A stretch of 64,000 nucleotides of DNA from Candidatus Iainarchaeum sp. (GTDB lineage Archaea; Iainarchaeota; Iainarchaeia; Iainarchaeales; JAZDDZ01), in NCBI GenBank assembly GCA_043809245.1, contig JAZDDZ010000047.1, positions 1 to 64,000 on the forward strand, written 5' to 3'. Below are positions 1-64,000 of the stretch, piece by piece. How positions within the stretch are numbered: the stretch's first letter is position 1; each line of letters begins with the position of its first letter. The notes beneath the pieces were generated by a model, which saw nothing but the letters and a program-made list of their open reading frames with translations, was not told the DNA's origin and searched no databases. A program made the translations under genes and the position numbers.

Positions 1-1
1 C

Positions 2-133
2 AGAAAAATCATTGGCGGACTACGCCGCGAAACCGGCGCACGAACAATGGAAACAATCACTTCCATGTTCGCCACATGGAAACAACAAGGCAAACCCCTC
101 TACCCAACCCTCAAAAAAGCCATAAGCGGTTAG
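2..133 (+). mobile_element. C-terminal end of an IS66-like transposase (cut by window edge)
   Basis: Frame 2 reads RKIIGGLRRETGARTMETITSMFATWKQQGKPLYPTLKKAISG*, resembling the RKxxGGxRS..GA..Sxx(T) tail of IS66 transposases. Confidence 0.6.
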
Positions 134-262
134 CACTTACGGGTTAACTTTTCAGGGGTTAAATTAAACACGCCGCAGGGTTATATTTAAAGCGTTTTGC
201 ATTCCCTTTCTATTTGTGGGTTTCTGCAAAAAATTATTTTATTCTTTTAGGAGGTTGGGTCC

Positions 263-1360
263 ATGAAAGTAACTTTAAGTGTAATAAAAGCAGATGTGGG
301 AAGCATTGCCGGGCATGTCAAGCCAAGCGCTGCACTGATTGACGCAGTGAAGAAAACAGTCCACGGAAACAAAATGCTTATTGACAGCTATGTTTTTTCA
401 ACAGGAGACGACGTCGGAATTCTGATGACGCACGATAAAGGCGAGGGAAACGAGGAAATCCACAAGCTTGCCTGGAACGCGTTCATGGAAGGCACGAAAG
501 TTGCGAAAAAACAGGGGCTTTACGGAGCGGGCCAGGACCTGTTAAAGGATTCTTTTTCAGGGAACGTTAAGGGCATGGGGCCAGCGGTAGCTGAACTGGA
601 ATTCAATGAAAGGCCAAACGAGCCATTCGTTGTATTCGGCGCGGACAAAACAGACCCCGGCGCATACAGCCTTCCCCTCTATCTTTCATTCGCTGACCCA
701 ATGTTCAATTCAGGCCTGATTTTAAGCCCGAAGTCATCAAAGGGATACAAGTTCACTATAATGGATGTGGAGCACACTGAAGGCGACAAGGTAATTGAAT
801 TGAATACACCGGAAGACCTGTACAAGATTGCGTGCCTTTTGCGCGACCAGGAAAGATATGTTGTTGAAAAAATCCATTCAAGGAACACAGGAGAGCAGGC
901 AGTTGCAGTCAGCACGACAAGGCTTCACAATATAGCGGGAACTTACACTGGAAAAGACGATCCGATAATGCTTGCAAGGGTTCAGGGAGACTTTCCCGCT
1001 ACAGGCGAATTGTTGCACCCTTACTCAATCTGCCATTATGTTGCGGGGTTCATGCGCGGCTCGCACCACGGGCCTTTAATGCCGTGCAAAATCAATTCAA
1101 CTATTTCATACTTTGACGGGCCTCCAGTCGTAACAGCACACGGCTTCTGTGTCCACGACGGAAAACTGACGGAAGTGGCAGACCTATTTGACCACCCCTT
1201 CTGGGATTTGGTCAGGGAAAAGGCCTCAAGGAAATCAATGGAGTTAAGGGAACAGGGTTTCTTTGGGCCCGCAATGCTGCCAATGAGTGAGTTAGAGTAC
1301 GGCGGCATAGTGAATGCATTGAAAGAACTTGAGCCGAAATTCAAGGTAAGGAAGGAGTGA
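263..1360 (+). CDS. fbp: Bifunctional fructose-1,6-bisphosphate aldolase/phosphatase (class V FBPase)
   Basis: SVIKADVGS, GDD, LYGAGQDLLKDSFSGNVKGMGP, YTGKDDP, MRGSHHGP motifs; GGAGG upstream. Confidence 0.95.
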   Translation: MKVTLSVIKADVGSIAGHVKPSAALIDAVKKTVHGNKMLIDSYVFSTGDDVGILMTHDKGEGNEEIHKLAWNAFMEGTKVAKKQGLYGAGQDLLKDSFSGNVKGMGPAVAELEFNERPNEPFVVFGADKTDPGAYSLPLYLSFADPMFNSGLILSPKSSKGYKFTIMDVEHTEGDKVIELNTPEDLYKIACLLRDQERYVVEKIHSRNTGEQAVAVSTTRLHNIAGTYTGKDDPIMLARVQGDFPATGELLHPYSICHYVAGFMRGSHHGPLMPCKINSTISYFDGPPVVTAHGFCVHDGKLTEVADLFDHPFWDLVREKASRKSMELREQGFFGPAMLPMSELEYGGIVNALKELEPKFKVRKE

Positions 1361-1380
1361 GGCGCGGAAAAGTGCCTCTT

Positions 1381-1404
1381 TTTCGTTCTTTTAAAAGAAC
1401 GAAA
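1381..1404. promoter_or_regulatory. Perfect 24-bp palindrome, probable operator of the HTH-MNT/HEPN operon
   Basis: TTTCGTTCTTTT|AAAAGAACGAAA about 30 bp upstream of ATG 1437. Confidence 0.65.
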
Positions 1405-1436
1405 CGTTTTTAATAAAGAACGATTAATGTACTATT

Positions 1437-1994
1437 ATGGATGCGATTGACTTCCTTGACAAAGACTCCTTTCTGCTTATTGAAAAGCTTTTGGAGCGGA
1501 AGCATTACCTGCGCGAATTGGCTGAAGCCGCGGGGCTTTCGCCGAGCCATGTGCACAAAATTGTTTCAAGGCTTGAATCCGCAGGAATAGTTGCGGTTGA
1601 AAGGCAGAAGAACCGAAAAGTTTTTGCGTTAAACAATGAATCGCCTTTAACCCGAAGGCTTCTCTCCCTTTTGTGCGTGCACAAAATAACTTTTTCGCGC
1701 GCATACAAAAGGCTTGAAAAGATGAAGCCGAAGGGCATTTACTTGTTTGGCTCCGCGGCGAGCGGCGAAATACGTTCAGACAGCGACATTGATTTCGCTG
1801 TTTTCTTTGAGCGTAAAACTGACTCTTTGAAACTAAGCGAAATCAAAAGGGATTTAAGCAACGAGTTAAAAAAAGAAATACAGTTGATTGTTTTAACGCC
1901 TCAGAAAATCAGTTCAATGAAAAAGGAAAAAACAGAGTTGTTGCAGCAGATAAGGGACAAGGGAATTGTCCTGGATGGGGAAGCGCTTGAGTGA
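1437..1994 (+). CDS. HTH-fused minimal nucleotidyltransferase (MNT antitoxin)
   Basis: N-terminal HTH; YLFGSAASG...SDIDF Pol-beta motif. Confidence 0.85.
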   Translation: MDAIDFLDKDSFLLIEKLLERKHYLRELAEAAGLSPSHVHKIVSRLESAGIVAVERQKNRKVFALNNESPLTRRLLSLLCVHKITFSRAYKRLEKMKPKGIYLFGSAASGEIRSDSDIDFAVFFERKTDSLKLSEIKRDLSNELKKEIQLIVLTPQKISSMKKEKTELLQQIRDKGIVLDGEALE

Positions 1995-2427
1995 AGTGGA
2001 TGATTGCTTTGAGAAAGGGCTTCTTAAAAAAACCGGCAAAAGCAGGAAGCTAGCGCTTGATGACTTGAAGCAGGCGGAATTTTTTTTGAACGAAGCATTT
2101 GACTTATTAAATATTAAAAAGAAAGAAATGGCTTCCATTGCATTGTATAATGCGGTTTTTCATGCCGCGAGATCGCTTCTTTTCCTTGACGGCGTGAAAG
2201 AGAAAAGCCATTACTGCCTGCAGAAATACATTGAAGAAAAATACGGAAAAAAAGGCTTGCTTGAATCAAAGGACTTATCGCTGTTCGATTTGCTGAGAGG
2301 AATAAGGCAGGAAGTTCAATACAATGCCACAAAAATTGAAGTTGAAGAGAATTTAAGCGAATTATACGACCAATCCGAGAAATTCATTGAAAAAATTTCA
2401 AAAATTGTTAAGGCGGCAAAGGCATGA
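1966..2427 (+). CDS. HEPN domain protein (partner of MNT); true start probably TTG 1987
   Basis: YNAVFHAARSLL...EKSH and RQEVQY motifs; overlaps MNT stop. Confidence 0.85.
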   Translation: MSWMGKRLSEVDDCFEKGLLKKTGKSRKLALDDLKQAEFFLNEAFDLLNIKKKEMASIALYNAVFHAARSLLFLDGVKEKSHYCLQKYIEEKYGKKGLLESKDLSLFDLLRGIRQEVQYNATKIEVEENLSELYDQSEKFIEKISKIVKAAKA

Positions 2428-3053
2428 GGCTCTTCCTTTTGCGCCACGGCCAGACACAGGCAAACCTCGCCAACCGCTTCTCGGGAAGGCATCATTCCCC
2501 GCTTACAAAGAAAGGCGTGCAGCAGATGAAGGGCGTGCGCGGCTGGTTCTCTGAAAACAAAATTCAGGTAAACGCTTTTTACTGCAGCCCGCTGAAAAGG
2601 GCAAAGCAAAGCGCGCTGATTGTAAATGAAGCACTGCATAAGCCCCTGATTGTTGACGACCGCCTTGCGGAAATTGATTTCGGAAAAGCCGAGGGAATGA
2701 CCAAAAGGGAAATTGGCCAAATGTTTCCGGGAATGCTTGAGGAAAGGTCAAAGCGCAGGTTTTTTTTCCAAATGGAGAAAGGCGAAAGCTATGCGCTCGG
2801 GCAAAAACGCGTTATTCCGTTTTTAGAGGAATTAAAAGAAAAGCGCGGAAAGGATTCGGTTGCGGTTTTGGCGCACGAATGCCTGAACCGAACAATCATA
2901 GGCTATTTTTTCAATTTGACGCCGGAAGAAACCTTGGCTGTGGCTTTCCCGAATAACTGCATTCTTGAAATAGACCTGTCCAAAAAAACAAGCAAATGGG
3001 TTCTCGCTGGAGAAAAAAAGAAAGGGAAAGGGTGGGTGAAGGAAAAAAATTAG
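2424..3053 (+). CDS. Histidine phosphatase (phosphoglycerate mutase family)
   Basis: LLRHGQT, SPLKRA, EIDFG, AH motifs. Confidence 0.9.
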   Translation: MRLFLLRHGQTQANLANRFSGRHHSPLTKKGVQQMKGVRGWFSENKIQVNAFYCSPLKRAKQSALIVNEALHKPLIVDDRLAEIDFGKAEGMTKREIGQMFPGMLEERSKRRFFFQMEKGESYALGQKRVIPFLEELKEKRGKDSVAVLAHECLNRTIIGYFFNLTPEETLAVAFPNNCILEIDLSKKTSKWVLAGEKKKGKGWVKEKN

Positions 3054-3110
3054 CCTGTTTGAGATATACGTATATAAATGTTTTGTAAGTATATTATTTT
3101 GTGATGTTAT

Positions 3111-3365
3111 ATGGGTAATTTGACTGTTTCGCTGGAGAAAGGCGTTGAAATGCAGATTCGTTTAATTGCCAGGGAAAAGTATGGCGGAAGAAAAGGCTCC
3201 ATTGGTAAGGTTATTGAAGAAGCCGTTGAAAAACTCGCAGAGGATTCAAAAAGAGAGAAGGCTAGGCAAAGGCTAAGCAAACTAATGGATAGGGGCTTTG
3301 ACATGGGCAAAATTACTGTTAAATCAAGGGACGAAATATATGACAGGTTTGACAGAAGAAAATGA
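3111..3365 (+). CDS. Probable antitoxin (ribbon-helix-helix-like)
   Basis: Small protein overlapping a PIN gene; ends SRDEIYDR. Confidence 0.65.
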   Translation: MGNLTVSLEKGVEMQIRLIAREKYGGRKGSIGKVIEEAVEKLAEDSKREKARQRLSKLMDRGFDMGKITVKSRDEIYDRFDRRK

Positions 3366-3780
3366 GCTTGTTCTTATTGATTCGAATGTATTGGTCTATG
3401 CTTTTGATTCAAGCGAGCAAAAAAAGCACAAAATTGCAAAAGAAATTCTGGATGCGCTTTCGGCAAGCGGCAAAGGCGTCTTAAGCATTCAGAACTTGGC
3501 GGAATTTTATTCGCTTGTCACAAAAAAAATTGAACGCCCCCTAGAACAGTATCTGGCGAAAGACATTGTTGAAAACATGTGCAACAGCTTCAAGGTTCTG
3601 CATTACGACGAGAAAACAATAATCAATGCAATTGAAACAAGCACTGCATTCAACACCAGCTTTTGGGACGCGTTGCTTGCAGCCACAATGAAGGAAAACT
3701 ACATTGAAAAAATTTTCACTGAAGACGAAAAGGACTTCAGGAAAATGCCGTGGCTGGAAGTGGAGAATCCGTTTAAATAA
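3340..3780 (+). CDS. PIN domain toxin (VapC-like)
   Basis: LIDSNVLVYA, QNLAEF, SFWDALL, TEDEKDF. Confidence 0.85.
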   Translation: MTGLTEENELVLIDSNVLVYAFDSSEQKKHKIAKEILDALSASGKGVLSIQNLAEFYSLVTKKIERPLEQYLAKDIVENMCNSFKVLHYDEKTIINAIETSTAFNTSFWDALLAATMKENYIEKIFTEDEKDFRKMPWLEVENPFK

Positions 3781-3848
3781 ATCAGGCATATATTTTTGAC
3801 CAGCCGCAACCCCAGCAAATTAATAATGCTTATTAAAGATTTGTTAGT

Positions 3849-4565
3849 TTGTTATTAAGAGTAAGCCATAGTTTAGTGGTGGGAAAATTGAAAGTTAAGC
3901 CATTAGTTTTTGCTTTATTAATTGTATTACTATTTTTAGCGGGCTGTACATCTGAAACTAACACAAACGATAGCCAAAATGCGAACGCTAATACAGCAAC
4001 ACCTGCGGCAAAAAATGTGGCAACAACTGATGAATTAATACCCTCTGAAACAAGCCCAATAACAAATAATGCTGAGGTTGGCTTTAGAGGAGATATTTCA
4101 GATTTGCTTCCTACACGAGAAGAGGTTAATTCCGAATATAAAAAGGAAGCACAGGAAAATGAAAGTTATAATATTGAAGGCTTTTTCCCGAACTATCAAT
4201 CACAGGGGCTTAAAACTACGGGATTTGTGGAAGGGGCCGTGAATGATTGGTATATCTCTGAAGGAAGCACTATTACGGATGGCTATATCTACCTCTTAAA
4301 GTTTGACAGCGTGCAAAATACAAAAACTTTTTTTGACAATCTTGTTTTAATGATTAAAAATGAAGGCGGCTACAAGGAGAAAAAAATATTTTCTATTGAT
4401 GCCGAGTGCTTTGGTTTAGAAGGCGGCGATTTTTACGCAGGATACTATGTTGATTATTATTGCATCAAGAAAAATGTATTATTTAACACCGAAGTAATTA
4501 CGTGGAAGAAATCACGTTTTGGTGATGCGGAGACTTGGGCCAAGAGCATAGCAAAAAAAATTTAA
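3849..4565 (+). CDS. Putative lipoprotein
   Basis: Hydrophobic leader ending LAGC; Asn/Thr-rich linker. Confidence 0.65.
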   Translation: MLLRVSHSLVVGKLKVKPLVFALLIVLLFLAGCTSETNTNDSQNANANTATPAAKNVATTDELIPSETSPITNNAEVGFRGDISDLLPTREEVNSEYKKEAQENESYNIEGFFPNYQSQGLKTTGFVEGAVNDWYISEGSTITDGYIYLLKFDSVQNTKTFFDNLVLMIKNEGGYKEKKIFSIDAECFGLEGGDFYAGYYVDYYCIKKNVLFNTEVITWKKSRFGDAETWAKSIAKKI

Positions 4566-4838
4566 GTGGTTTTAATGAAGCCCGTAATTGAGATAAAATG
4601 CACCTGCAAAGAATGCGGTAAGATATGGCATTATTTACAAAGTGAAGAAGAATCAATGAAAAAACAAGCGGGACTGAATAGTCTTGTCGCGTTAGGCAAT
4701 TTATTTAACCCGACTTCTGCGTATTATTCAAATAAATCAATTGATACTCAAAGGAAGGTAACTGAAAAATTTTACCGATGCCCCTCCTGTAATTCTGCTA
4801 ATATTACAAAAGAAAAGCACGAAATTGAGGCACAATAA
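4566..4838 (+). CDS. Zinc-ribbon-like protein
   Basis: CKEC and CPSC pairs. Confidence 0.6.
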   Translation: MVLMKPVIEIKCTCKECGKIWHYLQSEEESMKKQAGLNSLVALGNLFNPTSAYYSNKSIDTQRKVTEKFYRCPSCNSANITKEKHEIEAQ

Positions 4839-4871
4839 GATTGTGAAAAAATGAAAGAAAAGGGGAAAAAC

Positions 4872-5768
4872 TTACCCCTTTATCTTCCCAAGCGCAGCCA
4901 GTTCTTTCCTTAACCGCTCGACTGTTTCCGGTTTAACGTCAACCAATGGAAGCCTTACAGGCCCTGCTGGAATTCCCATCAGTTTCAGCGCGGCTTTTGC
5001 CGGCGCGGGATTGGTTTCAGCGAACAAGGCATTTATTACTGGAAGCAGGCGGTAATGGATTTCCCTTGCCTTCACCCAGTTGTTTTCCTGTGCGGCTTTA
5101 AACATTTCAACCTCTTCCCTCATTATCACGTTGGAGACAGCGCAAATTGCCCCGTGGCCGCCCAAAGCAAGGTTAATGTAATTCAGGGCGTCTTCGCCGC
5201 TTAACACAAGGAAGTCCTTGGTTTGGCGCAATATCTCCATTGTGTGCGAAATGTTTGCCGCAGCGTCTTTCACTCCGACAATTGTGTCAACTTCTTTCGC
5301 TAATTTCACTAAAGTGGCTGTCGCGATTTCCCTGCTTGTCCTGCCGGGAATGTCATAGAGAATCAATGGCACGTCAACCGCTTGTGCAACTGACTTGAAA
5401 TGTGAAATGAGGCCGTCTTGTGTGGGCTTGTTGTAGTAAGGCGTAACAACAAGGCAGGCGTCAACGCCAATGTCAAGCGCTTTTTTTGTTTTTTCAATGG
5501 TTTTTGCAGTGGAATTCGTGCCAGTGCCGGCAATAACTGGAACTTTTCCGTTTGCTTTGTCAACTGAAATGCTTATGACTTTCTCCCATTCCTCTTCGCT
5601 TAAGGTAGGGCTTTCGCCTGTTGTGCCGCAGGGCACCAAACCCATTGCGCCTTCGCCTAAAACAAAGTCAATGAGCTTCTTCAGGCCTTCCTCATCCAAT
5701 GAATGGTCTTTCTTGAAAGGCGTGACCATGGGACAGTGGATTCCGGAAAATTTTTTCACAAAACTCAT
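4872..5768 (-). CDS. dapA: 4-hydroxy-tetrahydrodipicolinate synthase
   Basis: GTTGESPTL, PYYNKP, YDIPGRT, GVKDA. Confidence 0.93.
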   Translation of the reverse strand: MSFVKKFSGIHCPMVTPFKKDHSLDEEGLKKLIDFVLGEGAMGLVPCGTTGESPTLSEEEWEKVISISVDKANGKVPVIAGTGTNSTAKTIEKTKKALDIGVDACLVVTPYYNKPTQDGLISHFKSVAQAVDVPLILYDIPGRTSREIATATLVKLAKEVDTIVGVKDAAANISHTMEILRQTKDFLVLSGEDALNYINLALGGHGAICAVSNVIMREEVEMFKAAQENNWVKAREIHYRLLPVINALFAETNPAPAKAALKLMGIPAGPVRLPLVDVKPETVERLRKELAALGKIKG

Positions 5769-5826
5769 TTTCTTGCCTCCTGAAGAAGTTTCAACTTAAA
5801 AATTAGCCCGCGAATGGCTTAAAAAG

Positions 5827-6483
5827 TTAAAGTTTTTTCAAAGATTCAACCGCGCGGTTTAAATTCGCGTTTTTTAGGATATAAGAGCCTGAAATCAGAA
5901 CATCAGCGCCGGCATTAACAGCCAAAGCGCCTGTTTCCGCGTTAATGCCTCCGTCAACCGCGAGGCCACAGGAAATGCTTTCAGCGTCTATTTTTTTGCG
6001 CAGAATCCCAATTTTTTTTAGCGCGGAAGGCATGAATTTTTGCCCGCCAAAGCCAGCTTCCACTGACATCACCAGAAGAAAATCAATTTCCTGCAGGAAA
6101 GGCAGGGCTTTTTTTTCAGAAACCCTTGCGTTCAGGCAGATGCCTGCTTTCACTCCAAAATCGTGTATGGATTTTATTGTTTTCTTAGGGTTTTTTGAAG
6201 TTTCTAAGTGGAACACAATCAAATCAGAACCTGCCTCGGCAAAATCCTTTACATATGCATCTGGTTTTGAAATCATCAAATGCGAGTCAAAGAAAAGCTT
6301 GGAGCTGGCGCGAAGGGATTTGATGAGGGGCGCACCGTAAGTGATGTTGGGAACATAATTGCCGTCCATTACGTCAAAGTGCAATGCGTCAACTTTTGCG
6401 CATTCAAGCGCGTTCACTGTTTCACCCAAACAAGCGTAATCCATTGAAAGCATTGAAGCGAAAACCCTTGCCATTAAAACCAT
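5827..6483 (-). CDS. rpe: Ribulose-phosphate 3-epimerase
   Basis: HFDVMDG, DSHLM, MSVEAGFGGQ, VDGGI. Confidence 0.93.
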   Translation of the reverse strand: MVLMARVFASMLSMDYACLGETVNALECAKVDALHFDVMDGNYVPNITYGAPLIKSLRASSKLFFDSHLMISKPDAYVKDFAEAGSDLIVFHLETSKNPKKTIKSIHDFGVKAGICLNARVSEKKALPFLQEIDFLLVMSVEAGFGGQKFMPSALKKIGILRKKIDAESISCGLAVDGGINAETGALAVNAGADVLISGSYILKNANLNRAVESLKKL

Positions 6484-6550
6484 CCCTGCAAAAATTTTTG
6501 TAAGCGAAAGAATTTAATAAACCTCTTCCCTTCATTTTTCAGGCGATTGG

Positions 6551-7081
6551 ATGGAGCTTGTGGCTGAGAAGGGAAAAAGCGTTGCTGTTAGCGCAAAGGA
6601 AAAGAAATTCATTTCTGCAGGGCTTGCGATAGCGGAAGAGCTTGAGTCAAGGGCAATTTCATTTTATGGAAAGGCATCCAAAAAAAAGGGAGTGAGGCCT
6701 GACCTCAAAGACCTCTTTTCCCTGCTCATTCAGGAGGAAAAAAACCATTTGAAGGTAATTAAGGCACTTGAAAAAATAATGAAAAAACAGGGGGCATTTG
6801 AGCGCACGAAAGTGAAAGGCAAAACGCCTGCGAAAAAAATTTTCCGCAAAGGAAAGGATTTCTCGCGCGCGCTTAGCTCAGGGGAAATCTCAATGGGCTT
6901 ATGGGCATTGGAAGCTGAAAGGCTTTCAAGGCAGTTCTATGAATCAATGGCGAAAAAAAGCAAAACCCCCGCAGCGAAAGGCTTTTTCTCGCAGTTAGCC
7001 GCATTTGAAAAAAGGCACTACAAAATGATTGACGACGCATTAGAGCAGATAGCGGGAACCGAAGGATTATTTTCCACTTAA
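6551..7081 (+). CDS. Rubrerythrin/ferritin-like di-iron protein
   Basis: Two E..FY...ExxH motifs (EEKNH, FEKRH). Confidence 0.75.
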   Translation: MELVAEKGKSVAVSAKEKKFISAGLAIAEELESRAISFYGKASKKKGVRPDLKDLFSLLIQEEKNHLKVIKALEKIMKKQGAFERTKVKGKTPAKKIFRKGKDFSRALSSGEISMGLWALEAERLSRQFYESMAKKSKTPAAKGFFSQLAAFEKRHYKMIDDALEQIAGTEGLFST

Positions 7082-8319
7082 GCCGTTTCCTTGGGTTTGC
7101 TTACATGCGTTAAGAAAATTTCCTTAAAGCCCGTCAATGCACGCGTTACTTCTTTCCTGTAAACAAGTATTTGAATTAAAGCCAAGCCAAGATAAACCAG
7201 GACTATTGCAGGCCTGGCTGGAACCCAGATGAATTGCACGAGCCATAAAACGAAAAGGCTCAATGCTTCAATCCAGGTGAACCGCAGCTTTAACAGGAGA
7301 ATTGAAGCGTAAAAAGATGTTGCAATCGTCAAGAGAAGCTCTGTTGAAACAGTGAAACCCATTCCGGCAATAGGCGTGTTTAACGGAATTGATGAAATTG
7401 CGCCGGAACTCACGGAGAAAACAATTGGAATCATTGCCATTAAAAGCGTCCACTGCGTTAACTTGCTTGAAATTAAGTTCATTAAAGCCATCGGCGCCTT
7501 GTCTATCTTGCTCGCCCAATAGAAAGCGGATGTTTTTTCGGGGAACTCTGAGAGAAAAGGCGCAACCCATTGGATGAAAAGAAAAGTGGAAATCCCGAAA
7601 GACGTTGAAAGCAGCAATGCCTCGTTGTAAAACGGGTCTGCAACGAAAAAAATTATTGCACCGCCCAAAAGGAACATTAATGCAATGACTGGCTTAATGT
7701 ATTTTTCCTTTAGGCTCACTACTTTCTTGGATATGCCCATCAGCATTTCACCGCTTTTCTGCCTTGAAAGGTGGGGCAGCCTTGAAACAAAGAAAAGATA
7801 GCAAACGTAAAGCGCAGCCATTACAACGCTGTCGTAAACCGTTAAAGAGTCACGGAAAAAAATCACAACAGAGTAAAGCGTTGCCGCGAGAAAAAAAACA
7901 ACTTCAGCGCTGTGCTCTTTTCCAAGCAAAATTTCTTTGGGAAATTTTCCGTTTTTTCTCCTTGAAAAAAAAGCGGTTGTAAAGAACACCAATGGCCAGC
8001 CCACGCCCGTAAGAATTCTGTTTGCGCCAGTGAAATTTGAGAGCATGTTTGGAATGTCGCGCGCCCAGGCAATTGTTGCCTCAATCATGAATTCCGGAAA
8101 AACCTGCAGCCAAGCCACAATAGCCAAGGCAAGCCCTTCGGAGATGATTATTTCAGAGGACTCCGCTGCCCAGGCAATCAGCAAAGCGCCGAAAATGATT
8201 AAAACCGAGTAAATTGCGATTGAAACAAGGCTTTTCTCAAACACGCCGAGCAAAAGGATTGCGCCGAGAAAAAAAAGCGTCTGAATCACGTGTTTTCTAA
8301 GGGTATCCATTAGAGCCAC
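7078..8319 (-). CDS. Sodium/calcium exchanger family membrane protein
   Basis: Multi-TM with two PE alpha-repeats (VFPEF..NFTGANR; SEFPEK..NLISSK). Confidence 0.8.
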   Translation of the reverse strand: MALMDTLRKHVIQTLFFLGAILLLGVFEKSLVSIAIYSVLIIFGALLIAWAAESSEIIISEGLALAIVAWLQVFPEFMIEATIAWARDIPNMLSNFTGANRILTGVGWPLVFFTTAFFSRRKNGKFPKEILLGKEHSAEVVFFLAATLYSVVIFFRDSLTVYDSVVMAALYVCYLFFVSRLPHLSRQKSGEMLMGISKKVVSLKEKYIKPVIALMFLLGGAIIFFVADPFYNEALLLSTSFGISTFLFIQWVAPFLSEFPEKTSAFYWASKIDKAPMALMNLISSKLTQWTLLMAMIPIVFSVSSGAISSIPLNTPIAGMGFTVSTELLLTIATSFYASILLLKLRFTWIEALSLFVLWLVQFIWVPARPAIVLVYLGLALIQILVYRKEVTRALTGFKEIFLTHVSKPKETA

Positions 8320-8400
8320 CAGTAAAGCAAATTAACACAATAAATAGGCTCAAAGAAGTATTTATGCCTTGCGAAAGGAAGCTAAAAAATATAAACCTGA

Positions 8401-9777
8401 ATGCACTATACTTATAGGATGAAAAAACTATTCCTGTTAATTGCATTCATTGCACTTGCAATTGTGTTAAGCGGCTGCACTTCAGAGGTCAAATGCGGCG
8501 ACGGCGTATGCCATACACTGTATGAAAACCACGAAAACTGCCCGCAGGACTGCGAAGCCAAGACAGTGGGCTGCGTGGGCGCAGACTGCCCGGGAATCTT
8601 GCCAGTTGAATGCATTTCAGGCGCTGACTGCAACGACAACAATTCAGCGACAGAAGACAGCTGCCTGGGAACACCGAAAAAATGCTCGCATGCATTGATT
8701 GCCTCTTGCAAAAACAATGACGATTACTGCCCTGCGGCATGCACTGCTGCGAATGACTCTGATTGCCCTGTGCTCCTGCCAGACGAATGCAATTCAAACG
8801 CTGAATGCAGCGACGGGGATATTCTGACTGCGGATTCCTGCACCGGCACTCCAAAAAAATGCGTGCACGAACAGCTTAAGAAATGCGGGGAAACCGGAGG
8901 GGAAATCTGCCACGGAACACAGGCATGCCCCCAAGGCGTTGTGAAAGCGCTTGACACAGAGTACTGCTGCCCGGTTAAATGCATTGAGCCAACTTCGTGT
9001 GAGGGAATCACTTGCCCTGAAAATCAGAGGTGCTTGAACGGAAAATGCGTTCTTAAAACCTGCACGCAGTTAGGCGGACAGCCATGCAATTCAAGGGAAG
9101 TATGCCCAGGCAACTTAATAGTTTCATATGATTCAGCCAAATGCTGCGCAACTGTTTGCGCTGCAACAACAAGCTGTGAAGGCTTGGTGTGCCCTTCAAA
9201 CCAGAAATGTGCTTCAGGGAACTGCGTGCTTAAAACCTGCGCTGAACAGTCAGGCATAACCTGTGAAACAAATAAATTCTGCGACGGCTCTGATTCCGGC
9301 TCACCCCTAATAGTTCTAACAAAATTCCATGACTCTCTTGAAAAGACAACTTCGTTCAGGGATTATTTGCAGGCATCTAATTCCAGCGCGTGCTGCAGCA
9401 CGGGAAGCAACTACAAATGCGCAAGCGGAGACGTTTATTTTTCCACGCCGGCAACAGTGGAGCTGTCAGACACAAAGTTTTATCTGAAACTAGTATCGCA
9501 TAACAGTTTTGCTGCAGGAACAGAGCATAAAGCGGTTGAACAGCTTGAGTACTCAGCCATAATTGACGGGTGGTTCAGTGTTTCAGGCATTGCGGAAAAC
9601 CAGTCTGGCGGAAGGGCAATCGCTTACGGTGATTCAACCGCAAGAATCTTCATCTGCGACGGCTGCTTTGACACGCTTGCAGGAAAAAGCTTTTCCCTGA
9701 CGATAGACCCAGATAATAGGCTGAAGGAAACGAATGAATCAAACAATTCACTGGAAGGCACGGTTCCAACGCAGTGA
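8401..9777 (+). CDS. Cys-rich lipoprotein with C-terminal CARDB-like domain
   Basis: LSGC lipobox; CGDGVC..CPQDC and CxDxxxxTxDSC repeats; IDPDNRLKETNESNN. Confidence 0.75.
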   Translation: MHYTYRMKKLFLLIAFIALAIVLSGCTSEVKCGDGVCHTLYENHENCPQDCEAKTVGCVGADCPGILPVECISGADCNDNNSATEDSCLGTPKKCSHALIASCKNNDDYCPAACTAANDSDCPVLLPDECNSNAECSDGDILTADSCTGTPKKCVHEQLKKCGETGGEICHGTQACPQGVVKALDTEYCCPVKCIEPTSCEGITCPENQRCLNGKCVLKTCTQLGGQPCNSREVCPGNLIVSYDSAKCCATVCAATTSCEGLVCPSNQKCASGNCVLKTCAEQSGITCETNKFCDGSDSGSPLIVLTKFHDSLEKTTSFRDYLQASNSSACCSTGSNYKCASGDVYFSTPATVELSDTKFYLKLVSHNSFAAGTEHKAVEQLEYSAIIDGWFSVSGIAENQSGGRAIAYGDSTARIFICDGCFDTLAGKSFSLTIDPDNRLKETNESNNSLEGTVPTQ

Positions 9778-9846
9778 AAAGCCACCTCGAGCATTGACGA
9801 TTGTTTTATTAAGTATGAAATTCATACTATTATTAGGAGGGGTTGC

Positions 9847-10104
9847 ATGAGCGAGATTGCTGTTACAACTGTTTCGGAAAGGGGCCAGGTCGTTATACCC
9901 AAGGAGATACGGAAAGAGCTCGGCTTTGGGAAAAATTCCGGCGTTGCCATGAAAACTTTTAACGGAAAACTTGTTTTGATGAAAATAAAGCTTTCTGACA
10001 AGGATTTTGAGCTGAAGGAATCCTTTGTGAAGAAAATGAAGAAACGCGAAAAAATGAAGGGTTTTTTTGTAGACAGTTTTGCGAAAAGATACGGGTTGGA
10101 GTGA
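9847..10104 (+). CDS. AbrB/MazE-type antitoxin
   Basis: VSERGQVVIPKEIRKELG. Confidence 0.85.
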   Translation: MSEIAVTTVSERGQVVIPKEIRKELGFGKNSGVAMKTFNGKLVLMKIKLSDKDFELKESFVKKMKKREKMKGFFVDSFAKRYGLE

Positions 10105-10371
10105 ATGTACCGCCTTATTGTGCTGCCTGTTGTTGACCGTATATTCAAAAGGCTGGCTAAAAAAGACAAAATTCAGCTAATTGCAGTTAACAATAAAATA
10201 AAGCAGTTGCAAGAAAATCCGCTAATCGGAAAACCATTGCACTTCCCACTGCAAAACATGAGAAGGGTTCATGTAATGAAATCGTTTGTTTTGATTTACG
10301 ACATTCAGGAAAAGGATAAAACTATTACAATGCGCGACTACGACCACCACGACAACATTTACAGAAAATGA
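10105..10371 (+). CDS. RelE/ParE family toxin
   Basis: NPLIGKPL..RRVHV..FVLIY..HHDNIY; abuts AbrB gene. Confidence 0.8.
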   Translation: MYRLIVLPVVDRIFKRLAKKDKIQLIAVNNKIKQLQENPLIGKPLHFPLQNMRRVHVMKSFVLIYDIQEKDKTITMRDYDHHDNIYRK

Positions 10372-10400
10372 ATTGGCGCAGATCATTCCCCGACAGAATT

Positions 10401-10990
10401 TCAGCCATTGGTTATTTCCACTACCTTTATCCAGAATTCAAGGGTTTTGCCAGCCAAAGGGTGAATGATTTCAATCGTTGCAACGCCGCTGCTTATCGCA
10501 GTAACAGTTGCCTCCTGGCCTCCTGCATTAATCTTTGAGCCGACGTTCAAGTCTTCTCCGCCCTGAATTTGCGCCAATGGAACCTGCATTTCCTGCCCGC
10601 TGTCCGCGGCACCATACGCGTCTTCAGGGGGAATTACAACTGTTTTCTCTTCGTTTAACTTCATGCCAATGACTGCTGCGTCAAAGCCCTTATCATTTGC
10701 CCTGCGCCAGCAGTGAACTCTAAGGGGCCGCGGCCTTCGCTTTTGTCAAAGACCTCTCCCGTATCTGGAAAGGTTCCAATGTACTCCACTTTAACTGTGT
10801 CCCCTTTTTCCACTGTTTTTTCCGGTGAAACAGTTGCCTGGTTGTTCAAATCAATTCCCCCTGTTGAATTTGCCTGCGCGTTAGAGTTTGAAACCGCATT
10901 GCTGTCTGAATTGGTGTTGCCTTGAGTGCAGCCGAACAAAAGAAGCGAGGCAAAAAGCAAGGCAATTAATGCTAATTTTCCTGAAATCAT
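10401..10990 (-). pseudogene. FKBP/SlyD-type peptidyl-prolyl isomerase lipoprotein split by a 1-nt frameshift near 10691
   Basis: Adding one A to ATGATAAGGGC restores [31 protein letters not shown]; may be a sequencing error. Confidence 0.8.
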
Positions 10991-11033
10991 TCAAAGAAAA
11001 TTCCAATGCGAAAGCCTTAAAAAAAGCCATTAT

Positions 11034-11783
11034 TTATTTAGGCGCCTTAAGGGAATTCCACATGAATTCAAAGTATTTGCGGTAACCGTCCGCGATTTTT
11101 TTGCTTACAACCATGAACTGCACTGGTTCTTCGGGAAGTTTTCCCGGGCTTACGCCGTAAAACGTGACAACATGGTCGCCGAAAACGTCAATTGCAACGC
11201 TTGAAGAGCATTCGGGGGGAAAAAATTTGTATTCGTTGAGCTTCATTTTCAGAATGTTTGGGGCAAGCCTTTTTACCTCATGGTCAAAGATGTGCCTGAA
11301 GTGAATTCCCTGCTTCACGCGCTGCCTGTCAAATTTCGGGAGAAAAAATTTAAGCCTTTCGTCAAGCCAGAAGCCCTTTGCGCCAATGAATGAAACAGGC
11401 TGGTTTTCTTCAAGGATGTCGTCGAGGTAATTCTTGAAGCCCTCAATGCCGCGGTAAATGACCGCCTCTTCCCCGCGGGCTTTCTGTTCAAATCTTTTCT
11501 GCAGGGGGGCAATGATTGACTCCACTTTTGATTCCTTTTCCCTTACAATGTCAAGTAGCCTTGAAGGGTTAACAGCCCTAACAAACCTTGTGCCTGAAAC
11601 AAATTCCTCGGTTGCAAGGCCCTTTTTTATTAGCTTGTCAATGCTATCGTAAACATTTCTTCGGTGCACGTTTGCCTCAATTGAAAGAGTGTTAATGGAA
11701 CAGGTGCCCGCATTAACCAATGCCTCGTAAACCTTTGCCTCGTTCGGGCTCAAGCCGATTTCCTCCAAAACAGCGGAAAACAT
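11034..11783 (-). CDS. TrmB family transcriptional regulator
   Basis: IGLSPNEAKVY..HRRNVYD..L; YRGIEG. Confidence 0.85.
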   Translation of the reverse strand: MFSAVLEEIGLSPNEAKVYEALVNAGTCSINTLSIEANVHRRNVYDSIDKLIKKGLATEEFVSGTRFVRAVNPSRLLDIVREKESKVESIIAPLQKRFEQKARGEEAVIYRGIEGFKNYLDDILEENQPVSFIGAKGFWLDERLKFFLPKFDRQRVKQGIHFRHIFDHEVKRLAPNILKMKLNEYKFFPPECSSSVAIDVFGDHVVTFYGVSPGKLPEEPVQFMVVSKKIADGYRKYFEFMWNSLKAPK

Positions 11784-11877
11784 GCAGGAATAAGGCAGGA
11801 AAAGGCTTTTAAATTGGTGGCAATTACCACCACATTGGGCTATTAATGCCGGAAAACAAGGTTATATCAGGGGGCAA

Positions 11878-12243
11878 GTGTTTCAAATGAGTGTCTTGAA
11901 TTTGCTGGTTTCAATGGGAGAATACGGCTTTTCGCCTGTGGTGCAGCTGTTCGCGGAGCAGCCTTTCTGGGTTTTTGCCTTTGCTGTTACAGCATATTTT
12001 CTTTACAATAAGAAGATTTTGGTTGGCTTTCCCGTTGTGGTTATCTTTGTCTGGCTTCAAGTGGATTGGTCCAATGTCACGGGCCTTGCATTTGGCTCTC
12101 TCCCAGTCGTTTGGCTAATGGCACACATAGCTGTTTCCGCGTTTACTTCCGATTACAAGTTCATGGGAAAGCACGCGCCTTACGGAGCGCTTGTTTTATT
12201 CGTTGCACTGCTTTTGGTTAAAGTTAACTTCGGGGGATTTTAA
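11878..12243 (+). CDS. Hypothetical membrane protein
   Basis: Several hydrophobic segments; divergent from TrmB gene. Confidence 0.6.
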   Translation: MFQMSVLNLLVSMGEYGFSPVVQLFAEQPFWVFAFAVTAYFLYNKKILVGFPVVVIFVWLQVDWSNVTGLAFGSLPVVWLMAHIAVSAFTSDYKFMGKHAPYGALVLFVALLLVKVNFGGF

Positions 12244-12256
12244 GGGGGAAAACAAA

Positions 12257-12439
12257 TTGGCTTTTTTCAGCAAAATCTTTAGGGCAGCGAATTTTTCAAT
12301 CGCATTAACCGCTTCCTGCCTCGCGCTTGACTTCGCAGGAATCAAAATTTTCCCAGCGGAATTTTACTCACCAACAGGTTTATTCGTGTTAGGCCTGTTC
12401 ATTCTTTTCTCAATCCTCTGGCTTAAGCCACCGGAATGA
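12257..12439 (+). CDS. Small membrane protein
   Basis: Two hydrophobic segments; purine-rich RBS-like run before TTG 12257. Confidence 0.45.
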   Translation: MAFFSKIFRAANFSIALTASCLALDFAGIKIFPAEFYSPTGLFVLGLFILFSILWLKPPE

Positions 12440-12608
12440 AGAAAAGCGCCAAGGAGCATTAAACCTCGGCATGCCTCCTTGCCGGTGCGAAAGCCTTTTG
12501 TCGATTCCACCGACAATAAATTCATTTCCATGGCACTGGAAACCTACCCTAGAAAGCATTAAATAGTGTTTAAATTATACTTTTATTAGCACAAATAAGG
12601 GTTTTTGC

Positions 12609-13004
12609 ATGAAGGGAAGTTTTCGGATAATCGCGGAAAAAGAGAACATCATCACGGAGAAAGGGGTCAGGGCTTTTATTATGGAGCGCTTGCTAAACCG
12701 CGCGTTCAACAAAGGCGCTGTTTTTAACATTGACAATAAAACTGTAGAAGTCCAATTGGAGGGGGATGAAGAACAGATAAAGTCCTTTATAGAGGACTTA
12801 AAGAAAAGCCTCTCCAAACAATTTGGAAACCCAGTCATTACGCTAACCGCTTTTCAAAAAAACGATGCCCTGGAAATGCCTGAATTAATGAGGTCAAGCC
12901 AGGCATTAATGGTCGGGCAACTCGAGAAAGGAATAACCATCCAGTTAAGAATATTAAATGCTTTAGAGGAGCTGCCGAACAAATTGGCGAATGCCTTAAA
13001 ATAA
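12609..13004 (+). CDS. Acylphosphatase-like domain protein
   Basis: GVRAFI..GAVFNIDNKTVEVQLEG..IKSF. Confidence 0.6.
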   Translation: MKGSFRIIAEKENIITEKGVRAFIMERLLNRAFNKGAVFNIDNKTVEVQLEGDEEQIKSFIEDLKKSLSKQFGNPVITLTAFQKNDALEMPELMRSSQALMVGQLEKGITIQLRILNALEELPNKLANALK

Positions 13005-13065
13005 AATTATTTATGCTACTCAAATTGCTTACAAAATTGAGCATAATACAAAAAAGCGAGTAACA

Positions 13066-13096
13066 TTCGCGGGGAGGGAGATTGCAAACCACCCGC
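13066..13096 (-). repeat. Degenerate copy of the tRNA-Ser 3' end (att-like scar)
   Basis: TTCGCGGGGAGGGAGATTGCAAACCACCCGC versus TTCGCGGAGAGGGAGATTCGAACTCCCGC at 13189-13217. Confidence 0.6.
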
Positions 13097-13190
13097 AACC
13101 TTTTCTAAAGAAAAGCTTGACCAAAAGCAAAATGAAATTCCCAAACCAAAGGTTTGGGCGTTTTTAATGAACCCTTTTCTCAAAAGGGTT

Positions 13191-13274
13191 CGCGGAGAGG
13201 GAGATTCGAACTCCCGCTTCCTTTCGGAAACCAGCTTTCCAGGCTGGCGCATTAAACCGCTCTGCCATCTCCGC
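13191..13274 (-). tRNA. tRNA-Ser(GGA)
   Basis: Cloverleaf; anticodon arm CCAGC-CTGGAAA-GCTGG, long variable arm, GTTCGAATC. Confidence 0.95.
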
Positions 13275-13284
13275 TGAAAAAATA

Positions 13285-13398
13285 TTATCTTTCGTGCAAT
13301 TCTTTTCTCTCTTTAAAGTTCATTTTTCCCATTTCAAAGCCTTTCTCAAGCAAGCCAAGCATCTCCTTTGCAATCTCTTTTTGCCTTGATTTAGCCAT
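13285..13398 (-). pseudogene. Antitoxin-like remnant resembling the C-terminus of 3111-3365
   Basis: MAKSRQKEIAKEMLGLLEKGFEMGK, then after removing one A: MNFKERKELHER*. Confidence 0.45.
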
Positions 13399-13445
13399 AT
13401 TTTGCACTATATTATTCTTTAAAGATTTTACTTTTTAAATACATT

Positions 13446-14126
13446 GTGAAAACCGAAAAATTGGCTTCAATCAAAAAAGCGTGCGCCTTGACTGACAAAT
13501 TGTTCAGCGAAATTTTGGCGAATTTTTCTGGCTTTCGCACGGAGCAGGACATAGGTTTATTCGTAAGCCACTGGGTTCACGGCAAAGGCTTAAGGCTTTC
13601 TTTTGCGCCAATCATTGCGACTGCGGGAAACGCTTCAAACCCGCACCACAAGCCCAAAAAAACGCGCCTAAAAAAAGGCTTTCTCGTTATTGACATCGGC
13701 GTGAAAGTGAACGGCTACTGCGCTGACTTGACACGAACGGTTTTTCTTGGAAAAGCTTCGCAAAAGGAAAAGCAACTGTATTCGCTTGTTTTGAATGCGC
13801 AGGAGAAATCAGCTAAAAAAATTCGCGCAGGAGTTAAGGGAAAGGAAATGAAGGCTTTCGCGGAAAAATTATTGGGCGCTTACGCAAAGCTTTTCGTTCA
13901 CGGCTTGGGGCACGGCCTGGGAAAAAAGGTACACGTAAAGCCTTACATGAAAAAGAAAAGCAGGGGAAGAATAAGGGCAGGGGATATCATTACAATTGAG
14001 CCAGGGATTTACAAAAAGAAAAAGTTTGGCATTCGCATTGAAGATGATTACTTGGTGAAAAAGAACGGAGTGCAGCAGTTAACGAAGTCGCAGAAGAAGC
14101 TGATGGAGTTGCCTGTTCCTGCTTGA
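13446..14126 (+). CDS. M24 family (Xaa-Pro) aminopeptidase, catalytic domain only
   Basis: IDIG, YCADLTRT, HGLGHGLG, TIEPGIY, GIRIEDD. Confidence 0.9.
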   Translation: MKTEKLASIKKACALTDKLFSEILANFSGFRTEQDIGLFVSHWVHGKGLRLSFAPIIATAGNASNPHHKPKKTRLKKGFLVIDIGVKVNGYCADLTRTVFLGKASQKEKQLYSLVLNAQEKSAKKIRAGVKGKEMKAFAEKLLGAYAKLFVHGLGHGLGKKVHVKPYMKKKSRGRIRAGDIITIEPGIYKKKKFGIRIEDDYLVKKNGVQQLTKSQKKLMELPVPA

Positions 14127-14182
14127 AAGGCAGGGTTTAAATAAACTTCTTACTTTTCTTACTTGTAATACGGGGGCTTTTT

Positions 14183-14485
14183 ATGGTTTTGAACGAGATA
14201 AGGACTTCTACAATTACTTCCAAGGGGCAGATTGTTATTCCAAGCGATATGCGCTCAAGGGATGGCTTCAAGTCAGGGCAGAAGGTCACAATCTTTGCCT
14301 TTGACGACAAGATTGAAATCTGGCCCATTGAATACATCAGAAATTCGCCTGAATTCCAGGCAGAGGTTGAGAAAACCCGTGAGATTGCCCGGGCTTTCAT
14401 CAAAAAGCACAAGCTGGACAAGAAAAAGTTCAAGGAACTCACAAAAAAGGATAAACGCGAACTCGCAAAAAAATTCCTCAAATGA
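14183..14485 (+). CDS. AbrB/MazE domain protein
   Basis: ITSKGQIVIPSDMR. Confidence 0.8.
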   Translation: MVLNEIRTSTITSKGQIVIPSDMRSRDGFKSGQKVTIFAFDDKIEIWPIEYIRNSPEFQAEVEKTREIARAFIKKHKLDKKKFKELTKKDKRELAKKFLK

Positions 14486-14894
14486 ATTCATCGGGTGAAA
14501 TGCAGGGAATCAAGCGTTTTGCTTTTTCGAAATCTTTTTTGTTCCAAGTAACAATTGCATTGCTGTTCGATTCAAGTGCCGATGCAATGTGGGCAGCATC
14601 CAAATAATGAATGCCTGCGCATCCGGAAATGTTTAGCGTGGTTTTCCTTAAAGCCATTTCCACTTTTACTATTTTAAGTCCCTCTGAATTTAAAACATCC
14701 AAAACATTCTTTTCACTAAGCGAAATCACCTTTTCCACCTCCTGCAAGAAAAGGCGGGAAATTACTACTTCTATTGATTGCTCCCTGCAGATTGAAAAAA
14801 ACCTAGCACTATCATTGAAACGCAAATTAAACGCTTTGTCAACCTCAGTCCTCAAAAAAGAAATCAGCACATTGGAATCCAAATACAGCCGCAA
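14478..14894 (-). CDS. PIN domain protein
   Basis: LYLDSNVLI, DAAHIA, TWNKKDF. Confidence 0.85.
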   Translation of the reverse strand: MRLYLDSNVLISFLRTEVDKAFNLRFNDSARFFSICREQSIEVVISRLFLQEVEKVISLSEKNVLDVLNSEGLKIVKVEMALRKTTLNISGCAGIHYLDAAHIASALESNSNAIVTWNKKDFEKAKRLIPCISPDEFI

Positions 14895-14914
14895 GCGAAA
14901 AACTCTCTTTTAGG

Positions 14915-15271
14915 CTATCTTGCAGCCAATTGAAGGCTTTCCTCTAGCAAAACAGGCTTTTCCTTTGGCATTTTTCCCTTTTCCGCTTCCGCCAAGGACA
15001 CAAGCAATTCAAGTGATTCCAATGCGTTGTCCATGAAATAAAAGCAGCCCCTTGAATTGACAAGGCCGATTGACTCGAGTTCATTTAACGCCTTTAAGGC
15101 TTCGGCTTCGCTTAAAGCGCAGTTAACGCATATTTTTTCAACGGAAACAATTCTCCTTTCATTCGCGGCAATAAAGGAAAAAATCTTTGCATGCGCTTCA
15201 CTGAAGCCCTCCAAGAGTTCATTGAACAAGATTTTCACGCAGACCGCTTCCACTAAATTCACTGAATCCAT
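14915..15271 (-). CDS. Winged-helix protein (probable antitoxin/regulator of the PIN gene)
   Basis: LSEAEALKALNELESIGLV. Confidence 0.6.
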   Translation of the reverse strand: MDSVNLVEAVCVKILFNELLEGFSEAHAKIFSFIAANERRIVSVEKICVNCALSEAEALKALNELESIGLVNSRGCFYFMDNALESLELLVSLAEAEKGKMPKEKPVLLEESLQLAAR

Positions 15272-15425
15272 TTAATTCCCACCTCGAAAAGTTTTGATAA
15301 GATTGACGCGCGCTGCCGGGGTATGAACAACGGCAACGCGCTAAGGCAGTTAAAAACCAATCAACTGAATGGCTGCTTAAAGCCTGCCTTTAAACCAATA
15401 GCTGTTCCGGGAATTAATATAGCTA

Positions 15426-15468
15426 TGGTTGAAAAAAGTTCAACTTTTTAGTTGAAGAAAATTCAACC
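15426..15468. promoter_or_regulatory. Tandem GTTGAA/TTCAAC inverted-repeat operator just upstream of a TATA-like box
   Basis: TGGTTGAAAAAAGTTCAACTTTTTAGTTGAAGAAAATTCAACC; first 20 bp identical to 47523-47542. Confidence 0.65.
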
Positions 15469-15533
15469 AAACGTATATTAACTGTTGAAGCAGCAGATTG
15501 GTACGGTGGGGTTCCGTGGAGACAAAAACTCTA

Positions 15534-18305
15534 ATGGAAAAAAAGGTTATTCTTTGCGTGCTGCTGTTAATCCTTTTGCCTGCGGCTTTAGTAGTTGCTG
15601 AGGGCGCTGGCGGAGGGGGTGGCGGCGGAGGCGGTTCTGGAGACATTACCCCGCCCGTCACAACTGACAACGCCCCAAAAGGATGGCGCGCGAACGACTT
15701 TAACGTAACTTTGACTGCAAGCGATGATAATTCAGGCGTTGCAAGCACAAGCTTCAGGATTGACGGAAGCGAATGGCTGAATGGAACACCCCTTGAAATA
15801 AATTCTGATGGAAACCATGCAATTGAATATTATTCAATTGATAATGCAGGGAATGTTGAAGAAACTAAAACAACTTATGCCGCGCTGGATAAAACAAAAC
15901 CACAATTTGAGGACAGTTATTCTTATGTTTTGCCACCAGTAATCCCCCCGCAAGAAGAGATTGTTATCCCATTTGGCGATACTGCTGCAACATCCTGGGG
16001 CGACAAAATCAAATTTGAAATGTTAAATTCAAGTACTGATGGAAACTTACAAATTGAAATTGACAGCATTCGGCTGTGTATAAATGAGATAATTTATTAT
16101 GATGGCACAAGATTTTGTGAAATATTGAATATTAAGCTAGATGGAAATAGTGTGACTACCCCCCATAGCGGTCTTACAATTAAAGTTGAAAAAATCGCAT
16201 ACGATTTAAATGGGCTTGAAATAAGTAATGTGACAGCAAATATTGCTGCCAGCAAAAGAATTGAGATTGTTGAAGCCGTGAATGATCTTACAAACGTTAA
16301 AATTAATGCCTTAATTCGGAATTCGGATGGCGTTATTGTAAAAAATCTAAAAATGTTTGCCGGGTATATAGATTTTAACGGATTTATAGTTGAACTTGAA
16401 GACTATAACGCGCTTTGGGGGGCATCTGAATTCAAAGCCTTTTTCGATACAAATGAATTTGTTGACGGAACATACTTTATAGATTTCAATGCCGTTGATA
16501 AGGCAGGAAATCTAACAGAAAAAAACAATGCTGCATCATTCATAGTATCATATGGTGTGAGAACAGCATATTATAAACAGGATATTTTAGTTACTGCCGC
16601 TGGTTCAACCATAATAGATGCGAGCGGGGATGCTAATGTAATCATCGGGCTTGAAAGCGCGGATGGAATTGAAAAAGGCTCTATTTATATTATAAAAGAA
16701 CTCATAGGCCGGTGGGAACTGCCCTCCACGATCACCTTTGAAATAGGGGCTAATGATGAAATAAAAAGAAAAATAACCAAAGCAAGGATAAAGTTTTTTT
16801 ACGATGAAACCGATATAGCCAGTAAGGGAATAACAGACGAGTCAAAAATCTATATATACAAAGTAAGCGCGACCAAGTATAATTTGATGCCTCCACAAGT
16901 GTACTCAATTGATGGCAATAGTTTTGGTGTTGATACCACGGCAAATTATGCGTGGGTTGATGTAAACGAATTCTCATTTTTTATGGTGACCAACGACGCT
17001 AATGCCCCTGTTATAACCACGGTAGAATCTAATTCTCCTTACGAAGACACTAATGTAACGATAACATTGACTTTAAACGAGCCAGTCTATTGCCGTTTCT
17101 CAGAAACAGACCAAAATTATGAATCAATGCAGACCTATTTCACGCCAAGCAATAATGGGCTAACCCACTCAAAAAACCTTACCGCGCCTATTGGTTCAAG
17201 CATTTATTACGCAATTTGCAAGGATTTTGCTGAAAATTATACAGGCACTGCATTTCCTATTGTTGTGAACGTTAGGTTCTGCGGCGACGGCATTCGTGAC
17301 CCTGAAGAAAGCTGTTCAAGTTGCCCATCGGATGCAGGCGCCTGCGCTCCAATAAACAACGGCGGGGACAACACTGAAAGCAGCGGCGTTGTAAGTGTCG
17401 GTGGAGGAGGGGGTGGAGGCGGAAGTGGTTTAACGCCTGAAGCCGCATTAACCCAGATAAAATCTCTCAAGGAAGGCATTAACTCAAAACTTGAATTAAT
17501 GAATTATTTTGGCTTGGAGGATTCGTTTAAGACTAAAACCGCCAAGGAAAAATTCAATGAAATGAATTTTGATGCAAACGATGTCACGACAATTTACCAG
17601 AACTTAAGCCAGTCAAAAAACATTTATGGCTGGCTGCCTTCATTCAGCCCAATACTTGACTTGAATGCATTGCAGACATCCGAGATTCCCGAAGTGGAAA
17701 AAGCGGTTATGGCGTTGGCTCCTGCTAAAGCGGAAATAAAAGCATTAAGCGTGAAAAGCACAGTGACAAAATATAAAATCTATTATTCTGACACCAAGAA
17801 AACCTTGTTTGGATACAAGATTGAACGGGAACTGCCCACTGGAGCCGGAACAAGCGGATACTATATTGAAGAGATCCCTAAAGAGCTCGTCGGAGATGCG
17901 AACCAGTTGCTAATCAAGACAACCGCTGGATTCAAGGTAATTGAATCCGACCCGGTCATTGCATGGGATGTAAGCGTTTCAGGCAGCAAAATTGAGTACG
18001 CCATTGTCTCGGAGAACGAAAAAGACGTGAACAGCATTAAGGCGTCCTTTATTGCATTTGAGCAGTTAAAGGAAATAGAAGCGCCAACCGTTCAACCGGA
18101 AGAAGAAATCGCTGCACAGCCCTTGGAAACCCCTGCTGCGCCGCCTGCTAACACAACGCCATCCCCAACAGGCTTGGCTGGATTAGTGGGATTGACACCA
18201 GTAAACATTGCATTGATTGTGCTCTCGCTTTTCGTAATCATTTCATTCACGGTCTTTATAAGAAAAAAATTCAAAGAAAAAGCCAACGGAAAAAAAGGGA
18301 AATAA
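15534..18305 (+). CDS. Large secreted, C-terminally anchored surface protein with Ig-like domains
   Basis: Signal peptide, poly-Gly linkers, DITPPVT..YYSIDNAGNVE Ig-like unit, CGDG..CPSD, C-terminal TM helix plus Lys tail. Confidence 0.75.
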   Translation: MEKKVILCVLLLILLPAALVVAEGAGGGGGGGGGSGDITPPVTTDNAPKGWRANDFNVTLTASDDNSGVASTSFRIDGSEWLNGTPLEINSDGNHAIEYYSIDNAGNVEETKTTYAALDKTKPQFEDSYSYVLPPVIPPQEEIVIPFGDTAATSWGDKIKFEMLNSSTDGNLQIEIDSIRLCINEIIYYDGTRFCEILNIKLDGNSVTTPHSGLTIKVEKIAYDLNGLEISNVTANIAASKRIEIVEAVNDLTNVKINALIRNSDGVIVKNLKMFAGYIDFNGFIVELEDYNALWGASEFKAFFDTNEFVDGTYFIDFNAVDKAGNLTEKNNAASFIVSYGVRTAYYKQDILVTAAGSTIIDASGDANVIIGLESADGIEKGSIYIIKELIGRWELPSTITFEIGANDEIKRKITKARIKFFYDETDIASKGITDESKIYIYKVSATKYNLMPPQVYSIDGNSFGVDTTANYAWVDVNEFSFFMVTNDANAPVITTVESNSPYEDTNVTITLTLNEPVYCRFSETDQNYESMQTYFTPSNNGLTHSKNLTAPIGSSIYYAICKDFAENYTGTAFPIVVNVRFCGDGIRDPEESCSSCPSDAGACAPINNGGDNTESSGVVSVGGGGGGGGSGLTPEAALTQIKSLKEGINSKLELMNYFGLEDSFKTKTAKEKFNEMNFDANDVTTIYQNLSQSKNIYGWLPSFSPILDLNALQTSEIPEVEKAVMALAPAKAEIKALSVKSTVTKYKIYYSDTKKTLFGYKIERELPTGAGTSGYYIEEIPKELVGDANQLLIKTTAGFKVIESDPVIAWDVSVSGSKIEYAIVSENEKDVNSIKASFIAFEQLKEIEAPTVQPEEEIAAQPLETPAAPPANTTPSPTGLAGLVGLTPVNIALIVLSLFVIISFTVFIRKKFKEKANGKKGK

Positions 18306-18317
18306 AAAGGTGTTTTT

Positions 18318-21029
18318 TTGTTTTATTTAGGAAAAGACAGAAAAGTTTTGCTTGCACTCGCAATATTACTGCTATTTTCCATTACAAGTTTCACCCAAGC
18401 AACTCCATCCTATTGCGGAGCTGAAACTAACGCGGCGTTTTTCGCGGACGAAAACACAGCCACGCCAATTGTACTGCAGGACTTCAACGCAACCGATGCA
18501 AACACGCTGATTGCCACTGCTTTAACATTATTCCCGACAGCAGACGCAAACTGGATTACAACAAACATCAAAAACCTCTCAATAATAGATGAAAACAATT
18601 ACTCAATTGAATGGATGCAGAACGATGAAAACTTCATTTCACAAGCACTCCAAGAAATAGGCGCACAATCAACATTCGTCAGTTCACCGCCATGCGGGGC
18701 ATATTATTACATTGAACCAGATGGAACATACCATTATGACGCCCAATACTGTAATTCTGCATCATACACTGGTTCAAGCTTTGCAGACACTGTTTACAAC
18801 GAAAACCGCTTCATCGAAGTCACATGGGCGTTATGCAATTCATGCACATTCAAACAACAACAAGAAGACCGCTATCACGCGAGATGCAGCGATCCGGGCT
18901 GCGATCTTGATTACACTTACAATGGATTACGTTTGCCAAACGAGCCGTATGGAGCAGTATTATGCACTGTATACTCTGGCACCCAAGACTGTTGCCACTA
19001 TGCAACGCGGTCTACCCCAAACTGCACTCCAACACAAACCTGCGGAGCAAACGCAACAGGCACCTACCCCAATTGCTCCTGCAACACAGGATACGACAAC
19101 TGCAACTCTAATTGGTCTGACGGATGCGAAGCAAACTATAAATCAGACCCAAACAATTGCGGAAGCTGCGGAGTCAAATGCGACACCGGCCTAAGCTGCT
19201 TAAACTATTCATGCGTAAACAAACAATGCGACCCCGGAAACACTTGCCCCTCAAAATGCGTCGGAGACGACAGATACTGGGGAGGCGTCTGCTGGGATAA
19301 CGCAACCTGCTCAACACAAGACCACACAAACTGCTCAGACCAAGACAGATACGACAACTGGGAATACTACTGCAAAACCAACCAGTTATGGAAAAAACAC
19401 CGCTACCTAGACTACACTTGCGGAAACGGAGGAGACGCATGCATTGCAGTAAACGACAATAACTACTCAGACAACCAATTAGTGGAAACCTGCACAACAG
19501 CCTGCATTGGTTTAACGCCATCAAGCAAATGCGACGACAAATGCTCCGGGTATTTAACAATCAAAGTGCAAAACAAATACGGACTAGAACTAGCACAAGC
19601 AACAGTTTACGCAAACAACGTACTCCAAGGAACAACCAACACCCAAGGAGAAACGCAAATACTCACACGAACAAACAGCTGCAACACCACGCTAAACATC
19701 AAAGCCATAAGCAAAGAAGGCATTGACTGCGGAACCAGAACAGCAACAGTAAACCAATACCTAGACCAAGACACAATATACTTTAGCTGCAACACACCCC
19801 TACCCCCAATACTCCTAACAATAGGCGGAAAAAACACCTACACACTAAACGAAACCATAAACCTCACAACATACGCCTACAACCCCCAAGGACAAACACT
19901 CAACAACACAGGAATCGGCATCAACGACCCCTACACAAACACAGCCAGCTACCGCACCATCACCCTCTTCCCCTGGACATACACCACAACAGCAAACCAA
20001 ACAGGAACACAAGAAATCAAGATCACAGCAACAAAAAACGGATACGCGCCAACAACAAAACAAATAAACATAACAGTAAACAACCCAACAACAACCACAA
20101 TCACCGTCAAAAACGCACAAGGGCAGCCAATGCAAGGAGTCAAAATATTAGTTGACAATAATCTGATAGAAGAAACCGGAATAAACGGCGAATTAGTAAT
20201 ACAAACAAGCAAGGGAATACATCAACTGAAAGCAATAATCTCAAATGAAACTTGTGGAACACAAAACATTGACTTTACAACACAAACAAGCGCACAATTC
20301 ATTTGCTGTAAACTACAAAACGAATGCCTAAATGAAACAATGCAAATAAAAAGAAACGCAGATTGTTCCGCAAGCCAGCAAGCATGGTGCCAATATGGTT
20401 GCGATAAAAATAGCGGGAAATGCATACAAAACATTGAACCATACAAAGGAACATGCGACTGCAGCAAAGACTATAATGCATCCACTTACTATAGCCAAGA
20501 TGGAGGAGTATCACTTGTTGTCGGGGGCGCGATGGCATGCGCCGAATTTTGTCCAACAATTGCAGAGGCGGCATACCCTGTGACTGCGGCGGTATTTTCT
20601 ACATTCTTAATCTATGTAGCGACCCAAATACGAGCTAATTCATACTCATATAATGCATTTCCCTACTACGATGGAGAATTCCAACATTTCGAAGGACATT
20701 ATTATGACCATGCGCAAGACTTCCAGGACCTATTTGGCCATTACGTAACGATGCAAGAATATAAAGACATTTGCAAAGATACACTTAATTCAAAGGACGA
20801 ATATGGCCGGCCTAAATACAAACAACCGCCAAATCCGCCTAATGAAGAAGGGTATGCAGCATATGATTTGTGGAAAAATATATATGTAGTTGGCGATATG
20901 TATGGAAAAATAATTACTTGTTATAAACTAAGAAATGGTGCAAGGGATATTCTGGAAAAACAGTTAAAAGGCGAGTTAATAAAATTGCCAAGTTTTAGTT
21001 TTGTAGGTATATGGGGGGTGGAAAAATGA
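18318..21029 (+). CDS. Secreted Cys-rich multidomain protein with probable C-terminal toxin (BECR RNase-like) domain
   Basis: Signal peptide; DGCE..SDPNNCGSCG repeat; beta-rich stalk; hydrophobic hairpin; HYYDH..DF..EY..YD..N..VV..GKIITCYK. Confidence 0.65.
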   Translation: MFYLGKDRKVLLALAILLLFSITSFTQATPSYCGAETNAAFFADENTATPIVLQDFNATDANTLIATALTLFPTADANWITTNIKNLSIIDENNYSIEWMQNDENFISQALQEIGAQSTFVSSPPCGAYYYIEPDGTYHYDAQYCNSASYTGSSFADTVYNENRFIEVTWALCNSCTFKQQQEDRYHARCSDPGCDLDYTYNGLRLPNEPYGAVLCTVYSGTQDCCHYATRSTPNCTPTQTCGANATGTYPNCSCNTGYDNCNSNWSDGCEANYKSDPNNCGSCGVKCDTGLSCLNYSCVNKQCDPGNTCPSKCVGDDRYWGGVCWDNATCSTQDHTNCSDQDRYDNWEYYCKTNQLWKKHRYLDYTCGNGGDACIAVNDNNYSDNQLVETCTTACIGLTPSSKCDDKCSGYLTIKVQNKYGLELAQATVYANNVLQGTTNTQGETQILTRTNSCNTTLNIKAISKEGIDCGTRTATVNQYLDQDTIYFSCNTPLPPILLTIGGKNTYTLNETINLTTYAYNPQGQTLNNTGIGINDPYTNTASYRTITLFPWTYTTTANQTGTQEIKITATKNGYAPTTKQINITVNNPTTTTITVKNAQGQPMQGVKILVDNNLIEETGINGELVIQTSKGIHQLKAIISNETCGTQNIDFTTQTSAQFICCKLQNECLNETMQIKRNADCSASQQAWCQYGCDKNSGKCIQNIEPYKGTCDCSKDYNASTYYSQDGGVSLVVGGAMACAEFCPTIAEAAYPVTAAVFSTFLIYVATQIRANSYSYNAFPYYDGEFQHFEGHYYDHAQDFQDLFGHYVTMQEYKDICKDTLNSKDEYGRPKYKQPPNPPNEEGYAAYDLWKNIYVVGDMYGKIITCYKLRNGARDILEKQLKGELIKLPSFSFVGIWGVEK

Positions 21030-21616
21030 ATGTTCAAACAAAAAGATTATTGGAAATATTGCATTTAGAAATCACGTTCTATGCGCTTCAAATGGAAGAA
21101 GTAAATGAATTTTTTGATGAACTCTCAGCTTGGGGGGCGCATTCTGCAAGCAGGCCTTTGGACACAAGAACCAGAATAACTTTTTTATTAAAACATTTGG
21201 ATTCAAAAGAAATTGATTTAAATACTTACAAAAAACAACTCGTTTTTTTGGACAAAAGATTCGAAGAGATTAAAAAAATTAAGGCCAGGTATTATGAAAA
21301 AGTATTAAAAGAATTAAAAGAACTTGTTAGAAGTTATTCAATACATGTAACGAATATTAAAACCATTACCGCTGATTTTGAAAATTTTTTAAACATAAGA
21401 AACAGTTGTGAAATAATAGTTAGAGAACTGGAAGCAAACGGCTACAAAAAAAAACTAAACGAATTAAAGCAAAAAATTGAGGAAGCAGACGAAATATTCA
21501 AGCAAAACGCTGAATTTATAGCTGAGAAATTCAAAGGATTTTACACAGGCGAATGGGATTATTACCCAAAAAACTTCTGGTGGAGGCATCTAAAACCAAA
21601 AGGTGAACAACAATGA
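21026..21616 (+). CDS. Probable immunity protein
   Basis: ATGA overlap with the toxin-like gene; helical, no signal peptide, ends YYPKNFWWRHL. Confidence 0.55.
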   Translation: MNVQTKRLLEILHLEITFYALQMEEVNEFFDELSAWGAHSASRPLDTRTRITFLLKHLDSKEIDLNTYKKQLVFLDKRFEEIKKIKARYYEKVLKELKELVRSYSIHVTNIKTITADFENFLNIRNSCEIIVRELEANGYKKKLNELKQKIEEADEIFKQNAEFIAEKFKGFYTGEWDYYPKNFWWRHLKPKGEQQ

Positions 21617-22038
21617 ATGCAAAAAATTTTGTTTTCGCTTCTTTCGGTGAAAGGCTTGCAGCAGCGATAATCGACAATGTGCTGATGTTTTTCCTTTTAA
21701 TTATTATACATTTAATCGTGCTTGTTGTTCAAGAAACTTTTATAATACAGTTTTTGTTTTATTTCTGGTACCTTGCAGGAATTGCCTATTTTATCACTGC
21801 CAACAAAAAAGGCCAATCAATTGGAAAAAAACTGCTGAAAATCAAAGTAGTGAACAGCGAAGGCGAGCAGTTAAGCTGGATTAGGGCGATTTTCCGCTGG
21901 TTTTTCTCAAACATTTCAATAATGCTTTTTTTTCTAGGGGACCTATTGATTTTATTCGACAAAAACAAGCAGGGCCTGCATGACAAAATCGTCGGAAGCT
22001 ATGTCATCCAGGAAGCGAAAGGAAGTGACCCCAAATGA
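21613..22038 (+). CDS. RDD family membrane protein
   Basis: ASFGERLAAAIID, GQSIGKK, QGLHDKIVGSYV. Confidence 0.9.
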   Translation: MNAKNFVFASFGERLAAAIIDNVLMFFLLIIIHLIVLVVQETFIIQFLFYFWYLAGIAYFITANKKGQSIGKKLLKIKVVNSEGEQLSWIRAIFRWFFSNISIMLFFLGDLLILFDKNKQGLHDKIVGSYVIQEAKGSDPK

Positions 22039-25000
22039 ACAAACCTATTTTATCATTGCTGTTGTTTTCCCTCCTCTTCTCCACCCTGCTTCTTGTCGGC
22101 GCAGTCCAGCCTTCAGTTGGCTCTTTGAAGATTCAGCCTGAGTTGAGGGCTGATGCTTTAAGTGCGCCAAAGGCAAGGCAGACTGTTTTAATTGTGTTGA
22201 ATGATGCATCGCAGCTTGCTTCAGTTGATTCTGTCACTAATTCTTTGAGGGGAACCGTGAAGGAAAGATATGCGATTGGAAGAGTTGTTGTCGCGGAAAT
22301 TGGATTGGATAAGTTGAATTCTCTGGCAGCGAATTCAGCGGTAAAGGCAATTTATCCGAATGAAGAGGTAAGGGCAACGCTTGATTTTGCGGCGCCGCAA
22401 ATCAACGCGCCAACAGCATGGGAAAACGGGTTGACAGGAAAAGGAGTGAAAATCGCGATAATTGACTCTGGAATAGATGAAACTAATCCAATGCTGCAGG
22501 GAAAAGTGGTTGCAGCAGCGAATTTCTCAAACTCGCCGTATACAACGGATTCATTCGGCCACGGAACCCATGTTGCGGGAATAGCCGCGGGAACAAATGC
22601 AAACGGAGGCGCTTTCAACGGAGTGGCTCCTGACGCAATGCTTTTGAATGCAAAGGCACTGGATGACTCGGGAATAGGCTCAACCGCGTCGGTTATAGCG
22701 GCAATAAACTGGGCAGTGGAAAACAATGCAGACATAATAAACCTTTCACTGGGAGCATCTTTCTCCGACCCGCAAAACCCAATTGATTTGGCAATACAGG
22801 ACGCGGTTGCAAATGGAACAATTGTTGTCGCAGCAGCGGGAAACTGCGGGAACAGCTGCCCGAGCGCTGGCTGCGGAAGCTTCCGCGGAGTGGGCGTGCC
22901 GGGAGACAGTTTGGATGCAATAACCGTTGGGGCAGTTGACTCGGCAAACAATTGGGCTTGCTTTTCAGCGGGCTCAAACATTGAAGGAGTGGGAATAAAG
23001 CCGGACATTGTTGCACCAGGAGTGAATATTTTTTCATCAGTGCCGGGAGGAACGCAGGCGAAAAGCGGAACATCAATGAGCGCACCATTTGTTGCGGGAG
23101 CAGCGGCGATTCTGTTAGAGGCGGACGCTTCAATGACTCCTTTGCAGGCAAAGCAGTGGCTTGAAAGCAATGCAATTGATTTGGGTGCACCGGGAAAAGA
23201 CACTTCTTTTGGGGCAGGAGTGCTTGGCTTGGAGAACGCGGGCACGCCAAGCGATTCAAACGCAATTGCATTCACTTACATTTTCGTGGAGCCCGCTGTC
23301 CTGCAAAACGATTCAACTGAATTCATTGTCAAAGTGGAGGGGAGAAACGAAGTTGAAACAGTTAATGCAAGCATAACCAAGCCTGATGGAGAAAACGTTT
23401 TGCTTTCAATGAATAAAGACAACAACGGCTTCTGGCACGCGTTGTTCAATGACACAGGCGCGCTAGGGCTTTACTTGATTGGATTTGAGGCTGAGGATGC
23501 AAGTGGGGCAAAAGCGAATGCTGCCGCAAGTTTTTCGGTTAAAACATCCATTGGCCTCCCGCCGGATTACAACAAATTCCTTTCAGTGGAATATTCTTTT
23601 GATGCACCGGATGAAATAACCAAAACTATTCCCTCGGAAATGGTTTTGAATGTGAGGTTGCTTGGGCCAGCGGAGTACGCGGCAGAGATTCCGCCAAAGG
23701 ACACTGTCGCGGAATTCACTGTGAAAGACGAGTTCGGAAACATTGTGGACAAGGAATTCGTGGGACCGCAGGAAATATACGTGATGTCTGACGCGGATTT
23801 CAGGTTTTCCTGGACTGATTCAATGGTTGGAGACTACAACATTGAGGCAAGCATTTTAATGGAGGGCTCGCTTGCAGGCGAAGCGGAAAAGGAAACAAGG
23901 GTAACTGTGCCTGGCAACTCGTTGGAAATAACAAGCGTTTCAATGGATTCAAGCGTTGAAAAAGGCGCTAGCGCGGCTTACTCTGTGGGATTGCAGCAGA
24001 ACATTGCGATTCCGCTTGACGGCTTCATTGAAGTGCAGCTGTTGGACAAGCAAGGGGAGCTAGCAGGGCTTGCAGTGAATGACGGTTTAAGGAATAACGC
24101 GTGCTCCAGTGACGCAGAATGGTGGAATGACTGGTGGGGTTTCAGGAAAAAAATAAAAATATGCAATGAATCTGCATCCGAAACCATTTACGCTGCCTCA
24201 CCCGTAAGCTTTGAAAAGGAAGCACTTGATTTGGGAAAATGCGCGGAAGAATTCCAGTGCAGGCAGGATTTTTCGGATTTGCGTGTGATAATGGTTAACG
24301 AACAAGGGCAGTTCATTGAAGTGCCTTACGGAATTGAAAACAGTGACACGAACCGCGTGTGGTTTGAAGCGCAAAAGGATTTGGCGCCAGGTGAATGCAC
24401 TTCTGACACTGGGTTAAACAGTTACTGGGTTTATTACGGCAACCTTAACGCGGATGCGCCTGCGCAGACAGATTTGCACTTGCCCGCAATTGATTCTGGA
24501 TTAACTACAAATGCCCTGCTGCATTTGGACAATTCAGGCAAGGATTCTTCAAAGAACAGGATTAATGCAGCTCACAGCATTGATTCGTCTTTTTTCGTTG
24601 ACGAAGGCGTGTATGGAAAGGCGGTGAAAACCGAAGATAATGGCGAATACGTGGAAATACCCGTAAACGGAACCTGGCCTGCTTCAAGCAGGTTTGCGCT
24701 GGAAATGTATGTGAAGCTGGTGTACAGCGGGAGGACTTCTAACACGTTATTCCAAGGGCTTGGCTGCGGCGAGTTTTACGCTGAAAGCTATAACGAAGGA
24801 CAAATGGTTTGGCGCATAAACGGAAGAATAGTTTCAACCCCTACAGGTGTGCTGAAAGAAAATACCTGGCAGCACCTTGCATTCGTGAACAACGGCTCAA
24901 GCTACATTATTTACGTTGACGGAGTTTTCAAGGGAAACACTGCATCAAATGGCGACGTATTTGTCTGTTCCACAATAAACATCGGGAGATATTCAACCAC

Positions 25001-26642
25001 TCCAATGATAACCATCAATGGGTTAGTGGACGAGGTGCGGCTGAGCAATGGCGCAAAACAATCCTTTAACGGCATGGGTGTAGCGGAAAACGTTGTGCCA
25101 GTGAAATTTTCTGTGTCTTCCTCTGCGGAAGAAAAAAGAGGTTGCCTGGGGGGAGAAGCAAAAAAAACTGTCATGAGAAGGCAGTTAAGCCTCTGCAATA
25201 ATTCCGCAATGAATGCATCGCAGGGCTTTCCGGTTGAAATCAGTTCAGGGGAATTCGATTTGGAGCAATGCATTGCAGAAGGAAAATGCATGCAGGATTT
25301 GAGCGATGCAAGGGTTTACTGGATGAATTACGAGGGGGTAATGCAGGAGATCCCGAGAAGCATTGGGGAAGAGAACGGCAAGAGGGCGCCGTGGTTTGAA
25401 CTGCAGAAAACGCTTTTGCAGGGAAAGTGCTCAACTGATGCAGGTGAAAACAATTACTGGCTGTATTATTCCGATTCATCACTTTCCGCACCGAATTATT
25501 TAGAGGAATTCCCAATGCCAGTGCCAGACTTAAACCAGTCACCGCAGAGAATAATGGGCTACTGGCACCTTGAAAACAATTTGGAAGACGACTCCGGCAA
25601 TGGTTTCAATGGAAGCGCGGGCAACGGGGAAATTTACTCTAACGCCCAAGGCAATTTTTTCAGCGATTACAGTTATGGCCCGATTACGCCTGCGAACGAC
25701 AAATACATTACAATTACGCCGGGATTATGGTATAATGTCAATCACGCCTACACGCTTGAAATGGTTGCAACAATCCAGGCATTAAACAACCCTTCGAACA
25801 TCCTTTTCACGGTAAAAAACTGCGGGCAGCCTGTTTACGCGGAAATCCACCCTGACGGTGCAATATGGTGGGATACACCTGGTGGCTCAGGCGGCGTGCT
25901 TACTGATGCCGGAATTGTTTCAGCGGGAAAAACATATCACCTTGCGTTCGTGTTTGATGGAAGCAATGCAAGAATTTACGTTGACGGCGTGCCGAGTGCC
26001 GCGGTTGCAGCAGGGGACATGCCCGCAAGCTGTACTGAAACAGTCATAGGCAATTATTATTCGCTTAACTATCTGAACCTGAATGGTTTTGTTGACGAAA
26101 TCCGCTTAAGCAGCTACGCAAGGACAGACTTCCCAAGCATTAACGGTTCGCCTTTGCTTTCCGGTTTTACGGCAAACGCGCTTGAAGAAGAGCCGATTGA
26201 TGTTTTCGCGCCATTGGAAGAGGATTCAAACAGGGTTGTTGACTTGAACGTGCCTGTCGGCGTGGCGCCAGGCGAATACGATGTCAACGTAATAGTTCAC
26301 TTTGAGGACAAAATTGTTTCAGCAGCGGGAACACTAAGCGTTGTTGTGCCTGAAACAGGCACAATAAACAGCGTTGCATTGCCTTCAAGCGTGCAAATGA
26401 ATGAAAGCACGCAACTGGAAATTGATTTTGGAAATTCAAGCGCTACAGCGAAAATCAGCCCGCAGTTTTTGGCTTTAGTGCAGGACAAAAACGGAAACGC
26501 GCTCAAGGCATTGAATTTTGGCGGAGAAGAAATTGAGGCAAACAGTTCAAGGGTTTATTCAGCCGAATTTACTGCGGATATTCCTGCAGGGGGAATACGA
26601 TTTGAATGTAATTGCAGATTACGGTGCACGGCCAATAAATGA
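22035..26642 (+). CDS. Giant S8 subtilisin-like surface protease, N-terminal part (S8, two DUF2341-like/LamG units)
   Basis: Signal peptide; IIDSGID, HGTHVAG, SGTSMSAP triad; WQHLAFV..IYVDG..DEVRLS LamG repeats. Confidence 0.9.
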   Translation: MNKPILSLLLFSLLFSTLLLVGAVQPSVGSLKIQPELRADALSAPKARQTVLIVLNDASQLASVDSVTNSLRGTVKERYAIGRVVVAEIGLDKLNSLAANSAVKAIYPNEEVRATLDFAAPQINAPTAWENGLTGKGVKIAIIDSGIDETNPMLQGKVVAAANFSNSPYTTDSFGHGTHVAGIAAGTNANGGAFNGVAPDAMLLNAKALDDSGIGSTASVIAAINWAVENNADIINLSLGASFSDPQNPIDLAIQDAVANGTIVVAAAGNCGNSCPSAGCGSFRGVGVPGDSLDAITVGAVDSANNWACFSAGSNIEGVGIKPDIVAPGVNIFSSVPGGTQAKSGTSMSAPFVAGAAAILLEADASMTPLQAKQWLESNAIDLGAPGKDTSFGAGVLGLENAGTPSDSNAIAFTYIFVEPAVLQNDSTEFIVKVEGRNEVETVNASITKPDGENVLLSMNKDNNGFWHALFNDTGALGLYLIGFEAEDASGAKANAAASFSVKTSIGLPPDYNKFLSVEYSFDAPDEITKTIPSEMVLNVRLLGPAEYAAEIPPKDTVAEFTVKDEFGNIVDKEFVGPQEIYVMSDADFRFSWTDSMVGDYNIEASILMEGSLAGEAEKETRVTVPGNSLEITSVSMDSSVEKGASAAYSVGLQQNIAIPLDGFIEVQLLDKQGELAGLAVNDGLRNNACSSDAEWWNDWWGFRKKIKICNESASETIYAASPVSFEKEALDLGKCAEEFQCRQDFSDLRVIMVNEQGQFIEVPYGIENSDTNRVWFEAQKDLAPGECTSDTGLNSYWVYYGNLNADAPAQTDLHLPAIDSGLTTNALLHLDNSGKDSSKNRINAAHSIDSSFFVDEGVYGKAVKTEDNGEYVEIPVNGTWPASSRFALEMYVKLVYSGRTSNTLFQGLGCGEFYAESYNEGQMVWRINGRIVSTPTGVLKENTWQHLAFVNNGSSYIIYVDGVFKGNTASNGDVFVCSTINIGRYSTTPMITINGLVDEVRLSNGAKQSFNGMGVAENVVPVKFSVSSSAEEKRGCLGGEAKKTVMRRQLSLCNNSAMNASQGFPVEISSGEFDLEQCIAEGKCMQDLSDARVYWMNYEGVMQEIPRSIGEENGKRAPWFELQKTLLQGKCSTDAGENNYWLYYSDSSLSAPNYLEEFPMPVPDLNQSPQRIMGYWHLENNLEDDSGNGFNGSAGNGEIYSNAQGNFFSDYSYGPITPANDKYITITPGLWYNVNHAYTLEMVATIQALNNPSNILFTVKNCGQPVYAEIHPDGAIWWDTPGGSGGVLTDAGIVSAGKTYHLAFVFDGSNARIYVDGVPSAAVAAGDMPASCTETVIGNYYSLNYLNLNGFVDEIRLSSYARTDFPSINGSPLLSGFTANALEEEPIDVFAPLEEDSNRVVDLNVPVGVAPGEYDVNVIVHFEDKIVSAAGTLSVVVPETGTINSVALPSSVQMNESTQLEIDFGNSSATAKISPQFLALVQDKNGNALKALNFGGEEIEANSSRVYSAEFTADIPAGGIRFECNCRLRCTANK

Positions 26643-29600
26643 AATAAAACCATTTACAGTCATTGACTCAACAAAGCCAACAATTAACTCAGTCTCATTC
26701 ACAGCAACACTACAGTCAAACCAGCCCAATCTCATTGAAGCAGGAACATTCGACGAAAGCAGTGTTGCATCAATTGCATTGAATTTAAGGAAGCCAAGCG
26801 GGGCAACGCAAAACATTCCAATGCAATTGCTTTCAGGATTTGACGGAAACGCTTACTGGAGCGCAAGCCTCAACGACCTGCAGGAAAAAGGAAACTATTC
26901 CTTCACGCTTACGGCATGCGACGCGTTCGGCAACTGCGAGACAAGCGCTTCAAATGCATTCACTGTAATTGATGTACCCGCGGGATGCGCTGGAAAAAAT
27001 GTGCTTGTAGCATCAATGGACAGCAACAATGTTTTTTCGCAGATTTTAAGCGCAAATTACTGCGTTGTTTCCTGGAACCTTGGGAAAACCGGCTCTCCAT
27101 CACTAGGTTACCTGCAAAAATTCAACGCGGTTGTTTGGAGTGCGGAAAACGATTTGACGCCTATTGATGCAAATGAAACGCAAGTGCTTGAACAGTTCAT
27201 TGCCTTGGGCGGAAAGCTGCTGCTTGAGGGTTCGGAAATTGCGTTCAGGCACTTTGACGACAATTTAATGCGCAACGTTGCGCATGCAACGCTTTACTTA
27301 GATCTGCAATTGGATGAAAACAGCGTGAACAAAATAACTGTTTCAAGAAAGCACCCAGTGACAAAAGGTTTAACGCAAATTGACCTAAATTACATTATAT
27401 CGGCTTTCCCTGATGCTGTAATGCCTTACGGCGGCGTGGGCCTTGCGGACTGGAACAACGGGAAAAGCGCAATGGTTTTATGGCAGAATGCCATGGGAAC
27501 AGCGAAAACCATTTATTTGCCATTCACGCTGAAATCGGTTGAAGGAACTGCAAGGGAAACGCTTGCAGGCAACGCGGTTGCATGGCTTTTGGAAAGCGCC
27601 TCGCTTGACTTGGCTGTAAACGACATTAATTTAGGCTCATTTGTAGTTGAAGGCACAGGCAAACCCGTAAATTTTTTCCTGACAAATTCCTCGGCAACGC
27701 AACTTGGCGTATACATTGACGGAGCACTGCAGAAAACAATCAGCGTAAGCGGAAGCACTGCAAGCACAACTGTTTCGCTTTCAAAAGGCAATCACTCAAT
27801 TGAAGCATTCATCAACCCAAGCTTCAGCATTAAGGAAAAGGATTACGTGAACAACAGCAAAACAATTGCAGTGAACGTTGCGCCGCTGCAGGCAGACATA
27901 ATAGTTGAAAAGGTTTGGGCTGAAACAGTCAACGACAGGAACGCATTGCTTTACGCGCTTGTTTCCAACAGGGGCGGGACAACAGCTTCGGTTAGCGTTA
28001 ATTTCAGTGTAGACGGAAACGCGAACGGAACCCAAGGCATTTCCCTTGCACCGAATTCAAGCCAGGCTGTCTCAAAGCCCCATGTTATAGTGAAAGGGAA
28101 GCATTTGCTGAACGTTAATGCCTCAACTGCAACAGATGCAAACACGCAGAACAATTCGTTGAACGCACAGATTTACTTCTGCTCACAGGGAAACATTTTA
28201 TTGATTGCAGATGACGACGCGCAAAGCGCTTCAACCGCGGAGCCAAGCAGCCTTGCGTCTTTCAGGAGTGCACTGCAGGCAAAAGGCTACTGTTACAGTG
28301 AATGGAGTGAAAAAGAAAAAGGCATTCCCCCGCTTTCCTTGCTGAATTCCGCTTCAGTGGTTGTGTGGAGTTCAGGCGATTACTGGAATAAGGCGGTTGA
28401 CGAAAAAGATTCCGCACTTTTAAGCCAATTCAATGGAAACATTTTATTCGAGGGCTCTGACATTTCCTTTGACCACAACAATGATTTGTTTGCACAGCAA
28501 AAACTGCACGCAACGCTTGACAAGGATTTGGCGTTAGACGAAAACAATTCAATGCTGGAAGTTGACGGAAACCACACATTAATGCAGGGAATCACAGCAA
28601 TTGACCTCAATGCTGCACTCTCCCCATACCCAGATTCAATTGCTCCGTTGGCAGGCACTGACAGCCCGGCAAGATGGAAAAACGCTTCAACTGCAATCGT
28701 TTCAAGCTTTTCTGGAACACAGAAAACGGTTTTCATTGCATTCTCAATCGACGCAATAAAAGACGAGAGCACGAGACAGAAACTATTGAAAAACGCAATT
28801 GATTTGCTTTCACAGCCCGCAAGCATTGCCTGTTATTCGGACAGCAACTGCGGAACAACAAGCTATTCAGCCAATTACTGCAGCCTAGAAGGGAATGCGG
28901 TTAGGGACAAAAACAGTTTCACTTGCCTGAATCCCGGCACGCCAAGCTCTTCATGCCAGAAAAATGCAGCCACGGAATTGGTTCAAGAATGCCCCAACGG
29001 CTGCAGCAACGGAGCATGCAATGCATCAGCAGAACAAGTCAATTGGATTGTAACGGGAACTGGAACGGAAACATGGAGTGAAACATTTTCAGAAAGCATT
29101 GAACTGACTTCAGGCGGAACCAAGCAAATGGCAATGCAAGCAAACGCAACAGTCACTTACAGTTACTATACTACGACAAACAAGTGGGCAAAAATAGGCA
29201 CATTCAACGCAAACCAAGGAGACACAATTGAAATAAGCTATTCATTTGACGGAAGATACGGAACATACACAGTAAAGAAAAACAGCACGACAATAAAACA
29301 GGCAAGGTCACGCTATTACAGAGGAATAAAAGCAGAATACTCTGCAACCGCAACACAAAAAGTCACAAGAACCGCAACAGATTCCGGTTCAGCTTCAATA
29401 ACTGCTGCGGAAGGAACAAAAGACCTAGGAACATTCAATGCAGTGCCGCAACCGCAAAACAGCGGAACAATTACCGGCATAACTTATTCCATTGAAGACG
29501 ACAACCCCGAGATCAACACATGGATTTCCAGCGGGCATGTTTTCGCGAAACTTAATGCCCCAACAATTCAGTGCAATTCAAATGCGAATTGCGATGACCA

Positions 29601-30402
29601 AAACCCGTACACCGAAGACATCTGCTTAAACCCAGGCACGATTGAAAGCCAGTGCAGCCACAACGCAATCGCATGCATCAACAAATTAGACTGTGGAACA
29701 GACGGCCTTGTGGGAAGCACTTACTGCAACGGAAACAATGTGTACAGGAATTACCGCACATTTGCGTGCAGCAGCCCAGGCACAAGCAATGCAACCTGCT
29801 CTTACAGCGATTCACCGCAGTTAATCCAGCAATGCGCGAACGGCTGCTCCAACGGCGAATGCCTTGTGCCTTCACAGCAATTCACCTGGATTGTAACAGG
29901 CACTGGAACAGAAACATGGAATGAAACGGTTTCAGAAAGCATTGAGTTGACAGCCAACGGAACAAAGCAAATGGCAATGCAAGCAAACGCTACAGTAACA
30001 TACAGCTATTATAACATATTCAATTCATGGAAACAAATAAGCACATTCAACGCAAACCAAGGAGACACAATAGAAATAACCTATTCATTTGACGGAAGAT
30101 ACGGAACATACACTGTAAAGAAAAACAGCACAATAATAAAACAAACAAAATCATGGTCATACAGGGGAATAAAAGCAGAATACTCTGCAACCGCAACAAA
30201 AACAGCCACAAGAACCGCGACAGATTCAGGCACTGCAATGATTACTTCGGCTGACGGCGCAAAAGATTTGGGTGCATTCAACGCCACGCCACAAGCATTG
30301 AACAGTGGAACAATCAGCAACGTGAACTACTCTGTTTCCGACGACAATCCGAACGTAAACACCTGGCTGCAGTCAGGGCACGTTTTCGCGAAAATGGGCT
30401 GA
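26518..30402 (+). CDS. C-terminal part of the same giant protease (frameshift at G-run 26589-26593)
   Basis: Removing one G gives PAGEYDLNVIADY and fuses the ORFs into ~2,788 aa; CARDB-like, Cys-rich and duplicated domains. Confidence 0.8.
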   Translation: MAEKKLRQTVQGFIQPNLLRIFLQGEYDLNVIADYGARPINEIKPFTVIDSTKPTINSVSFTATLQSNQPNLIEAGTFDESSVASIALNLRKPSGATQNIPMQLLSGFDGNAYWSASLNDLQEKGNYSFTLTACDAFGNCETSASNAFTVIDVPAGCAGKNVLVASMDSNNVFSQILSANYCVVSWNLGKTGSPSLGYLQKFNAVVWSAENDLTPIDANETQVLEQFIALGGKLLLEGSEIAFRHFDDNLMRNVAHATLYLDLQLDENSVNKITVSRKHPVTKGLTQIDLNYIISAFPDAVMPYGGVGLADWNNGKSAMVLWQNAMGTAKTIYLPFTLKSVEGTARETLAGNAVAWLLESASLDLAVNDINLGSFVVEGTGKPVNFFLTNSSATQLGVYIDGALQKTISVSGSTASTTVSLSKGNHSIEAFINPSFSIKEKDYVNNSKTIAVNVAPLQADIIVEKVWAETVNDRNALLYALVSNRGGTTASVSVNFSVDGNANGTQGISLAPNSSQAVSKPHVIVKGKHLLNVNASTATDANTQNNSLNAQIYFCSQGNILLIADDDAQSASTAEPSSLASFRSALQAKGYCYSEWSEKEKGIPPLSLLNSASVVVWSSGDYWNKAVDEKDSALLSQFNGNILFEGSDISFDHNNDLFAQQKLHATLDKDLALDENNSMLEVDGNHTLMQGITAIDLNAALSPYPDSIAPLAGTDSPARWKNASTAIVSSFSGTQKTVFIAFSIDAIKDESTRQKLLKNAIDLLSQPASIACYSDSNCGTTSYSANYCSLEGNAVRDKNSFTCLNPGTPSSSCQKNAATELVQECPNGCSNGACNASAEQVNWIVTGTGTETWSETFSESIELTSGGTKQMAMQANATVTYSYYTTTNKWAKIGTFNANQGDTIEISYSFDGRYGTYTVKKNSTTIKQARSRYYRGIKAEYSATATQKVTRTATDSGSASITAAEGTKDLGTFNAVPQPQNSGTITGITYSIEDDNPEINTWISSGHVFAKLNAPTIQCNSNANCDDQNPYTEDICLNPGTIESQCSHNAIACINKLDCGTDGLVGSTYCNGNNVYRNYRTFACSSPGTSNATCSYSDSPQLIQQCANGCSNGECLVPSQQFTWIVTGTGTETWNETVSESIELTANGTKQMAMQANATVTYSYYNIFNSWKQISTFNANQGDTIEITYSFDGRYGTYTVKKNSTIIKQTKSWSYRGIKAEYSATATKTATRTATDSGTAMITSADGAKDLGAFNATPQALNSGTISNVNYSVSDDNPNVNTWLQSGHVFAKMG
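29041..30393 (+). repeat. Two 510-bp copies of the C-terminal domain (29041-29550 and 29884-30393)
   Basis: WIVTGTGTETW...SGHVFAK repeated with long identical DNA stretches. Confidence 0.9.
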
Positions 30403-30447
30403 TGAACCAAACAAATAAAAAGATTCAGGTATATACTTGTATATACC

Positions 30448-31287
30448 ATGCTTAAGTCTTTTCGCGTTGAGGAGGAGGTTGTCAAGCCTGTTGTCAAGTT
30501 CGGCAATGGCTCGGTTGTTTTCACGCCTAAAAGGTGGATTGGCAGGAAGGTTACGGTTATTTTGCCCGAGGAAGTGGTTGACGTGAAGGCTGATGTGTTG
30601 AAGGCCTTGGAGCCTTTTTCCGAGCGAGTTCAGGGAGTGTATTTGTTTGGCTCTTATGCAAGGGGAGAAGAAACAAGGGAGTCGGATGTTGATGTATTGG
30701 TTTTTTCCAGCGCAAAGCTTGGCTTGAAAAAGAGTGGAAAGCTTGATTTTTTTGTTTCCTCCAAGGAAAAATTCGGGCAGGAGCTGAAGAAGGATAATTC
30801 GCTGTTTTTAGAGCAGGTTGTAAGCGAGGCAAAGCCCTTGTTTAACGGTGCTCTTTTGGATGAATTAAGGAAAGTGCGCGTAAAGCCGGATTTAGGCGGA
30901 TTTCTTAATGAAACGCTTGGCGCGTTTAAAAGCGTTGAATCGCTGCTTTCAAATGAAAGAAAAGCTGGAAGGAAAGCGCTTTCAGGAAACGCCTCAATTT
31001 ATTCGCTTGTGTTGAGGCTGAGGAGCCTGAACCGCATTCAGCTTTTCCTTAAGGGAAAACAATTCACTTCAAAGGGATTTAATTCAATGCTTGAAAGCCA
31101 TGGCTTCAGCAGGCAGGAAATCGCAGGTTTCACGGAAACTTACCGTGCGGAAAGGGATGAAAGGAAAGCCAAGGAAAGCGTTTCACTGGAAGAAGCGGAA
31201 AGGCTCTTTGAGGCAGCGAAAATAGAGTTCCTGAAAACAGAGAAAGCGGTGAAAGCGCGTGGGCGGAAGAAAAAAGAAATGCATTAA
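30448..31287 (+). CDS. DUF2080-like N-terminus fused to a nucleotidyltransferase and a helical C-terminal domain
   Basis: VVKFGNGSVVFTPKRWIGRKV; YLFGSYARGE..SDVDV. Confidence 0.75.
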   Translation: MLKSFRVEEEVVKPVVKFGNGSVVFTPKRWIGRKVTVILPEEVVDVKADVLKALEPFSERVQGVYLFGSYARGEETRESDVDVLVFSSAKLGLKKSGKLDFFVSSKEKFGQELKKDNSLFLEQVVSEAKPLFNGALLDELRKVRVKPDLGGFLNETLGAFKSVESLLSNERKAGRKALSGNASIYSLVLRLRSLNRIQLFLKGKQFTSKGFNSMLESHGFSRQEIAGFTETYRAERDERKAKESVSLEEAERLFEAAKIEFLKTEKAVKARGRKKKEMH

Positions 31288-31381
31288 GGCAATAGAATCC
31301 CTTGACAAAAGAATTGCAGAGCACAGAGAAAAGCAGAAACATGCCAGCCAATACAAACATTTAAATAGTTTTTTTCTTTAA
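31259..31381 (+). CDS. Small coiled-coil ORF, possibly truncated
   Basis: GTG start overlapping the upstream gene: MGGRKKKCIKAIESLDKRIAEHREKQKHASQYKHLNSFFL*. Confidence 0.35.
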   Translation: MGGRKKKCIKAIESLDKRIAEHREKQKHASQYKHLNSFFL

Positions 31382-31383
31382 TA

Positions 31384-31402
31384 TTAGTAATATAATTACT
31401 AA
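31384..31402. promoter_or_regulatory. Palindrome upstream of the AbiEi-like gene
   Basis: TTAGTAAT-ATA-ATTACTAA. Confidence 0.5.
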
Positions 31403-31414
31403 AAACGTGGAAAA

Positions 31415-32125
31415 ATGCAATTAGGTAAATTGGAGTCGGATGTGCTTGAGGCGTTGAAAGGCAATGGTTTGGCGGTGTTCAGGGCAAGGGATGTTTCCCT
31501 TCTTTTGCGTTTCAGCATGGTTAAAACTTATAACCTGCTTAAATCGCTGAAAAAAAAGGGCTTGATTAAATCGCTGCAGGGCGGCGTTTATGCAGTTAAG
31601 GGAACAGACGAGCTTGCAGCCGGCGCCTACCTCAACTGGCCTTCTTATCTTAGTTTCTGGTCTGCTTTGAGTTATTATGGGTTAACCGACCAAATGCCTA
31701 AAACGGTTTTTTTTGCAAGCGCCAAGTACAAGAAAAGGATTGGAAACTGCAGGTTTGTTGTGCTTTCGAATAAAAGGTTTTTTGGCTATACAAGCGTGGG
31801 CGGCATAACCATCGCTGAAAAAGAGAAGGCAATCATTGATTCTTTGCTTTTCCCCAAATATGCCGGAGGAATGCACGAAGTGTTTAACGCAGCCAAATCA
31901 TCCATTAAAGTGCTTGATTTGAAAAAGCTTTCAAGTTATGCCTTGCGGGTTAAGAGCAGGGCCGCGGTTAGGCGACTTGGATTTATTTTAGAGGAATGCG
32001 GAATCAGGGGAAAATATTTGGATAATTTGTTAAAGCGCAAGGGAAAAGGATTTGAATTGCTTGACCCCTCGCTTGAAAGAAAAAACAATTTCAACAAAAA
32101 ATGGCTTTTGGATGTAAACTGGTGA
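31415..32125 (+). CDS. Type IV TA antitoxin, AbiEi-like
   Basis: wHTH, SYLSFWSALSYYGLTDQMP, EKEKAIID. Confidence 0.85.
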   Translation: MQLGKLESDVLEALKGNGLAVFRARDVSLLLRFSMVKTYNLLKSLKKKGLIKSLQGGVYAVKGTDELAAGAYLNWPSYLSFWSALSYYGLTDQMPKTVFFASAKYKKRIGNCRFVVLSNKRFFGYTSVGGITIAEKEKAIIDSLLFPKYAGGMHEVFNAAKSSIKVLDLKKLSSYALRVKSRAAVRRLGFILEECGIRGKYLDNLLKRKGKGFELLDPSLERKNNFNKKWLLDVNW

Positions 32126-32883
32126 ATGAAATGATTTCAAGGGAAGAACTGGAAAAGGTTAGTGCGGCAAGGAAGACAAGCCTTTACTTCGAGGAAAAAG
32201 AATACCTGCAATACGTTTTCCTTCACTCGGTTTCAAGGTTTGCCGAATCATTTGCATTCAAGGGCGGCACTTGCTTAAGAATATGCCATGGCTTTGAAAG
32301 GGCTTCAGAGGACCTTGATTTCAGCTCTTCACTAAGCATTCAAAAAACGAGGAAAATCTTCGAGAGATGCCTTAAGGACTTCGCACTGCTCAACATAGAG
32401 CAGGAGGTTTTTTCAGAAAAAGAGTTTGAAGGAAACATAAGGTTTGAAGCGCGCTTCAAAGGCCCCCTGTTCAGCGGAAACCGCCACTCAACGAATTCGC
32501 TTAAAATTGATTTCAACAAAGGCAAATCAAGGAATACTGTTGCGAAAGCAATTCCCAAGCTGTTCTCTGACATCCCTGTTTTCACAATCCAGGCATTAGC
32601 CGAAAAAGAAATCCTCGCGGAAAAAATTCGCACCTTAATCAACAGGGGGCAGGCACGCGACCTATACGACGTCTGGATGCTGCTGCAAAACAAAACACCC
32701 ATTGACACAAAGCTCCTTGAAGCAAAACTAAAAGAAGAAAACAGCAGCATATCCAAGCTAAAAATGCCCGAAAAACAGGCATACGAAAGAGACCTAAAGC
32801 CCCTTCTGAATTTTCTGCCCCCCTACAAGCAAGTCAAAGAAGAAGCGGAAAAAGAACTCAAAAAAATCAGGCCACTGCATTAA
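32101..32883 (+). CDS. Type IV TA toxin, AbiEii nucleotidyltransferase
   Basis: FKGGTCL, RASEDLDF, AEKIR, ARDLYD. Confidence 0.9.
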   Translation: MAFGCKLVNEMISREELEKVSAARKTSLYFEEKEYLQYVFLHSVSRFAESFAFKGGTCLRICHGFERASEDLDFSSSLSIQKTRKIFERCLKDFALLNIEQEVFSEKEFEGNIRFEARFKGPLFSGNRHSTNSLKIDFNKGKSRNTVAKAIPKLFSDIPVFTIQALAEKEILAEKIRTLINRGQARDLYDVWMLLQNKTPIDTKLLEAKLKEENSSISKLKMPEKQAYERDLKPLLNFLPPYKQVKEEAEKELKKIRPLH

Positions 32884-32892
32884 ACCGAAAAG

Positions 32893-32937
32893 AACGGAGC
32901 GCGGAATTGCCCCGCGCAGGAAGGGGTTATGTAGAAG
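32893..32937 (+). repeat. Bipartite site copy 1 (type L)
   Basis: AACGGAGCG-N23-GGTTATGTAGAAG. Confidence 0.75.
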
Positions 32938-32952
32938 ACAGTTGCATTTCTT

Positions 32953-33384
32953 TTAACCCTTTTTTACGATTTTTTTCACCGCTTCAAGGAATCCAGTGGC
33001 AATTTTTATAGCTGAATCCGCTTCGGATTCCTGCGCTTCCGCGTTTTTACCCAAGCCGTACATGAAGTCGTGCCTTTGAAGCCTTAACGAGTTAAGTTCG
33101 TTGAGATACTTTCGCTCTATTTTATCCGAATATTTTTCTTTCAGGTAAACGTAGACCGCAAAATGGCTTCTTTCCTTGAACCCGTCCCTAAATAAAAGCG
33201 CCCTAGCCGAATGGAACATGGAAGTGTAGGCGTTTACAATCGCGTCCTCGAATATTTCGTGCTCCAATTCTTTTTCAGCCAAATCAAGCTTGTGCTCTGC
33301 CATTTCAATGGATGACAAGGATTTTTCCTTGTCGGGCTTTTCCCTTACAAGCAAGCCTTCCCTGACGCATTCCTCTACATTCAT
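32953..33384 (-). CDS. HEPN domain protein
   Basis: YTSMFHSARALL..ERSH; RHDFMY. Confidence 0.85.
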   Translation of the reverse strand: MNVEECVREGLLVREKPDKEKSLSSIEMAEHKLDLAEKELEHEIFEDAIVNAYTSMFHSARALLFRDGFKERSHFAVYVYLKEKYSDKIERKYLNELNSLRLQRHDFMYGLGKNAEAQESEADSAIKIATGFLEAVKKIVKKG

Positions 33385-33929
33385 AGTATCACGGGCCTTT
33401 CGCCGAGCAAAACAATTGAATCGTAAATAACCTTTTCATAAAACACCCTGTCTTCGGACGCCTTTTTCTTCCAATCGCCTAAAGACAGCACTGAAACATT
33501 CGCTTCCCTTCCGAGCCTGGAGAGGAAGCCGAAATCAATCTTTGCAGGCTTGTGCGCTATAACCAGCAAGTCAACATCGCTTTTCCCGTCATTCGTTCCC
33601 TTTGCAAGGCTGCCGTACAAAATTATTGCATGAATGTCCTTCAGCCTTTTTTTAATTTCCCCCACAACCCTTGCCTCTGCAAGCAGGTCAAGGTTGAATA
33701 AAACTTTCCACTGCCTGCACAAAGCGCTTTCAAGGTTCGCCTTAACCTGGTGGGTTCTGCCAATCTCCTCAAACGAAACAATTCCCTTCCGCTTCATGAA
33801 TTCCAGTGCATCCCCTGCAGAGCCTGCACTCAAACCCGACTCCAATGCAAGCCCCCTGACGGAAAACGCCTTGTTCGGCCTGGAAAGCACGAATTCAATC
33901 GCTTTAACCAAAGCATACTGTTCAAGCAT
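33381..33929 (-). CDS. HTH-fused minimal nucleotidyltransferase (MNT)
   Basis: ILYGSLAKG..SDVDLL; likely start MLEQY at 33929. Confidence 0.85.
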   Translation of the reverse strand: MLEQYALVKAIEFVLSRPNKAFSVRGLALESGLSAGSAGDALEFMKRKGIVSFEEIGRTHQVKANLESALCRQWKVLFNLDLLAEARVVGEIKKRLKDIHAIILYGSLAKGTNDGKSDVDLLVIAHKPAKIDFGFLSRLGREANVSVLSLGDWKKKASEDRVFYEKVIYDSIVLLGERPVIL

Positions 33930-34002
33930 AACAAATAATAAAAAAGACAAATGTATTTTTAAATAGAACATACTCGGGTATAAATCAATATAAAATACAT
34001 AT

Positions 34003-34018
34003 GTTCATTTAAATGAAC
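34003..34018. promoter_or_regulatory. Palindrome, probable MNT-HEPN operator
   Basis: GTTCATTT|AAATGAAC, matching the core of the 1381-1404 palindrome. Confidence 0.6.
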
Positions 34019-34040
34019 GTAAACCAGTAAGCCAATTCTT

Positions 34041-34085
34041 TTTCTACATAACCGCTTCCCCTTTTTCCCTTTCCCGCGCTCCGTT
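34041..34085 (-). repeat. Bipartite site copy 2 (type R)
   Basis: TTTCTACATAACC...CGCTCCGTT; 42/45 identical to 35552-35596. Confidence 0.8.
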
Positions 34086-34153
34086 GAGGCGTTTGCCGCA
34101 AGTAGGTTTAAATATGTATATGCCTATGTATATATCTATTCATATAGATATCT

Positions 34154-34774
34154 TTGAGGTGTACTGTTATGGTTAACCTTTCCTCTCCGAAAACTTTTTC
34201 CTTTGTTGAATTCATCTTGGAAAAGAAATCGTTCACGCAGTACTCCGCTGTGAAAGAATTGAAGCTTTCCATGCCTTTGGTGAACCAGGTCACGAATTTT
34301 CTTTTGGACAAGGGTTTTTTGTCGCATGACGGCAAAAAATATGTTTTGCGTGACGCTGCTGGGCTTGTTTCCGCGGTGCATTTGTTTCGGGACATGAGGA
34401 AAGCACTGCTTGTTGAGGTTTCCACGAGCCTTGGAAAAGAGGAGGTTGTAAAGCTATTGCCCTCTGCTGCAATTTTTTGCCTTGACAGCGCTTTGGCGCA
34501 TTACTCTAACTGGTGGCGCTCAAACAAGGCATGCGCTTACGTTACCGAAAAAGAGGCATTAGGCATTCAAAAAAAACTGTTTTACAAGAAAGGGGGCAAA
34601 ACAATTGTGCGATTGTTTTTAGAGCAGCCTTTGGTTAAAGACAAGGTGAAATTTCAAGGCAGGCAATTCACTTCAAAAATCAGGACAGTCATTGACATGG
34701 TGTGCGACAACCAAATGAATGCAGTTGAGCCTCTTTTTTCAGAGCTTTGGGGTGAAAGAATTGGAAGGCATTGA
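34154..34774 (+). CDS. wHTH protein, AbiEi-like antitoxin
   Basis: N-terminal HTH; FCLDSAL, SKIRTVID; paralog of 45390-45992. Confidence 0.65.
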   Translation: MRCTVMVNLSSPKTFSFVEFILEKKSFTQYSAVKELKLSMPLVNQVTNFLLDKGFLSHDGKKYVLRDAAGLVSAVHLFRDMRKALLVEVSTSLGKEEVVKLLPSAAIFCLDSALAHYSNWWRSNKACAYVTEKEALGIQKKLFYKKGGKTIVRLFLEQPLVKDKVKFQGRQFTSKIRTVIDMVCDNQMNAVEPLFSELWGERIGRH

Positions 34775-35447
34775 ATCAATTTACAATAAGGATGCAACTG
34801 AACTCTCCTTGTCCGAGTTAAAGCGTTTTCTTTCGTGGTGTGAATACACGCTGCATTATGCGCCAGTAATAATCGGCGGCTGGGCTGTTTACGCTTTCAC
34901 TCCAAAAATCGGCTCAATCGACATTGACATTGTATTGAAAAAGAAGGACTTCAAAAAACTTGCGGTTTTTTTCTCTGAAAACGGTTATGCGAAAAAAGAG
35001 GATGAACCGAACATTTACTTCAAGGAAGCCATGCTGCCTTCAGGCAAAACCGAAACAATGCGTTTCGACTTGATTGCATTGGAATCAAAGTATGCAATCA
35101 GCAGGGAGCCGAACGTAAGCATTCCCATAAGGCTTGTGGAAAAACATTCAAAAGAAATTTCCTTCGAAAGACAGAAAATAATTGTGCCGGAAAAAGAATT
35201 GCTGTTAATCCAGAAAGTTGCCGCATATAGGAATCGCGAGGACCTGGCCAGAACAGGGCATTTAAGGCTGGCTTTCGGCCAAAGGGAATGGAATGAAAGA
35301 AAAATAGCCAAAGACAAGGAAGACATTAAAAACCTCATAGAATCAGGCATTGACTTTGAAAAACTGGAAAAACTGCTTGAAAAAACCGGGTTCAAAAAAA
35401 TATACGAAGATGCATTAAAAGAAATCGACGCATTCAGGCAAAAATAA
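34719..35447 (+). CDS. Nucleotidyltransferase (AbiEii-like); start probably TTG 34761
   Basis: IIGGWAV, SIDIDIV, LIQKVAA, KDKEDI. Confidence 0.7.
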   Translation: MQLSLFFQSFGVKELEGIESIYNKDATELSLSELKRFLSWCEYTLHYAPVIIGGWAVYAFTPKIGSIDIDIVLKKKDFKKLAVFFSENGYAKKEDEPNIYFKEAMLPSGKTETMRFDLIALESKYAISREPNVSIPIRLVEKHSKEISFERQKIIVPEKELLLIQKVAAYRNREDLARTGHLRLAFGQREWNERKIAKDKEDIKNLIESGIDFEKLEKLLEKTGFKKIYEDALKEIDAFRQK

Positions 35448-35476
35448 AAAGGGAAGGATTACACCCCTGCATAAAT

Positions 35477-35520
35477 AACGGGGCGTCGAACCGCCCGCAG
35501 CGGAATTGGTTATGTAGAAG
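35477..35520 (+). repeat. Bipartite site copy 3 (type L)
   Basis: AACGGGGCG-N22-GGTTATGTAGAAG. Confidence 0.75.
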
Positions 35521-35551
35521 GCTGCACTGAAAACCGCTTCCAATTTCCTTC

Positions 35552-35596
35552 TTTCTACATAACCGCCTCCTCTTTTTCCCTTTCCCTCGCTCCGTT
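35552..35596 (-). repeat. Bipartite site copy 4 (type R)
   Basis: TTTCTACATAACC...CGCTCCGTT. Confidence 0.8.
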
Positions 35597-35609
35597 AGTT
35601 TCCCGGTTC

Positions 35610-36815
35610 TCAAATTTCTTGGCTTATGTAAAAGATTGGCCTGAATTTTATGTTGTTTTTTTCGGCATTCAATTTTTCCGACAGAATGAGTGCTTTTTTT
35701 GGCTTGTATTTTTCCGTGAAGCTTTGGAATGATTTTGATGCGATTGGCTTGTTTAGGCTGGATTTGATTTCAATTGGGATTATTTTTCCGTTTTTTTCCA
35801 GGACAAAGTCCACTTCGGCTTTTGATTTGGCACGCCAGTATTTCAGCTCGAATTGCTTTTTCACCAATTCTGTTGCCGCAAAGTTTTCGTATAATGCCCC
35901 TTTGTCGGCCCTGTCCTTGGCTGGCTGAAAGTTTTTAATGACCGCGTTCCTGAAGCCGTTGTCGTAAAAAAAGATTTTCGGTGCCTTTACCAGCTCTGTC
36001 CTTTTGTTTGAATAGAACGGCTGGCTTCTCTGGCAGATAAATGTTTTTTCAAGTATGTTCAGGTTTTTCAGCAAATCCTTGTAGTTCAAGGAAGTAATGC
36101 CTGACAACTCGTTATAGTTCAGAATGCCGCCTGTCTGCAGTGCGAGCGCGTGAATCAGTTTGCTGAGCTTGAAGTCCTCTGGAATGTTTAGGATTTCCTT
36201 TATTTCCTTGAGAAAATATGTGTTGTAAATGTTGCGCAAAACAAGCTCTTTTTCCTCCGAATTTTTGCTTAAAACCACCCTTGGATAGCCGCCGTACACG
36301 CAGAATTCATTAAAAAGCGGGATGATTTTCCCAATGACCGGTTCGCTCAGCCTCCCCTTAACGTAAATTTTCCCGAATAATTCGGGTTCCCTGAAGTTCA
36401 AAAATTCCTCGAAAGAGAATGGATATAGGTTAAATACAAGGATTCTGCCTACAAGATACTTTATGCCGTGAATGGACAACCCGCTTGCCGAAGAGCCCGA
36501 AACAAGGATTTTGGTTTCATGGTTATCGTAAATGAATTTCAGGTTTTTCCCGCCTTCCTTGGAGTACTGAAACTCGTCAATGAACAAATACTTGTAGGGC
36601 TTGACGTGCAGTTCAACAAACGACTTAATATCCCCGTTGAATAACTCTAAAGTCTCCCTGTCCTCGAAATCCAGGAAATGCGCTTCCTTTAATCCCGCAA
36701 AAATATGCTTTAACAGCGTGGTTTTGCCGCTCTGCCTCGGGCCAGTAACCGCAATTATCTCCCGCTTGCCCAGATAACGAAAAATCTCCCCCTCCAAAAA
36801 TCTATCTATATACAT
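35610..36815 (-). CDS. AAA+ ATPase (AAA_14) with DUF4143/PD-(D/E)xK C-terminus
   Basis: GPRQSGKTT, IDEFQ, GGYP, EVDFV..PIEIKS. Confidence 0.9.
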   Translation of the reverse strand: MYIDRFLEGEIFRYLGKREIIAVTGPRQSGKTTLLKHIFAGLKEAHFLDFEDRETLELFNGDIKSFVELHVKPYKYLFIDEFQYSKEGGKNLKFIYDNHETKILVSGSSASGLSIHGIKYLVGRILVFNLYPFSFEEFLNFREPELFGKIYVKGRLSEPVIGKIIPLFNEFCVYGGYPRVVLSKNSEEKELVLRNIYNTYFLKEIKEILNIPEDFKLSKLIHALALQTGGILNYNELSGITSLNYKDLLKNLNILEKTFICQRSQPFYSNKRTELVKAPKIFFYDNGFRNAVIKNFQPAKDRADKGALYENFAATELVKKQFELKYWRAKSKAEVDFVLEKNGKIIPIEIKSSLNKPIASKSFQSFTEKYKPKKALILSEKLNAEKNNIKFRPIFYISQEI

Positions 36816-37022
36816 TTTATCCCTGCTAAAATTTACACAATATAAATAATAGCAGGCATATATTTAAAGCTTTCTGCGCTTGTTTTCCTTGCTTTTTTTG
36901 CCTTTCAGCCGCTTTCTCCCCCCTTGCCTCTTGTTTTTCCGCGATTTTTTTCCAAGAAAGGTTTTTATATTAGGTCATCCTTTATCTATTACTTTAATTG
37001 ATTTGTTTTAAGGTGTTGTTTT

Positions 37023-37778
37023 TTGGTTGAAAAGGTTAAGACTGGCATTCAGGGCTTGGATAAGGCTTTGGAGGGCGGAATCCCCAAGCGAAACATTGTC
37101 TTGGTTTCCGGCGGAGCCGGAACAGGTAAAAGCACTTTATCCATGCAATACCTGGTTAATGGCGCGAAACTGTTCGGGGATCGAGGCCTTTACATCTCCA
37201 CTGAGCAGCGCCGAGAAGAATTGATTAAAGCGGGCATGAATTTTGGCTGGAACATTGAGGAATTAGAGCAAAAAAACCTGCTTAAGATAAAGTTTTTTGA
37301 CGTGGTCGGCGGCGACAACTGGCTGCAGAAGATTTACGACCTCTATACTGCATTCCAACCCAAACGCATTGTAGTTGACTCTTTAACGACTTTCACTGAC
37401 GCCATGCTTGTCGCTGGAATGGGCGAAGACACTGCGTTCTCCATGGTGCAAGTAGCTGAAACCGTTTCACCTGTGCCACGCACCGAGAAGATTATAGCGA
37501 AAACAACGCTGTACCATTTGATGAATAAGCTGAGATTGTTTGATTCAACTGTTATACTTACATCGGAGCTGGACGAGGGAACACAAAGTCTAAGTGCAGA
37601 TGGCGTAAGCGAGTTTATTGCGGATGGAGTAATAATATTACATTATTTGGGCGTAGGCGCGGTCGACTTTAGAAGCCTGCTCGTAAGAAAGATGAGATAT
37701 ACCAACCACAACAAGCAAACTTTGCTATACGATATTTCGCAGAAAGGAATAGAAATTAAAGAAGAACAAAATGTATAA
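37023..37778 (+). CDS. KaiC/RAD55-like single-domain RecA-fold ATPase
   Basis: TGIQGLD..GGIP, GGAGTGKS, RIVVDSL, ADGVI, KMRYT. Confidence 0.9.
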   Translation: MVEKVKTGIQGLDKALEGGIPKRNIVLVSGGAGTGKSTLSMQYLVNGAKLFGDRGLYISTEQRREELIKAGMNFGWNIEELEQKNLLKIKFFDVVGGDNWLQKIYDLYTAFQPKRIVVDSLTTFTDAMLVAGMGEDTAFSMVQVAETVSPVPRTEKIIAKTTLYHLMNKLRLFDSTVILTSELDEGTQSLSADGVSEFIADGVIILHYLGVGAVDFRSLLVRKMRYTNHNKQTLLYDISQKGIEIKEEQNV

Positions 37779-37783
37779 CATTT

Positions 37784-38461
37784 ATGCTTAAACACATTTT
37801 AGTTATTCCTGATGGCAATAGACGATACGCAAAAGAACGTAACTGTTCACTTCAGGAAATATACGACTATGCAATAATAGAACTTACAACCAAACTATTA
37901 AAATTTTTCCTAATTGAGAAAAACATCCCAGAAGTTACTATCTACGGTATTTCTTTAAACAATATCCTAAAAAGAAAAGCCGAAGAACTTGAACCAATTT
38001 TTAAGCCACAGATAAAAGCCTATAAAAAATGGTTAACTGATAATGATTTTAAGAATGCCCAAGTCGCATTTAGGTTTTTTGGGGAGATTGAAAAACTTCC
38101 TAAAAATTACAAAAAAATTATTAAAGAATTGGAAGCCGCAGCCCCAAAAAAACCAAAAAAAATGTGCAATCTTTTGGTTGGCTATGACGCAGAAGCAGAG
38201 ATAGTTAATGCTATAAATTGTGCACAAAAAAATAAAGGCAGAATATCCCAAGAAAAATTGCGTGATTTCTTACAACTAAAAACGCCAATTGATGTTGTTT
38301 TTCGCTCAGGTTATGAAAAGAGACTATCGGGAGCACCTTTAATTCAATCTAGCCAAGCAGAGCTGATATTTGCTGACTACTATTACCCCGAATTAAATAA
38401 AAAAAGAATGGAAGGAATAATAGAAGAATACAATAATAGAAAAAGGAGGCATGGCCAATGA
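37784..38461 (+). CDS. Divergent cis-prenyltransferase (UppS fold)
   Basis: HILVIPDGNRRYA, RSGYEKRLSG, AELIF..YPE. Confidence 0.8.
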   Translation: MLKHILVIPDGNRRYAKERNCSLQEIYDYAIIELTTKLLKFFLIEKNIPEVTIYGISLNNILKRKAEELEPIFKPQIKAYKKWLTDNDFKNAQVAFRFFGEIEKLPKNYKKIIKELEAAAPKKPKKMCNLLVGYDAEAEIVNAINCAQKNKGRISQEKLRDFLQLKTPIDVVFRSGYEKRLSGAPLIQSSQAELIFADYYYPELNKKRMEGIIEEYNNRKRRHGQ

Positions 38462-39021
38462 TAGACTTATTCCAGAAATTACTAATGATGCAACAAATAA
38501 AGTTCGAAGAAGGCAATATTAGGTTATTCGGTCGAAGAATGGTTCTTTCTCCTGCAGAGATGCCAATCGCGATGACCGACTATATGTTAAATCATCCACA
38601 AGCGATTCCCGAAATATATGAAAAAATTAGGGTTAATATTGAGACTGGTTGGGCAGAAGCAGTACATGATCTTTATAAATTTGGAAGGCGAAATTACATT
38701 GACACTATGAAAGACATAGGAACGTTAAGTGGGTGGGGAAATCATCAATTTCTAACCTATGATGCAGAAAAATTAGAAGGTCTTGTCAGAACACCTAATT
38801 CTCCTGTGGGTGAATATTATAAAAATAAAGTAAAAGAGCCAGTAGACCATATTTTTAGGGGGTTAGCTGCCGGTGTTGGAAGCGCAATACTAAAAAAAGA
38901 GATGGATTGGATAGAGACAAAATGTATTGGAAAAGGAGATCCTTATTGTGAAATGCTTTTTAAGTTGCGAGAAAATATTACTTCTGAAGAAAGAAAAAAA
39001 TATATAAATCAACTTCCTTAA
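38458..39021 (+). CDS. V4R (4-vinyl reductase) ligand-binding domain protein
   Basis: GRRMVL, SGWG, HIFRGLAAG, ETKCIGKGDPYCE. Confidence 0.85.
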   Translation: MIDLFQKLLMMQQIKFEEGNIRLFGRRMVLSPAEMPIAMTDYMLNHPQAIPEIYEKIRVNIETGWAEAVHDLYKFGRRNYIDTMKDIGTLSGWGNHQFLTYDAEKLEGLVRTPNSPVGEYYKNKVKEPVDHIFRGLAAGVGSAILKKEMDWIETKCIGKGDPYCEMLFKLRENITSEERKKYINQLP

Positions 39022-39032
39022 CGGTAGTTATT

Positions 39033-39887
39033 ATGAGATTAAGTTTTAGTGATTTGCTAAGCATTTTTGTACCCCATTATATATTGTCTGCCGTTATAAC
39101 GACTTTTTTTGTTTTTTTCCTATCCTCAGGAAGCGTAGTTGAGCAAAATTTGATTTTTGGCATTATTTTATATGCCACTTGCATTGTTGCATTTAACGCA
39201 TATAACATGGTTTTTGATGAGGACATCGACAGCATAAATAAGCCGCTTAGACCAATCCCATCCAAAAAAATTTCGAAGGGTAAAATATTATCATTGAGTA
39301 TATCCCTCTTTTTATTGAGTATTTTTTTGGCAATATTGGTGAACTGGCAGTTGTCGATTTTATTCTTCGCGTTTTTTATTGAAGCTATAATTTATTCAAC
39401 ACCCCCTCTTCGTTTAAGGAAAATTTTATTTTTCCATAACCTAAACGCCACTTTAATTTTTGGGCTAATCCCTATTTTTATAAGCCGAATTGTGACTGGG
39501 CTTATATTGCCGCTGGAATTCTCGTTCTATCTCATTAGTTTAATTTTTGTTACAGCAACTGTTAAAGACTACGAAGATATTAGTGGCGAAAAGAAATTTA
39601 AAATAAAAACAATCCCTAATTATTTTGGAATTGATATTTCAAATAAATTTATTTTATTTGGCTATTTCTTTCTGCACTTCTTTATGGCGCTTTTTTTTAT
39701 TTTTATTAAATTTAGCAGTGGTCTTTTATTTGCGGCTATTTGCGGCATTATATTTTCGTTAACAATTTATTCAAAGTTAGTAAACTTTGAGAATTCTACC
39801 GAAACGAAAATCCACTCTCCGCTAGTTAATTTTGTTTTATTTTTTACCTATTTAGTTCAGCTAATTTTTATAATAGTACCCCGATAA
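39033..39887 (+). CDS. UbiA family membrane prenyltransferase
   Basis: NMVFDEDIDSINKPLRPIPS, YSTPPLRL, KDYEDISGE; multi-TM. Confidence 0.9.
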   Translation: MRLSFSDLLSIFVPHYILSAVITTFFVFFLSSGSVVEQNLIFGIILYATCIVAFNAYNMVFDEDIDSINKPLRPIPSKKISKGKILSLSISLFLLSIFLAILVNWQLSILFFAFFIEAIIYSTPPLRLRKILFFHNLNATLIFGLIPIFISRIVTGLILPLEFSFYLISLIFVTATVKDYEDISGEKKFKIKTIPNYFGIDISNKFILFGYFFLHFFMALFFIFIKFSSGLLFAAICGIIFSLTIYSKLVNFENSTETKIHSPLVNFVLFFTYLVQLIFIIVPR

Positions 39888-39891
39888 ATCG

Positions 39892-40965
39892 CTAATAAAA
39901 CAATTTTTTCAAGCTATATTTTTTTCGCCAATTGTCTATTTCAAGGCGTATTTTTAACTTAGATACTAGCTGGTCTAAAGTTATGGGAATTTTGTTGTAT
40001 TCACTGACATCAATTTTATCTGAAAAAATTAGTTTCTCGAAATCCTCATCCGCCATATGCTCGTATATTATCCGTCTCTTTAACGCTGCCAACAACTCTG
40101 ATTCGATAGCACCTTTCCAAATTGTATCATAATTTGTCTTGTTAATAATAGATTGAGCTGCTGCGATTGCACTTTCAAGGCAATAATTGACTCCAAATCC
40201 CCTTGCTGCATCTACAAAACCCGCTGCTGATCCAATAAACTTAATTTTATTTATTTCCGCAGTCTTTGGAACATTAGCATAAGTAAAACCGCCGAATTTG
40301 TCTGCAGAACTACTATTTTCTATGATTTTGGATATTATCATATTCTCCTTCAAAAACCTTTCAAAGAGCAAAGGCAAGTTTGCATTTAAGTTAAAACTTA
40401 CCTCGCCAATGCTGGCTTCATGCTTTCCGTAAGGTATTAACCCTAAATATCCGTGGGGCGCAAATTCATTATTCAGAAAAAATAAAATTGTATCTTTTTG
40501 AACGGTCACATCCTTAAAATGAACACCGTAATACGCAATATTTCTGAAAATAGAACTTGAAGAAACAATCTCTGCATTTTTCAAGTTTTTATTTTCTTTA
40601 AATTGAAATTTAACCCCTTCATCTTCTGCCTGTTCAAAAAGCTGGGAATCAAAAGAAGTCAATGCCTCTCCGCGCCGAAATATGTAGAACAGTGGTTCTT
40701 TTGAATTAATTTCCATTTTCCTGCCTGACGGCGAATATTTTGTTATTTTATATATTGGTTTAGTATAGTTTAAATCCAAACCCTCTTTTCTAAATTTCTG
40801 GAGCTGTCCATAATCCGGACCATAATTCCTTATAGCTTGAATATTTTCGCCTGTGTTGAGCCCTATTGCGCGGTTCTTTTCAAAGACAGAGGCCCTTTCG
40901 CCGCCCTTTGCCAAGATTATTGCTGCTGAAAGCCCCGCAATGCCCGCCCCAATTATTTTTTGCAT
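39892..40965 (-). CDS. FAD-dependent oxidoreductase, geranylgeranyl-reductase-like
   Basis: IIGAGIAGLSAA, APHGY, GSAAGFVD..GFGV. Confidence 0.8.
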   Translation of the reverse strand: MQKIIGAGIAGLSAAIILAKGGERASVFEKNRAIGLNTGENIQAIRNYGPDYGQLQKFRKEGLDLNYTKPIYKITKYSPSGRKMEINSKEPLFYIFRRGEALTSFDSQLFEQAEDEGVKFQFKENKNLKNAEIVSSSSIFRNIAYYGVHFKDVTVQKDTILFFLNNEFAPHGYLGLIPYGKHEASIGEVSFNLNANLPLLFERFLKENMIISKIIENSSSADKFGGFTYANVPKTAEINKIKFIGSAAGFVDAARGFGVNYCLESAIAAAQSIINKTNYDTIWKGAIESELLAALKRRIIYEHMADEDFEKLIFSDKIDVSEYNKIPITLDQLVSKLKIRLEIDNWRKKYSLKKLFY

Positions 40966-41067
40966 GTATAGTAATAAGCGCTTTTCATTTTTAAACTTTA
41001 GTAGATTATTATTTTAACTGAAAACCACCAAAAATGGATAAAAAGCTTATTTAACGCTAAAGCCGAC

Positions 41068-41910
41068 TTATTTTCTTCGTTTATTCTCCTTATACACCTT
41101 TTCAGCCTCTTCCCTCAACTTATCCGCCAGCGACGCGTTTTTCGTGATTAGCACGTTTATTTCCGTCTTTTTCGCGCATAATTCGAACAATTTTGGAAGA
41201 TCCACTTCTTTTTGTGCTTTGGTTTCTTCGCACATTTTTTCAAATTCTTGGTAGTATTTTGACTCAAAGTACACTTGGCAGATAAAATCCCCCTGTACAA
41301 ATGTGTCAATTGTGGTGGAAAAGTTAACGCCTGTTAGGTTCTTTTTGCCCATTCCCGTGAGGTATGACGCAAAATATCTGTCCAAAAAGGTATTTTCTTT
41401 TGCAAAACCGTAATGCATATGATCTGTGAAAACTTTTTTCAAATTCTCATGCTCTGTTTCGCTTATGCCTGTTATCGGATAATGGTGTTTCCAGAAACAA
41501 ATGCAATCCTTGTTTTTTTCATTCGGGAATTTTAGAAAATACTCGTTTATCAGGAATTTTCCTAGTTCAATCATGGAATTGAACGTGAGGTGAATTGATC
41601 CGCTGAAATTTTCCGGATCCATTTTGTTGTTTGCGTAAACCTCACTTAAGGTATTGCTGAACTGTCTCACTTTTGAAATCCAATCCTTGTTCAATGACAA
41701 GCCTTTGCCGTTCTTTGTTATAATGCCTTCTTCCTGAAGCAGCGTTATAATCTTATGTGCCGCCTGGTAAGACATTTCACAGCTATACTCCCTTTGCAGC
41801 GTCTTGTATATCTCGTTTGGAGTTAAAGGCCATTTTCTGGACAGAATTGAAACAATTTTGTCTTTAGTGGAAGTGGAGTTCAGTTCGGGGATAGTGATGC
41901 TTATCGTCAT
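41068..41910 (-). CDS. Winged-helix regulator paralog 1 (wHTH plus unknown C-terminal domain)
   Basis: STKDKIVSILSRKWPLT..SYQAAHK..LNKDW. Confidence 0.7.
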   Translation of the reverse strand: MTISITIPELNSTSTKDKIVSILSRKWPLTPNEIYKTLQREYSCEMSYQAAHKIITLLQEEGIITKNGKGLSLNKDWISKVRQFSNTLSEVYANNKMDPENFSGSIHLTFNSMIELGKFLINEYFLKFPNEKNKDCICFWKHHYPITGISETEHENLKKVFTDHMHYGFAKENTFLDRYFASYLTGMGKKNLTGVNFSTTIDTFVQGDFICQVYFESKYYQEFEKMCEETKAQKEVDLPKLFELCAKKTEINVLITKNASLADKLREEAEKVYKENKRRK

Positions 41911-42326
41911 TTTCTCTCGCCTCCGTAAGCAGCAATTAACTGGTTTCTTATGAAGTCAGCCATTTCTTTGTCTTTTTCGAAGGTAACTGTCATGTGAATT
42001 TTTCTTGATAGCGTCTTGTTTCTGGCGAAATCCATGAAAAGGCTGCCTGCAAGGTTTTTCGAGAAAACCTCCATTTTTTTAGCCCACTCGCGGTTCAAAA
42101 AAATCTTTTTGTCATCGGATTTAAGCAGAATTCCTTCGCCAAGCATTTGGTTCACGATTTTGTGAAGCGCCTGATAGGACAGCTGCCTTTCACCGTTTTC
42201 CTTCAAAAAAGAATGAATTTCGTTAACCGAAGCGCCTTTGTCAACGGAAATGCAGGACAAAATAAACGAACGAGTGGAAGAGCCAGCAATCAGATTGCCG
42301 TTGAATGAGGTATTTGGCAGATTCAT
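41907..42326 (-). CDS. Winged-helix regulator paralog 2 (short)
   Basis: SYQALHK..EGIL..LNREW. Confidence 0.65.
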   Translation of the reverse strand: MNLPNTSFNGNLIAGSSTRSFILSCISVDKGASVNEIHSFLKENGERQLSYQALHKIVNQMLGEGILLKSDDKKIFLNREWAKKMEVFSKNLAGSLFMDFARNKTLSRKIHMTVTFEKDKEMADFIRNQLIAAYGGERK

Positions 42327-43174
42327 TTTCCCACCCCCTCAAAGTATTTTCTTGCTTGTGCGTGGATTTGTTCTGCGGCGATTGGGTTGCGGTTAATTGT
42401 TAAAATGACTTTTGTTTTAAGCGCGCAGACGCTTTTGTATAATTCAATTATGTCCATTTCTTCGATTTTTTCAATTCCGTGAAGGGAGCCATGCAATGCT
42501 TCTTTTAGGTTGTCGCCGAAATAAGCAGTAACTATGCTGTCGCCTGGAACGATTATGTCACAATGTTTTTGTACGGGAATGCCCAGTTTTGGCTTCCATC
42601 CAATTTTTTGATAATAGCCTGCAATCCATTGGTCTGCTTTTTCAGTGCTTGAGCAAATCATGTGGTGATCATATTTTTCCCCCATGCGCAAAAGCTTTTC
42701 AAGGTATTTTTTCCCTAAAATCATTGGAAACCAGTTCCAATAATGATTTAAAAAAGAGGATCCAATACGCGTCTTATTTGAATCAAAGAAATCATTATCC
42801 AATCCGTCGATGACGAATTCGTACATTGCCCAAAGCGTGCTGAATTCCACTTGGGTCGTGGTTAAATCGATTTTTTGCCCAAAGCCTGAGCCGGAATAGC
42901 TGTTTTGGAGTTTTTCCGAGTAATCCTGCATTTTGTTGATCCATTCCTTGGAGATTTTCAGCTGCGAATTGATTTCTTCTAGAATGCCCGCGTCAAGCAG
43001 TTCTTTGGCTGTTTTGTGGACCGCTTGATAGGACACGTCAAGGGAATAGTTTTTCTTTAAAGCCGAATGAATTTCTTTAACCGATAAGGGCCATTGGCTG
43101 GCAAGCACTTCAATTATAAGTTCCTTGGATGACTTTGAACGCGAATTAAGGTTGGGAAGAAAAAGGTCAGTCAT
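42323..43174 (-). CDS. Winged-helix regulator paralog 3
   Basis: WPLSVKEIH..SYQAVHK..ISKEW; HYW motif. Confidence 0.7.
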   Translation of the reverse strand: MTDLFLPNLNSRSKSSKELIIEVLASQWPLSVKEIHSALKKNYSLDVSYQAVHKTAKELLDAGILEEINSQLKISKEWINKMQDYSEKLQNSYSGSGFGQKIDLTTTQVEFSTLWAMYEFVIDGLDNDFFDSNKTRIGSSFLNHYWNWFPMILGKKYLEKLLRMGEKYDHHMICSSTEKADQWIAGYYQKIGWKPKLGIPVQKHCDIIVPGDSIVTAYFGDNLKEALHGSLHGIEKIEEMDIIELYKSVCALKTKVILTINRNPIAAEQIHAQARKYFEGVGK

Positions 43175-44034
43175 TGCTTTCGCCCCCCTTCAAAGTGTTT
43201 TTGGACGTTTTCTTTTATTTGTTTTGCGAGTGCGGGGTTTTTGGCTATGATTATGGGGATTTGGGTTTTTTTGAGGAAGATGTTGTCGAATAAGTGTTTG
43301 ACGTCCAGGTCTTGGATGTTTTTGGTTTTGGAGAAAAAGCCGTTGATTTCTTTCATGAGGCTTTTCGGGTAAAAGGCTTGAAGCACTAAGTCGCCCATTG
43401 CAATGATGTCGTTGTCTCCGTAGTTGACTCCGCTTTTGCTGGAAAAGCCTTGTTTGTTCCAGAATTCAGAGCACCATTTGTCAATGACATTGCTGCCCTT
43501 CACTATGCTGTAGATTTTGGCTGTTTTGGGAATAAGCTTTAATTTTTCGTATTCTTTCATTGAAAGGAAAAGCGGCAGCCAGTAGTGCTGCCACTGCCAG
43601 GCAATTGCTTCCCCGTCCCCGGGATAATTTGTGACAAAAAAATCCAAAATGAACTTGTCTGCTTCATGCATTGATTCAAAGGAAAACGAGGACTCGCTAA
43701 AAGAAGGCGAAGCCTTTTTATCAAAGTAAGCCGAGTGAATGGAGTGGCTTGCGTTTTTGAGCTCTTCAATCCACTTCCTGTTCAGCGAATAATTTTTTTC
43801 GCTTTTTTCAAGCACTCCATCCAATACAAGCTGTGAAATGATTTTATGCGTTGCCTGGTAAGAAGAAGAAAAACCATTGCCCTTTGCCAAAGCGTTATGG
43901 ATTTTGCGCGCTGAAAGAGGCCATTCATTGCTCAGCAAGGAAATAACCTTATCCCTTGTAGAGGAAGCCTTTCCATTCAGTTGTGGAACAATAAAACCCG
44001 ACGCCAAAAAAAACCACACCTGAAATATATACAT
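43171..44034 (-). CDS. Winged-helix regulator paralog 4
   Basis: WPLSARKIH..SYQATHK..LNRKW; HYW motif. Confidence 0.7.
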   Translation of the reverse strand: MYIFQVWFFLASGFIVPQLNGKASSTRDKVISLLSNEWPLSARKIHNALAKGNGFSSSYQATHKIISQLVLDGVLEKSEKNYSLNRKWIEELKNASHSIHSAYFDKKASPSFSESSFSFESMHEADKFILDFFVTNYPGDGEAIAWQWQHYWLPLFLSMKEYEKLKLIPKTAKIYSIVKGSNVIDKWCSEFWNKQGFSSKSGVNYGDNDIIAMGDLVLQAFYPKSLMKEINGFFSKTKNIQDLDVKHLFDNIFLKKTQIPIIIAKNPALAKQIKENVQKHFEGGRKQ

Positions 44035-44138
44035 AAACGGAAAAGAATAAAAGCAGCTTTCCGCGAAAAAAACAATGAAAAAACGGCTTTAAATGGGTTT
44101 AATTGGCTAATAAAGCGCTTTTAGGGCTTTTTCGGAAA

Positions 44139-44154
44139 TCAACTTTTTGGTTGA
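44139..44154. promoter_or_regulatory. TCAAC-N6-GTTGA inverted repeat upstream of the wHTH operon
   Basis: TCAACTTTTTGGTTGA. Confidence 0.5.
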
Positions 44155-44178
44155 TTTTTTCCTGGGCGAAGCGTTGAT

Positions 44179-44487
44179 TTATTTTGCCAGGTTTTTCAGC
44201 TCTTCGTTTAGGTCTTCAATTGAATACTGTGATTTGAAGCCTTTTTTAACCAGGTATTGCTCTAGTTCCCAGACCGTTGAATTTGACAGCTCCGCTGCCA
44301 TGCTTATTGTTATTTTTCCCGCCATATAGTTTTCTGCTGCCTTTTTTTTGACATAATCGCCGTAACCTTCCTCTAACAGCAGGCGGATTATCGTTGACCT
44401 GTCAAAGTGCTCTGCTTTGCTTAGCCGGTCTATTTTTTCCAAAAGCCCTTTGTCAAGCCTTATCCCTATTGCCTTTGCTTTCTCCAT
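44179..44487 (-). CDS. UPF0175-like RHH/HTH antitoxin
   Basis: IGIRLD..DRSTIIR; GKITISMAAEL. Confidence 0.75.
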   Translation of the reverse strand: MEKAKAIGIRLDKGLLEKIDRLSKAEHFDRSTIIRLLLEEGYGDYVKKKAAENYMAGKITISMAAELSNSTVWELEQYLVKKGFKSQYSIEDLNEELKNLAK

Positions 44488-44989
44488 TTTTTTCCACCTC
44501 CAGCAGTATTTTGTCAAGCACTTGGCTGCCGAACCAGCCAATCTTCCTCAGCTTGTTCAGCGCCTCAGCGGTTTTGCCCGAATCAATTGCCTTGACCTTG
44601 AAAAGCGCCAGGATAATTGAAGGGGTTCCAATCAAGTTAAGCCCCAAAACCGCCTTTTTGCTTCTTACATTGTCGTCATCCGAAACCAATAAGCCGGCAT
44701 TCTCCTGCCAGTAAAGCGCAACTGCCTCCGCCTCGCCCCCGAAAATGTTGAAGTTATTCGCATTTTTAACTAGCTGTTTTTTTGACACCCCTTTAACCTT
44801 AATCCATTTCTCTTTAACCAGGCGCTCAATCAGAAAAGAGTCGGCATAGCCCTTTTCTTTTCCCGTACTCACTGCTTCGGCAAAAACAAGTTCAGGGATA
44901 AGTACCTCCTTGAAATGGCGGCAGCTCTTCTCAAGCAGGGAAATCTTCGCCAAATGAATCAAAACCATTGCGTCATTTACAACAAGCAC
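44453..44989 (-). CDS. PIN domain protein (DUF3368-like); start probably GTG 44989
   Basis: VVNDAMVLIHLAKI, GEAEAVAL, SDD. Confidence 0.8.
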   Translation of the reverse strand: MLVVNDAMVLIHLAKISLLEKSCRHFKEVLIPELVFAEAVSTGKEKGYADSFLIERLVKEKWIKVKGVSKKQLVKNANNFNIFGGEAEAVALYWQENAGLLVSDDDNVRSKKAVLGLNLIGTPSIILALFKVKAIDSGKTAEALNKLRKIGWFGSQVLDKILLEVEKNGESKGNRDKA

Positions 44990-45318
44990 AGTCTCTGTAA
45001 TACAATGTGCACAATGTATATATATTCTTTTCGTTTGGTGTTTAAAGGATAGGCGCCAACCTTTGCCTATAGCTTTTGGGAACCGCATGCGCGATTCTTT
45101 CTTTTTGAAGAACAATTTTGGTTTAAATCTTTCTTTTAAAAGAAAGATATGCTTGCAAGGCATAATGCCTGCCGTGTATTCAAATTCAATGCTGCTTTTG
45201 GGCTTTTTTATCTGTGACTCTAAAAGCTCTTTTTCTTTCAATGACTGCAATAAATTATTTATAAAGGTTTCAATAAACGTTGAAACCTATAAAAACAGGC
45301 GCAAATCCCTCCAGCTAA

Positions 45319-45358
45319 AGTATCACTTTTTAGTGATACTATCACTATTTAGTGATAC
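45319..45358. promoter_or_regulatory. Tandem TATCAC/GTGATA palindromes, probable autoregulatory operator
   Basis: AGTATCACTTTTTAGTGATACTATCACTATTTAGTGATAC before ATG 45390. Confidence 0.65.
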
Positions 45359-45389
45359 CTTTAAAAGCTTGTTTGCGCATGGTTTTTGT

Positions 45390-45992
45390 ATGAAGCTGAC
45401 TTCAAAGAAGACGTATAAGGTCATTTATTTTTTGCTTGGGAACAGGGGTTTTACGCAGCTGCAGGCTTCAAGGGAGTTGGGCGTTTCTTTCGGGCTCGTT
45501 AACCGTGTCGTTCAGTGGCTTGTAAGCAAAAGGTTCGTTGAGAAACAGAAAAACGGCTATTATTTGACTGACCCTTCGGGTTTGGCTGCATTGTTCGCGT
45601 TTAACCGTGACATGAATTCTTTGCTGGCGGAAAAAATTCTTTTGGCTCTGCCTAAAGCAGGTGCTTTGGAAAGGATTCCGAAAAACTGCGTTTTGTGCCT
45701 TGACTCTGCTTTGGAGAATTATTCCGGCTATTATCGCTCTAACCGCGTGTGCGTTTACGCTGAAGGCAATAAAGAGTTGAAGGAAATCGGAAAGGCGTTT
45801 CAGGGGGAGCCGAAGGGAAACACCGAGTTATGGGTTTTCAAGCCAGACCTTGAACCTGAAACCGTTAAATTAAAGGGAAGGCTGGTGGTCTCCAAGCTTA
45901 GGACTTTGATTGACTTGGTTTGCGACAATAAAACATTTTATGCAAAAGACCTTTTCAAAGAACTGTGGGGGGTTGAATTGCTTGAATCATGA
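45390..45992 (+). CDS. wHTH protein, AbiEi-like antitoxin (paralog of 34154-34774)
   Basis: FTQ..EL..S..LVN, LCLDSAL, SKLRTLIDLVCDN. Confidence 0.65.
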   Translation: MKLTSKKTYKVIYFLLGNRGFTQLQASRELGVSFGLVNRVVQWLVSKRFVEKQKNGYYLTDPSGLAALFAFNRDMNSLLAEKILLALPKAGALERIPKNCVLCLDSALENYSGYYRSNRVCVYAEGNKELKEIGKAFQGEPKGNTELWVFKPDLEPETVKLKGRLVVSKLRTLIDLVCDNKTFYAKDLFKELWGVELLES

Positions 45993-46329
45993 AACTTTTG
46001 GCTATGGCTTAGAGGCAACGCAGAAATCATTCAAGGAACTGGAGGGCTTAGCCGCATGGCTGAACATCCACGGCCATTCGCCTATAGTCATAGGCGGCTG
46101 GGCAACTTTTTTTTATGTGAAGGGAATGGGAAGCAGGGACATTGACTTGATTCTTCCGAAAACCGCTCTGCCTGCAATTCAAAAACAGCAATTGAACGCA
46201 AAGATTTGGAAAGACGAGCAGGACATCAAGGCGCTTCTTGCATTGCCGTTGGATCAGGAAAAGCTTGAAGAATTGCTTAAAAAAACAGGGTTCAAGGAAG
46301 AATATGAAAACGCGGCAAGCCAACTCTAA
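45982..46329 (+). pseudogene. Nucleotidyltransferase with a large in-frame internal deletion
   Basis: VIGGWA..SRDIDL is followed almost directly by the C-terminal KDEQDI..LLKKTGF seen in 34719-35447. Confidence 0.65.
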
Positions 46330-46344
46330 TGCTGCCCAGTAAGC

Positions 46345-47202
46345 CCGCTATAGGCTTTCCTTGTCTCCCCGCTGAATTTGTTCAGCCCATCCCATTGCCT
46401 GCAATTCACTTAAACCCTATTATTATTGAAGAGTTGAGGTTTCTGTACGCCACTTCGGTTTTAAAGCCCGCGGCGTTCAGGAATTTGAGGTTATTGTTGA
46501 GTGAGGCGTATTGGTGGTGCTTGCCGTCAATTGAGAGTATTTTGTCCCTGAATTCTTTTCCGTTTTCTTTTTCCATGTGGCCAGCCCATTTTGAATGGAG
46601 GTACTCATTCAATTCTTTTGAATCGCTTGCCATTACATCCGCTAAAATGAATGCCCCGCCCTGTTTTAATGAATCGTAAACTTTTTTGTAAGCCTTTTGC
46701 TTGTCTGCATCGGAGAGGTGATGGTAAACAATGGAGCTTACCGCCAAATCAAACTCGTTTTTCCTGTCAAGGTTAATCACGTCATCGCAGACAGCCTTGA
46801 AGTCAAATCCCTTGAATCTTTTGTTTGCGCATTCCGCCATTTTATCCGAAACATCAAATGCCAATACGCTTGCCTTTGGCTTGGCTTCCAGGGCTGCCTT
46901 GCTGGTGTTCCCTGTTCCAGCCCCCAAATCCAATATTCTCGGCGACTCTGAATGCCCGCAGAACAGGTTAACCATTTCCCTGATTGTTGAAACCATTTCA
47001 GCATAGGATATAACGGTTCCATGCACGAATGACTCGTATTCTTCCACTCTTTTGTTGAAAAGTTCCTTTGTTTTTTCCTTGTTCTCATTAGCCATGTCAT
47101 TCCCCCCAAAAACTTTTTTTTAAAATTTTTTAGAACGTTCAAGCAATTGGTTTGCCGGTTCACCGCCATAGGCTTTTCTTGTTTCCCCGCTGAATTTGTC
47201 CA
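46345..47202 (+). repeat. 40-bp direct repeats (46345-46384, 47163-47202) flanking the methyltransferase
   Basis: CCGCYATAGGCTTTYCTTGTYTCCCCGCTGAATTTGTYCA, 36/40 identical. Confidence 0.75.
46406..47095 (-). CDS. Class I SAM-dependent methyltransferase (CmoA-like)
   Basis: ILDLGAGTG, DVSDKM, VYHHL, LKQGG. Confidence 0.9.
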   Translation of the reverse strand: MANENKEKTKELFNKRVEEYESFVHGTVISYAEMVSTIREMVNLFCGHSESPRILDLGAGTGNTSKAALEAKPKASVLAFDVSDKMAECANKRFKGFDFKAVCDDVINLDRKNEFDLAVSSIVYHHLSDADKQKAYKKVYDSLKQGGAFILADVMASDSKELNEYLHSKWAGHMEKENGKEFRDKILSIDGKHHQYASLNNNLKFLNAAGFKTEVAYRNLNSSIIIGFK

Positions 47203-47488
47203 ATCTTTCCAGCCACTCCGCGTCAAGCAGATAAAGCGACTGCTCTTTGCAAAGGATTCCCTCGCGCAAAAGTTTTCGCGCGGCCTTGTGGATGCCTTGA
47301 AAGCTCACGTTCACAGCATGCCTGCGGTTGATGCGGTAATGCATGTCCCTCAAAGACAAAGGCCATTCGCGCGCAAGAATCAACACAATCAAATCCGCAA
47401 CTGTTTTCTTTCCCGCGCTGACCTGCGGCAGTTTCAGCGTTGAATCAGCTGTTGCTCCGTTTAATAGTTCGCCGGAAAAACTCGCCAT
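47120..47488 (-). CDS. Winged-helix regulator paralog 5 (wHTH only)
   Basis: EWPLSLRDMH..SFQGIHK..LDAEW. Confidence 0.7.
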   Translation of the reverse strand: MASFSGELLNGATADSTLKLPQVSAGKKTVADLIVLILAREWPLSLRDMHYRINRRHAVNVSFQGIHKAARKLLREGILCKEQSLYLLDAEWLERLDKFSGETRKAYGGEPANQLLERSKKF

Positions 47489-47522
47489 ACAATAAATTCG
47501 GTTTAGCGAATTAATATGGGTT

Positions 47523-47552
47523 TGGTTGAAAAAAGTTCAACTAAAAGGTTGA
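47523..47552. promoter_or_regulatory. GTTGAA/TTCAAC operator upstream of wHTH paralog 5
   Basis: TGGTTGAAAAAAGTTCAACTAAAAGGTTGA beside a TATTAA box on the minus strand. Confidence 0.65.
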
Positions 47553-47565
47553 GGTTTTTCTGCCT

Positions 47566-48189
47566 TTAAAGCACAACCCTCGCGTCAACCGCTATCGCTT
47601 TTTTCTCGTTCACGAATAAGGGGTTGATGTCCAATTCTTTGATTTTTTCTTCCATCATTAAATCGCTGACCCTTAACAGCACGTCTTCAAGTGCTTTGCG
47701 GTTCACGGGCTTCTGTCCCCTAAATTCGCCTAAAACCTTTGCGCCCTTGATTTCGGAAATCATTTTCCGCGCTTCCTTGCGGTCAATTGGGCAAACGCGC
47801 AAAGAAAAGTCCTTGAAAACCTCAGTGAAAATTCCCCCCAATCCAAACAAGATTGTGGGCCCGAACTGTTCGTCCAGTTTTCCCCCGACAATGAGCTCGC
47901 GGCCTTGCTCCATGTGCTGGACTTGCGCTGCCTCAAAGCCTTGAATGCGTTTTAATGACTTGAAGGCATGAATTGCTTCGCCAAGCGAGTGAATGTGCAG
48001 TTTTACTCCCCCTACATCTGATTTATGCGATACCTTGGAGCTAACCAGTTTCAATGCAAGCGGATAGGATGCAAGCTTTTTAACGGCTTTCTGGAGCTCT
48101 AACTCGTCTTTCACGCGAATGAATTCAACGCACGGAATATAGTGTTTTTTCAAGAGCTTCATTGAGGCATTCAGGTCAAGTGTCGGCAT
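47566..48189 (-). CDS. ADP-forming acyl-CoA synthetase, ATP-grasp (beta) subunit
   Basis: HKSDVGGV, FGPTILFGLGGIFTE, ELDINP, VDAR. Confidence 0.9.
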   Translation of the reverse strand: MPTLDLNASMKLLKKHYIPCVEFIRVKDELELQKAVKKLASYPLALKLVSSKVSHKSDVGGVKLHIHSLGEAIHAFKSLKRIQGFEAAQVQHMEQGRELIVGGKLDEQFGPTILFGLGGIFTEVFKDFSLRVCPIDRKEARKMISEIKGAKVLGEFRGQKPVNRKALEDVLLRVSDLMMEEKIKELDINPLFVNEKKAIAVDARVVL

Positions 48190-48372
48190 AAGTGATTCCT
48201 TAAGAGATAAAAGCGCTGGAATATTTAAAGCTATTCGCGGACCACAATGCACCCAAAGCCCAAAGGCAGGATGCAGGGGCAAAGGTTTAAAAAGATAATG
48301 TTATCTATTTCTAACATAGTGTTAGAATAAAATAACTTTTAGTTGTTTGCTTCTAACATTGGAGGTGTTTGG

Positions 48373-48795
48373 ATGAAGCATGATTTGAGGGTTCTGATCG
48401 GGCTTGCAGTGGTTGTCCTGGTTGTTGCCTCGCTTGCGGTTTATTTGGCGAGTGTAGGGTCTGCCAATTCATCGGAATTGGTGCTTGTGATAGTTGCTTT
48501 GGTTATTGTTTTCGGCGCAGTGGTTTTTTTGCGCGACAGGATAAAGAGCTCGCGTGAAGGCCTTCCGGCTGAGGATGAGCTTTCCAGAAGAGCCGTGCAT
48601 AAGGCAGGCTATTATGCGTATTTTGCCTCAATCTATACTGCGTTGGGGGCAATGTTCATCAATGATTTTCTGGTTGGCGAATCCGGTTTCCAGGGAATTG
48701 ATGCAGGCCAGCTTTCGGGAATAGTCATTCTTGTTCCCGCGATTGTGTTCATGGCCTTTGCCTTGTATTTCAGGCATAAGGGCGCGGTTGAGTAG
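48373..48795 (+). CDS. DUF2178-like membrane protein
   Basis: EDELSRR..KAG motif between TM helices; TGTTA/TAACA repeats upstream. Confidence 0.7.
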
Positions 48796-48802
48796 TGGTG
48801 CA

Positions 48803-48994
48803 ATGAAAACTCGGATTAAGGAGTTCAGGGCGCGGCATAACTTAACACAGGAAGAGCTTGCGAAAAAGGTTGGCGTGAGAAGGGAGACGATTGTTTTCAT
48901 TGAGAGCGGGAAATACAATCCCTCTCTCAGGCTTGCGCATGATGTTGCAAAGGCTTTGAAGGCATCAATTGACGAGCTTTTCATTTTTGATTAG
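48803..48994 (+). CDS. XRE family HTH regulator
   Basis: [24 protein letters not shown]. Confidence 0.9.
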
Positions 48995-49044
48995 CCGGAA
49001 AACTAAATATTTAAACTTACTGCAATTGAATATTTGCTGATATA

Positions 49045-50310
49045 ATGCATAAAATCAAGTTTTTGGGAGCTGCAAGAGAGGTCGGCAGGAGCTGTTTTTT
49101 GGTTGATGTGGGGGAAAAAATCCTGTTGGATGACGGGGTGAAGCTTTCCTCTGAGGAAACCCAGTACCCTTTGCCTGTGAAAGTTAATTTGGACGCGGCA
49201 ATCATTTCACACGCGCACCTGGACCATTCAGGCAACTTGCCATACTTATTCAACGGCCCCCCATGCCTAACCTATATGACTGCTCCAACGCTTGACTTGG
49301 CGAAAATGCTTTGGTTTGACTCGTTAAAAATAGCGGGCCTCGAGGGAATGGATGCGGGTTTTTCAAAGGAAGAAATACGGCGCACGGAAAAATACACTTT
49401 TGCATTGAATTACAACAAGCACATGGACATCAAGGGAAAGGTTTCAATGGAGTTCTTTGACGCAGGCCACATTTTAGGCAGCGCCATAACAAAGCTGCAC
49501 ATTGGAAAAAAATCCTTGGTTTACACCGGAGACTTCAAGCCAGAGGAAACAAGGCTTCACAATGGCGCGGACTTAAACCGCGTGGGTTCCTGCGATTACT
49601 TGATTACTGAAAGCACTTACGGCAACCGCGAACACGGAGAAAGAAAGCAAACGGAGAAAGAATTTGTTGAGGATGTGCAGGACACGATTGACCGCGGAGG
49701 CCATGCCCTGGTTGCGGCTTTTGCGGTTGGAAGAAGCCAGGAAATAGTTGACATTTTAAACGAATACCACATTAACGCGCCGATTTATTATGACGGAATG
49801 TGCCAAAAAGCCGCGAACATTTATATGAATTTCCCCAAATGGGTGAAAAACCCTTCCTTTCTCAAAAAAGCGTTAAAGAGAGTGACTTGGGTTAGGCGTG
49901 AAAAAGACAGAAAGGAAGCGTTAAAGCAGCCCTCAGTTGTTGTAACAACTAGCGGAATGCTGCAGGGAGGCCCGATTTACGCCTATCTTCCCTCGGTTTA
50001 CAGGGATCACAATTCCAAGTTAATGCTTACAGGCTACCAAGTGAAAGGCACGCCCGGCAGCATACTGCTTGACACTGGCAGAATTCAATTGAACGGAATT
50101 GACGCGGAAGTGAAAATGCGCGTTGAAAAGTTTGATTTTTCGGCCCACGCCGGAAAAGCCGAGTTAATGCGTGCAACGAAAAAGTTTTCCCCTGAAAAGA
50201 TTTTCTGCGTGCACGGAGACGAAGAGGTCTCGGAGTTTTTTGTGAGGGAATTGCGCGCGGAAGGCTTTAACGCAATAGCGCCAAAACAGGGAGAGGAACT
50301 TCCACTATGA
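49045..50310 (+). CDS. Beta-CASP metallo-beta-lactamase ribonuclease
   Basis: EVGRSC, SHAHLDHSG, AGHILGS, ESTYG, FSAHA, VHG. Confidence 0.92.
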   Translation: MHKIKFLGAAREVGRSCFLVDVGEKILLDDGVKLSSEETQYPLPVKVNLDAAIISHAHLDHSGNLPYLFNGPPCLTYMTAPTLDLAKMLWFDSLKIAGLEGMDAGFSKEEIRRTEKYTFALNYNKHMDIKGKVSMEFFDAGHILGSAITKLHIGKKSLVYTGDFKPEETRLHNGADLNRVGSCDYLITESTYGNREHGERKQTEKEFVEDVQDTIDRGGHALVAAFAVGRSQEIVDILNEYHINAPIYYDGMCQKAANIYMNFPKWVKNPSFLKKALKRVTWVRREKDRKEALKQPSVVVTTSGMLQGGPIYAYLPSVYRDHNSKLMLTGYQVKGTPGSILLDTGRIQLNGIDAEVKMRVEKFDFSAHAGKAELMRATKKFSPEKIFCVHGDEEVSEFFVRELRAEGFNAIAPKQGEELPL

Positions 50311-51089
50311 AGCTATCCGAAGCGCTCATTGATTCACTGCGATTGCTTTTAAAGGAACCCAAACTTTTTTTACCAAAACTTTTTGTTGCAGCGATTTACG
50401 GTTTTTTAATGCTTTGGAGCGCGGCAATAGCCCTGGGCCTTTTCAATGCGGTTGCGCAAGGGCAGGGCGCTTCAATTGCATTGGCTTCGCTGCTGCCGGA
50501 AACCGCTTTGTTTTTCCTTTCAATTTTTGCTGCATTCATAATTGACGTTTTCGTTTCCGCAATGTACCCTTCGCTTGCAAAAAACTTTGAGGCAAAGGAA
50601 AAAGTTTCGCTTTCAATGGCGCTTGGCTTTTCACTGAAAAAATCCGCGGTTGTTTTGCCTGCAGCGTTTTTCGCGTTAATTGTTTCAATAGCATTGATTG
50701 CAATCCCCTCGGTTTTTTTTGGCTTCCTTCTTGCAACAGCTTCAATGGAGCTGGTTTGGCTTTCCATTCCCGTGGAGCTAGCGATAATTTTTGCGACTGA
50801 CTTCATTTTCTTTTATCTTTTCGCAGAGGCAGTCCTCGGTAAAGGAAATTTTCTAGGCGCTGTTGGAAAAGCCTTTGGCTTGAGCGGCAAAAACAAAAAG
50901 CTGACAGCAATTGCCGCACTGATTCCGTTCAGCGTTTCACTCATGAATTACGCGCTTGCTTTTCTCGCGGAAACCCCTGCTTTTCTTTTCCTTTTCATTT
51001 TGATGCGCTTCTTCATGGGCTTGTTGGCTGCTTACGCCGCAATAGTGAGCCCTACAATTTACCTCGGGCTGGAAAGCCAAAAAAAGTAA
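50307..51089 (+). CDS. Hypothetical multi-pass membrane protein
   Basis: About six hydrophobic helices. Confidence 0.65.
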   Translation: MKLSEALIDSLRLLLKEPKLFLPKLFVAAIYGFLMLWSAAIALGLFNAVAQGQGASIALASLLPETALFFLSIFAAFIIDVFVSAMYPSLAKNFEAKEKVSLSMALGFSLKKSAVVLPAAFFALIVSIALIAIPSVFFGFLLATASMELVWLSIPVELAIIFATDFIFFYLFAEAVLGKGNFLGAVGKAFGLSGKNKKLTAIAALIPFSVSLMNYALAFLAETPAFLFLFILMRFFMGLLAAYAAIVSPTIYLGLESQKK

Positions 51090-51133
51090 TGTTTATATAC
51101 TTATATATGTATAGATTTGTATAGTGTGTTTTT

Positions 51134-51406
51134 GTGAAAAGCGGTTTAACAGGCACTGTACTGCATTACCCTCGCCTTGACACTGTACTGATGGTTGAAG
51201 ATGCAATTAGGGTTGCAAAGGATTATCCTTCCAAGAACGCGCTTTGGAGAAGCCTTCCAAGGCAGGTCCAATACCAAACTTTTAACGTTATACTGGAGTA
51301 CCTTGAAAAATCCAATAAAATAACTTACATCAAGTCAGGCGGGCTGATGTGGATTGGCTCAAACCAGAAGCTTGACAGCCTTGTGAAAAAGGGAAAGGAA
51401 CTTTGA
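51134..51406 (+). CDS. Small wHTH-like probable antitoxin
   Basis: HYPRLDTVLMVE; overlaps a RelE-like gene. Confidence 0.55.
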   Translation: MKSGLTGTVLHYPRLDTVLMVEDAIRVAKDYPSKNALWRSLPRQVQYQTFNVILEYLEKSNKITYIKSGGLMWIGSNQKLDSLVKKGKEL

Positions 51407-51750
51407 TGTTCAGGGTAATTTCCTCGGATAGCTTTGAAAAAGAGCTGCAGGGGCTTAAGGAAAGGGCGAAACAGGGAGAAAATGAAAGCATTCAACTGCT
51501 GAAGCTGATTGACAAAGGCGTTGAAAAACTGAAATATGACTTTAAATACGGAGACCACATTTCAAAGGAAAAGATTCCAAGGGAATACAAGGAAAAATTT
51601 GGCGTTGAAAACCTGTGGAAGCTTGATTTAAGTTCTTTCTGGAGAATGATTTACACTGTAAGAGGCACTGAAATAGAGGTAATGTCAATTGTGCTTGAAG
51701 TGCTTGACCATAAAAAGTATGACAGAAAATTCGGCTATAAAACCAGCTAA
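51403..51750 (+). CDS. RelE-like toxin
   Basis: NLWKLDL..WRMIYT..DHKKYDRKFGY. Confidence 0.7.
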   Translation: MMFRVISSDSFEKELQGLKERAKQGENESIQLLKLIDKGVEKLKYDFKYGDHISKEKIPREYKEKFGVENLWKLDLSSFWRMIYTVRGTEIEVMSIVLEVLDHKKYDRKFGYKTS

Positions 51751-51766
51751 AATAAGGTGAAAAAAT

Positions 51767-52471
51767 TTGAATGAATTCTGCCCGCGCTGCGGTTCAACTG
51801 AAGGCCCTTTCTTCAAGGGCTTTTGCCAGAAATGCTTTCTGGGGCAAAATGAATTGATTCAGATAGAGCCTGAGCTGCGCGTAAAGCACTGCACGCGCTG
51901 CGGAAGAGTGCAGTTAACCGGAAGATGGCAGGAACAGGAAAGCCTTGCATTGGCAGGATTGGTCAAGTCAAAGGTAAAGCCTGCGCATGCCTTAAATCCT
52001 TCAATCGAAGTGGAGCTGATTCCCCTTGAAAACGGCTCAAGCAAGGCGCTGATTGAAGTGGAAGGCGAAGTAGAGGGGAAAAAAATTGTTGCGGAAAAAG
52101 AAGTGCTTGTAAAGCCAGAGAAAACAATCTGCGATGCATGCATGCGCCTTTCAAGCGATTACCGGGAAGCAGTGCTGCAGGTAAGGTTTGAGGAAACGCC
52201 CTCGCAGAAAAGGTTTGATGAAATGGTCAGGGAAGTAGAGGGTGTTTTAATGCAGCTGCAGAAAAAGGACGCGCTTGCAAAGGCAGTTAAAATTTCCAAA
52301 GAGCAGAAAGGCGTTGACTTCTGGATCGGCTCAAAGCGCGGCGGAAAAATCGCGGCAGAAAAGCTCGCAAAAAAATATTCGTCAAAAGTTGTCCGTTCCT
52401 CAACGCTCACGGGCGTTGACAAGAAAGGAAAGGCAAAAAAAAGATTCACTTTCTGCGTGCGCGTGAAATGA
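51767..52471 (+). CDS. nmd3: NMD3 family protein
   Basis: CPRC, CQKC, CTRC, CDAC; EAVLQVR; GVDFW. Confidence 0.85.
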   Translation: MNEFCPRCGSTEGPFFKGFCQKCFLGQNELIQIEPELRVKHCTRCGRVQLTGRWQEQESLALAGLVKSKVKPAHALNPSIEVELIPLENGSSKALIEVEGEVEGKKIVAEKEVLVKPEKTICDACMRLSSDYREAVLQVRFEETPSQKRFDEMVREVEGVLMQLQKKDALAKAVKISKEQKGVDFWIGSKRGGKIAAEKLAKKYSSKVVRSSTLTGVDKKGKAKKRFTFCVRVK

Positions 52472-52481
52472 GCAGAAAGTG

Positions 52482-52760
52482 TTACTGCCTAAATTCGTAA
52501 GCGCTGTCGTGATGCCCAAACTTAAGCAAAACCACGGCATTCTCTTTTTCTTTTATTGAATAAATCAAAACAAAGCTTTTCATTATGTGAACCCTCCTGA
52601 CGCCGTGAAGAGGCGCGTGCATTGGCTTGAACCTGTGTGGCTCGTTCAGAATCTGCTTAACTTTGCGGTCAATGGCTTTTTTTAATTCGGAATTTTTTTT
52701 GACGGCTTTCTTGTATTCCTTCTCAAAGGCTTCGGCAGTTTCAAGGTCAAAAGCCATCAA
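52482..52760 (-). CDS. RelE/YafQ family toxin
   Basis: RRVHIMKSFVLIY..HHDSAY; paralog of 10105-10371. Confidence 0.8.
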   Translation of the reverse strand: MMAFDLETAEAFEKEYKKAVKKNSELKKAIDRKVKQILNEPHRFKPMHAPLHGVRRVHIMKSFVLIYSIKEKENAVVLLKFGHHDSAYEFRQ

Positions 52761-52761
52761 A

Positions 52762-53067
52762 TCACTTAAGCAATTCTGAAAGGCTTTTTATTTTCCTTGA
52801 TTTTGATTTGCCGGCGTTTTGCACTTCTTTAACAAATTCGGGCTTGTAATTCATCGCATCAACCGGGTGCCAGTCCATTTCATCCATCCATTTCCATTCC
52901 TCGGCACTTATCGGTTTTCTTTCAAGGTATTTCTGAAGAATCTCGACCTTTCTCAATTTTTCTGCTTCTTCCCTGATTGCATTTCTGGCTATTTCAGTCC
53001 ATTTAATGTTTTGGTGGCCCTTAACCAGCGATTCAAGTTCCCCGCTTACAGACAAAGTAATATTCAT
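52762..53067 (-). CDS. Probable RHH antitoxin
   Basis: MNITLSV..IKWTEIARNAI. Confidence 0.65.
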   Translation of the reverse strand: MNITLSVSGELESLVKGHQNIKWTEIARNAIREEAEKLRKVEILQKYLERKPISAEEWKWMDEMDWHPVDAMNYKPEFVKEVQNAGKSKSRKIKSLSELLK

Positions 53068-53128
53068 AGTTCATCTCCACATAATTATGTGAACCACATA
53101 ATATTTAAAAATATGCATTAGGCAGGAT

Positions 53129-53836
53129 TCATTCGAATTTTTTCAGCGCTTCAAGTATCTCGGAGACAGGCTTGGCGGTTATCAGCAAGGGGATTTTTTC
53201 CGCTTCAGCGATTTTAACCGCAATCGGGTCAACGTTTTTGCTGATGCCGTGAAGCACGACTAACGCGGGCTTCATTTCCGTTGCAAACCTTCCCACTCTG
53301 ACAGCAATCATTGGAGAGCGGCCTGTTTCCACTTTTTCAAAAATAAGCGCCCTGTTAGGCGTTTTGCCGTACAACTGCATGTATTCGTGCACCGGCACTT
53401 CAAGTATTACCTTTAATGAATCAATCAGCGTGAAGCCGTAAATCTTTGTTTCCTTTAACTTTCCTGAGTTCGCCACGACTTCCGCGCCGATTTTTTCAGC
53501 AAAAGCCTTTCCCTCCATCGCGGCTGAAAATTCATGCGTGTCGAATACATCCTGCCTTGGCTGGAAATTCTTTTCAAGCTGTTTTTTTATGCTGCCGCCT
53601 TTTTTTTCATCAATTGCAATCAGCGCGTCCACCAAGCGCTTTACAACTCCTATCCCCGGGCTTTTTCTTCTTCCGCCCTCGTAATCGGAAATCGTCGAAC
53701 TCGAAACCTTCAAATAATCCGCCAAATCAGTCTGCTGTATTCCAAAGATTTCGCGCCATTTCTTCATTGATCCCCCCGGATCCTTGGATAAGGCGATTTC
53801 CCCAGCAATAGTCAACTCCAATTGGTCCAACGTCAA
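53129..53836 (-). CDS. Conserved archaeal XRE-HTH regulator
   Basis: IAGEI..MKKWREIF..ISDYEGGRRKSPG; TGRSPMIAVRV. Confidence 0.85.
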   Translation of the reverse strand: MTLDQLELTIAGEIALSKDPGGSMKKWREIFGIQQTDLADYLKVSSSTISDYEGGRRKSPGIGVVKRLVDALIAIDEKKGGSIKKQLEKNFQPRQDVFDTHEFSAAMEGKAFAEKIGAEVVANSGKLKETKIYGFTLIDSLKVILEVPVHEYMQLYGKTPNRALIFEKVETGRSPMIAVRVGRFATEMKPALVVLHGISKNVDPIAVKIAEAEKIPLLITAKPVSEILEALKKFE

Positions 53837-53979
53837 TCACCGATGCATTAAACAATAAGCCTTTGGAGTTTAAATAGTTTTCGTTGATTGTCAAACAATT
53901 TTTTGGCCGTAATTTTCTCCTCGCATTTAATTTGTTTGCCATATATAGAGTTATAAATTTCTTGTTGAACAATAATATT

Positions 53980-54456
53980 ATGCGCTTGCCTAAGGAACCT
54001 GGACCCTGGCAATATACAGGAAAAAGAGGAATTGTTAAGGCCCATAAAAGCGATAAAAAATTAGCAATGAAAGCCGCTGCAAGGAAAACTGCGGAAAGGG
54101 AGAAATATCAGGCACATTTGAGTACAGGCACCTTGTCATACCCTGAGTTTGTTAAAAGGCGAAACAATTTTCAGAATTGTGTTGAGAACTCTCCTACTGC
54201 AGGGCGGCTGAAGAAAAGCATGCTTGAAAAGGGCATTGACCTTTCAAAGGTAGAGGCCGAAAACCCCAAAGTGTTTTCAGGGCTTTGGAGTCTTGTTAGT
54301 GAATTTAAATCTGCAGCTAAAGAAGGGCGCTGGACTACTGAATTAGAAAAAAAATTGAAAGAAGACGTAACCCCTAGATTGTATAAAGCTTACCTCCTTT
54401 ATAGAAAAGCAGGTGTAAAAGACAACAATGCGCTAGGCATTGAATGGTGGCTCTAA
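53980..54456 (+). CDS. Hypothetical basic protein
   Basis: Open frame with TTATAAA upstream; no motif recognised. Confidence 0.5.
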   Translation: MRLPKEPGPWQYTGKRGIVKAHKSDKKLAMKAAARKTAEREKYQAHLSTGTLSYPEFVKRRNNFQNCVENSPTAGRLKKSMLEKGIDLSKVEAENPKVFSGLWSLVSEFKSAAKEGRWTTELEKKLKEDVTPRLYKAYLLYRKAGVKDNNALGIEWWL

Positions 54457-54474
54457 TTTTTCCAAAGAAAAAGT

Positions 54475-54584
54475 TGGCGGGCGGGGAGGGATTTGAACCC
54501 TCGACCTACAGCTTAGGAGGCTTGCAAGAAATGCAGAAAAAACTGTCACCTCATGTTGCCCTATCCAGGCTAGGCTACCCGCCC
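54475..54584 (-). tRNA. tRNA-Arg(CCT) with a 32-nt intron at 29/30 (54522-54553) and encoded CCA
   Basis: Spliced anticodon arm ACAGC-CTCCTAA-GCTGT; BHB with GCAA/TTGC helix and CAT, AAG bulges. Confidence 0.92.
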
Positions 54585-55510
54585 AGCAATTCAATCATCT
54601 TACGTGACCTTATTGCCTTATTGGGGTGGTAAAAATCTATGTTCTGCAAGAATTTAAAAAGCATCTCCTTATTTCTAATTCTTAGCTCGTAAGTATCAGA
54701 TATACGGTCAGAAGAGGGGGATTTTGCCACCCGCTTGTAAATTTTAAGGGTCTCGATGCCAAAGTTTAGAAGGGTCTCTTTAATTTCTTCTATAAACTTT
54801 TTATCCTTGAAAGTGAGATCTATGAAAAGCTGCTTGGCTTTTTTTGGATTTTTTGGTAAAGTTCCATCAGAATCAAATAAACCGGCTAAGTAATATTTTA
54901 GGACTGATTTATCATTTTTAATTAGGCCCGGAATCCTAAGATTTTCTTTTACTCCCCGATTTATCCCGAATATATTATGCAAAAAAGAATTCACAACAAT
55001 GCTCCTTAGCGGGAGACAAGGGATAAATCTTTTAGATAATGTCGATTTAACGCTTATTATTTTCCCCGATAAACCAAAAAGATATTCTGAAATGGAATTA
55101 ACTTTTTCCAACTGTTCCTTGTATTCATCAGAAAAAATAACCCGCTTTCTATCAGAAGTTAAACAACCAGCCCCTTGCAAATACCCGATGAAATACGCTA
55201 AATTCGGATCAAGTTGTTTAGGCAGGTGCACCTTCTTATTTTTTCCCGTAAATTCAACATTATCCAAAGCATAAACTTTAGAAAAAATCGATGAATCAAT
55301 ATTTTTAGCAAATGATTTAAGCACTCTGATTGAACAACAAGGTTTTGTTGTCAAATGCCTATGGTAATAGCCTTTTGAAATGTTTAGGAGATCAGCTGCT
55401 TGTCTACAAGTTAGACCCGAATTCATATGGCTTTCCTTTAGAATTTTAGCAATGCCGAAAATCATCACATTACTGTCAAGTTCTTCATAGTAATCTAGAA
55501 GTTTAGCCAT
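54575..55510 (-). mobile_element. Free-standing LAGLIDADG homing-endonuclease-like gene overlapping the tRNA 5' end
   Basis: LAYFIGYLQGAG and YLAGLFDSDG motifs; N-terminal HTH-like segment; AT-rich. Confidence 0.85.
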
Positions 55511-55583
55511 AAAAAAAGTTAAATTTTAGAGTATATATTAGTTTCTGGACCTCATTTCCTCTGCCAGCCAAAGGTGCAACCAT

Positions 55584-56147
55584 CTAAATTAAAATTGTTA
55601 ACGCTGCAGCGCAGACAAGGGGAATCATGAGGTTGTCGTCAACAGGCAAGTATTCTGCGAGCATTCCGATTACTGCAACAATTATCGCGGCGCTTAATGG
55701 AAATAGCTGCGCCAAGAGCGCGGCTGAAACGATTATTCCCGCGATTGTCCCCTCAAGCGTGTAAGGCGCAACTGTTTTGATTCTCCCAATTGCCTTTCCT
55801 GCAATTGTGGAAATGGTGTCGCCGTAAACAGAAACCAATAGCGCGCCGAAAACGATTTCCTGCCCTGGAAAAAGAAAGACAAGCAGGAAAAAACCAAGCA
55901 AAAAGTACAGCGCGCCGTAGCCCGGAAAATGCTTTTCCTTTTCCCTGCCGAATTTTTGCACAAAAAAATTTATTGCAGGAATATTCGCGCCCCTTTTCAC
56001 AAACCACGAGATAATTATTCCTGTGAGGAAAATCGCGGCAACAGCCAAAAGAAGCAATTGCCTTTCAATGAAAGCCGCGGCCAGAAGAAAAATTGTGCCA
56101 AGCACCGCGTGGAACAGCTTGCGTTTTGTTTCCCTCATTAAAGTCAT
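55584..56147 (-). CDS. Dolichol/phytol kinase-like membrane protein
   Basis: RKLFH, GDTISTIAG, TLEG, DDNL.IP. Confidence 0.85.
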   Translation of the reverse strand: MTLMRETKRKLFHAVLGTIFLLAAAFIERQLLLLAVAAIFLTGIIISWFVKRGANIPAINFFVQKFGREKEKHFPGYGALYFLLGFFLLVFLFPGQEIVFGALLVSVYGDTISTIAGKAIGRIKTVAPYTLEGTIAGIIVSAALLAQLFPLSAAIIVAVIGMLAEYLPVDDNLMIPLVCAAALTILI

Positions 56148-56878
56148 CGCGTTCTGCCCCTAATGAAATTAATTGCTTCACTTAAGCTTTTTTTATTGCT
56201 GTAAGAGCGCACTATTTTTTTCAAGGAAGTTGTTTTCTTGCCTTTGAGTTTTTTTGCCTCTTTCTCCAGCAATGGAATGCATCTAACAACATTGTCAACG
56301 ATTGAAATGTCTGCCTTCTGCGCTGTCCTGCTGAAAGGGTTTAAGTCAACGGCAACAACTTTTTTCCCGTTTTTGCGGAGCGCTTCCGTTCTATCCCCGT
56401 CCTCAAGCATCACAAGCACGCAGTCAGCGCTCCAGATTCCATTTGAGCTGACGAAAGCGCGCTTTGATTCAAGGAAAGCAAGTTTTTTGCCAGGATTAAC
56501 GCCAAGGATTTTTGCGCCGAACTTGGAGAATTCCTTTGCAATAAGCAACTCTCTTTTTCTGCTGCGGTAGAAAAGATTCACTTCAATTTTTGCGCCAAGC
56601 GTTTTGGCGAGCGAAACAATTTCTTTTGCGCACAACGCGGTTGTGTTTCCGTTAACAGAGATTACGGGTTTTTCCGCGAGCAGCAACTGCGCAGCTGCAG
56701 CAGAAATTGCTTTTTTTGCAAACTTCTGCGTTTTTTCCCCTAAAAGATAATCAAATGCCTCGCCCCTCCCCTGTGCAATCATTCCCGCGTGCGCGGCAAT
56801 CCCTTTTTTTGCGGCCTCTTCAATGAGGTGCCTTTGCATTAGCGAATTAAAGCGGGGATGCGATTTCGGCGGCTTCAT
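56144..56878 (-). CDS. pps: 4-phosphopantoate--beta-alanine ligase
   Basis: SHPR, GRGEAFDYLLGE, SVNGN, LEDGDR, DLNPFSRT. Confidence 0.93.
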   Translation of the reverse strand: MKPPKSHPRFNSLMQRHLIEEAAKKGIAAHAGMIAQGRGEAFDYLLGEKTQKFAKKAISAAAAQLLLAEKPVISVNGNTTALCAKEIVSLAKTLGAKIEVNLFYRSRKRELLIAKEFSKFGAKILGVNPGKKLAFLESKRAFVSSNGIWSADCVLVMLEDGDRTEALRKNGKKVVAVDLNPFSRTAQKADISIVDNVVRCIPLLEKEAKKLKGKKTTSLKKIVRSYSNKKSLSEAINFIRGRTR

Positions 56879-57738
56879 TGTTCGTGCGCCCCCTTTTCTG
56901 CAATGCGTGAAACAAGCGTGCTTTTAGTGAATTTTTTCAGCTGCGCTTCAATTTTTTCCGGTTCACTTGTTGGAACAAAAACTGTTTCCCCGAGCATTGC
57001 CATTGAAGCCGGGGGAATTTCCTCCATCACTTTGCGCACGTTTTCCGATGCAAGGCCTGTTTCAACTGAAAAAACGCGTGAAAGGTGGATGAATTCCTTG
57101 ATTGAAGGCAATAATGATATTTGTTTCATGCAGTAATCCCCTGAACGGTTGATTTTTTCCATCCAGCTTTTGTCCTTGATTATTTTTTTGGTTTTCATTG
57201 CGGAAAAAAAACCGCAAACCACGAATTCTTCTTCGCATTTAATTTCCTTCACTTTCTCTGAAGGATATGGCTGCAGGCCATACATCACGCCCTTAAACTG
57301 CTGTGCAATCACATCCCCCAAGCCTGTTCCTGCCTCTATTTCAGCTTGTTTTGCGAGCTCCATGCATTCCTTTAAGGAAAGCCTTGCGCCGAGCGCCTTG
57401 TTCAACGCAAGCGTAAGGGAAAATGCGCCTGCTCCGCTTGCACCCAAGCCAAAGCCGATTGGCACTTTTGATTCAAAATTGCATTCAAGCGCGAATTTTT
57501 TGCCTGAAATTTTGGATAATTTTTCCGCTGCAATGCGGGAAGTCGAAGCGTTGAATCTTTCGCCGTTTAGGAAGAAATGCATTGAGTTTTTTTCGGCTTC
57601 CCTAACCTCCACTTCTGCCTTCACGCCTTCGCTTAGATTGATTCCCGCGCCAGTGCTTCCATTGGAATAAATTTTAAAGAAGCAGGTTATGTGTGAGGGC
57701 GCATAAGCGCTTGCAGTTGATTTATGCATTAATTTCAC
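56875..57738 (-). CDS. pok: Pantoate kinase (GHMP family)
   Basis: PSHITCFF, PIGFGLGASGA, TGLGDV, AMLGETVF. Confidence 0.92.
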   Translation of the reverse strand: MKLMHKSTASAYAPSHITCFFKIYSNGSTGAGINLSEGVKAEVEVREAEKNSMHFFLNGERFNASTSRIAAEKLSKISGKKFALECNFESKVPIGFGLGASGAGAFSLTLALNKALGARLSLKECMELAKQAEIEAGTGLGDVIAQQFKGVMYGLQPYPSEKVKEIKCEEEFVVCGFFSAMKTKKIIKDKSWMEKINRSGDYCMKQISLLPSIKEFIHLSRVFSVETGLASENVRKVMEEIPPASMAMLGETVFVPTSEPEKIEAQLKKFTKSTLVSRIAEKGAHEQ

Positions 57739-57919
57739 AAAAGAATTTTTATGCGAATGATTAATAAGGAAAAACGCTGTTAAGTTTTAGGGAAAAGAGA
57801 CTTTCTATGCATGGTCAGGAACTGATAGAAACAAGTCACCGTTTTCTTAAAGAAATAACTTCGAGCATCAAAGACATCAAATCAGGGAGAGTTAGAAGGA
57901 TCCGCTGATTTTTCCTTTT

Positions 57920-58591
57920 TCACTTCCTTTTGCATAAAACCATTGCATGCTCTGTGTCAAAGGGTTCAAGGGAAACGGGCTGGATTATTTCAAATTCTTT
58001 CTCCAGCAGTTTAATCTCTTTTTCAACGACTTTTTGCGCTTTTTCGGTTTGGCTGATTGAGCGCACCTTAATGACCAAGAGGCCATGGCCTTCGCCTTTG
58101 AGGTACATGCGCGCGTTTTTCAGAAAAATCTGCGCCTGGTTTTTCTGGCTGACATCCTGGTACAATAAATCAACTTTTGTTCCGGAAAGGTCTTTCAAAT
58201 AGCTTTGCGGCTGCTCTGCATCGCCTAAAATCGGCGCAATGTTTTTCCTGTGCTCGCACAGCCACAAAAATTTCCTCATGACCCTCTCGCTTATATCAAC
58301 GCCGAAGATGACTCCTTCCTCTCCAATGATATCAGATAGGTGTGAAATAGTCGTTCCCTCTGCGCTTCCAAGGTAAAGGATGTGCGCGCCTTTTTTCACA
58401 GGCATTTCCTTTAAGCCTTTTTTTATCGCTGCAGCAAGCTTTGACCTTTCAGGCATCCACTGCCTGAACTCCTCTCCTTTTGATTCAAGCAATTGTTCGC
58501 CGTAAACTTTTACGCCTTTGCAGAGGTTTTTGGTAAATAAAAGCTGCCCAAACCCGTAGATTCCTGGAAACAATTCCTTCATTTCAGCCAT
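57920..58591 (-). CDS. flpA: Fibrillarin rRNA/tRNA 2'-O-methyltransferase
   Basis: VYGE, RSKLAA, LYLGSAEGTTISH, YQDVSQ. Confidence 0.95.
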   Translation of the reverse strand: MAEMKELFPGIYGFGQLLFTKNLCKGVKVYGEQLLESKGEEFRQWMPERSKLAAAIKKGLKEMPVKKGAHILYLGSAEGTTISHLSDIIGEEGVIFGVDISERVMRKFLWLCEHRKNIAPILGDAEQPQSYLKDLSGTKVDLLYQDVSQKNQAQIFLKNARMYLKGEGHGLLVIKVRSISQTEKAQKVVEKEIKLLEKEFEIIQPVSLEPFDTEHAMVLCKRK

Positions 58592-58613
58592 AAAGAATCA
58601 AAAGCAATTTTTT

Positions 58614-59417
58614 TCATTTAAGGGAAGCCGCTCTTTGCTCAAGGCCTTTTCTTAATTTTTCACCCAGGGTTTTTTCTCCGCCAAAATAATCCGCCTTAAC
58701 GGCTATTGCGAGCTTTGCTGCAAGCGACCTCGCAATTTTTCCCCTTGCATTTCGGTTAACGCTTTGCACTAAAGTGTTCTGGAACAAATAACCGTGCTTT
58801 GGCGGCTTTCCTTTTTTCTTAAGGTGCTGGAACAATGCTTTTTCCGCCCCCAAAACCTGCAGAGTGGAGGAAGGCATGAGCATTAATTTTTTCTTTGAGC
58901 CTGCTTTTGCTAAAAGCCTTGCGCCAACAAGCGCCCCAGCAAGCGCTGTGAAGTTTGGCAATTCCTCGTTCATTGATTTTTCAATGAATTTGAACAAAAA
59001 CATCCTTTCCTCCTTTAGGTTCAATGCATTTAATGCAAGCAGCTTTATTTCAGCAAGGTCTGTTTCCTCTATTTCAGAGCCGATTGAGTTTTGGGCTGCC
59101 TTGATTATTTTTGCCGCTGCCTCTTTTTGCGGGTAAATTTCAATGATGCTTTTTTCAGAAAAGTTTTTCCTCTGCCCCAAATTGTAAACCAGCTTAAGGT
59201 ATGCCTCCGGGTCCCTGACAGCGGAATCAAGCTCAGGGAAATGGTAGGCATACCATTCATGCAAATGCTCGCTTAAGAGGTTGAATACCGCGTCAAGGTC
59301 CTGCAAGGCGTTCACTGCGCGGATTATGTGCGCTTCCCTTCCGCTGTATTTTTCCTTGACCTTTTCCTTCACGGAATGCATCATTTTTTTGCGCAAAGCG
59401 TCAATGTTTGAGTTCAT
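58614..59417 (-). CDS. nop5: Nop5 (Nop56/58) C/D box RNP protein, short form
   Basis: EWY..HFPEL, QVLGAEKALF, PKHG, RGKIAR. Confidence 0.92.
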   Translation of the reverse strand: MNSNIDALRKKMMHSVKEKVKEKYSGREAHIIRAVNALQDLDAVFNLLSEHLHEWYAYHFPELDSAVRDPEAYLKLVYNLGQRKNFSEKSIIEIYPQKEAAAKIIKAAQNSIGSEIEETDLAEIKLLALNALNLKEERMFLFKFIEKSMNEELPNFTALAGALVGARLLAKAGSKKKLMLMPSSTLQVLGAEKALFQHLKKKGKPPKHGYLFQNTLVQSVNRNARGKIARSLAAKLAIAVKADYFGGEKTLGEKLRKGLEQRAASLK

Positions 59418-59492
59418 TTGAGCACCAAGAGATTTAAGCCATTGAATGATTAAAAAGCTTTGCTGTAACTGCCATTAAAAAACAGCTAACCA

Positions 59493-61418
59493 CTAGAACA
59501 ATGGCTTTGAATCGGCTTTTTTTCCGATTGGTTCCAATGGCAGCGTGAAATAAAAAGTTGAGCCTTTTCCTTTAACGCTTTCCACCCAAATTTTTCCGCC
59601 GAGTGCGTCAATGATTCCCTTTGATATTGCTAAACCCAATCCAACTCCGCCGTGTTCCCTGCTCATTGCCTTTTCCTCCTGAAAGAAGGGATTGAATATT
59701 TTAGGCAGGTTTTCTTTTTCTATTCCCGCCCCCGAGTCCTTGACGCTGAAGAGAATGTCTTTTTCCCTCAGCGCGGATTTCACTGTTACTGCGGAGTTGT
59801 TAGGTGAAAACTTTACCGCATTGTTCAGCAGGTTGTTCAGCACCTGCATTGTTCGCATGGAATCAGTTTCAATTTCAGGCAAATCAGCGAGTTCTGTTGC
59901 TATTTTTATTTTTTTTTCGGGAAGAAAGTGTTTTTCCTCCTCTATTAGCTCAACTATAAGTGGATTCAGTTTTGTTTTCCTGAAATCAAATTTAACCCTT
60001 CCTGCTTCAATCATGGATACGTCAAGGAAATCCGCGACTATGCGGTCAAGCTTGTTTGTGTTCCTCAGTATTATTTCAAGCGATTCCCTTTGCTTTCCAC
60101 TGATTTTGCCGTAATAATCCCCTAAAAGAAGCTGTAGCTGGCCTTTTATTGGCGTCATTGGGCTTCTCAGCTCGTGGCTGCTTATGGATAGGAGGCTTGT
60201 TTTTGCGCTTTCAACTTCCTTTCGCTCCCTTTCCATTGCGCCCAATGCATCCATTGCATTGTTGAATGTTTTTCCCAGCTGCTCCAGTTCGTCGTTGGTT
60301 TTTATTTCAACCCTTGTGTCCAGGTTGCCTTTCTCCAGTTCTTTTGTCGCGGAGTAAAGCCTCCTTATAGGCTCTGATATTGTGCTGGAAATGTAGATTC
60401 CTGCGAAAATTGCAAACCCAAATGCAGCTATAACCACAAGCATAATTCTCCTCTGCAGTGCCTGGGCGTTGGTGTTCACTTCATCCAGCTCTTGGTTTAG
60501 CCTCTCGGTTTCAAGGGATGAAATCTCTATCGCGGCAAGCCTCAGGTTTCTTGAGCTTTCAAACCATTGCCTGGTTAATTCAGCGTGCCCTTCAAGCTTG
60601 AATGTTTCGGGGTTTTGTTCACGCAAGGAAACCAATTCGTTTGCAAGTTCAAGCACCTTAGGCGAACCTGATTTTATTGACTCTAATTCCTGTTTTTCCG
60701 CTGCAGTAACATTTTCATCCCTGAAATGCCAGTCAAGCAACGCGATTTTTCCAAGGAATGAATCATAGTTTTCGAAAAACAATTTTTTGTCGGAATCGCT
60801 GCCAAGGGCAAGGTATGCCAGCAGGCTGCTTTCGGATTTTTTTGCATATCTCTGCGCCTCGGTTGCTTCCTCAATTATTCCATGGGTTGTAAGCGCGGTG
60901 GCGTTTTCCATCATTGCGTCTGTTGTTTCAAGCAATTCCTTGGTTAGGCTTTCCTGGGATGCAAGGCTGAAATTTTCAGGGTCGCTGTCATGCAATTCCA
61001 GCAGATTGTTTGCCAGTGCAAGGATTTTGCCTGAACCTGCATTTAATTGCTCTAATTGCAGCCCGCAGCACCCTGTGGGGCCCAGGGTTTCCTCAAGCGT
61101 TTTTATTTGGCTGGCAAGCGATGCGTATCTTTCAAAAAAAATATTCTTGTCGTTCTCGTCGTTCAAGGCAAGGTAAAGCAGCAGCCTTCCTTCCGCGCGT
61201 TTTGCGTAAACGCTTACTTCAAGCGCTGCAACCTGGTCTTCGCTTAGCTTGCCGCTGACTTTTTCGTAAGAGGACGCGATCTGCTGGCTGGCGTAAAAGC
61301 CAAAGGACCCCACAATCGCCACAAACAATGCGGTTGCAATGAAGCCTATGATGAGTTTTCTGCCTATTGTCCCAAGAAAAACCTGCCTTTCCCCTGCAAT
61401 TCGGGTTTGCTTTTTCAT
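59493..61418 (-). CDS. Membrane sensor histidine kinase (duplicated helical sensor, HAMP, HisKA, HATPase)
   Basis: Two TMs; SHELRSP, NNAVKF, DSGAG, GVGLGL. Confidence 0.93.
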   Translation of the reverse strand: MKKQTRIAGERQVFLGTIGRKLIIGFIATALFVAIVGSFGFYASQQIASSYEKVSGKLSEDQVAALEVSVYAKRAEGRLLLYLALNDENDKNIFFERYASLASQIKTLEETLGPTGCCGLQLEQLNAGSGKILALANNLLELHDSDPENFSLASQESLTKELLETTDAMMENATALTTHGIIEEATEAQRYAKKSESSLLAYLALGSDSDKKLFFENYDSFLGKIALLDWHFRDENVTAAEKQELESIKSGSPKVLELANELVSLREQNPETFKLEGHAELTRQWFESSRNLRLAAIEISSLETERLNQELDEVNTNAQALQRRIMLVVIAAFGFAIFAGIYISSTISEPIRRLYSATKELEKGNLDTRVEIKTNDELEQLGKTFNNAMDALGAMERERKEVESAKTSLLSISSHELRSPMTPIKGQLQLLLGDYYGKISGKQRESLEIILRNTNKLDRIVADFLDVSMIEAGRVKFDFRKTKLNPLIVELIEEEKHFLPEKKIKIATELADLPEIETDSMRTMQVLNNLLNNAVKFSPNNSAVTVKSALREKDILFSVKDSGAGIEKENLPKIFNPFFQEEKAMSREHGGVGLGLAISKGIIDALGGKIWVESVKGKGSTFYFTLPLEPIGKKADSKPLF

Positions 61419-61424
61419 CTGGCA

Positions 61425-61967
61425 TTACCTGCTAAGGTCAATGGCTCTGTCCACAAACATCACGGATTCCTGTATCGCTGTTTGTTTTTCCTTTGAGGCA
61501 AGGGCATAAAACAGCCCGTGCTTGTTTTTTTCCTTTACTTTCGCGGCAAGCCCTGAGAAGAATTTCAATACTTCCTGTTCGTTGTTGTAAATCAGCAGGT
61601 TTGTGAAAGAGTCAAGGACAACAAAATCGTAATTTTCATCCAATAGCTTTGAAAGGAATATCATTACCTGTGTCATTCCGTTTCTTGAGTCCAGGAAATG
61701 GCAGTTTTCAATTTTATCCGCAGGCGGATTGGAAATGGATTTGGTAATGCCGTCAATGAAGAGGAACTTGCTGTAATCAACTTTTTTCCTGTCGAATATC
61801 TCTTTGAGTGACGAAAAGGTTTTGTTGAGTGATATGTAGATTACCCCTTTGCCTGAGAGCTGGCGTGCAAAATCAACCACCATTTCATTGTACTCCATTG
61901 GGGGAAGTATAATGAGAATTGTCTTGTAATCGTCTAGTTCTGCTTTTAGTTCCATGTCAGCCACCAA
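61425..61967 (-). CDS. Inactivated RecA/KaiC-like ATPase domain protein
   Basis: IYISLNK, FIDGI, VVLDSF (Walker B-like); no Walker A. Confidence 0.65.
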   Translation of the reverse strand: MVADMELKAELDDYKTILIILPPMEYNEMVVDFARQLSGKGVIYISLNKTFSSLKEIFDRKKVDYSKFLFIDGITKSISNPPADKIENCHFLDSRNGMTQVMIFLSKLLDENYDFVVLDSFTNLLIYNNEQEVLKFFSGLAAKVKEKNKHGLFYALASKEKQTAIQESVMFVDRAIDLSR

Positions 61968-62313
61968 CGATTTTCCTGACTCTTTTAACCAAGTCGTTTA
62001 TGTCAAATGGCTTTTGAATGAAGTCCACCACGTTTTTTTGCTTTAAGAGGTCGGCTTTCTCGGCTTCGCTTGCCCTTACAACGCTCAGGAAAGCAATCTT
62101 TATGTTCTGGACTTTTTCAACGACTTTTTTTACCGGCATCCCGGGCATCATTATGTCCAAGAGAATCAGGTCAATTTTTCCCGTTCCCATTTTTCCAATG
62201 AAGTCATCGCCGTTTATCGCTGTAAGCACTTTGTAGCCGTTCTTTGACAGCACGGTTTTGACTGTTTCCCTTACATCCTCTTCGTCATCCACAACCATTA
62301 TTGTTTTAGCCAT
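61957..62313 (-). CDS. Stand-alone response regulator receiver
   Basis: VVDDE, LLDIMMPG, QKPF. Confidence 0.92.
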   Translation of the reverse strand: MAKTIMVVDDEEDVRETVKTVLSKNGYKVLTAINGDDFIGKMGTGKIDLILLDIMMPGMPVKKVVEKVQNIKIAFLSVVRASEAEKADLLKQKNVVDFIQKPFDINDLVKRVRKIVGG

Positions 62314-62404
62314 TTTACCCCTCTGAAAAAAATTAAACTTTTAGATATGGTATGGAAGAATTGTTTATAAACACTATCAAAACCAGTTAGTTAAGTGAAA
62401 AGGA

Positions 62405-63892
62405 ATGCCAACAGAGGAAATCATTAATCTAGCGCTCAGGAGAAGCCTTTTCTATCCCACGGCGGAGATTTACGCTAACTCTCCCTCCGGCTTTTGGGAG
62501 TTCGGCCCAATAGGCGAGAGGATAAGGCGCAAGGTAGTTGACTTCTGGCGCAGGGAGCTGGTGGAAAAAGAAGGCTTTATTGAAATCTTTGGCTCGCAGA
62601 TTTTGCCGGAAGCGGTTTTCCGCGCTTCAGGGCACCTTGAGAGCTTTAACGACCCCATAGTCCAATGCAAGAAATGCAATTCCCTGCACCGCGCAGACCA
62701 GTTGATTGCATCTGTTTCAAAGGGATTGGTGCCTGAAAGCCTTGCCACAAAAGAGCTGGATGCACTAATAAAAAAACACGAAGTGAAGTGCCCGAAATGC
62801 AAAAGCAACCAGTTCAATGAAGTCAGGAAATTCAACATGATGATGAAAGTTGATATTGGCGCAACAGGAAACCAGCCCTGCTATCTTCGCCCTGAAACCT
62901 GCCAAAGCATTTTCCTTGACTTTGACCGCTTGTACAAGACAATGCGAAAAAATCTGCCGCTCGGCATTGCACAGGCCGGGGCTTCTTTCCGAAACGAAAT
63001 CGCTCCAAGAAACACTTTGCTGAGGGCGCGCGAGTTCGGGCAGATGGAATTGGAGATTTTCTTCAACCCGAAGAAAGCGGATGAAGTTGAGAAATGGGTT
63101 GAAGTGGAAAAATATGAATTGAATTTAATGCTTGACGGTTCGGAAAAAATTCAGCAAATTTCCTGCTCTGACGCGATTGCGAAAAAAATTATTTCCGGCA
63201 AAATGATTGCCTATTACCTTGCGCGCACCCAGAAATTGTTTGAATTGCTTGGCGTTCCGCTTGAAAAAATGCGCTTCAGGCAGTTAGGCAAAGACGAAAA
63301 GGCGTTTTACGCGAAAGAGGCCTTTGACTTTGAGGTTCTTTCCTCACTTGGCTGGATTGAATTGATTGCATGCAACAACCGAAGCGATTATGACTTGAAA
63401 GGGCATGCAAAGGAAAGCAAAAAGGCTTTGACAGTGAAAGAGGATGGCGAAGAATTTTTGCCGCACATTTTTGAGTTAAGCGCAGGCATTGACAGAACAT
63501 TCTTTGTTTTGCTTGACTTGGCTTACAGGAAAGAAAAGCGCGGGCCGGAGGAAAGGGTTTTCCTTGACCTGCAGCCAAAGCTCGCGCCTTACTTTGTTGC
63601 AGTTTTTCCTTTGGTGAACAAGGAAGGCATTGACTTAAAGGCAAAAAAACTTCATGATGAAATTGTCTCGTTTGGCTTTGAATCACTTTTTGATGGCAGT
63701 GGAAGCATTGGGAAAAGGTATGCGCGCGTTGACGAAATCGGCGTGCCTTATGCAATCACCTGTGACTTTGACTCTTTAAAGGATAACACGGTTACACTGA
63801 GGGAAAGGACGTCAATGAAGCAGAAGCGCGTGAAAACAAGCGATTTGCCTCAAACGCTCTGGCTTTTGTCGCTTGGAAAGGAAAAATTCTGA
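62405..63892 (+). CDS. glyS: Glycine--tRNA ligase (alpha2 type)
   Basis: YLRPETCQ, FRNEIAPR, REFGQME, SIGKRYAR.DEIG. Confidence 0.95.
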   Translation: MPTEEIINLALRRSLFYPTAEIYANSPSGFWEFGPIGERIRRKVVDFWRRELVEKEGFIEIFGSQILPEAVFRASGHLESFNDPIVQCKKCNSLHRADQLIASVSKGLVPESLATKELDALIKKHEVKCPKCKSNQFNEVRKFNMMMKVDIGATGNQPCYLRPETCQSIFLDFDRLYKTMRKNLPLGIAQAGASFRNEIAPRNTLLRAREFGQMELEIFFNPKKADEVEKWVEVEKYELNLMLDGSEKIQQISCSDAIAKKIISGKMIAYYLARTQKLFELLGVPLEKMRFRQLGKDEKAFYAKEAFDFEVLSSLGWIELIACNNRSDYDLKGHAKESKKALTVKEDGEEFLPHIFELSAGIDRTFFVLLDLAYRKEKRGPEERVFLDLQPKLAPYFVAVFPLVNKEGIDLKAKKLHDEIVSFGFESLFDGSGSIGKRYARVDEIGVPYAITCDFDSLKDNTVTLRERTSMKQKRVKTSDLPQTLWLLSLGKEKF

Positions 63893-63936
63893 AGGAAAAG
63901 AGTTTTAATTCAATTCCACCAAATTCTTCTTTTGCT

Positions 63937-64000
63937 GCCGCGGTAGCACAACGGCAATGCAGCGCACTCGTAATGCGCAGACTGGGGGTTCGATTCCCCC
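63937..64000 (+). tRNA. tRNA-Thr(CGT), truncated by window end
   Basis: GCCGCGGTAGCACAA; anticodon arm GCGCA-CTCGTAA-TGCGC; GTTCGATT. Confidence 0.9.

Follow-up and report, generated by a model that had tools for sequence, protein, structure and literature searches.

Dif-armed half-sites in a defence island of Candidatus Iainarchaeum appear to form two copies of a 120-bp palindromic intergenic element

Results

Four two-box sites and their apparent pairing

Four intergenic sites in a 64,000-nucleotide stretch of DNA from Candidatus Iainarchaeum sp. (the window, on contig C47 of the source genome, G000) appear to belong in pairs to a lineage-specific intergenic element of about 120 bp, an imperfect palindrome that is present in two copies, each with a left (L) and a right (R) half. 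We give a probability of roughly 0.5 to the reading that there are two such copies built of dif-armed halves, one of them empty and the other carrying a HEPN-MNT toxin-antitoxin gene pair. The element would run from box 1 (AACGGAGCG) through a spacer of about 23 nt and the arm GGTTATGTAG to a centre, and from there through the inverted arm and a second spacer of about 23 nt to the inverted box 1. The sites, numbered S1 to S4 from left to right, and the pairs that they form are the following.

32893..32936, plus strand: S1, L-type half-site (nhmmer E 6e-8)
34042..34085, minus strand: S2, R-type half-site with a purine-tract spacer (nhmmer E 1e-7)
35477..35519, plus strand: S3, L-type half-site (nhmmer E 9e-6)
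35553..35596, minus strand: S4, R-type half-site (nhmmer E 6e-6)
32893..34085, no strand: putative loaded copy (S1 and S2), an L and an R half whose arms enclose the HEPN-MNT operon
35477..35596, no strand: putative empty copy (S3 and S4), box 1-arm, 37-nt centre, arm-box 1, between the convergent NTase-like and AAA-DUF4143 genes

The pattern AACGGRGCG-N20..25-GGTTATGTAGAA has exactly four matches in the window, and 0 of 100 dinucleotide-preserving shuffles match it. This is in agreement with the preliminary description of this DNA, which had reported four intergenic two-box copies, with minus-strand starts (34041 and 35552) that are off by one. Box 2 alone (GTTATGTAG, at most one mismatch) is found four times in the window against 0.15 expected; box 1 alone is also found four times, but against 0.84 expected, and this count is reached in 2 of 100 shuffles, so that the signal resides in box 2 and in the pairing of the boxes, not in box 1. 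In S1, box 1 is followed by a GC-rich spacer of 23 nt that contains a small hairpin, by the arm and then by AA. The R copies S2 and S4 are identical at 41 of 44 positions when the matched strings are compared, not at 42 of 45 as previously given, and a weak likeness between them runs on inward to about 34013 at a level that is not significant (391 of 2,000 shuffles equal it). The L copies S1 and S3 agree in the boxes and in roughly half of the spacer. Each single site has one conserved arm and not the two-arm 11-6-11 build of a pdif site; where a second arm would lie, only 5, 1, 3 and 2 of 9 bases in S1 to S4 fit the arm consensus.

The genes around the sites are arranged as follows.

31415..32883, plus strand: AbiEi/AbiEii pair, left neighbour (AbiEi E 1e-51, AbiEii E 4e-43), ending 10 nt before S1
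32953..33384, minus strand: HEPN gene (PF05168, E 1e-15), between S1 and S2
33381..33971, minus strand: MNT nucleotidyltransferase gene (PF01909/PF18765), between S1 and S2
34154..35447, plus strand: two-ORF module between S2 and S3, the second ORF a weak NTP_transf_5 match
35610..36815, minus strand: AAA_14-DUF4143 ATPase gene, right neighbour (PADLOC candidate PDC-S01, E 9e-89)

The HEPN-MNT pair (32953..33971, minus strand) is a PADLOC PDC-M05A match, and the stop codon of the AAA_14-DUF4143 gene lies 13 nt beyond S4. Gene content fits the modules named in the preliminary description (AbiE, HEPN-MNT, HTH-NTase, AAA-DUF4143) except that its 'HTH' ORF, the first of the two-ORF module, matched no family; neither ORF of that module has similarity to the AbiE pair. 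The genes next to the sites show no relationship to one another, and segmental duplication was therefore rejected as the origin of the sites. S1, S3 and S4 adjoin the 3' ends of convergent genes.

The same description had taken the sites for four boundaries of five modules, a view that we revise to two pairs, (S1, S2) and (S3, S4), as the halves of two 120-bp copies. Both pairs share the same polarity, with the L half on the left and the R half on the right. The empty copy is a non-coding stretch of 120 bp with inverted 44-bp ends, and a stretch of 140 nt folds end to end; the supposed 31-bp empty slot within it measures 33 bp (35520-35552). Within one element, the L end and the R end have different 23-nt middles. 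Target-site duplications were found neither in the flanks of the two window pairs nor in those of the related units of three other genomes (G016, G174 and G031) and of the G125 element described below. A recombinase is absent from the window, as had been stated; a XerA homologue is encoded on another contig, C23, in the region 61336-62200. Integrases of about 420-450 aa were noted besides xerA.

Copies elsewhere in the genome and in the order

Whether the two-box motif recurs beyond the window had been raised as a question, and it does. G000, the sole member of its family among the genomes searched, holds seven clear nhmmer copies (E at most 9e-6) at three loci, namely four on C47, two on C23 (67789 and 68256) and one on C36 (2427), and the next matches have E values of only 0.026 and 0.042. 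Of the order's 196 genomes, 14 have related sites, in a patchy distribution.

One relative, G125, belongs to another genus. Here the convergent GNAT and ProRS genes are separated, from one stop codon to the other, by an element of like build, 122 bp long; its sequence, ACGGAGC-N39-GTTATGTGG-N7-CTACATAAC-N44-GCTCCGT, reads box 1-arm-core-arm-box 1. The equivalent gap is about 1-20 nt in the sister species G129 and G124 and comprises about 45 unrelated nucleotides in G128. As the element is present in G125 and absent from this gap in the three sister species, it is a discrete insertion. Dispersed copies in G125 adjoin housekeeping genes. Palindromic pairing is not universal, since G125 also has solo half-sites with no partner within 10 kb, and a contig of G174 (C173) has three half-sites in direct orientation, placed exactly in the short gaps between groups of one to three genes.

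A further arrangement, with the arms pointing outward and box 1 inward as in the layout from S2 to S3, is found at C23:67466-67834 and in relatives (324-376 bp, 12 genomes). The C23 unit is single-copy, non-coding and vertically conserved at about 325 bp, and in the 12 genomes it lies beside the palindrome treated in the next section. Its orientation relative to that palindrome is identical in 10 of 10 genomes compared, and it was never found inverted. The unit does not behave as a structured RNA in RNAalifold (9 sequences; -7.2 kcal/mol with a covariation term of -0.6 for one strand, -6.5 kcal/mol with a term of -0.2 for the other). Rfam gave no match in six related loci (E up to 1), and SRP RNA and RNase P RNA, considered as identities for the unit, are both located elsewhere.

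An order-wide palindrome as candidate dif site

Box 2 is an arm of a palindrome found across the order, TTATGTAK-N7-MTACATRA (TTATGTAG-N7-CTACATAA), the arm of the element and that of the palindrome being the same 9-11 bp. The palindrome is present in 105 of 196 genomes, and in 38 of the 55 of high quality, mostly once per genome, and the reversed-pattern control gave 0 matches in all genomes. It has the build of a dif site, that is, an imperfect inverted repeat with a spacer within 6-8 bp and about one copy per chromosome. In four of six genomes tested (G016, G052, G019 and G093) it lies at the switch from plus to minus strand skew; the switch is sharp in the last three of these, weak in G031 and equivocal in G032. 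In the complete genome G016, the cumulative purine skew peaks at 956-980 kb and palindromes are located at 963.4 and 979.4 kb. Furthermore, the palindrome is less than 1 kb from xerA in three of seven genomes (about 0.8 kb in G000, 0.9 kb in G016 and 0.56 kb in G031), the two being on separate contigs in the other four. Its occurrence mostly as a single copy, its location where the skew changes sign and, in some genomes, the proximity of xerA make the palindrome a candidate XerA/dif core of the order, at the replication terminus. The earlier comparison of box TTATGTAGAA with a Xer/dif arm is borne out in that the box is an arm of a palindrome that behaves as the dif site of the order.

The leading strand is usually G-rich, and by this rule, together with gene orientation, the switch is read as the terminus. 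A replication origin at the palindrome locus, which includes an ORB-like dyad, was considered and rejected, since the sign of the skew switch and gene orientation favour the terminus. Both Orc1 genes of G016 (840 and 1127 kb) are oddly placed, being closer to the presumed terminus than to the origin, which would lie at about 280 kb. In G094, four palindrome-bearing repeats were considered as att sites of integrated elements and discarded: they lie next to housekeeping genes and small ORFs, and no integrase adjoins them.

Archaeal XerA/dif sites, as the excerpted texts of PMC2958812 and, for the dif of T. kodakarensis, PMC11840125 describe them, likewise have inverted arms, a short spacer, mostly a single copy and a location at the skew switch. 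The arm TATGTAG next to the spacer resembles the GATATAA that precedes the spacer in archaeal dif, but the palindrome has a 7-nt spacer in place of 6 nt, and its inner arm ends are TAG/CTA in place of TAA/TTA. Each site of the window is only half of such a core, and the empty copy has a centre of 37 nt, much longer than the palindrome's core of 7 nt. G000 has two palindromes on C23, at 60535 near xerA and at 68291 with a box 1 at 23 nt; both lie about 40-50 nt upstream of start codons.

Discussion

If the sites are halves of palindromic elements, XerA or another tyrosine recombinase of the genome would bind the arms, the centre between the facing arms would be a recombination-prone spot at which a circular toxin-antitoxin cassette became integrated, and the element itself would spread as a small non-autonomous unit. 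Recombination at the sites is putative. Contigs built from sequencing reads (two runs, each containing 6% of the sampled words, hence poor cover) include one that bridges S1 colinearly and none that crosses S2, S3 or S4; their single joint is far from the sites, and there are no strand-changing joints. Run X2 contains an organism of roughly 90% identity. A bolder proposal, speculative and in our estimate rather unlikely, is an archaeal counterpart of integrons and pdif modules. According to it, the 120-bp elements would be landing pads that copy the dif core, XerA would insert and excise circular toxin-antitoxin and defence cassettes at their centre, the pads would spread through the intergenic gaps of small-genome DPANN archaea, and box 1, as an accessory or arm-type contact, would permit recombination at places other than the terminus. 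Toxin-antitoxin genes can move without these sites: at the GGR-DinB hot spot of genus g65, MazF-type modules and a 6.3-kb insert are gained and lost although their edges bear none of them.

It is unlikely that each site is instead an independent Xer site, so that the AbiE pair, the HEPN-MNT pair, the two-gene module, the empty slot and the AAA-DUF4143 gene are mobile modules shuffled by XerA between replicons or loci. Dif modules with accessory genes are described in the excerpts of PMC6449649 and PMC13141974. The window sites alternate in orientation (+, -, +, -) with opposite neighbours bracketing accessory genes, which is the part of the pdif layout claimed earlier that stands; moreover, their arm is that of the candidate dif, XerA is present in the genome, outward-armed units recur in 12 genomes and the G174 half-sites sit exactly between gene groups. 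Single sites of the pdif type are not supported, as each lacks the two arms in 11-6-11 spacing that define dif and pdif (PMC2958812, in part). No left partner for the AbiE pair or right partner for the AAA-DUF4143 gene was found, no module was met in another context among the genomes searched, in which G000 alone represents its family, and the outward-armed C23 unit, vertically conserved and uniformly oriented, is not a shuffled module. As far as the available portions of PMC6449649, PMC13141974 and PMC10132070 go, the pdif sites of Acinetobacter plasmids are also Xer-type arm copies outside the chromosomal dif, with alternating orientation, with toxin-antitoxin and other accessory genes between them and with no dedicated recombinase, host Xer being the presumed actor. 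They are, however, 28-bp sites with two arms and a 6-bp spacer, whereas here a single arm is accompanied, at about 23 nt on its outer side, by a second box, and the chromosomal sites appear to pair into 120-bp palindromic elements in an archaeon with one XerA, in which no exchange of modules was observed. The sfx sites of the R64 shufflon are asymmetric, with one conserved arm and alternating orientation, and their segments are gene fragments beside the recombinase gene rci. The window sites share the single arm and the alternation, but their segments are whole operons with no adjacent recombinase, and the C23 unit is uninverted in 10 genomes.

The idea that an integron integrase recombines the sites as attC sites in the form of folded single strands is largely refuted and retains next to no probability. 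It is suggested by AAC...GTT at the site borders and by the toxin-antitoxin cargo. Archaeal integrons exist, and in the excerpted part of PMC9668308 their small cassettes, with toxin-antitoxin genes among them, are likewise separated by short imperfect repeats; the cassettes generally point one way, in contrast to the alternation seen here. Our data do not lend support to the fold-back proposed previously, in which both boxes would pair, since the R sites are unstructured as single strands: they fold with only -1.1 and -4.4 kcal/mol (z +0.38 and -0.73, respectively), there is no R''/R', L''/L' fold, and the boxes are unpaired on either strand. Rfam, which may lack an attC model, gave no match at E up to 10 over 30000-38000. 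The best match to the IntI model is XerA itself, in two pieces of 131.6 and 101.3 bits against the TIGR02249 cut-off of 265 and without model positions 183-235. The integron likeness drawn in the preliminary description therefore fails on orientation, on the absent attC-like fold and on the absence of an IntI above the cut-off in a genome that is 91.8% complete.

Palindromic intergenic MITEs include the Correia/NEMIS, ERIC and RUP types. A non-autonomous transposon of this kind, that is, a MITE together with a mobile insertion cassette bearing cargo, with 44-bp terminal inverted repeats, box 1 outermost, a transposase acting in trans and a dif-arm likeness that is incidental or serves targeting, would account for the inverted 44-bp ends of the 120-bp non-coding stretch, for the G125 insertion exactly between two stop codons and for the dispersed copies beside housekeeping genes; we nevertheless hold it to be quite unlikely. 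The elements resemble those MITEs in length, in their imperfect inverted repeat, in being non-coding, in their position between convergent genes and in presence or absence between sister species, but differ in that no copy examined has a target-site duplication, the copy number is very low and no autonomous IS with matching ends was found near any site. In addition, the two ends of one element have unlike middles (L against R), the centre has a recombinase-type core, one copy holds a two-gene operon, and the inner box is identical to the arm of a site that 105 genomes have, mostly as a single copy. Full-length DDE_Tnp_1 was found neither in G000 (assembly 91.8% complete) nor in G016, only fragments with frames of 122 and 164 aa, and G000 has one TnpB. 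Still less probable are static binding sites with no mobility, to which XerA or another protein would bind for regulation, insulation or chromosome architecture near defence genes, as dif-flanking sequences do in other archaea. The placement of the two C23 palindromes upstream of start codons and the conserved 325-bp unit, bounded by the same boxes, would suit this role, and in Thermococcus the DNA surrounding dif is an SMC boundary without XerA, according to the excerpt of PMC11840125. Against it stand the G125 element, an insertion relative to sister species, the location of S1, S3 and S4 at the 3' ends of convergent genes and the patchy distribution over 14 of 196 genomes.

The elements bear on the little-known mobile-element biology of DPANN archaea and on the way in which their defence and toxin-antitoxin islands are assembled. 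If XerA acts on the elements, they would be the first Xer-exploiting cassette sites in archaea; if the sites are inert repeats, they would amount to a small repeat family of the ordinary kind within a defence island. Mechanism aside, the analysis has three results. An archaeal order as a whole now has a candidate dif site, whose core falls into two classes; next to it lies a conserved non-coding element of 325 bp without an Rfam family; and a 122-bp element shows a clear insertion polymorphism.

Two further candidates were set aside. Copies of the 12-mer alone in relatives, 11 of them in G013, do not represent the element: among 26 loci examined, 19 fall within open frames of at least 80 aa, where GYVE or FYIT is a common reading, and the other 7 lie outside such frames. 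Further, a site regarded as a fragment of yggS, after the idea of an attB, is no conserved target, since the yggS genes of G016 and G031 are without the motif. The box sequences led to no relevant paper among the literature matches listed. In viral sequences all 25 matches to a loose two-box pattern were chance-like, and a tight scan of metagenomes gave one match, on a GC-rich, bacterial-looking contig, which was judged to be chance. The loose scan of genome contigs returned at least 118 stretches, and among the matches listed three are family-like: L146, L075 and L162, which correspond to G016, G174 and G031, respectively.

Two-box sites in the window

A pattern search of the window for AACGGRGCG-N20..25-GGTTATGTAGAA, i.e., box 1 followed by a spacer and the Xer/dif-like arm of box 2, returns exactly four matches (0/100 shuffles), as the preliminary description had reported.

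Two-box sites S1–S4.
32893, + strand: S1, L type (GC-rich spacer)
34042, - strand: S2, R type (purine-tract spacer)
35477, + strand: S3, L type
35553, - strand: S4, R type

All four sites are intergenic. The bulk of the signal is contributed by box 2, with four occurrences in the window against 0.15 expected; box 1 alone (four observed, 0.84 expected, equalled in 2/100 shuffles) is not the main signal. The R copies S2 and S4 are identical at 41 of 44 positions, and the L copies S1 and S3 have the boxes and roughly half of the spacer in common. The gene content previously assigned to the surroundings of the sites is likewise borne out.

Neighbours of the sites.
AbiEi/AbiEii pair
HEPN + MNT operon, 1.1 kb, between the arms of S1 and S2
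Two-gene module, poorly matched to known families
AAA_14-DUF4143 ATPase, PADLOC candidate system PDC-S01

These flanking modules show no similarity to one another, which rules out that the sites are relics of duplication. Immediately upstream of the AbiE pair, at 30448–31287, is an extra stand-alone nucleotidyltransferase (PF01909; PADLOC PDC-S09/PDC-M05A), preceded by a 1294-aa open reading frame without clear family (26518–30402); the defence island may start at the nucleotidyltransferase, upstream of the AbiE pair.

An order-wide palindrome resembling dif

In many relatives, the box-2 9-mer is arranged as a perfect palindrome, (A/G)TTATGTAG-N7-CTACATAA(T/C), with further symmetric flanks. 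The general form TTATGTAK-N7-MTACATRA is present, mostly once per genome, in 105 of the 196 genomes searched, which belong to an order that we take to be Iainarchaeales (DPANN), and in 38 of the 55 high-quality genomes; the reversed-pattern control gives 0 in every genome. Two classes are found on contig C23 of G000, the genome of the window, and many genomes of the order have one of each.

Palindromes of G000 outside the window.
C23:60535–60557: TTATGTAT...ATACATAA, ~0.8 kb from the XerA homologue; a conserved 201-aa gene follows ~43 nt downstream
C23:68291–68313: TTATGTAG...CTACATGA, with box 1 23 nt before it; a cyclophilin-like gene follows ~49 nt downstream

Archaeal dif sites are described as terminus-proximal and as consisting of 11-bp imperfect inverted repeats with a 6-bp spacer (PMC2958812), and a TAA(N)6-8TTA rule is given along with the Thermococcus kodakarensis dif site (PMC11840125). 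The palindrome is built alike, with TAG...CTA and a 7-nt spacer. We therefore read it, with a probability of about 0.8, as the XerA/dif core of the order, to which XerA would bind. The Xer/dif likeness noted in the preliminary description is thereby right in a sharper sense, box 2 being the arm of an order-wide dif-like palindrome.

The distance between palindrome and xerA varies: it is 0.9 kb in G016 and 0.56 kb in G031, and in four genomes of family f24 the two are on separate contigs. In the complete genome G016, the cumulative purine skew has its maximum at 956–980 kb, where the palindromes are located (963.4 and 979.4 kb), and the opposite turn near 280 kb, with genes directed away from the latter. 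Five further genomes were examined. In G052, G019 and G093 the palindrome coincides exactly with a plus-to-minus switch in strand composition; the switch is weak in G031, and G032 offers too little sequence on one side. The Orc1/Cdc6 genes of G016 at 839789 and 1127072 (840 and 1127 kb) are oddly placed for the dif/terminus reading; both are distant from the ~280-kb skew minimum, the would-be origin, and closer to the presumed terminus.

Proposed empty and loaded copies of a 120-bp element

A locus in G125 reads ACGGAGC-N39-GTTATGTGG-N7-CTACATAAC-N44-GCTCCGT, a complete symmetric box1-arm-core-arm-box1 arrangement of 122 bp that occupies the entire gap between convergent GNAT and ProRS genes. 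Since this gap measures only ~1–20 nt in the sister species G129 and G124 and holds ~45 unrelated nt in G128, the element is most likely a discrete insertion; its precise loss in three sister species is the less likely explanation. The stretch 35477–35596 (S3 and S4) is organised in the same way and, like the G125 element, is flanked by convergent genes, with a centre of 37 nt versus 7. S1 and S2 share the polarity of S3 and S4 (L left, R right), with the HEPN-MNT operon between their arms. On the R side, the two copies stay similar for another ~30 nt inward, but this similarity is weak and not significant (matched by 391 of 2000 shuffles). In our reading, S1–S4 are two copies of one element, S3 and S4 empty, S1 and S2 loaded at the centre. 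On this view the unit measures 120 bp, is palindromic and has dif-type arms, and the window contains it twice, once empty and once loaded. The centre between the facing arms would be the recombination spot, the main argument being that HEPN-MNT sits exactly there, and XerA might possibly move cassettes into the element.

Further copies and layouts

The scan of genome and relatives that the preliminary description had proposed yields seven clear copies in G000 (1.48 Mb, 55 contigs, 91.8% complete, including the window's contig C47), identified at E 9e-6 or better with a profile built from 11 sites. Among the genomes compared, the nearest relatives of G000 are related at the order level only. 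The strict two-box pattern is found in 4/196 genomes of the order, and the wider-spacer pattern CTACATAAC-N18..46-GCTCCGT in 14/196, with a single match in the control.

Clear site copies in G000 (each E 9e-6 or better).
C47: the four window sites S1–S4
C23:67789–67836, + strand
C23:68256–68302, + strand
C36:2427–2475 (L042), - strand, R type

Two marginal profile matches (E 0.026 and 0.042) both fall within coding regions. The C36 copy is in frame within a yggS-like PLP gene, where it encodes NGAREMGKRLPCYVE; the motif is absent from the yggS genes of two relatives. The G016 site is readable as a tiny open reading frame with a peptide similar to that of the C36 copy.

Twelve genomes carry a conserved 324–376-bp non-coding unit of reversed layout: its arms face outward, box 1 lies on the inside, and inverted TTCTACATAAC/GTTATGTAGAA form its boundaries. 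The unit is located 400–470 bp away from the palindrome, and G000 and G094 have a cyclophilin-like gene between the two. The G000 copy is at C23:67466–67834 (E 4e-21), and further loci are L219:1499–1854, L220:1499–1824 and nine more. Orientation relative to the palindrome is constant in 10/10 genomes compared, and a conserved dyad, ATTCC-N4-GGAAT, is followed inside the unit by GGGGTG; neither an Rfam match nor a convincing consensus fold was found for the unit. Contig C173 of G174 has three half-sites (one box 1 and one arm each) in direct order in gaps between small gene groups, and in G125 three solo half-sites adjoin housekeeping genes and lack a partner within 10 kb. The sites are thus often, but not always, paired as palindromes.

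Contigs C92, C19 and C36 of G094 (L282–L284) hold four near-identical ~110-bp repeats, each with a hybrid palindrome and overlapping a 70–72-aa open reading frame; two direct copies 8.3 kb apart flank a 1827-aa YadA-head-repeat protein. In one genus the 12-mer GGTTATGTAGAA is strongly over-represented (11 copies in G013, five in G039), without box 1 and mostly in long open frames that translate it as GYVE or FYIT.

Alternative identities and mobility

The integron cores and the fold-back with both boxes paired that had been suggested for these sites both fail. The R sites are unstructured as single strands and the boxes are unpaired in every site, which argues against attC identity; a search of the sites against Rfam gave no family match, and no integron integrase was found in G000, the best model match being XerA in two pieces, far below the cut-off. 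Moreover, the window sites alternate in orientation, whereas archaeal integron cassettes are described as generally co-oriented (PMC9668308). S1–S4 are not dif or pdif sites themselves, each having retained just one arm. Inspection of the sites revealed no target-site duplications, and DDE transposases are represented in G000 and G016 by fragments only, none intact; G000 has one TnpB (OrfB_IS605) gene at C23:16963–17265. Besides XerA, G000 encodes five tyrosine recombinases (open frames of 305–490 aa on C27, C4, C8, C19 and C49), with no sites found adjoining them; similar long integrases are present in G174, G037 and G031 and absent from G016.

In two read runs with 6% of sampled words each, one contig spans S1 colinearly and 0 cross S2–S4. 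An insertion hot spot separates a GGR-like gene from dinB in genus g65, and its content differs in each of six species.

Content of the GGR-like/dinB gap in six g65 species (L321–L328).
G128: 13 nt
G125: solo site
G126: ~165 nt
G129: two-ORF module, RHH antitoxin and MazF-like toxin (read by eye from sequence)
G127: two-ORF module, AbrB-type antitoxin and MazF-like toxin (read by eye from sequence)
G124: 6.3-kb insert

No boxes are found at the edges of these inserts in the six species. Toxin-antitoxin turnover can therefore proceed without the sites, and it may be that the element just occupies permissive gaps in defence islands.

Follow-up and report, generated by a model that had tools for sequence, protein, structure and literature searches.

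A conserved KaiC, V4R and prenyltransferase gene module of DPANN archaea, best read as a ligand-sensing pathway of specialised isoprenoid-lipid metabolism

Introduction

In the photosynthesis clusters of purple bacteria, bchJ, bchG and bchP encode what we take to be a V4R protein, a UbiA-type bacteriochlorophyll synthase and a GGR-type reductase respectively. DGGGP synthase (DGGGPS) and GGR catalyse the last steps of archaeol synthesis, and LyeJ, CrtD and CruF serve bacterioruberin synthesis in haloarchaea. In XylR, DmpR, MopR and PoxR (PDB 5fru, 6iy8, 5kbe) a V4R-type sensory domain gates an AAA+ ATPase, and TrmB/TrmBL2 (PDB 5bpd, 3qph) are transcriptional regulators with a winged helix and a C-terminal PLD-like domain. 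The single-domain KaiC-like ATPases of archaea have been put forward as hubs of signal transduction (Makarova, Galperin and Koonin, 2017, mBio, as cited in the available part of PMC5847659).

The locus described here lies in a 64-kb window (the whole stretch of DNA that was analysed) and resembles each of these systems in part. It shares three protein families, side by side, with bchJ-bchG-bchP, and the UbiA proteins of the module match ChlG/BchG models and chlorophyll synthase 9sau; the module loci differ in having no tetrapyrrole genes and in adding KaiC, TrmBL2-like regulators and a cis-prenyltransferase (cis-PT) or trans-IPPS. In common with the archaeal hubs, as far as the available part of that source describes them, the locus has one RecA/KaiC domain whose Walker motifs are intact, encoded next to winged-helix regulators and an input protein for small ligands; it differs in that this KaiC is tied to prenyltransferase genes. 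No published description of the module was found in the literature compared, in which the 2017 mBio survey is represented by its citation.

Results

Organization and base composition of the locus

The features of the locus, with the family match or method behind each assignment, are as follows.

36960..36972, + strand: TATA-like candidate element TTTTTATATT, A/T-rich, ~50 nt 5' of the KaiC start
37023..37778, + strand: KaiC-like single-domain ATPase (RecA superfamily), 251 aa, TTG start (PF06745)
37784..38461, + strand: module-type cis-PT, 225 aa, UppS paralogue (PF01255)
38458..39021, + strand: stand-alone V4R protein, 187 aa, predicted hydrophobic/aromatic-ligand-binding fold (PF02830, model)
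39033..39887, + strand: module-type UbiA-superfamily intramembrane prenyltransferase, 284 aa (PF01040)
39892..40965, - strand: GGR-superfamily-like FAD flavoprotein, 357 aa (TIGR02032 below cut-off, NAD_binding_8)
41068..41910, - strand: TrmBL2-like regulator, paralogue 1, 280 aa (recurrent family, model fold)
41907..42326, - strand: short paralogue 2 of the same family, 139 aa (all-vs-all BLAST, phmmer map)
42323..43174, - strand: TrmBL2-like regulator, paralogue 3, 283 aa (sequence clustering)
43171..44034, - strand: TrmBL2-like regulator, paralogue 4, 287 aa (sequence clustering)
47121..47489, - strand: fifth, short member of the regulator family (family clustering by BLAST and phmmer)

The sequence-only reading had described tightly packed genes, a convergent GGR-like gene and an AT-rich block, and all three were borne out, the first two by the ORF coordinates and Pfam matches. 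The genes for KaiC, cis-PT, V4R and UbiA are packed on the + strand of the window, with 5 nt between KaiC and cis-PT, an overlap of 4 nt between cis-PT and V4R, and 11 nt between V4R and UbiA. The GGR-like gene is convergent, its end lying 4 nt from that of UbiA, and shares its orientation with the four regulator genes on its 5' side. Sliding GC content was 0.28-0.37 from ~37500 to 41000 and 0.40-0.47 on either side; the block 37784-40965 has a GC content of 0.336 compared with 0.444 for the genome, below 99.8% of 1333 genome-wide 3.3-kb windows, and that of the KaiC gene (0.447) is normal for the genome. The element TTTTTATATT is a possible archaeal promoter, judged from its composition and position, and a scan of the locus for bacterial-type promoters gave matches at chance level.

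Conservation of the module

A paralogous second module was found on C42, a different contig of the same genome (identities: KaiC 40%, V4R 27%, UbiA 30%, GGR-like 39%), where a split CrtI/amine-oxidase-like gene adjoins UbiA. Searches anchored on the GGR-like and V4R proteins yielded, after removal of duplicates, 25 distinct loci, which carried KaiC (22/25), V4R or a tandem V4R-like protein (23/25), UbiA or a UbiA-like protein (20/25), trans-IPPS (6/25) and cis-PT (2/25). KaiC lay within ±1.5 kb at 28 of the best 30 V4R loci of the phylum and UbiA and/or cis-PT at 19, and 22 of these 30 loci were in genomes that have no strong GGR-like gene. The order KaiC-cisPT-V4R of the window is shared by L112, and L102 and L104 carry cis-PT plus UbiA. 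As a control, KaiC was directly adjacent to one of 16 'C8'-type V4Rs, compared with all four module-type V4Rs in the same sample. V4R loci of a second phylum had KaiC in 16 of 25 cases and UbiA in 11. A gene-neighbourhood check had been proposed, and by it KaiC and V4R are linked to prenyl enzymes with strong conservation.

The core is KaiC, V4R and a prenyltransferase (UbiA and/or cis-PT), and the GGR-like gene and tandem TrmBL2-like regulators are frequent add-ons. The GGR-like gene, which had been counted in the cluster and is indeed present and convergent, is an accessory of a subset and stands outside the core: a strong match occurred in 12 of 215 genomes, against 126 of 215 for V4R. Lineage-specific additions include the GGR-superfamily flavoprotein, TrmBL2-like regulators, a trans-polyprenyl synthase, methyltransferase fusions and CrtI-like or CruF-like enzymes. 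The partner enzymes seen at other loci were methyltransferase fusions, CruF-like, CrtI-like and radical SAM proteins.

The KaiC-like ATPase and the V4R protein

The KaiC-like protein belongs to the KaiC family (PF06745, 177.9 bits against a gathering cut-off of 26.6), and 17 module KaiCs have the same Walker A (G30/G33/T34/G35/K36) and Walker B (D119) residues throughout. A circadian double-domain KaiC was ruled out, as the 251 aa protein has one domain; it also fell short of the circadian equivalogs (NF006799, 132.3 vs 408; TIGR02655, 99.9 vs 546). In the KaiC tree it grouped with six other Iainarchaeota-type module KaiCs (support 95/97). Module KaiCs form more than one clade in this tree, four changes being needed, and the copies from Aenigmatarchaeota and Micrarchaeota lie elsewhere.

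The V4R protein is a member of its domain family (PF02830, 33.1 bits, cut-off 31). Its structure model (pLDDT 87.8) matched the sensor domains of PoxR, DmpR and MopR over their full length in Foldseek (TM ~0.75; PoxR E 3e-10), as well as the MJ1460 V4R, and its profile matched MopR at 1.5e-8. Residues D130, E153, C156 and C164 align with C/E/C/C of MopR, which are presumably its four zinc/metal ligands; all four are invariant, the first being an invariant Asp where MopR has Cys. The protein models as a PoxR/MopR-type ligand sensor. As in the XylR-type regulators, a ligand-binding domain that matches the whole sensory domain is found beside an ATPase; the V4R of the window is, however, a separate protein and not a fused domain, and its ATPase is of the RecA/KaiC type and not a sigma-54 AAA+ activator.

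An alternative is that these proteins handle substrate: V4R would act as a carrier or chaperone that passes the prenyl donor, acceptor or product between cis-PT/IPPS, UbiA and the flavoprotein, and KaiC would power loading or extraction from the membrane. Such a device would be comparable to what we take to be the pairing of lipid-binding UbiJ with the ATPase UbiB/Coq8 in ubiquinone synthesis, or BchJ beside BchG/BchP. V4R overlaps or abuts, and is coupled to, a prenyltransferase gene and not KaiC in the window and at L045, L046 and L048, and KaiC is on the opposite strand or absent at the last three (at L045 it was not found within 13 kb); this coupling is as compatible with a substrate carrier as with a sensor. 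Duplicated or tandemly fused V4Rs are common (L041, L076, L077 and type-B loci), which also favours a carrier, as does the Foldseek match to Bet3, a lipid-binding TRAPP subunit, palmitate being reported in the cavity of TRAPPC3/C6 in the available part of PMC10933270. The best structural matches of V4R are nevertheless sensor domains, TrmBL2-like regulators recur at the loci, and no precedent for lipid movement by a KaiC-family ATPase was found in the literature compared. A role confined to substrate handling is considered unlikely.

The prenyltransferases and housekeeping lipid synthesis

The cis-PT belongs to its superfamily (PF01255, 124.5 bits vs 27, profile positions 1-219 of 219). Identity as the housekeeping UppS was rejected (TIGR00055, 94.5 against a cut-off of 109.55; 191.7 for the copy on C28). 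That copy, the housekeeping cis-PT of the same genome, scored 206 bits compared with 124 for the module copy; the cis-PT of the window is 41% identical to the module cis-PT of L048 and 29% to the C28 copy. Seven module and five housekeeping cis-PTs were separated by a branch with 100/99 support.

The UbiA protein is likewise a superfamily member (PF01040, 110.0 bits vs cut-off 34.2), and all 11 module UbiAs retain the motifs N-x3-D-x3-D and K-D-x-x-D. Among NCBIfam models, those of the DGGGPS type fit these proteins best, with ChlG/BchG models among the top matches, and the best solved relative is chlorophyll synthase 9sau, with 6m31 (DGGGPS) among three solved relatives. On DGGGPS-type equivalogs the UbiA of the window scored 56-81 bits against cut-offs of 269-353. 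By equivalog score and clade it does not qualify as a DGGGP synthase (NF009521/NF009522, 69.0 vs 296 and 56.4 vs 353; separate clade). In the UbiA tree ten of the 11 module copies group together (95/92), and four DGGGPS-like copies lie outside this clade. In the phylogeny that had been proposed as a check, each of the two module prenyltransferases thus has a clade of its own, distinct from housekeeping UppS and from the DGGGPS-like copies respectively.

These data bear on whether the cluster is the bulk ether-lipid pathway, its UbiA being the DGGGP synthase of the lineage, its flavoprotein the lipid saturase, and KaiC and V4R parts or regulators of that pathway. The genome of the window (G000) carries HMG-CoA reductase, trans-IPPS, GGGPS, CarS, two GGRs and UppS, and has no UbiA gene besides those of its two modules. 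A canonical DGGGPS was not found in this assembly, which is 91.8% complete, and tblastn with DGGGPS-like proteins gave nothing beyond the module UbiAs. Therefore a module UbiA may do the work of DGGGPS here, unless that gene lies in the ~8% unassembled, and it might also serve bulk lipid synthesis in this genome. The prior inference of a dedicated pathway thus stands as regards non-housekeeping enzymes and conserved linkage, but is weakened by the lack of a canonical DGGGPS in a genome that has the other steps of ether-lipid synthesis; similarly, the idea that the enzymes might be sole, housekeeping copies fails for cis-PT and GGR, which have canonical counterparts; for UbiA the module copies are the only ones in the genome, yet they group apart from DGGGPS-like proteins.

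Against a housekeeping role, four other genomes with the module have a separate, separately clading UbiA that scores 164-213 bits on DGGGPS models, compared with 52-93 for the module copies, although these DGGGPS-like copies are themselves below the cut-offs (176-213 vs 296). The module is also sporadic, judging by the strong GGR-like matches, the genome has two canonical GGRs, and the partner enzymes at other loci are foreign to archaeol synthesis. The locus resembles DGGGPS plus GGR in pairing a UbiA-superfamily membrane enzyme with a GGR-superfamily flavoprotein, yet its proteins fail all equivalog cut-offs widely, and canonical copies coexist with the module. On balance the housekeeping explanation seems quite improbable.

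The flavoprotein and the nature of the product

The flavoprotein fell below the GGR family cut-offs (TIGR02032, GG-red-SF, 73.1 vs 158.8; GGR_cat, 23.8 vs 27), and is therefore aptly named GGR-like; it matched NAD_binding_8 (30.3 bits, cut-off 21.9). The FAD-dependent oxidoreductase motif GxGxxG is present, G6, G8 and G11 being invariant in 17 sequences, and the best solved relative is the GGR 3oz2 (4e-13). The two canonical GGRs of the genome scored 258 and 208 bits, against 36-37 for the module copies. When aligned with these two, the module-family rows printed have E, D, H or N in the column of the conserved Cys of canonical GGRs, which we take to sit next to the flavin, and ~40 aa are deleted. 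In the same alignment the YxWxFP-type motif reads GY-x-x-x-x-P-x-GK.

A further explanation concerns carotenoid or terpenoid tailoring, in which UbiA would extend the end of an isoprenoid chain by C5 units, as LyeJ, the lycopene elongase of haloarchaea, does, and flavoproteins (desaturases or saturases) and hydratases would act as they do when bacterioruberin is made. Such a reading concerns the product and is compatible with either role of KaiC and V4R. As in LyeJ-CrtD-CruF, UbiA stands beside a flavoprotein auto-annotated as GGR; at L073 a CruF-type protein (PF04240, 71 bits) is found beside UbiA at the usual place of the GGR-like gene, and the CrtI/amine-oxidase-like gene on C42 points the same way. 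However, the CruF-like and CrtI-like genes are single-locus occurrences, phytoene synthase was seen at none of the loci, no lycopene elongase by name came up among relatives of the module UbiAs in a word-seeded search, and the GGR-like protein resembles CrtD/CrtI models in the Rossmann motif only. Carotenoid tailoring is thus regarded as very improbable.

The regulator array

The model of regulator paralogue 1 (pLDDT 86.3) had TrmBL2 5bpd as its top Foldseek match (4.9e-9). It has the TrmB-family architecture, with a winged helix (Z ~10) and a C-terminal PLD/Nuc/Zucchini-like domain (Z 9.4-9.7 over 132-143 residues); its domains are oriented differently from those of TrmB/TrmBL2, which keeps the global TM score low (0.32-0.37). 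Unlike TrmB/TrmBL2, the four regulators of the window had no match to Pfam TrmB (PF01978) at E up to 0.01, and they stand in a tandem array, of up to four genes beside the module. For 17 members of the family at E up to 1, TrmB was not among the 25 most-matched of 44 families. The family was present at 11 of the 25 distinct loci, under half, and the regulator array that had been suggested to complete a circuit is a genuine, recurrent TrmBL2-like component of the module. The SAM methyltransferase (46406-47095) put forward for the same circuit did not hold up, its kinship with methyltransferases of other loci being confined to the SAM-binding motif. The fifth regulator gene is separated from the block by toxin-antitoxin cassettes.

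Discussion

On the best reading, the cluster encodes a specialised route of isoprenoid-lipid metabolism together with the means to sense a ligand. More specifically, we tentatively propose, at slightly less than even probability, that this instance of a conserved DPANN module of KaiC, V4R and non-housekeeping prenyltransferase works as a feedback-controlled pathway. The module cis-PT would make a polyprenyl diphosphate, the UbiA enzyme would move a prenyl chain onto an acceptor in the membrane, and the flavoprotein would reduce the chain or otherwise tailor it by redox chemistry. The hydrophobic product or an intermediate would then be bound by V4R, which may set the ATPase activity of KaiC by analogy with PoxR, DmpR and MopR, where the same fold gates an ATPase. 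The state of KaiC could in turn be passed to the adjacent TrmBL2-like regulators, and the proposed pathway would thereby be feedback-controlled. Counting against this scheme are the occurrence of the regulators at fewer than half of the distinct loci, the scatter of module KaiCs over more than one clade, the coupling of V4R to prenyltransferase genes at several loci, and the possible DGGGPS role of a module UbiA in this genome. A diffusible quorum- or host-sensing signal, as the sequence-only reading had suggested for the product, is not supported.

It is possible, if somewhat doubtful, that KaiC and V4R together serve prenyl transfer as a dedicated device, either an ATPase switch gated by lipid or an ATP-driven means of handing lipids on. 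If true, a first concrete function would thereby be assigned to one branch of the KaiC 'hub' ATPases of archaea, and likewise to stand-alone V4R proteins, the prokaryotic relatives of TRAPP Bet3. Were a module UbiA to have replaced DGGGP synthase in this genome, as it may have, membrane-lipid assembly itself would be under KaiC-V4R control.

Organization of the gene cluster

The cluster lies on contig C47 of the DPANN archaeal genome G000 (1.48 Mb in 55 contigs, 91.8% complete), which belongs to an order of more than 30 families with genomes of 0.5–1.5 Mb. ORF coordinates, and Pfam matches for KaiC, cis-prenyltransferase (cis-PT), V4R and UbiA, agreed with the five tightly packed genes and the strands described in the sequence-only reading. 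The features of the region are as follows.

31415–32883, AbiEi/AbiEii, toxin-antitoxin-type cassette
32953–33971, HEPN and nucleotidyltransferase, toxin-antitoxin-type cassette
35610–36815, − strand, AAA_14/DUF4143 ATPase, immediately upstream of, and divergent from, the KaiC operon
37023–37778, + strand, KaiC-like ATPase (Pfam KaiC, 177.9 bits)
37784–38461, + strand, cis-PT (Pfam, 124.5 bits), 5 nt after the KaiC-like gene
38458–39021, + strand, V4R protein (Pfam, 33.1 bits, cut-off 31), gap to the cis-PT gene −4 nt
39033–39887, + strand, UbiA (Pfam, 110.0 bits), 11 nt after the V4R gene
39892–40965, − strand, GGR-like flavoprotein, ending 4 nt from the UbiA stop
41068–44034, − strand, four co-directional, overlapping regulator genes, which the flavoprotein gene follows on this strand
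44179–44541, RHH/UPF0175, toxin-antitoxin-type cassette

The term 'GGR-like' proved appropriate for the flavoprotein, which scored 73.1 against TIGR02032 (cut-off 158.8) and 23.8 against GGR_cat (cut-off 27). The AT-rich block noticed earlier was also verified, the GC content of 37784–40965 being 0.336 versus 0.444 for the genome, and below that of 99.8% of 1333 windows of 3.3 kb. Recent transfer of this copy alone was considered as the origin of the AT-richness, an idea that is weakened because a paralogous copy on contig C42 is likewise AT-rich (GC 0.30–0.40). A scan for bacterial-type promoters and terminators was at chance (19 and 7 sites, with 19.7 and 6.9 expected), and no operator-like repeat common to three intergenic regions of the block (36816–37022, 40966–41067 and 44035–44178) was found.

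The cluster and its regulator genes sit among the toxin-antitoxin-type cassettes listed. A two-gene cassette is present on both sides of this block (34154–34774 versus 45063–45992, 38% identical); its second gene (34719–35447 versus 45910–46329) matches at both ends, the middle being missing from the latter. Upstream, 22035–30402 on the + strand holds two giant ORFs, one of 1535 aa with a subtilase domain and Laminin_G_3 repeats and one of 1294 aa with no Pfam match, both of which are likely to be surface proteins.

Conservation of the gene module

The linkage of KaiC, V4R and prenyl enzymes, on which the sequence-only reading depended, was conserved in three independent samples, which were compared with a control. 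The first sample had two kinds of anchor, the flavoprotein and V4R. A related-locus search with a single GGR-like protein as the query returned no loci, while a family alignment (A1) returned 17 in species-representative genomes, assigned to Iainarchaeum, Aenigmatarchaeota and Micrarchaeota/Norongarragalinales, together with two short contigs from bacterial bins. The diversity of the full V4R alignment (A2) made it unsuitable for scanning, and a six-sequence subset (A4) was used to recover 11 metagenome loci, five of which duplicated others; because A4 was the query, this V4R-anchored set reaches close relatives only.

With the window and C42 copies counted in, the first sample comprised 25 distinct loci. 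KaiC was present in 22, being absent from L045 (a 13-kb locus) and from L051 and L052, both short contigs. In 23 loci there was V4R or a tandem V4R-like protein, and in 20 UbiA, or a UbiA-like fusion or split gene. A HAD-like gene (L041) or a cis-PT (L048) was found instead of UbiA, and L076 stops at a contig edge. The regulator family accompanied 11 of the 25, trans-polyprenyl synthase six and cis-PT two. Four loci, termed type B (L038, L042, L044 and L047), carry a 375–378-aa protein in place of V4R; its C-terminal half weakly matches the V4R profile (hhalign probability 55%) and its N-terminal half has a V4R-type Cys motif. UbiA, too, has a substitute there, a 634–639-aa protein in which a weak UbiA signal (22 bits) is fused to a SAM methyltransferase. 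The separate SAM methyltransferase at 46406–47095 of the window, previously proposed to complete the circuit, was rejected as part of the module: compared with the methyltransferases at type-B loci and in another genome (G004), it resembled them at the SAM motif only (33–35 bits).

The second sample, 215 genomes of the phylum, was less biased than the first. A strong flavoprotein match (≥180 bits) was found in 12 genomes, and three further matches (77–80 bits, frames of 406–415 aa) were ordinary GGRs. V4R was found in 126 genomes. Of the 30 best-scoring V4R loci (±1.5 kb), 28 contained KaiC and 19 contained UbiA and/or cis-PT, or 20 if C42 is included, the UbiA gene of which lies just beyond this stretch; 22 of these loci were in genomes without a strong flavoprotein match. 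Locus L112 has the order KaiC–cis-PT–V4R, as in the window, and in L102 and L104 cis-PT adjoins UbiA. As a control, 20 lower-scoring V4R loci (±3.5 kb) were assessed. Four were of the module type, with KaiC adjacent in all four and UbiA in three; the other 16 belonged to a different V4R group, like the third V4R of G000 on contig C8, with KaiC directly adjacent in one and anywhere within the stretch in five.

The third sample was the phylum of the Aenigmatarchaeota-labelled locus. V4R was found in 44 of 151 sampled genomes, and the 25 best V4R loci contained KaiC in 16 cases, UbiA in 11, cis-PT in two and a GGR-family flavoprotein in five. From the three samples and the control, therefore, the core of the module is KaiC, a module-type V4R and a prenyltransferase, and the flavoprotein is an accessory.

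Several other arrangements were observed. The C8-type V4R group (L030 5100–5982; L129–L144) is widespread, and at 11 of the 16 loci sampled its partner is a ∼104-aa protein; a canonical TrmB-family regulator lies ∼0.5 kb away in G000, and the ∼104-aa partner also occurs inside modules of the second phylum. Within 11 kb of the Iainarchaeum-labelled L053 (3537–14540) there are five KaiC-like genes, a V4R gene, a tandem V4R-like gene, two GGR-family genes, UbiA and trans-IPPS. In genome G017, of the same order as G000, V4R was matched 11 times, and contigs C59 and C81 carry several of these copies in tandem. The flavoprotein-bearing contigs L051 and L052 were binned as Sulfurovum and Saccharibacteria, and either misbinning or a transfer is likely; the flavoprotein neighbours in L052 are a weak terpene-synthase-like gene and a 7TM protein.

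Module enzymes and housekeeping paralogues

The C42 module of G000 comprises KaiC, V4R, a split CrtI/amine-oxidase-like gene, UbiA (− strand) and a GGR-like gene (+ strand); identity to the window proteins is 40% for KaiC, 27% for V4R, 30% for UbiA and 39% for the flavoprotein. The split gene (L028 8056–9424) consists of ORFs of 225 and 188 aa, ∼125 nt apart, and may be frameshifted or decaying.

That the cluster might hold the only copies of its enzymes in the genome, as the sequence-only reading had allowed, did not apply to cis-PT or GGR and applied in part to UbiA. A second cis-PT on contig C28 scored 206 bits versus 124 for the window copy, and passed the UppS equivalog cut-off of 109.55 (191.7), which the window copy failed (94.5). 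Canonical GGRs on C25 and C28 scored 258 and 208 bits, and the window flavoprotein 36–37 per half. The only two UbiA genes are those of the two modules, and tblastn of G000 with the DGGGPS-like proteins of relatives found these two alone (43–45 bits). G000 encodes GGGPS, CarS, trans-polyprenyl synthase and HMG-CoA reductase. Either a canonical DGGGPS lies in the unassembled part of the genome or a module UbiA does the DGGGPS job there, and this set of genes, with no UbiA besides those of the modules, is the strongest argument against regarding the pathway as purely 'specialised'. Because DGGGPS is missing, plain housekeeping lipid synthesis has to be given some weight as an explanation of the cluster, improbable as we consider it. 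The sole trans-polyprenyl synthase of G000 lies in an 824-aa ORF (C8:30336–32810) in which a stretch of ∼460 aa separates the N-terminal part of the Pfam model from the C-terminal part; this points to an intein or some other large insertion.

In phylogenetic trees neither the module cis-PTs nor the module UbiAs grouped with housekeeping copies. Of five further genomes with a module-linked cis-PT, four hold a 206–214-bit cis-PT elsewhere and the fifth (86% complete) a partial second one. Seven module-linked cis-PTs, so labelled by gene context and not by sequence, and five other copies fell on opposite sides of a branch with support of 100/99. Five module-bearing genomes had two or three UbiA matches each. 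Against DGGGPS-type models four non-module UbiAs scored 164–213 bits versus 52–93 for six module UbiAs, all of them below the curated DGGGPS cut-offs. Ten of 11 module UbiAs formed one clade (95/92), distinct from both a DGGGPS-like and a third clade, and the eleventh, that of L053, sat on a very long branch; the motifs N-x3-D-x3-D and K-D-x-x-D were kept in all 11.

Walker A and B were invariant in module KaiCs. The Iainarchaeota module KaiCs cluster, that of the window in a 95/97 clade and that of C42 with L049 and L050, and those of Aenigmatarchaeota and Micrarchaeota lie elsewhere. The module label needs four changes on the tree, so either the association came together on more than one occasion or KaiC was exchanged.

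The flavoprotein

The closest solved relative of the flavoprotein was the Thermoplasma GGR 3oz2 (4e-13); next came flavin halogenases and the Sulfolobus GGR. Relative to the canonical GGRs of G000 it keeps GxGxxG, lacks the Cys column, has ∼40 aa deleted and has an altered YxWxFP-type motif. The family had appeared extremely rare from 17 matches; this was corrected by an exhaustive profile search (E up to 1e-30), which recovered 316 cluster representatives, only ∼11 being full-length with ≥398 bits. The relatives sampled carry generic names only, the named taxa being Nanoarchaeia/'Ca. Haiyanarchaeum', Parvarchaeota and Altiarchaeota, and the ESM Atlas contains look-alike clusters of uncharacterised flavoproteins (TM 0.84–0.89). 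The protein may be a reductase, a desaturase or something else.

The V4R protein and the regulators

Over its full length the V4R model (pLDDT 87.8) matched the sensory domains with which PoxR, DmpR and MopR bind phenols (E 3e-10, TM ∼0.75). The next matches were Bet3/TRAPP subunits and MJ1460, an archaeal V4R protein. At the sequence level, the family profile matched MopR (1.5e-8), MJ1460 and PoxR. The invariant residues D130, E153, C156 and C164 align with C, E, C and C of MopR, which we take to be its zinc ligands. One study reports Zn sites both in PoxR and in a TRAPPC3-like protein of Asgard archaea, and its authors conclude that ligands are bound (PMC10933270). According to Podar et al. 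(2008; PMC2253512), hydrophobic ligands are the presumed partners of V4R domains, which would signal in cis or in trans; the terms KaiC, ATPase and operon do not occur in the text of that paper. No published description of the module was found in the literature searched, outside which lay the 2017 archaeal KaiC paper and its supplements, which may list such neighbourhoods.

The 'regulator array' seen beside the module was borne out by the four overlapping genes and their recurrence at other loci. At E up to 0.01 the family matched nothing in Pfam, and at E up to 1 its winged-helix matches were weak. The model (pLDDT 86.3) showed a winged helix (MecI/ArsR, Z ∼10) and a PLD/Nuc-like C-terminal domain (Z 9.4–9.7); the top Foldseek match was TrmBL2 (4.9e-9), with a global TM of only 0.32–0.37.

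A possible prenyl pathway with its own control

At these loci the gene module is conserved, its enzymes are paralogues of housekeeping ones and keep their catalytic motifs, and the folds are of sensor and regulator type. A specialised prenyl pathway, in which V4R sets the activity of KaiC and this feeds the TrmBL2-like regulators, is the most plausible, if tentative, reading of how they work. Cis-PT, or a nearby trans-IPPS, would supply a prenyl diphosphate, UbiA would move the prenyl group onto an acceptor, and the flavoprotein and other add-ons would tailor the product. These add-ons include the methyltransferase fused to the UbiA-like protein, a CruF-like gene (L073), the CrtI-like gene of C42, a radical SAM gene (L045) and the terpene-synthase-like gene of L052. 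A carotenoid-like product, a minority view with a parallel in the haloarchaeal LyeJ–CrtD–CruF system (PMC9258230 and PMC11364659), is very unlikely.

In the specialised pathway V4R would bind the product or an intermediate, ligand-bound V4R would set KaiC activity, and KaiC activity would in turn feed the regulators. The main rival is that V4R and KaiC handle a hydrophobic substrate rather than sense it; this agrees with the close linkage of V4R with the prenyltransferase gene at loci that lack KaiC or have it on the opposite strand, and appears doubtful overall.

To our knowledge, the regulation of isoprenoid and membrane-lipid synthesis in archaea is almost unknown, and the numerous KaiC-like ATPases and stand-alone V4R proteins of archaea are not known to have assigned ligands or targets. 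By linking both, time and again and in more than one DPANN phylum, to particular extra prenyltransferases, the module offers a testable system in which the sensor candidate, ATPase, enzymes and regulators are each defined. DPANN archaea are thought to be largely dependent on their hosts for lipids, so a dedicated, apparently controlled isoprenoid-tailoring pathway bears on how they build and remodel their membranes and surfaces.
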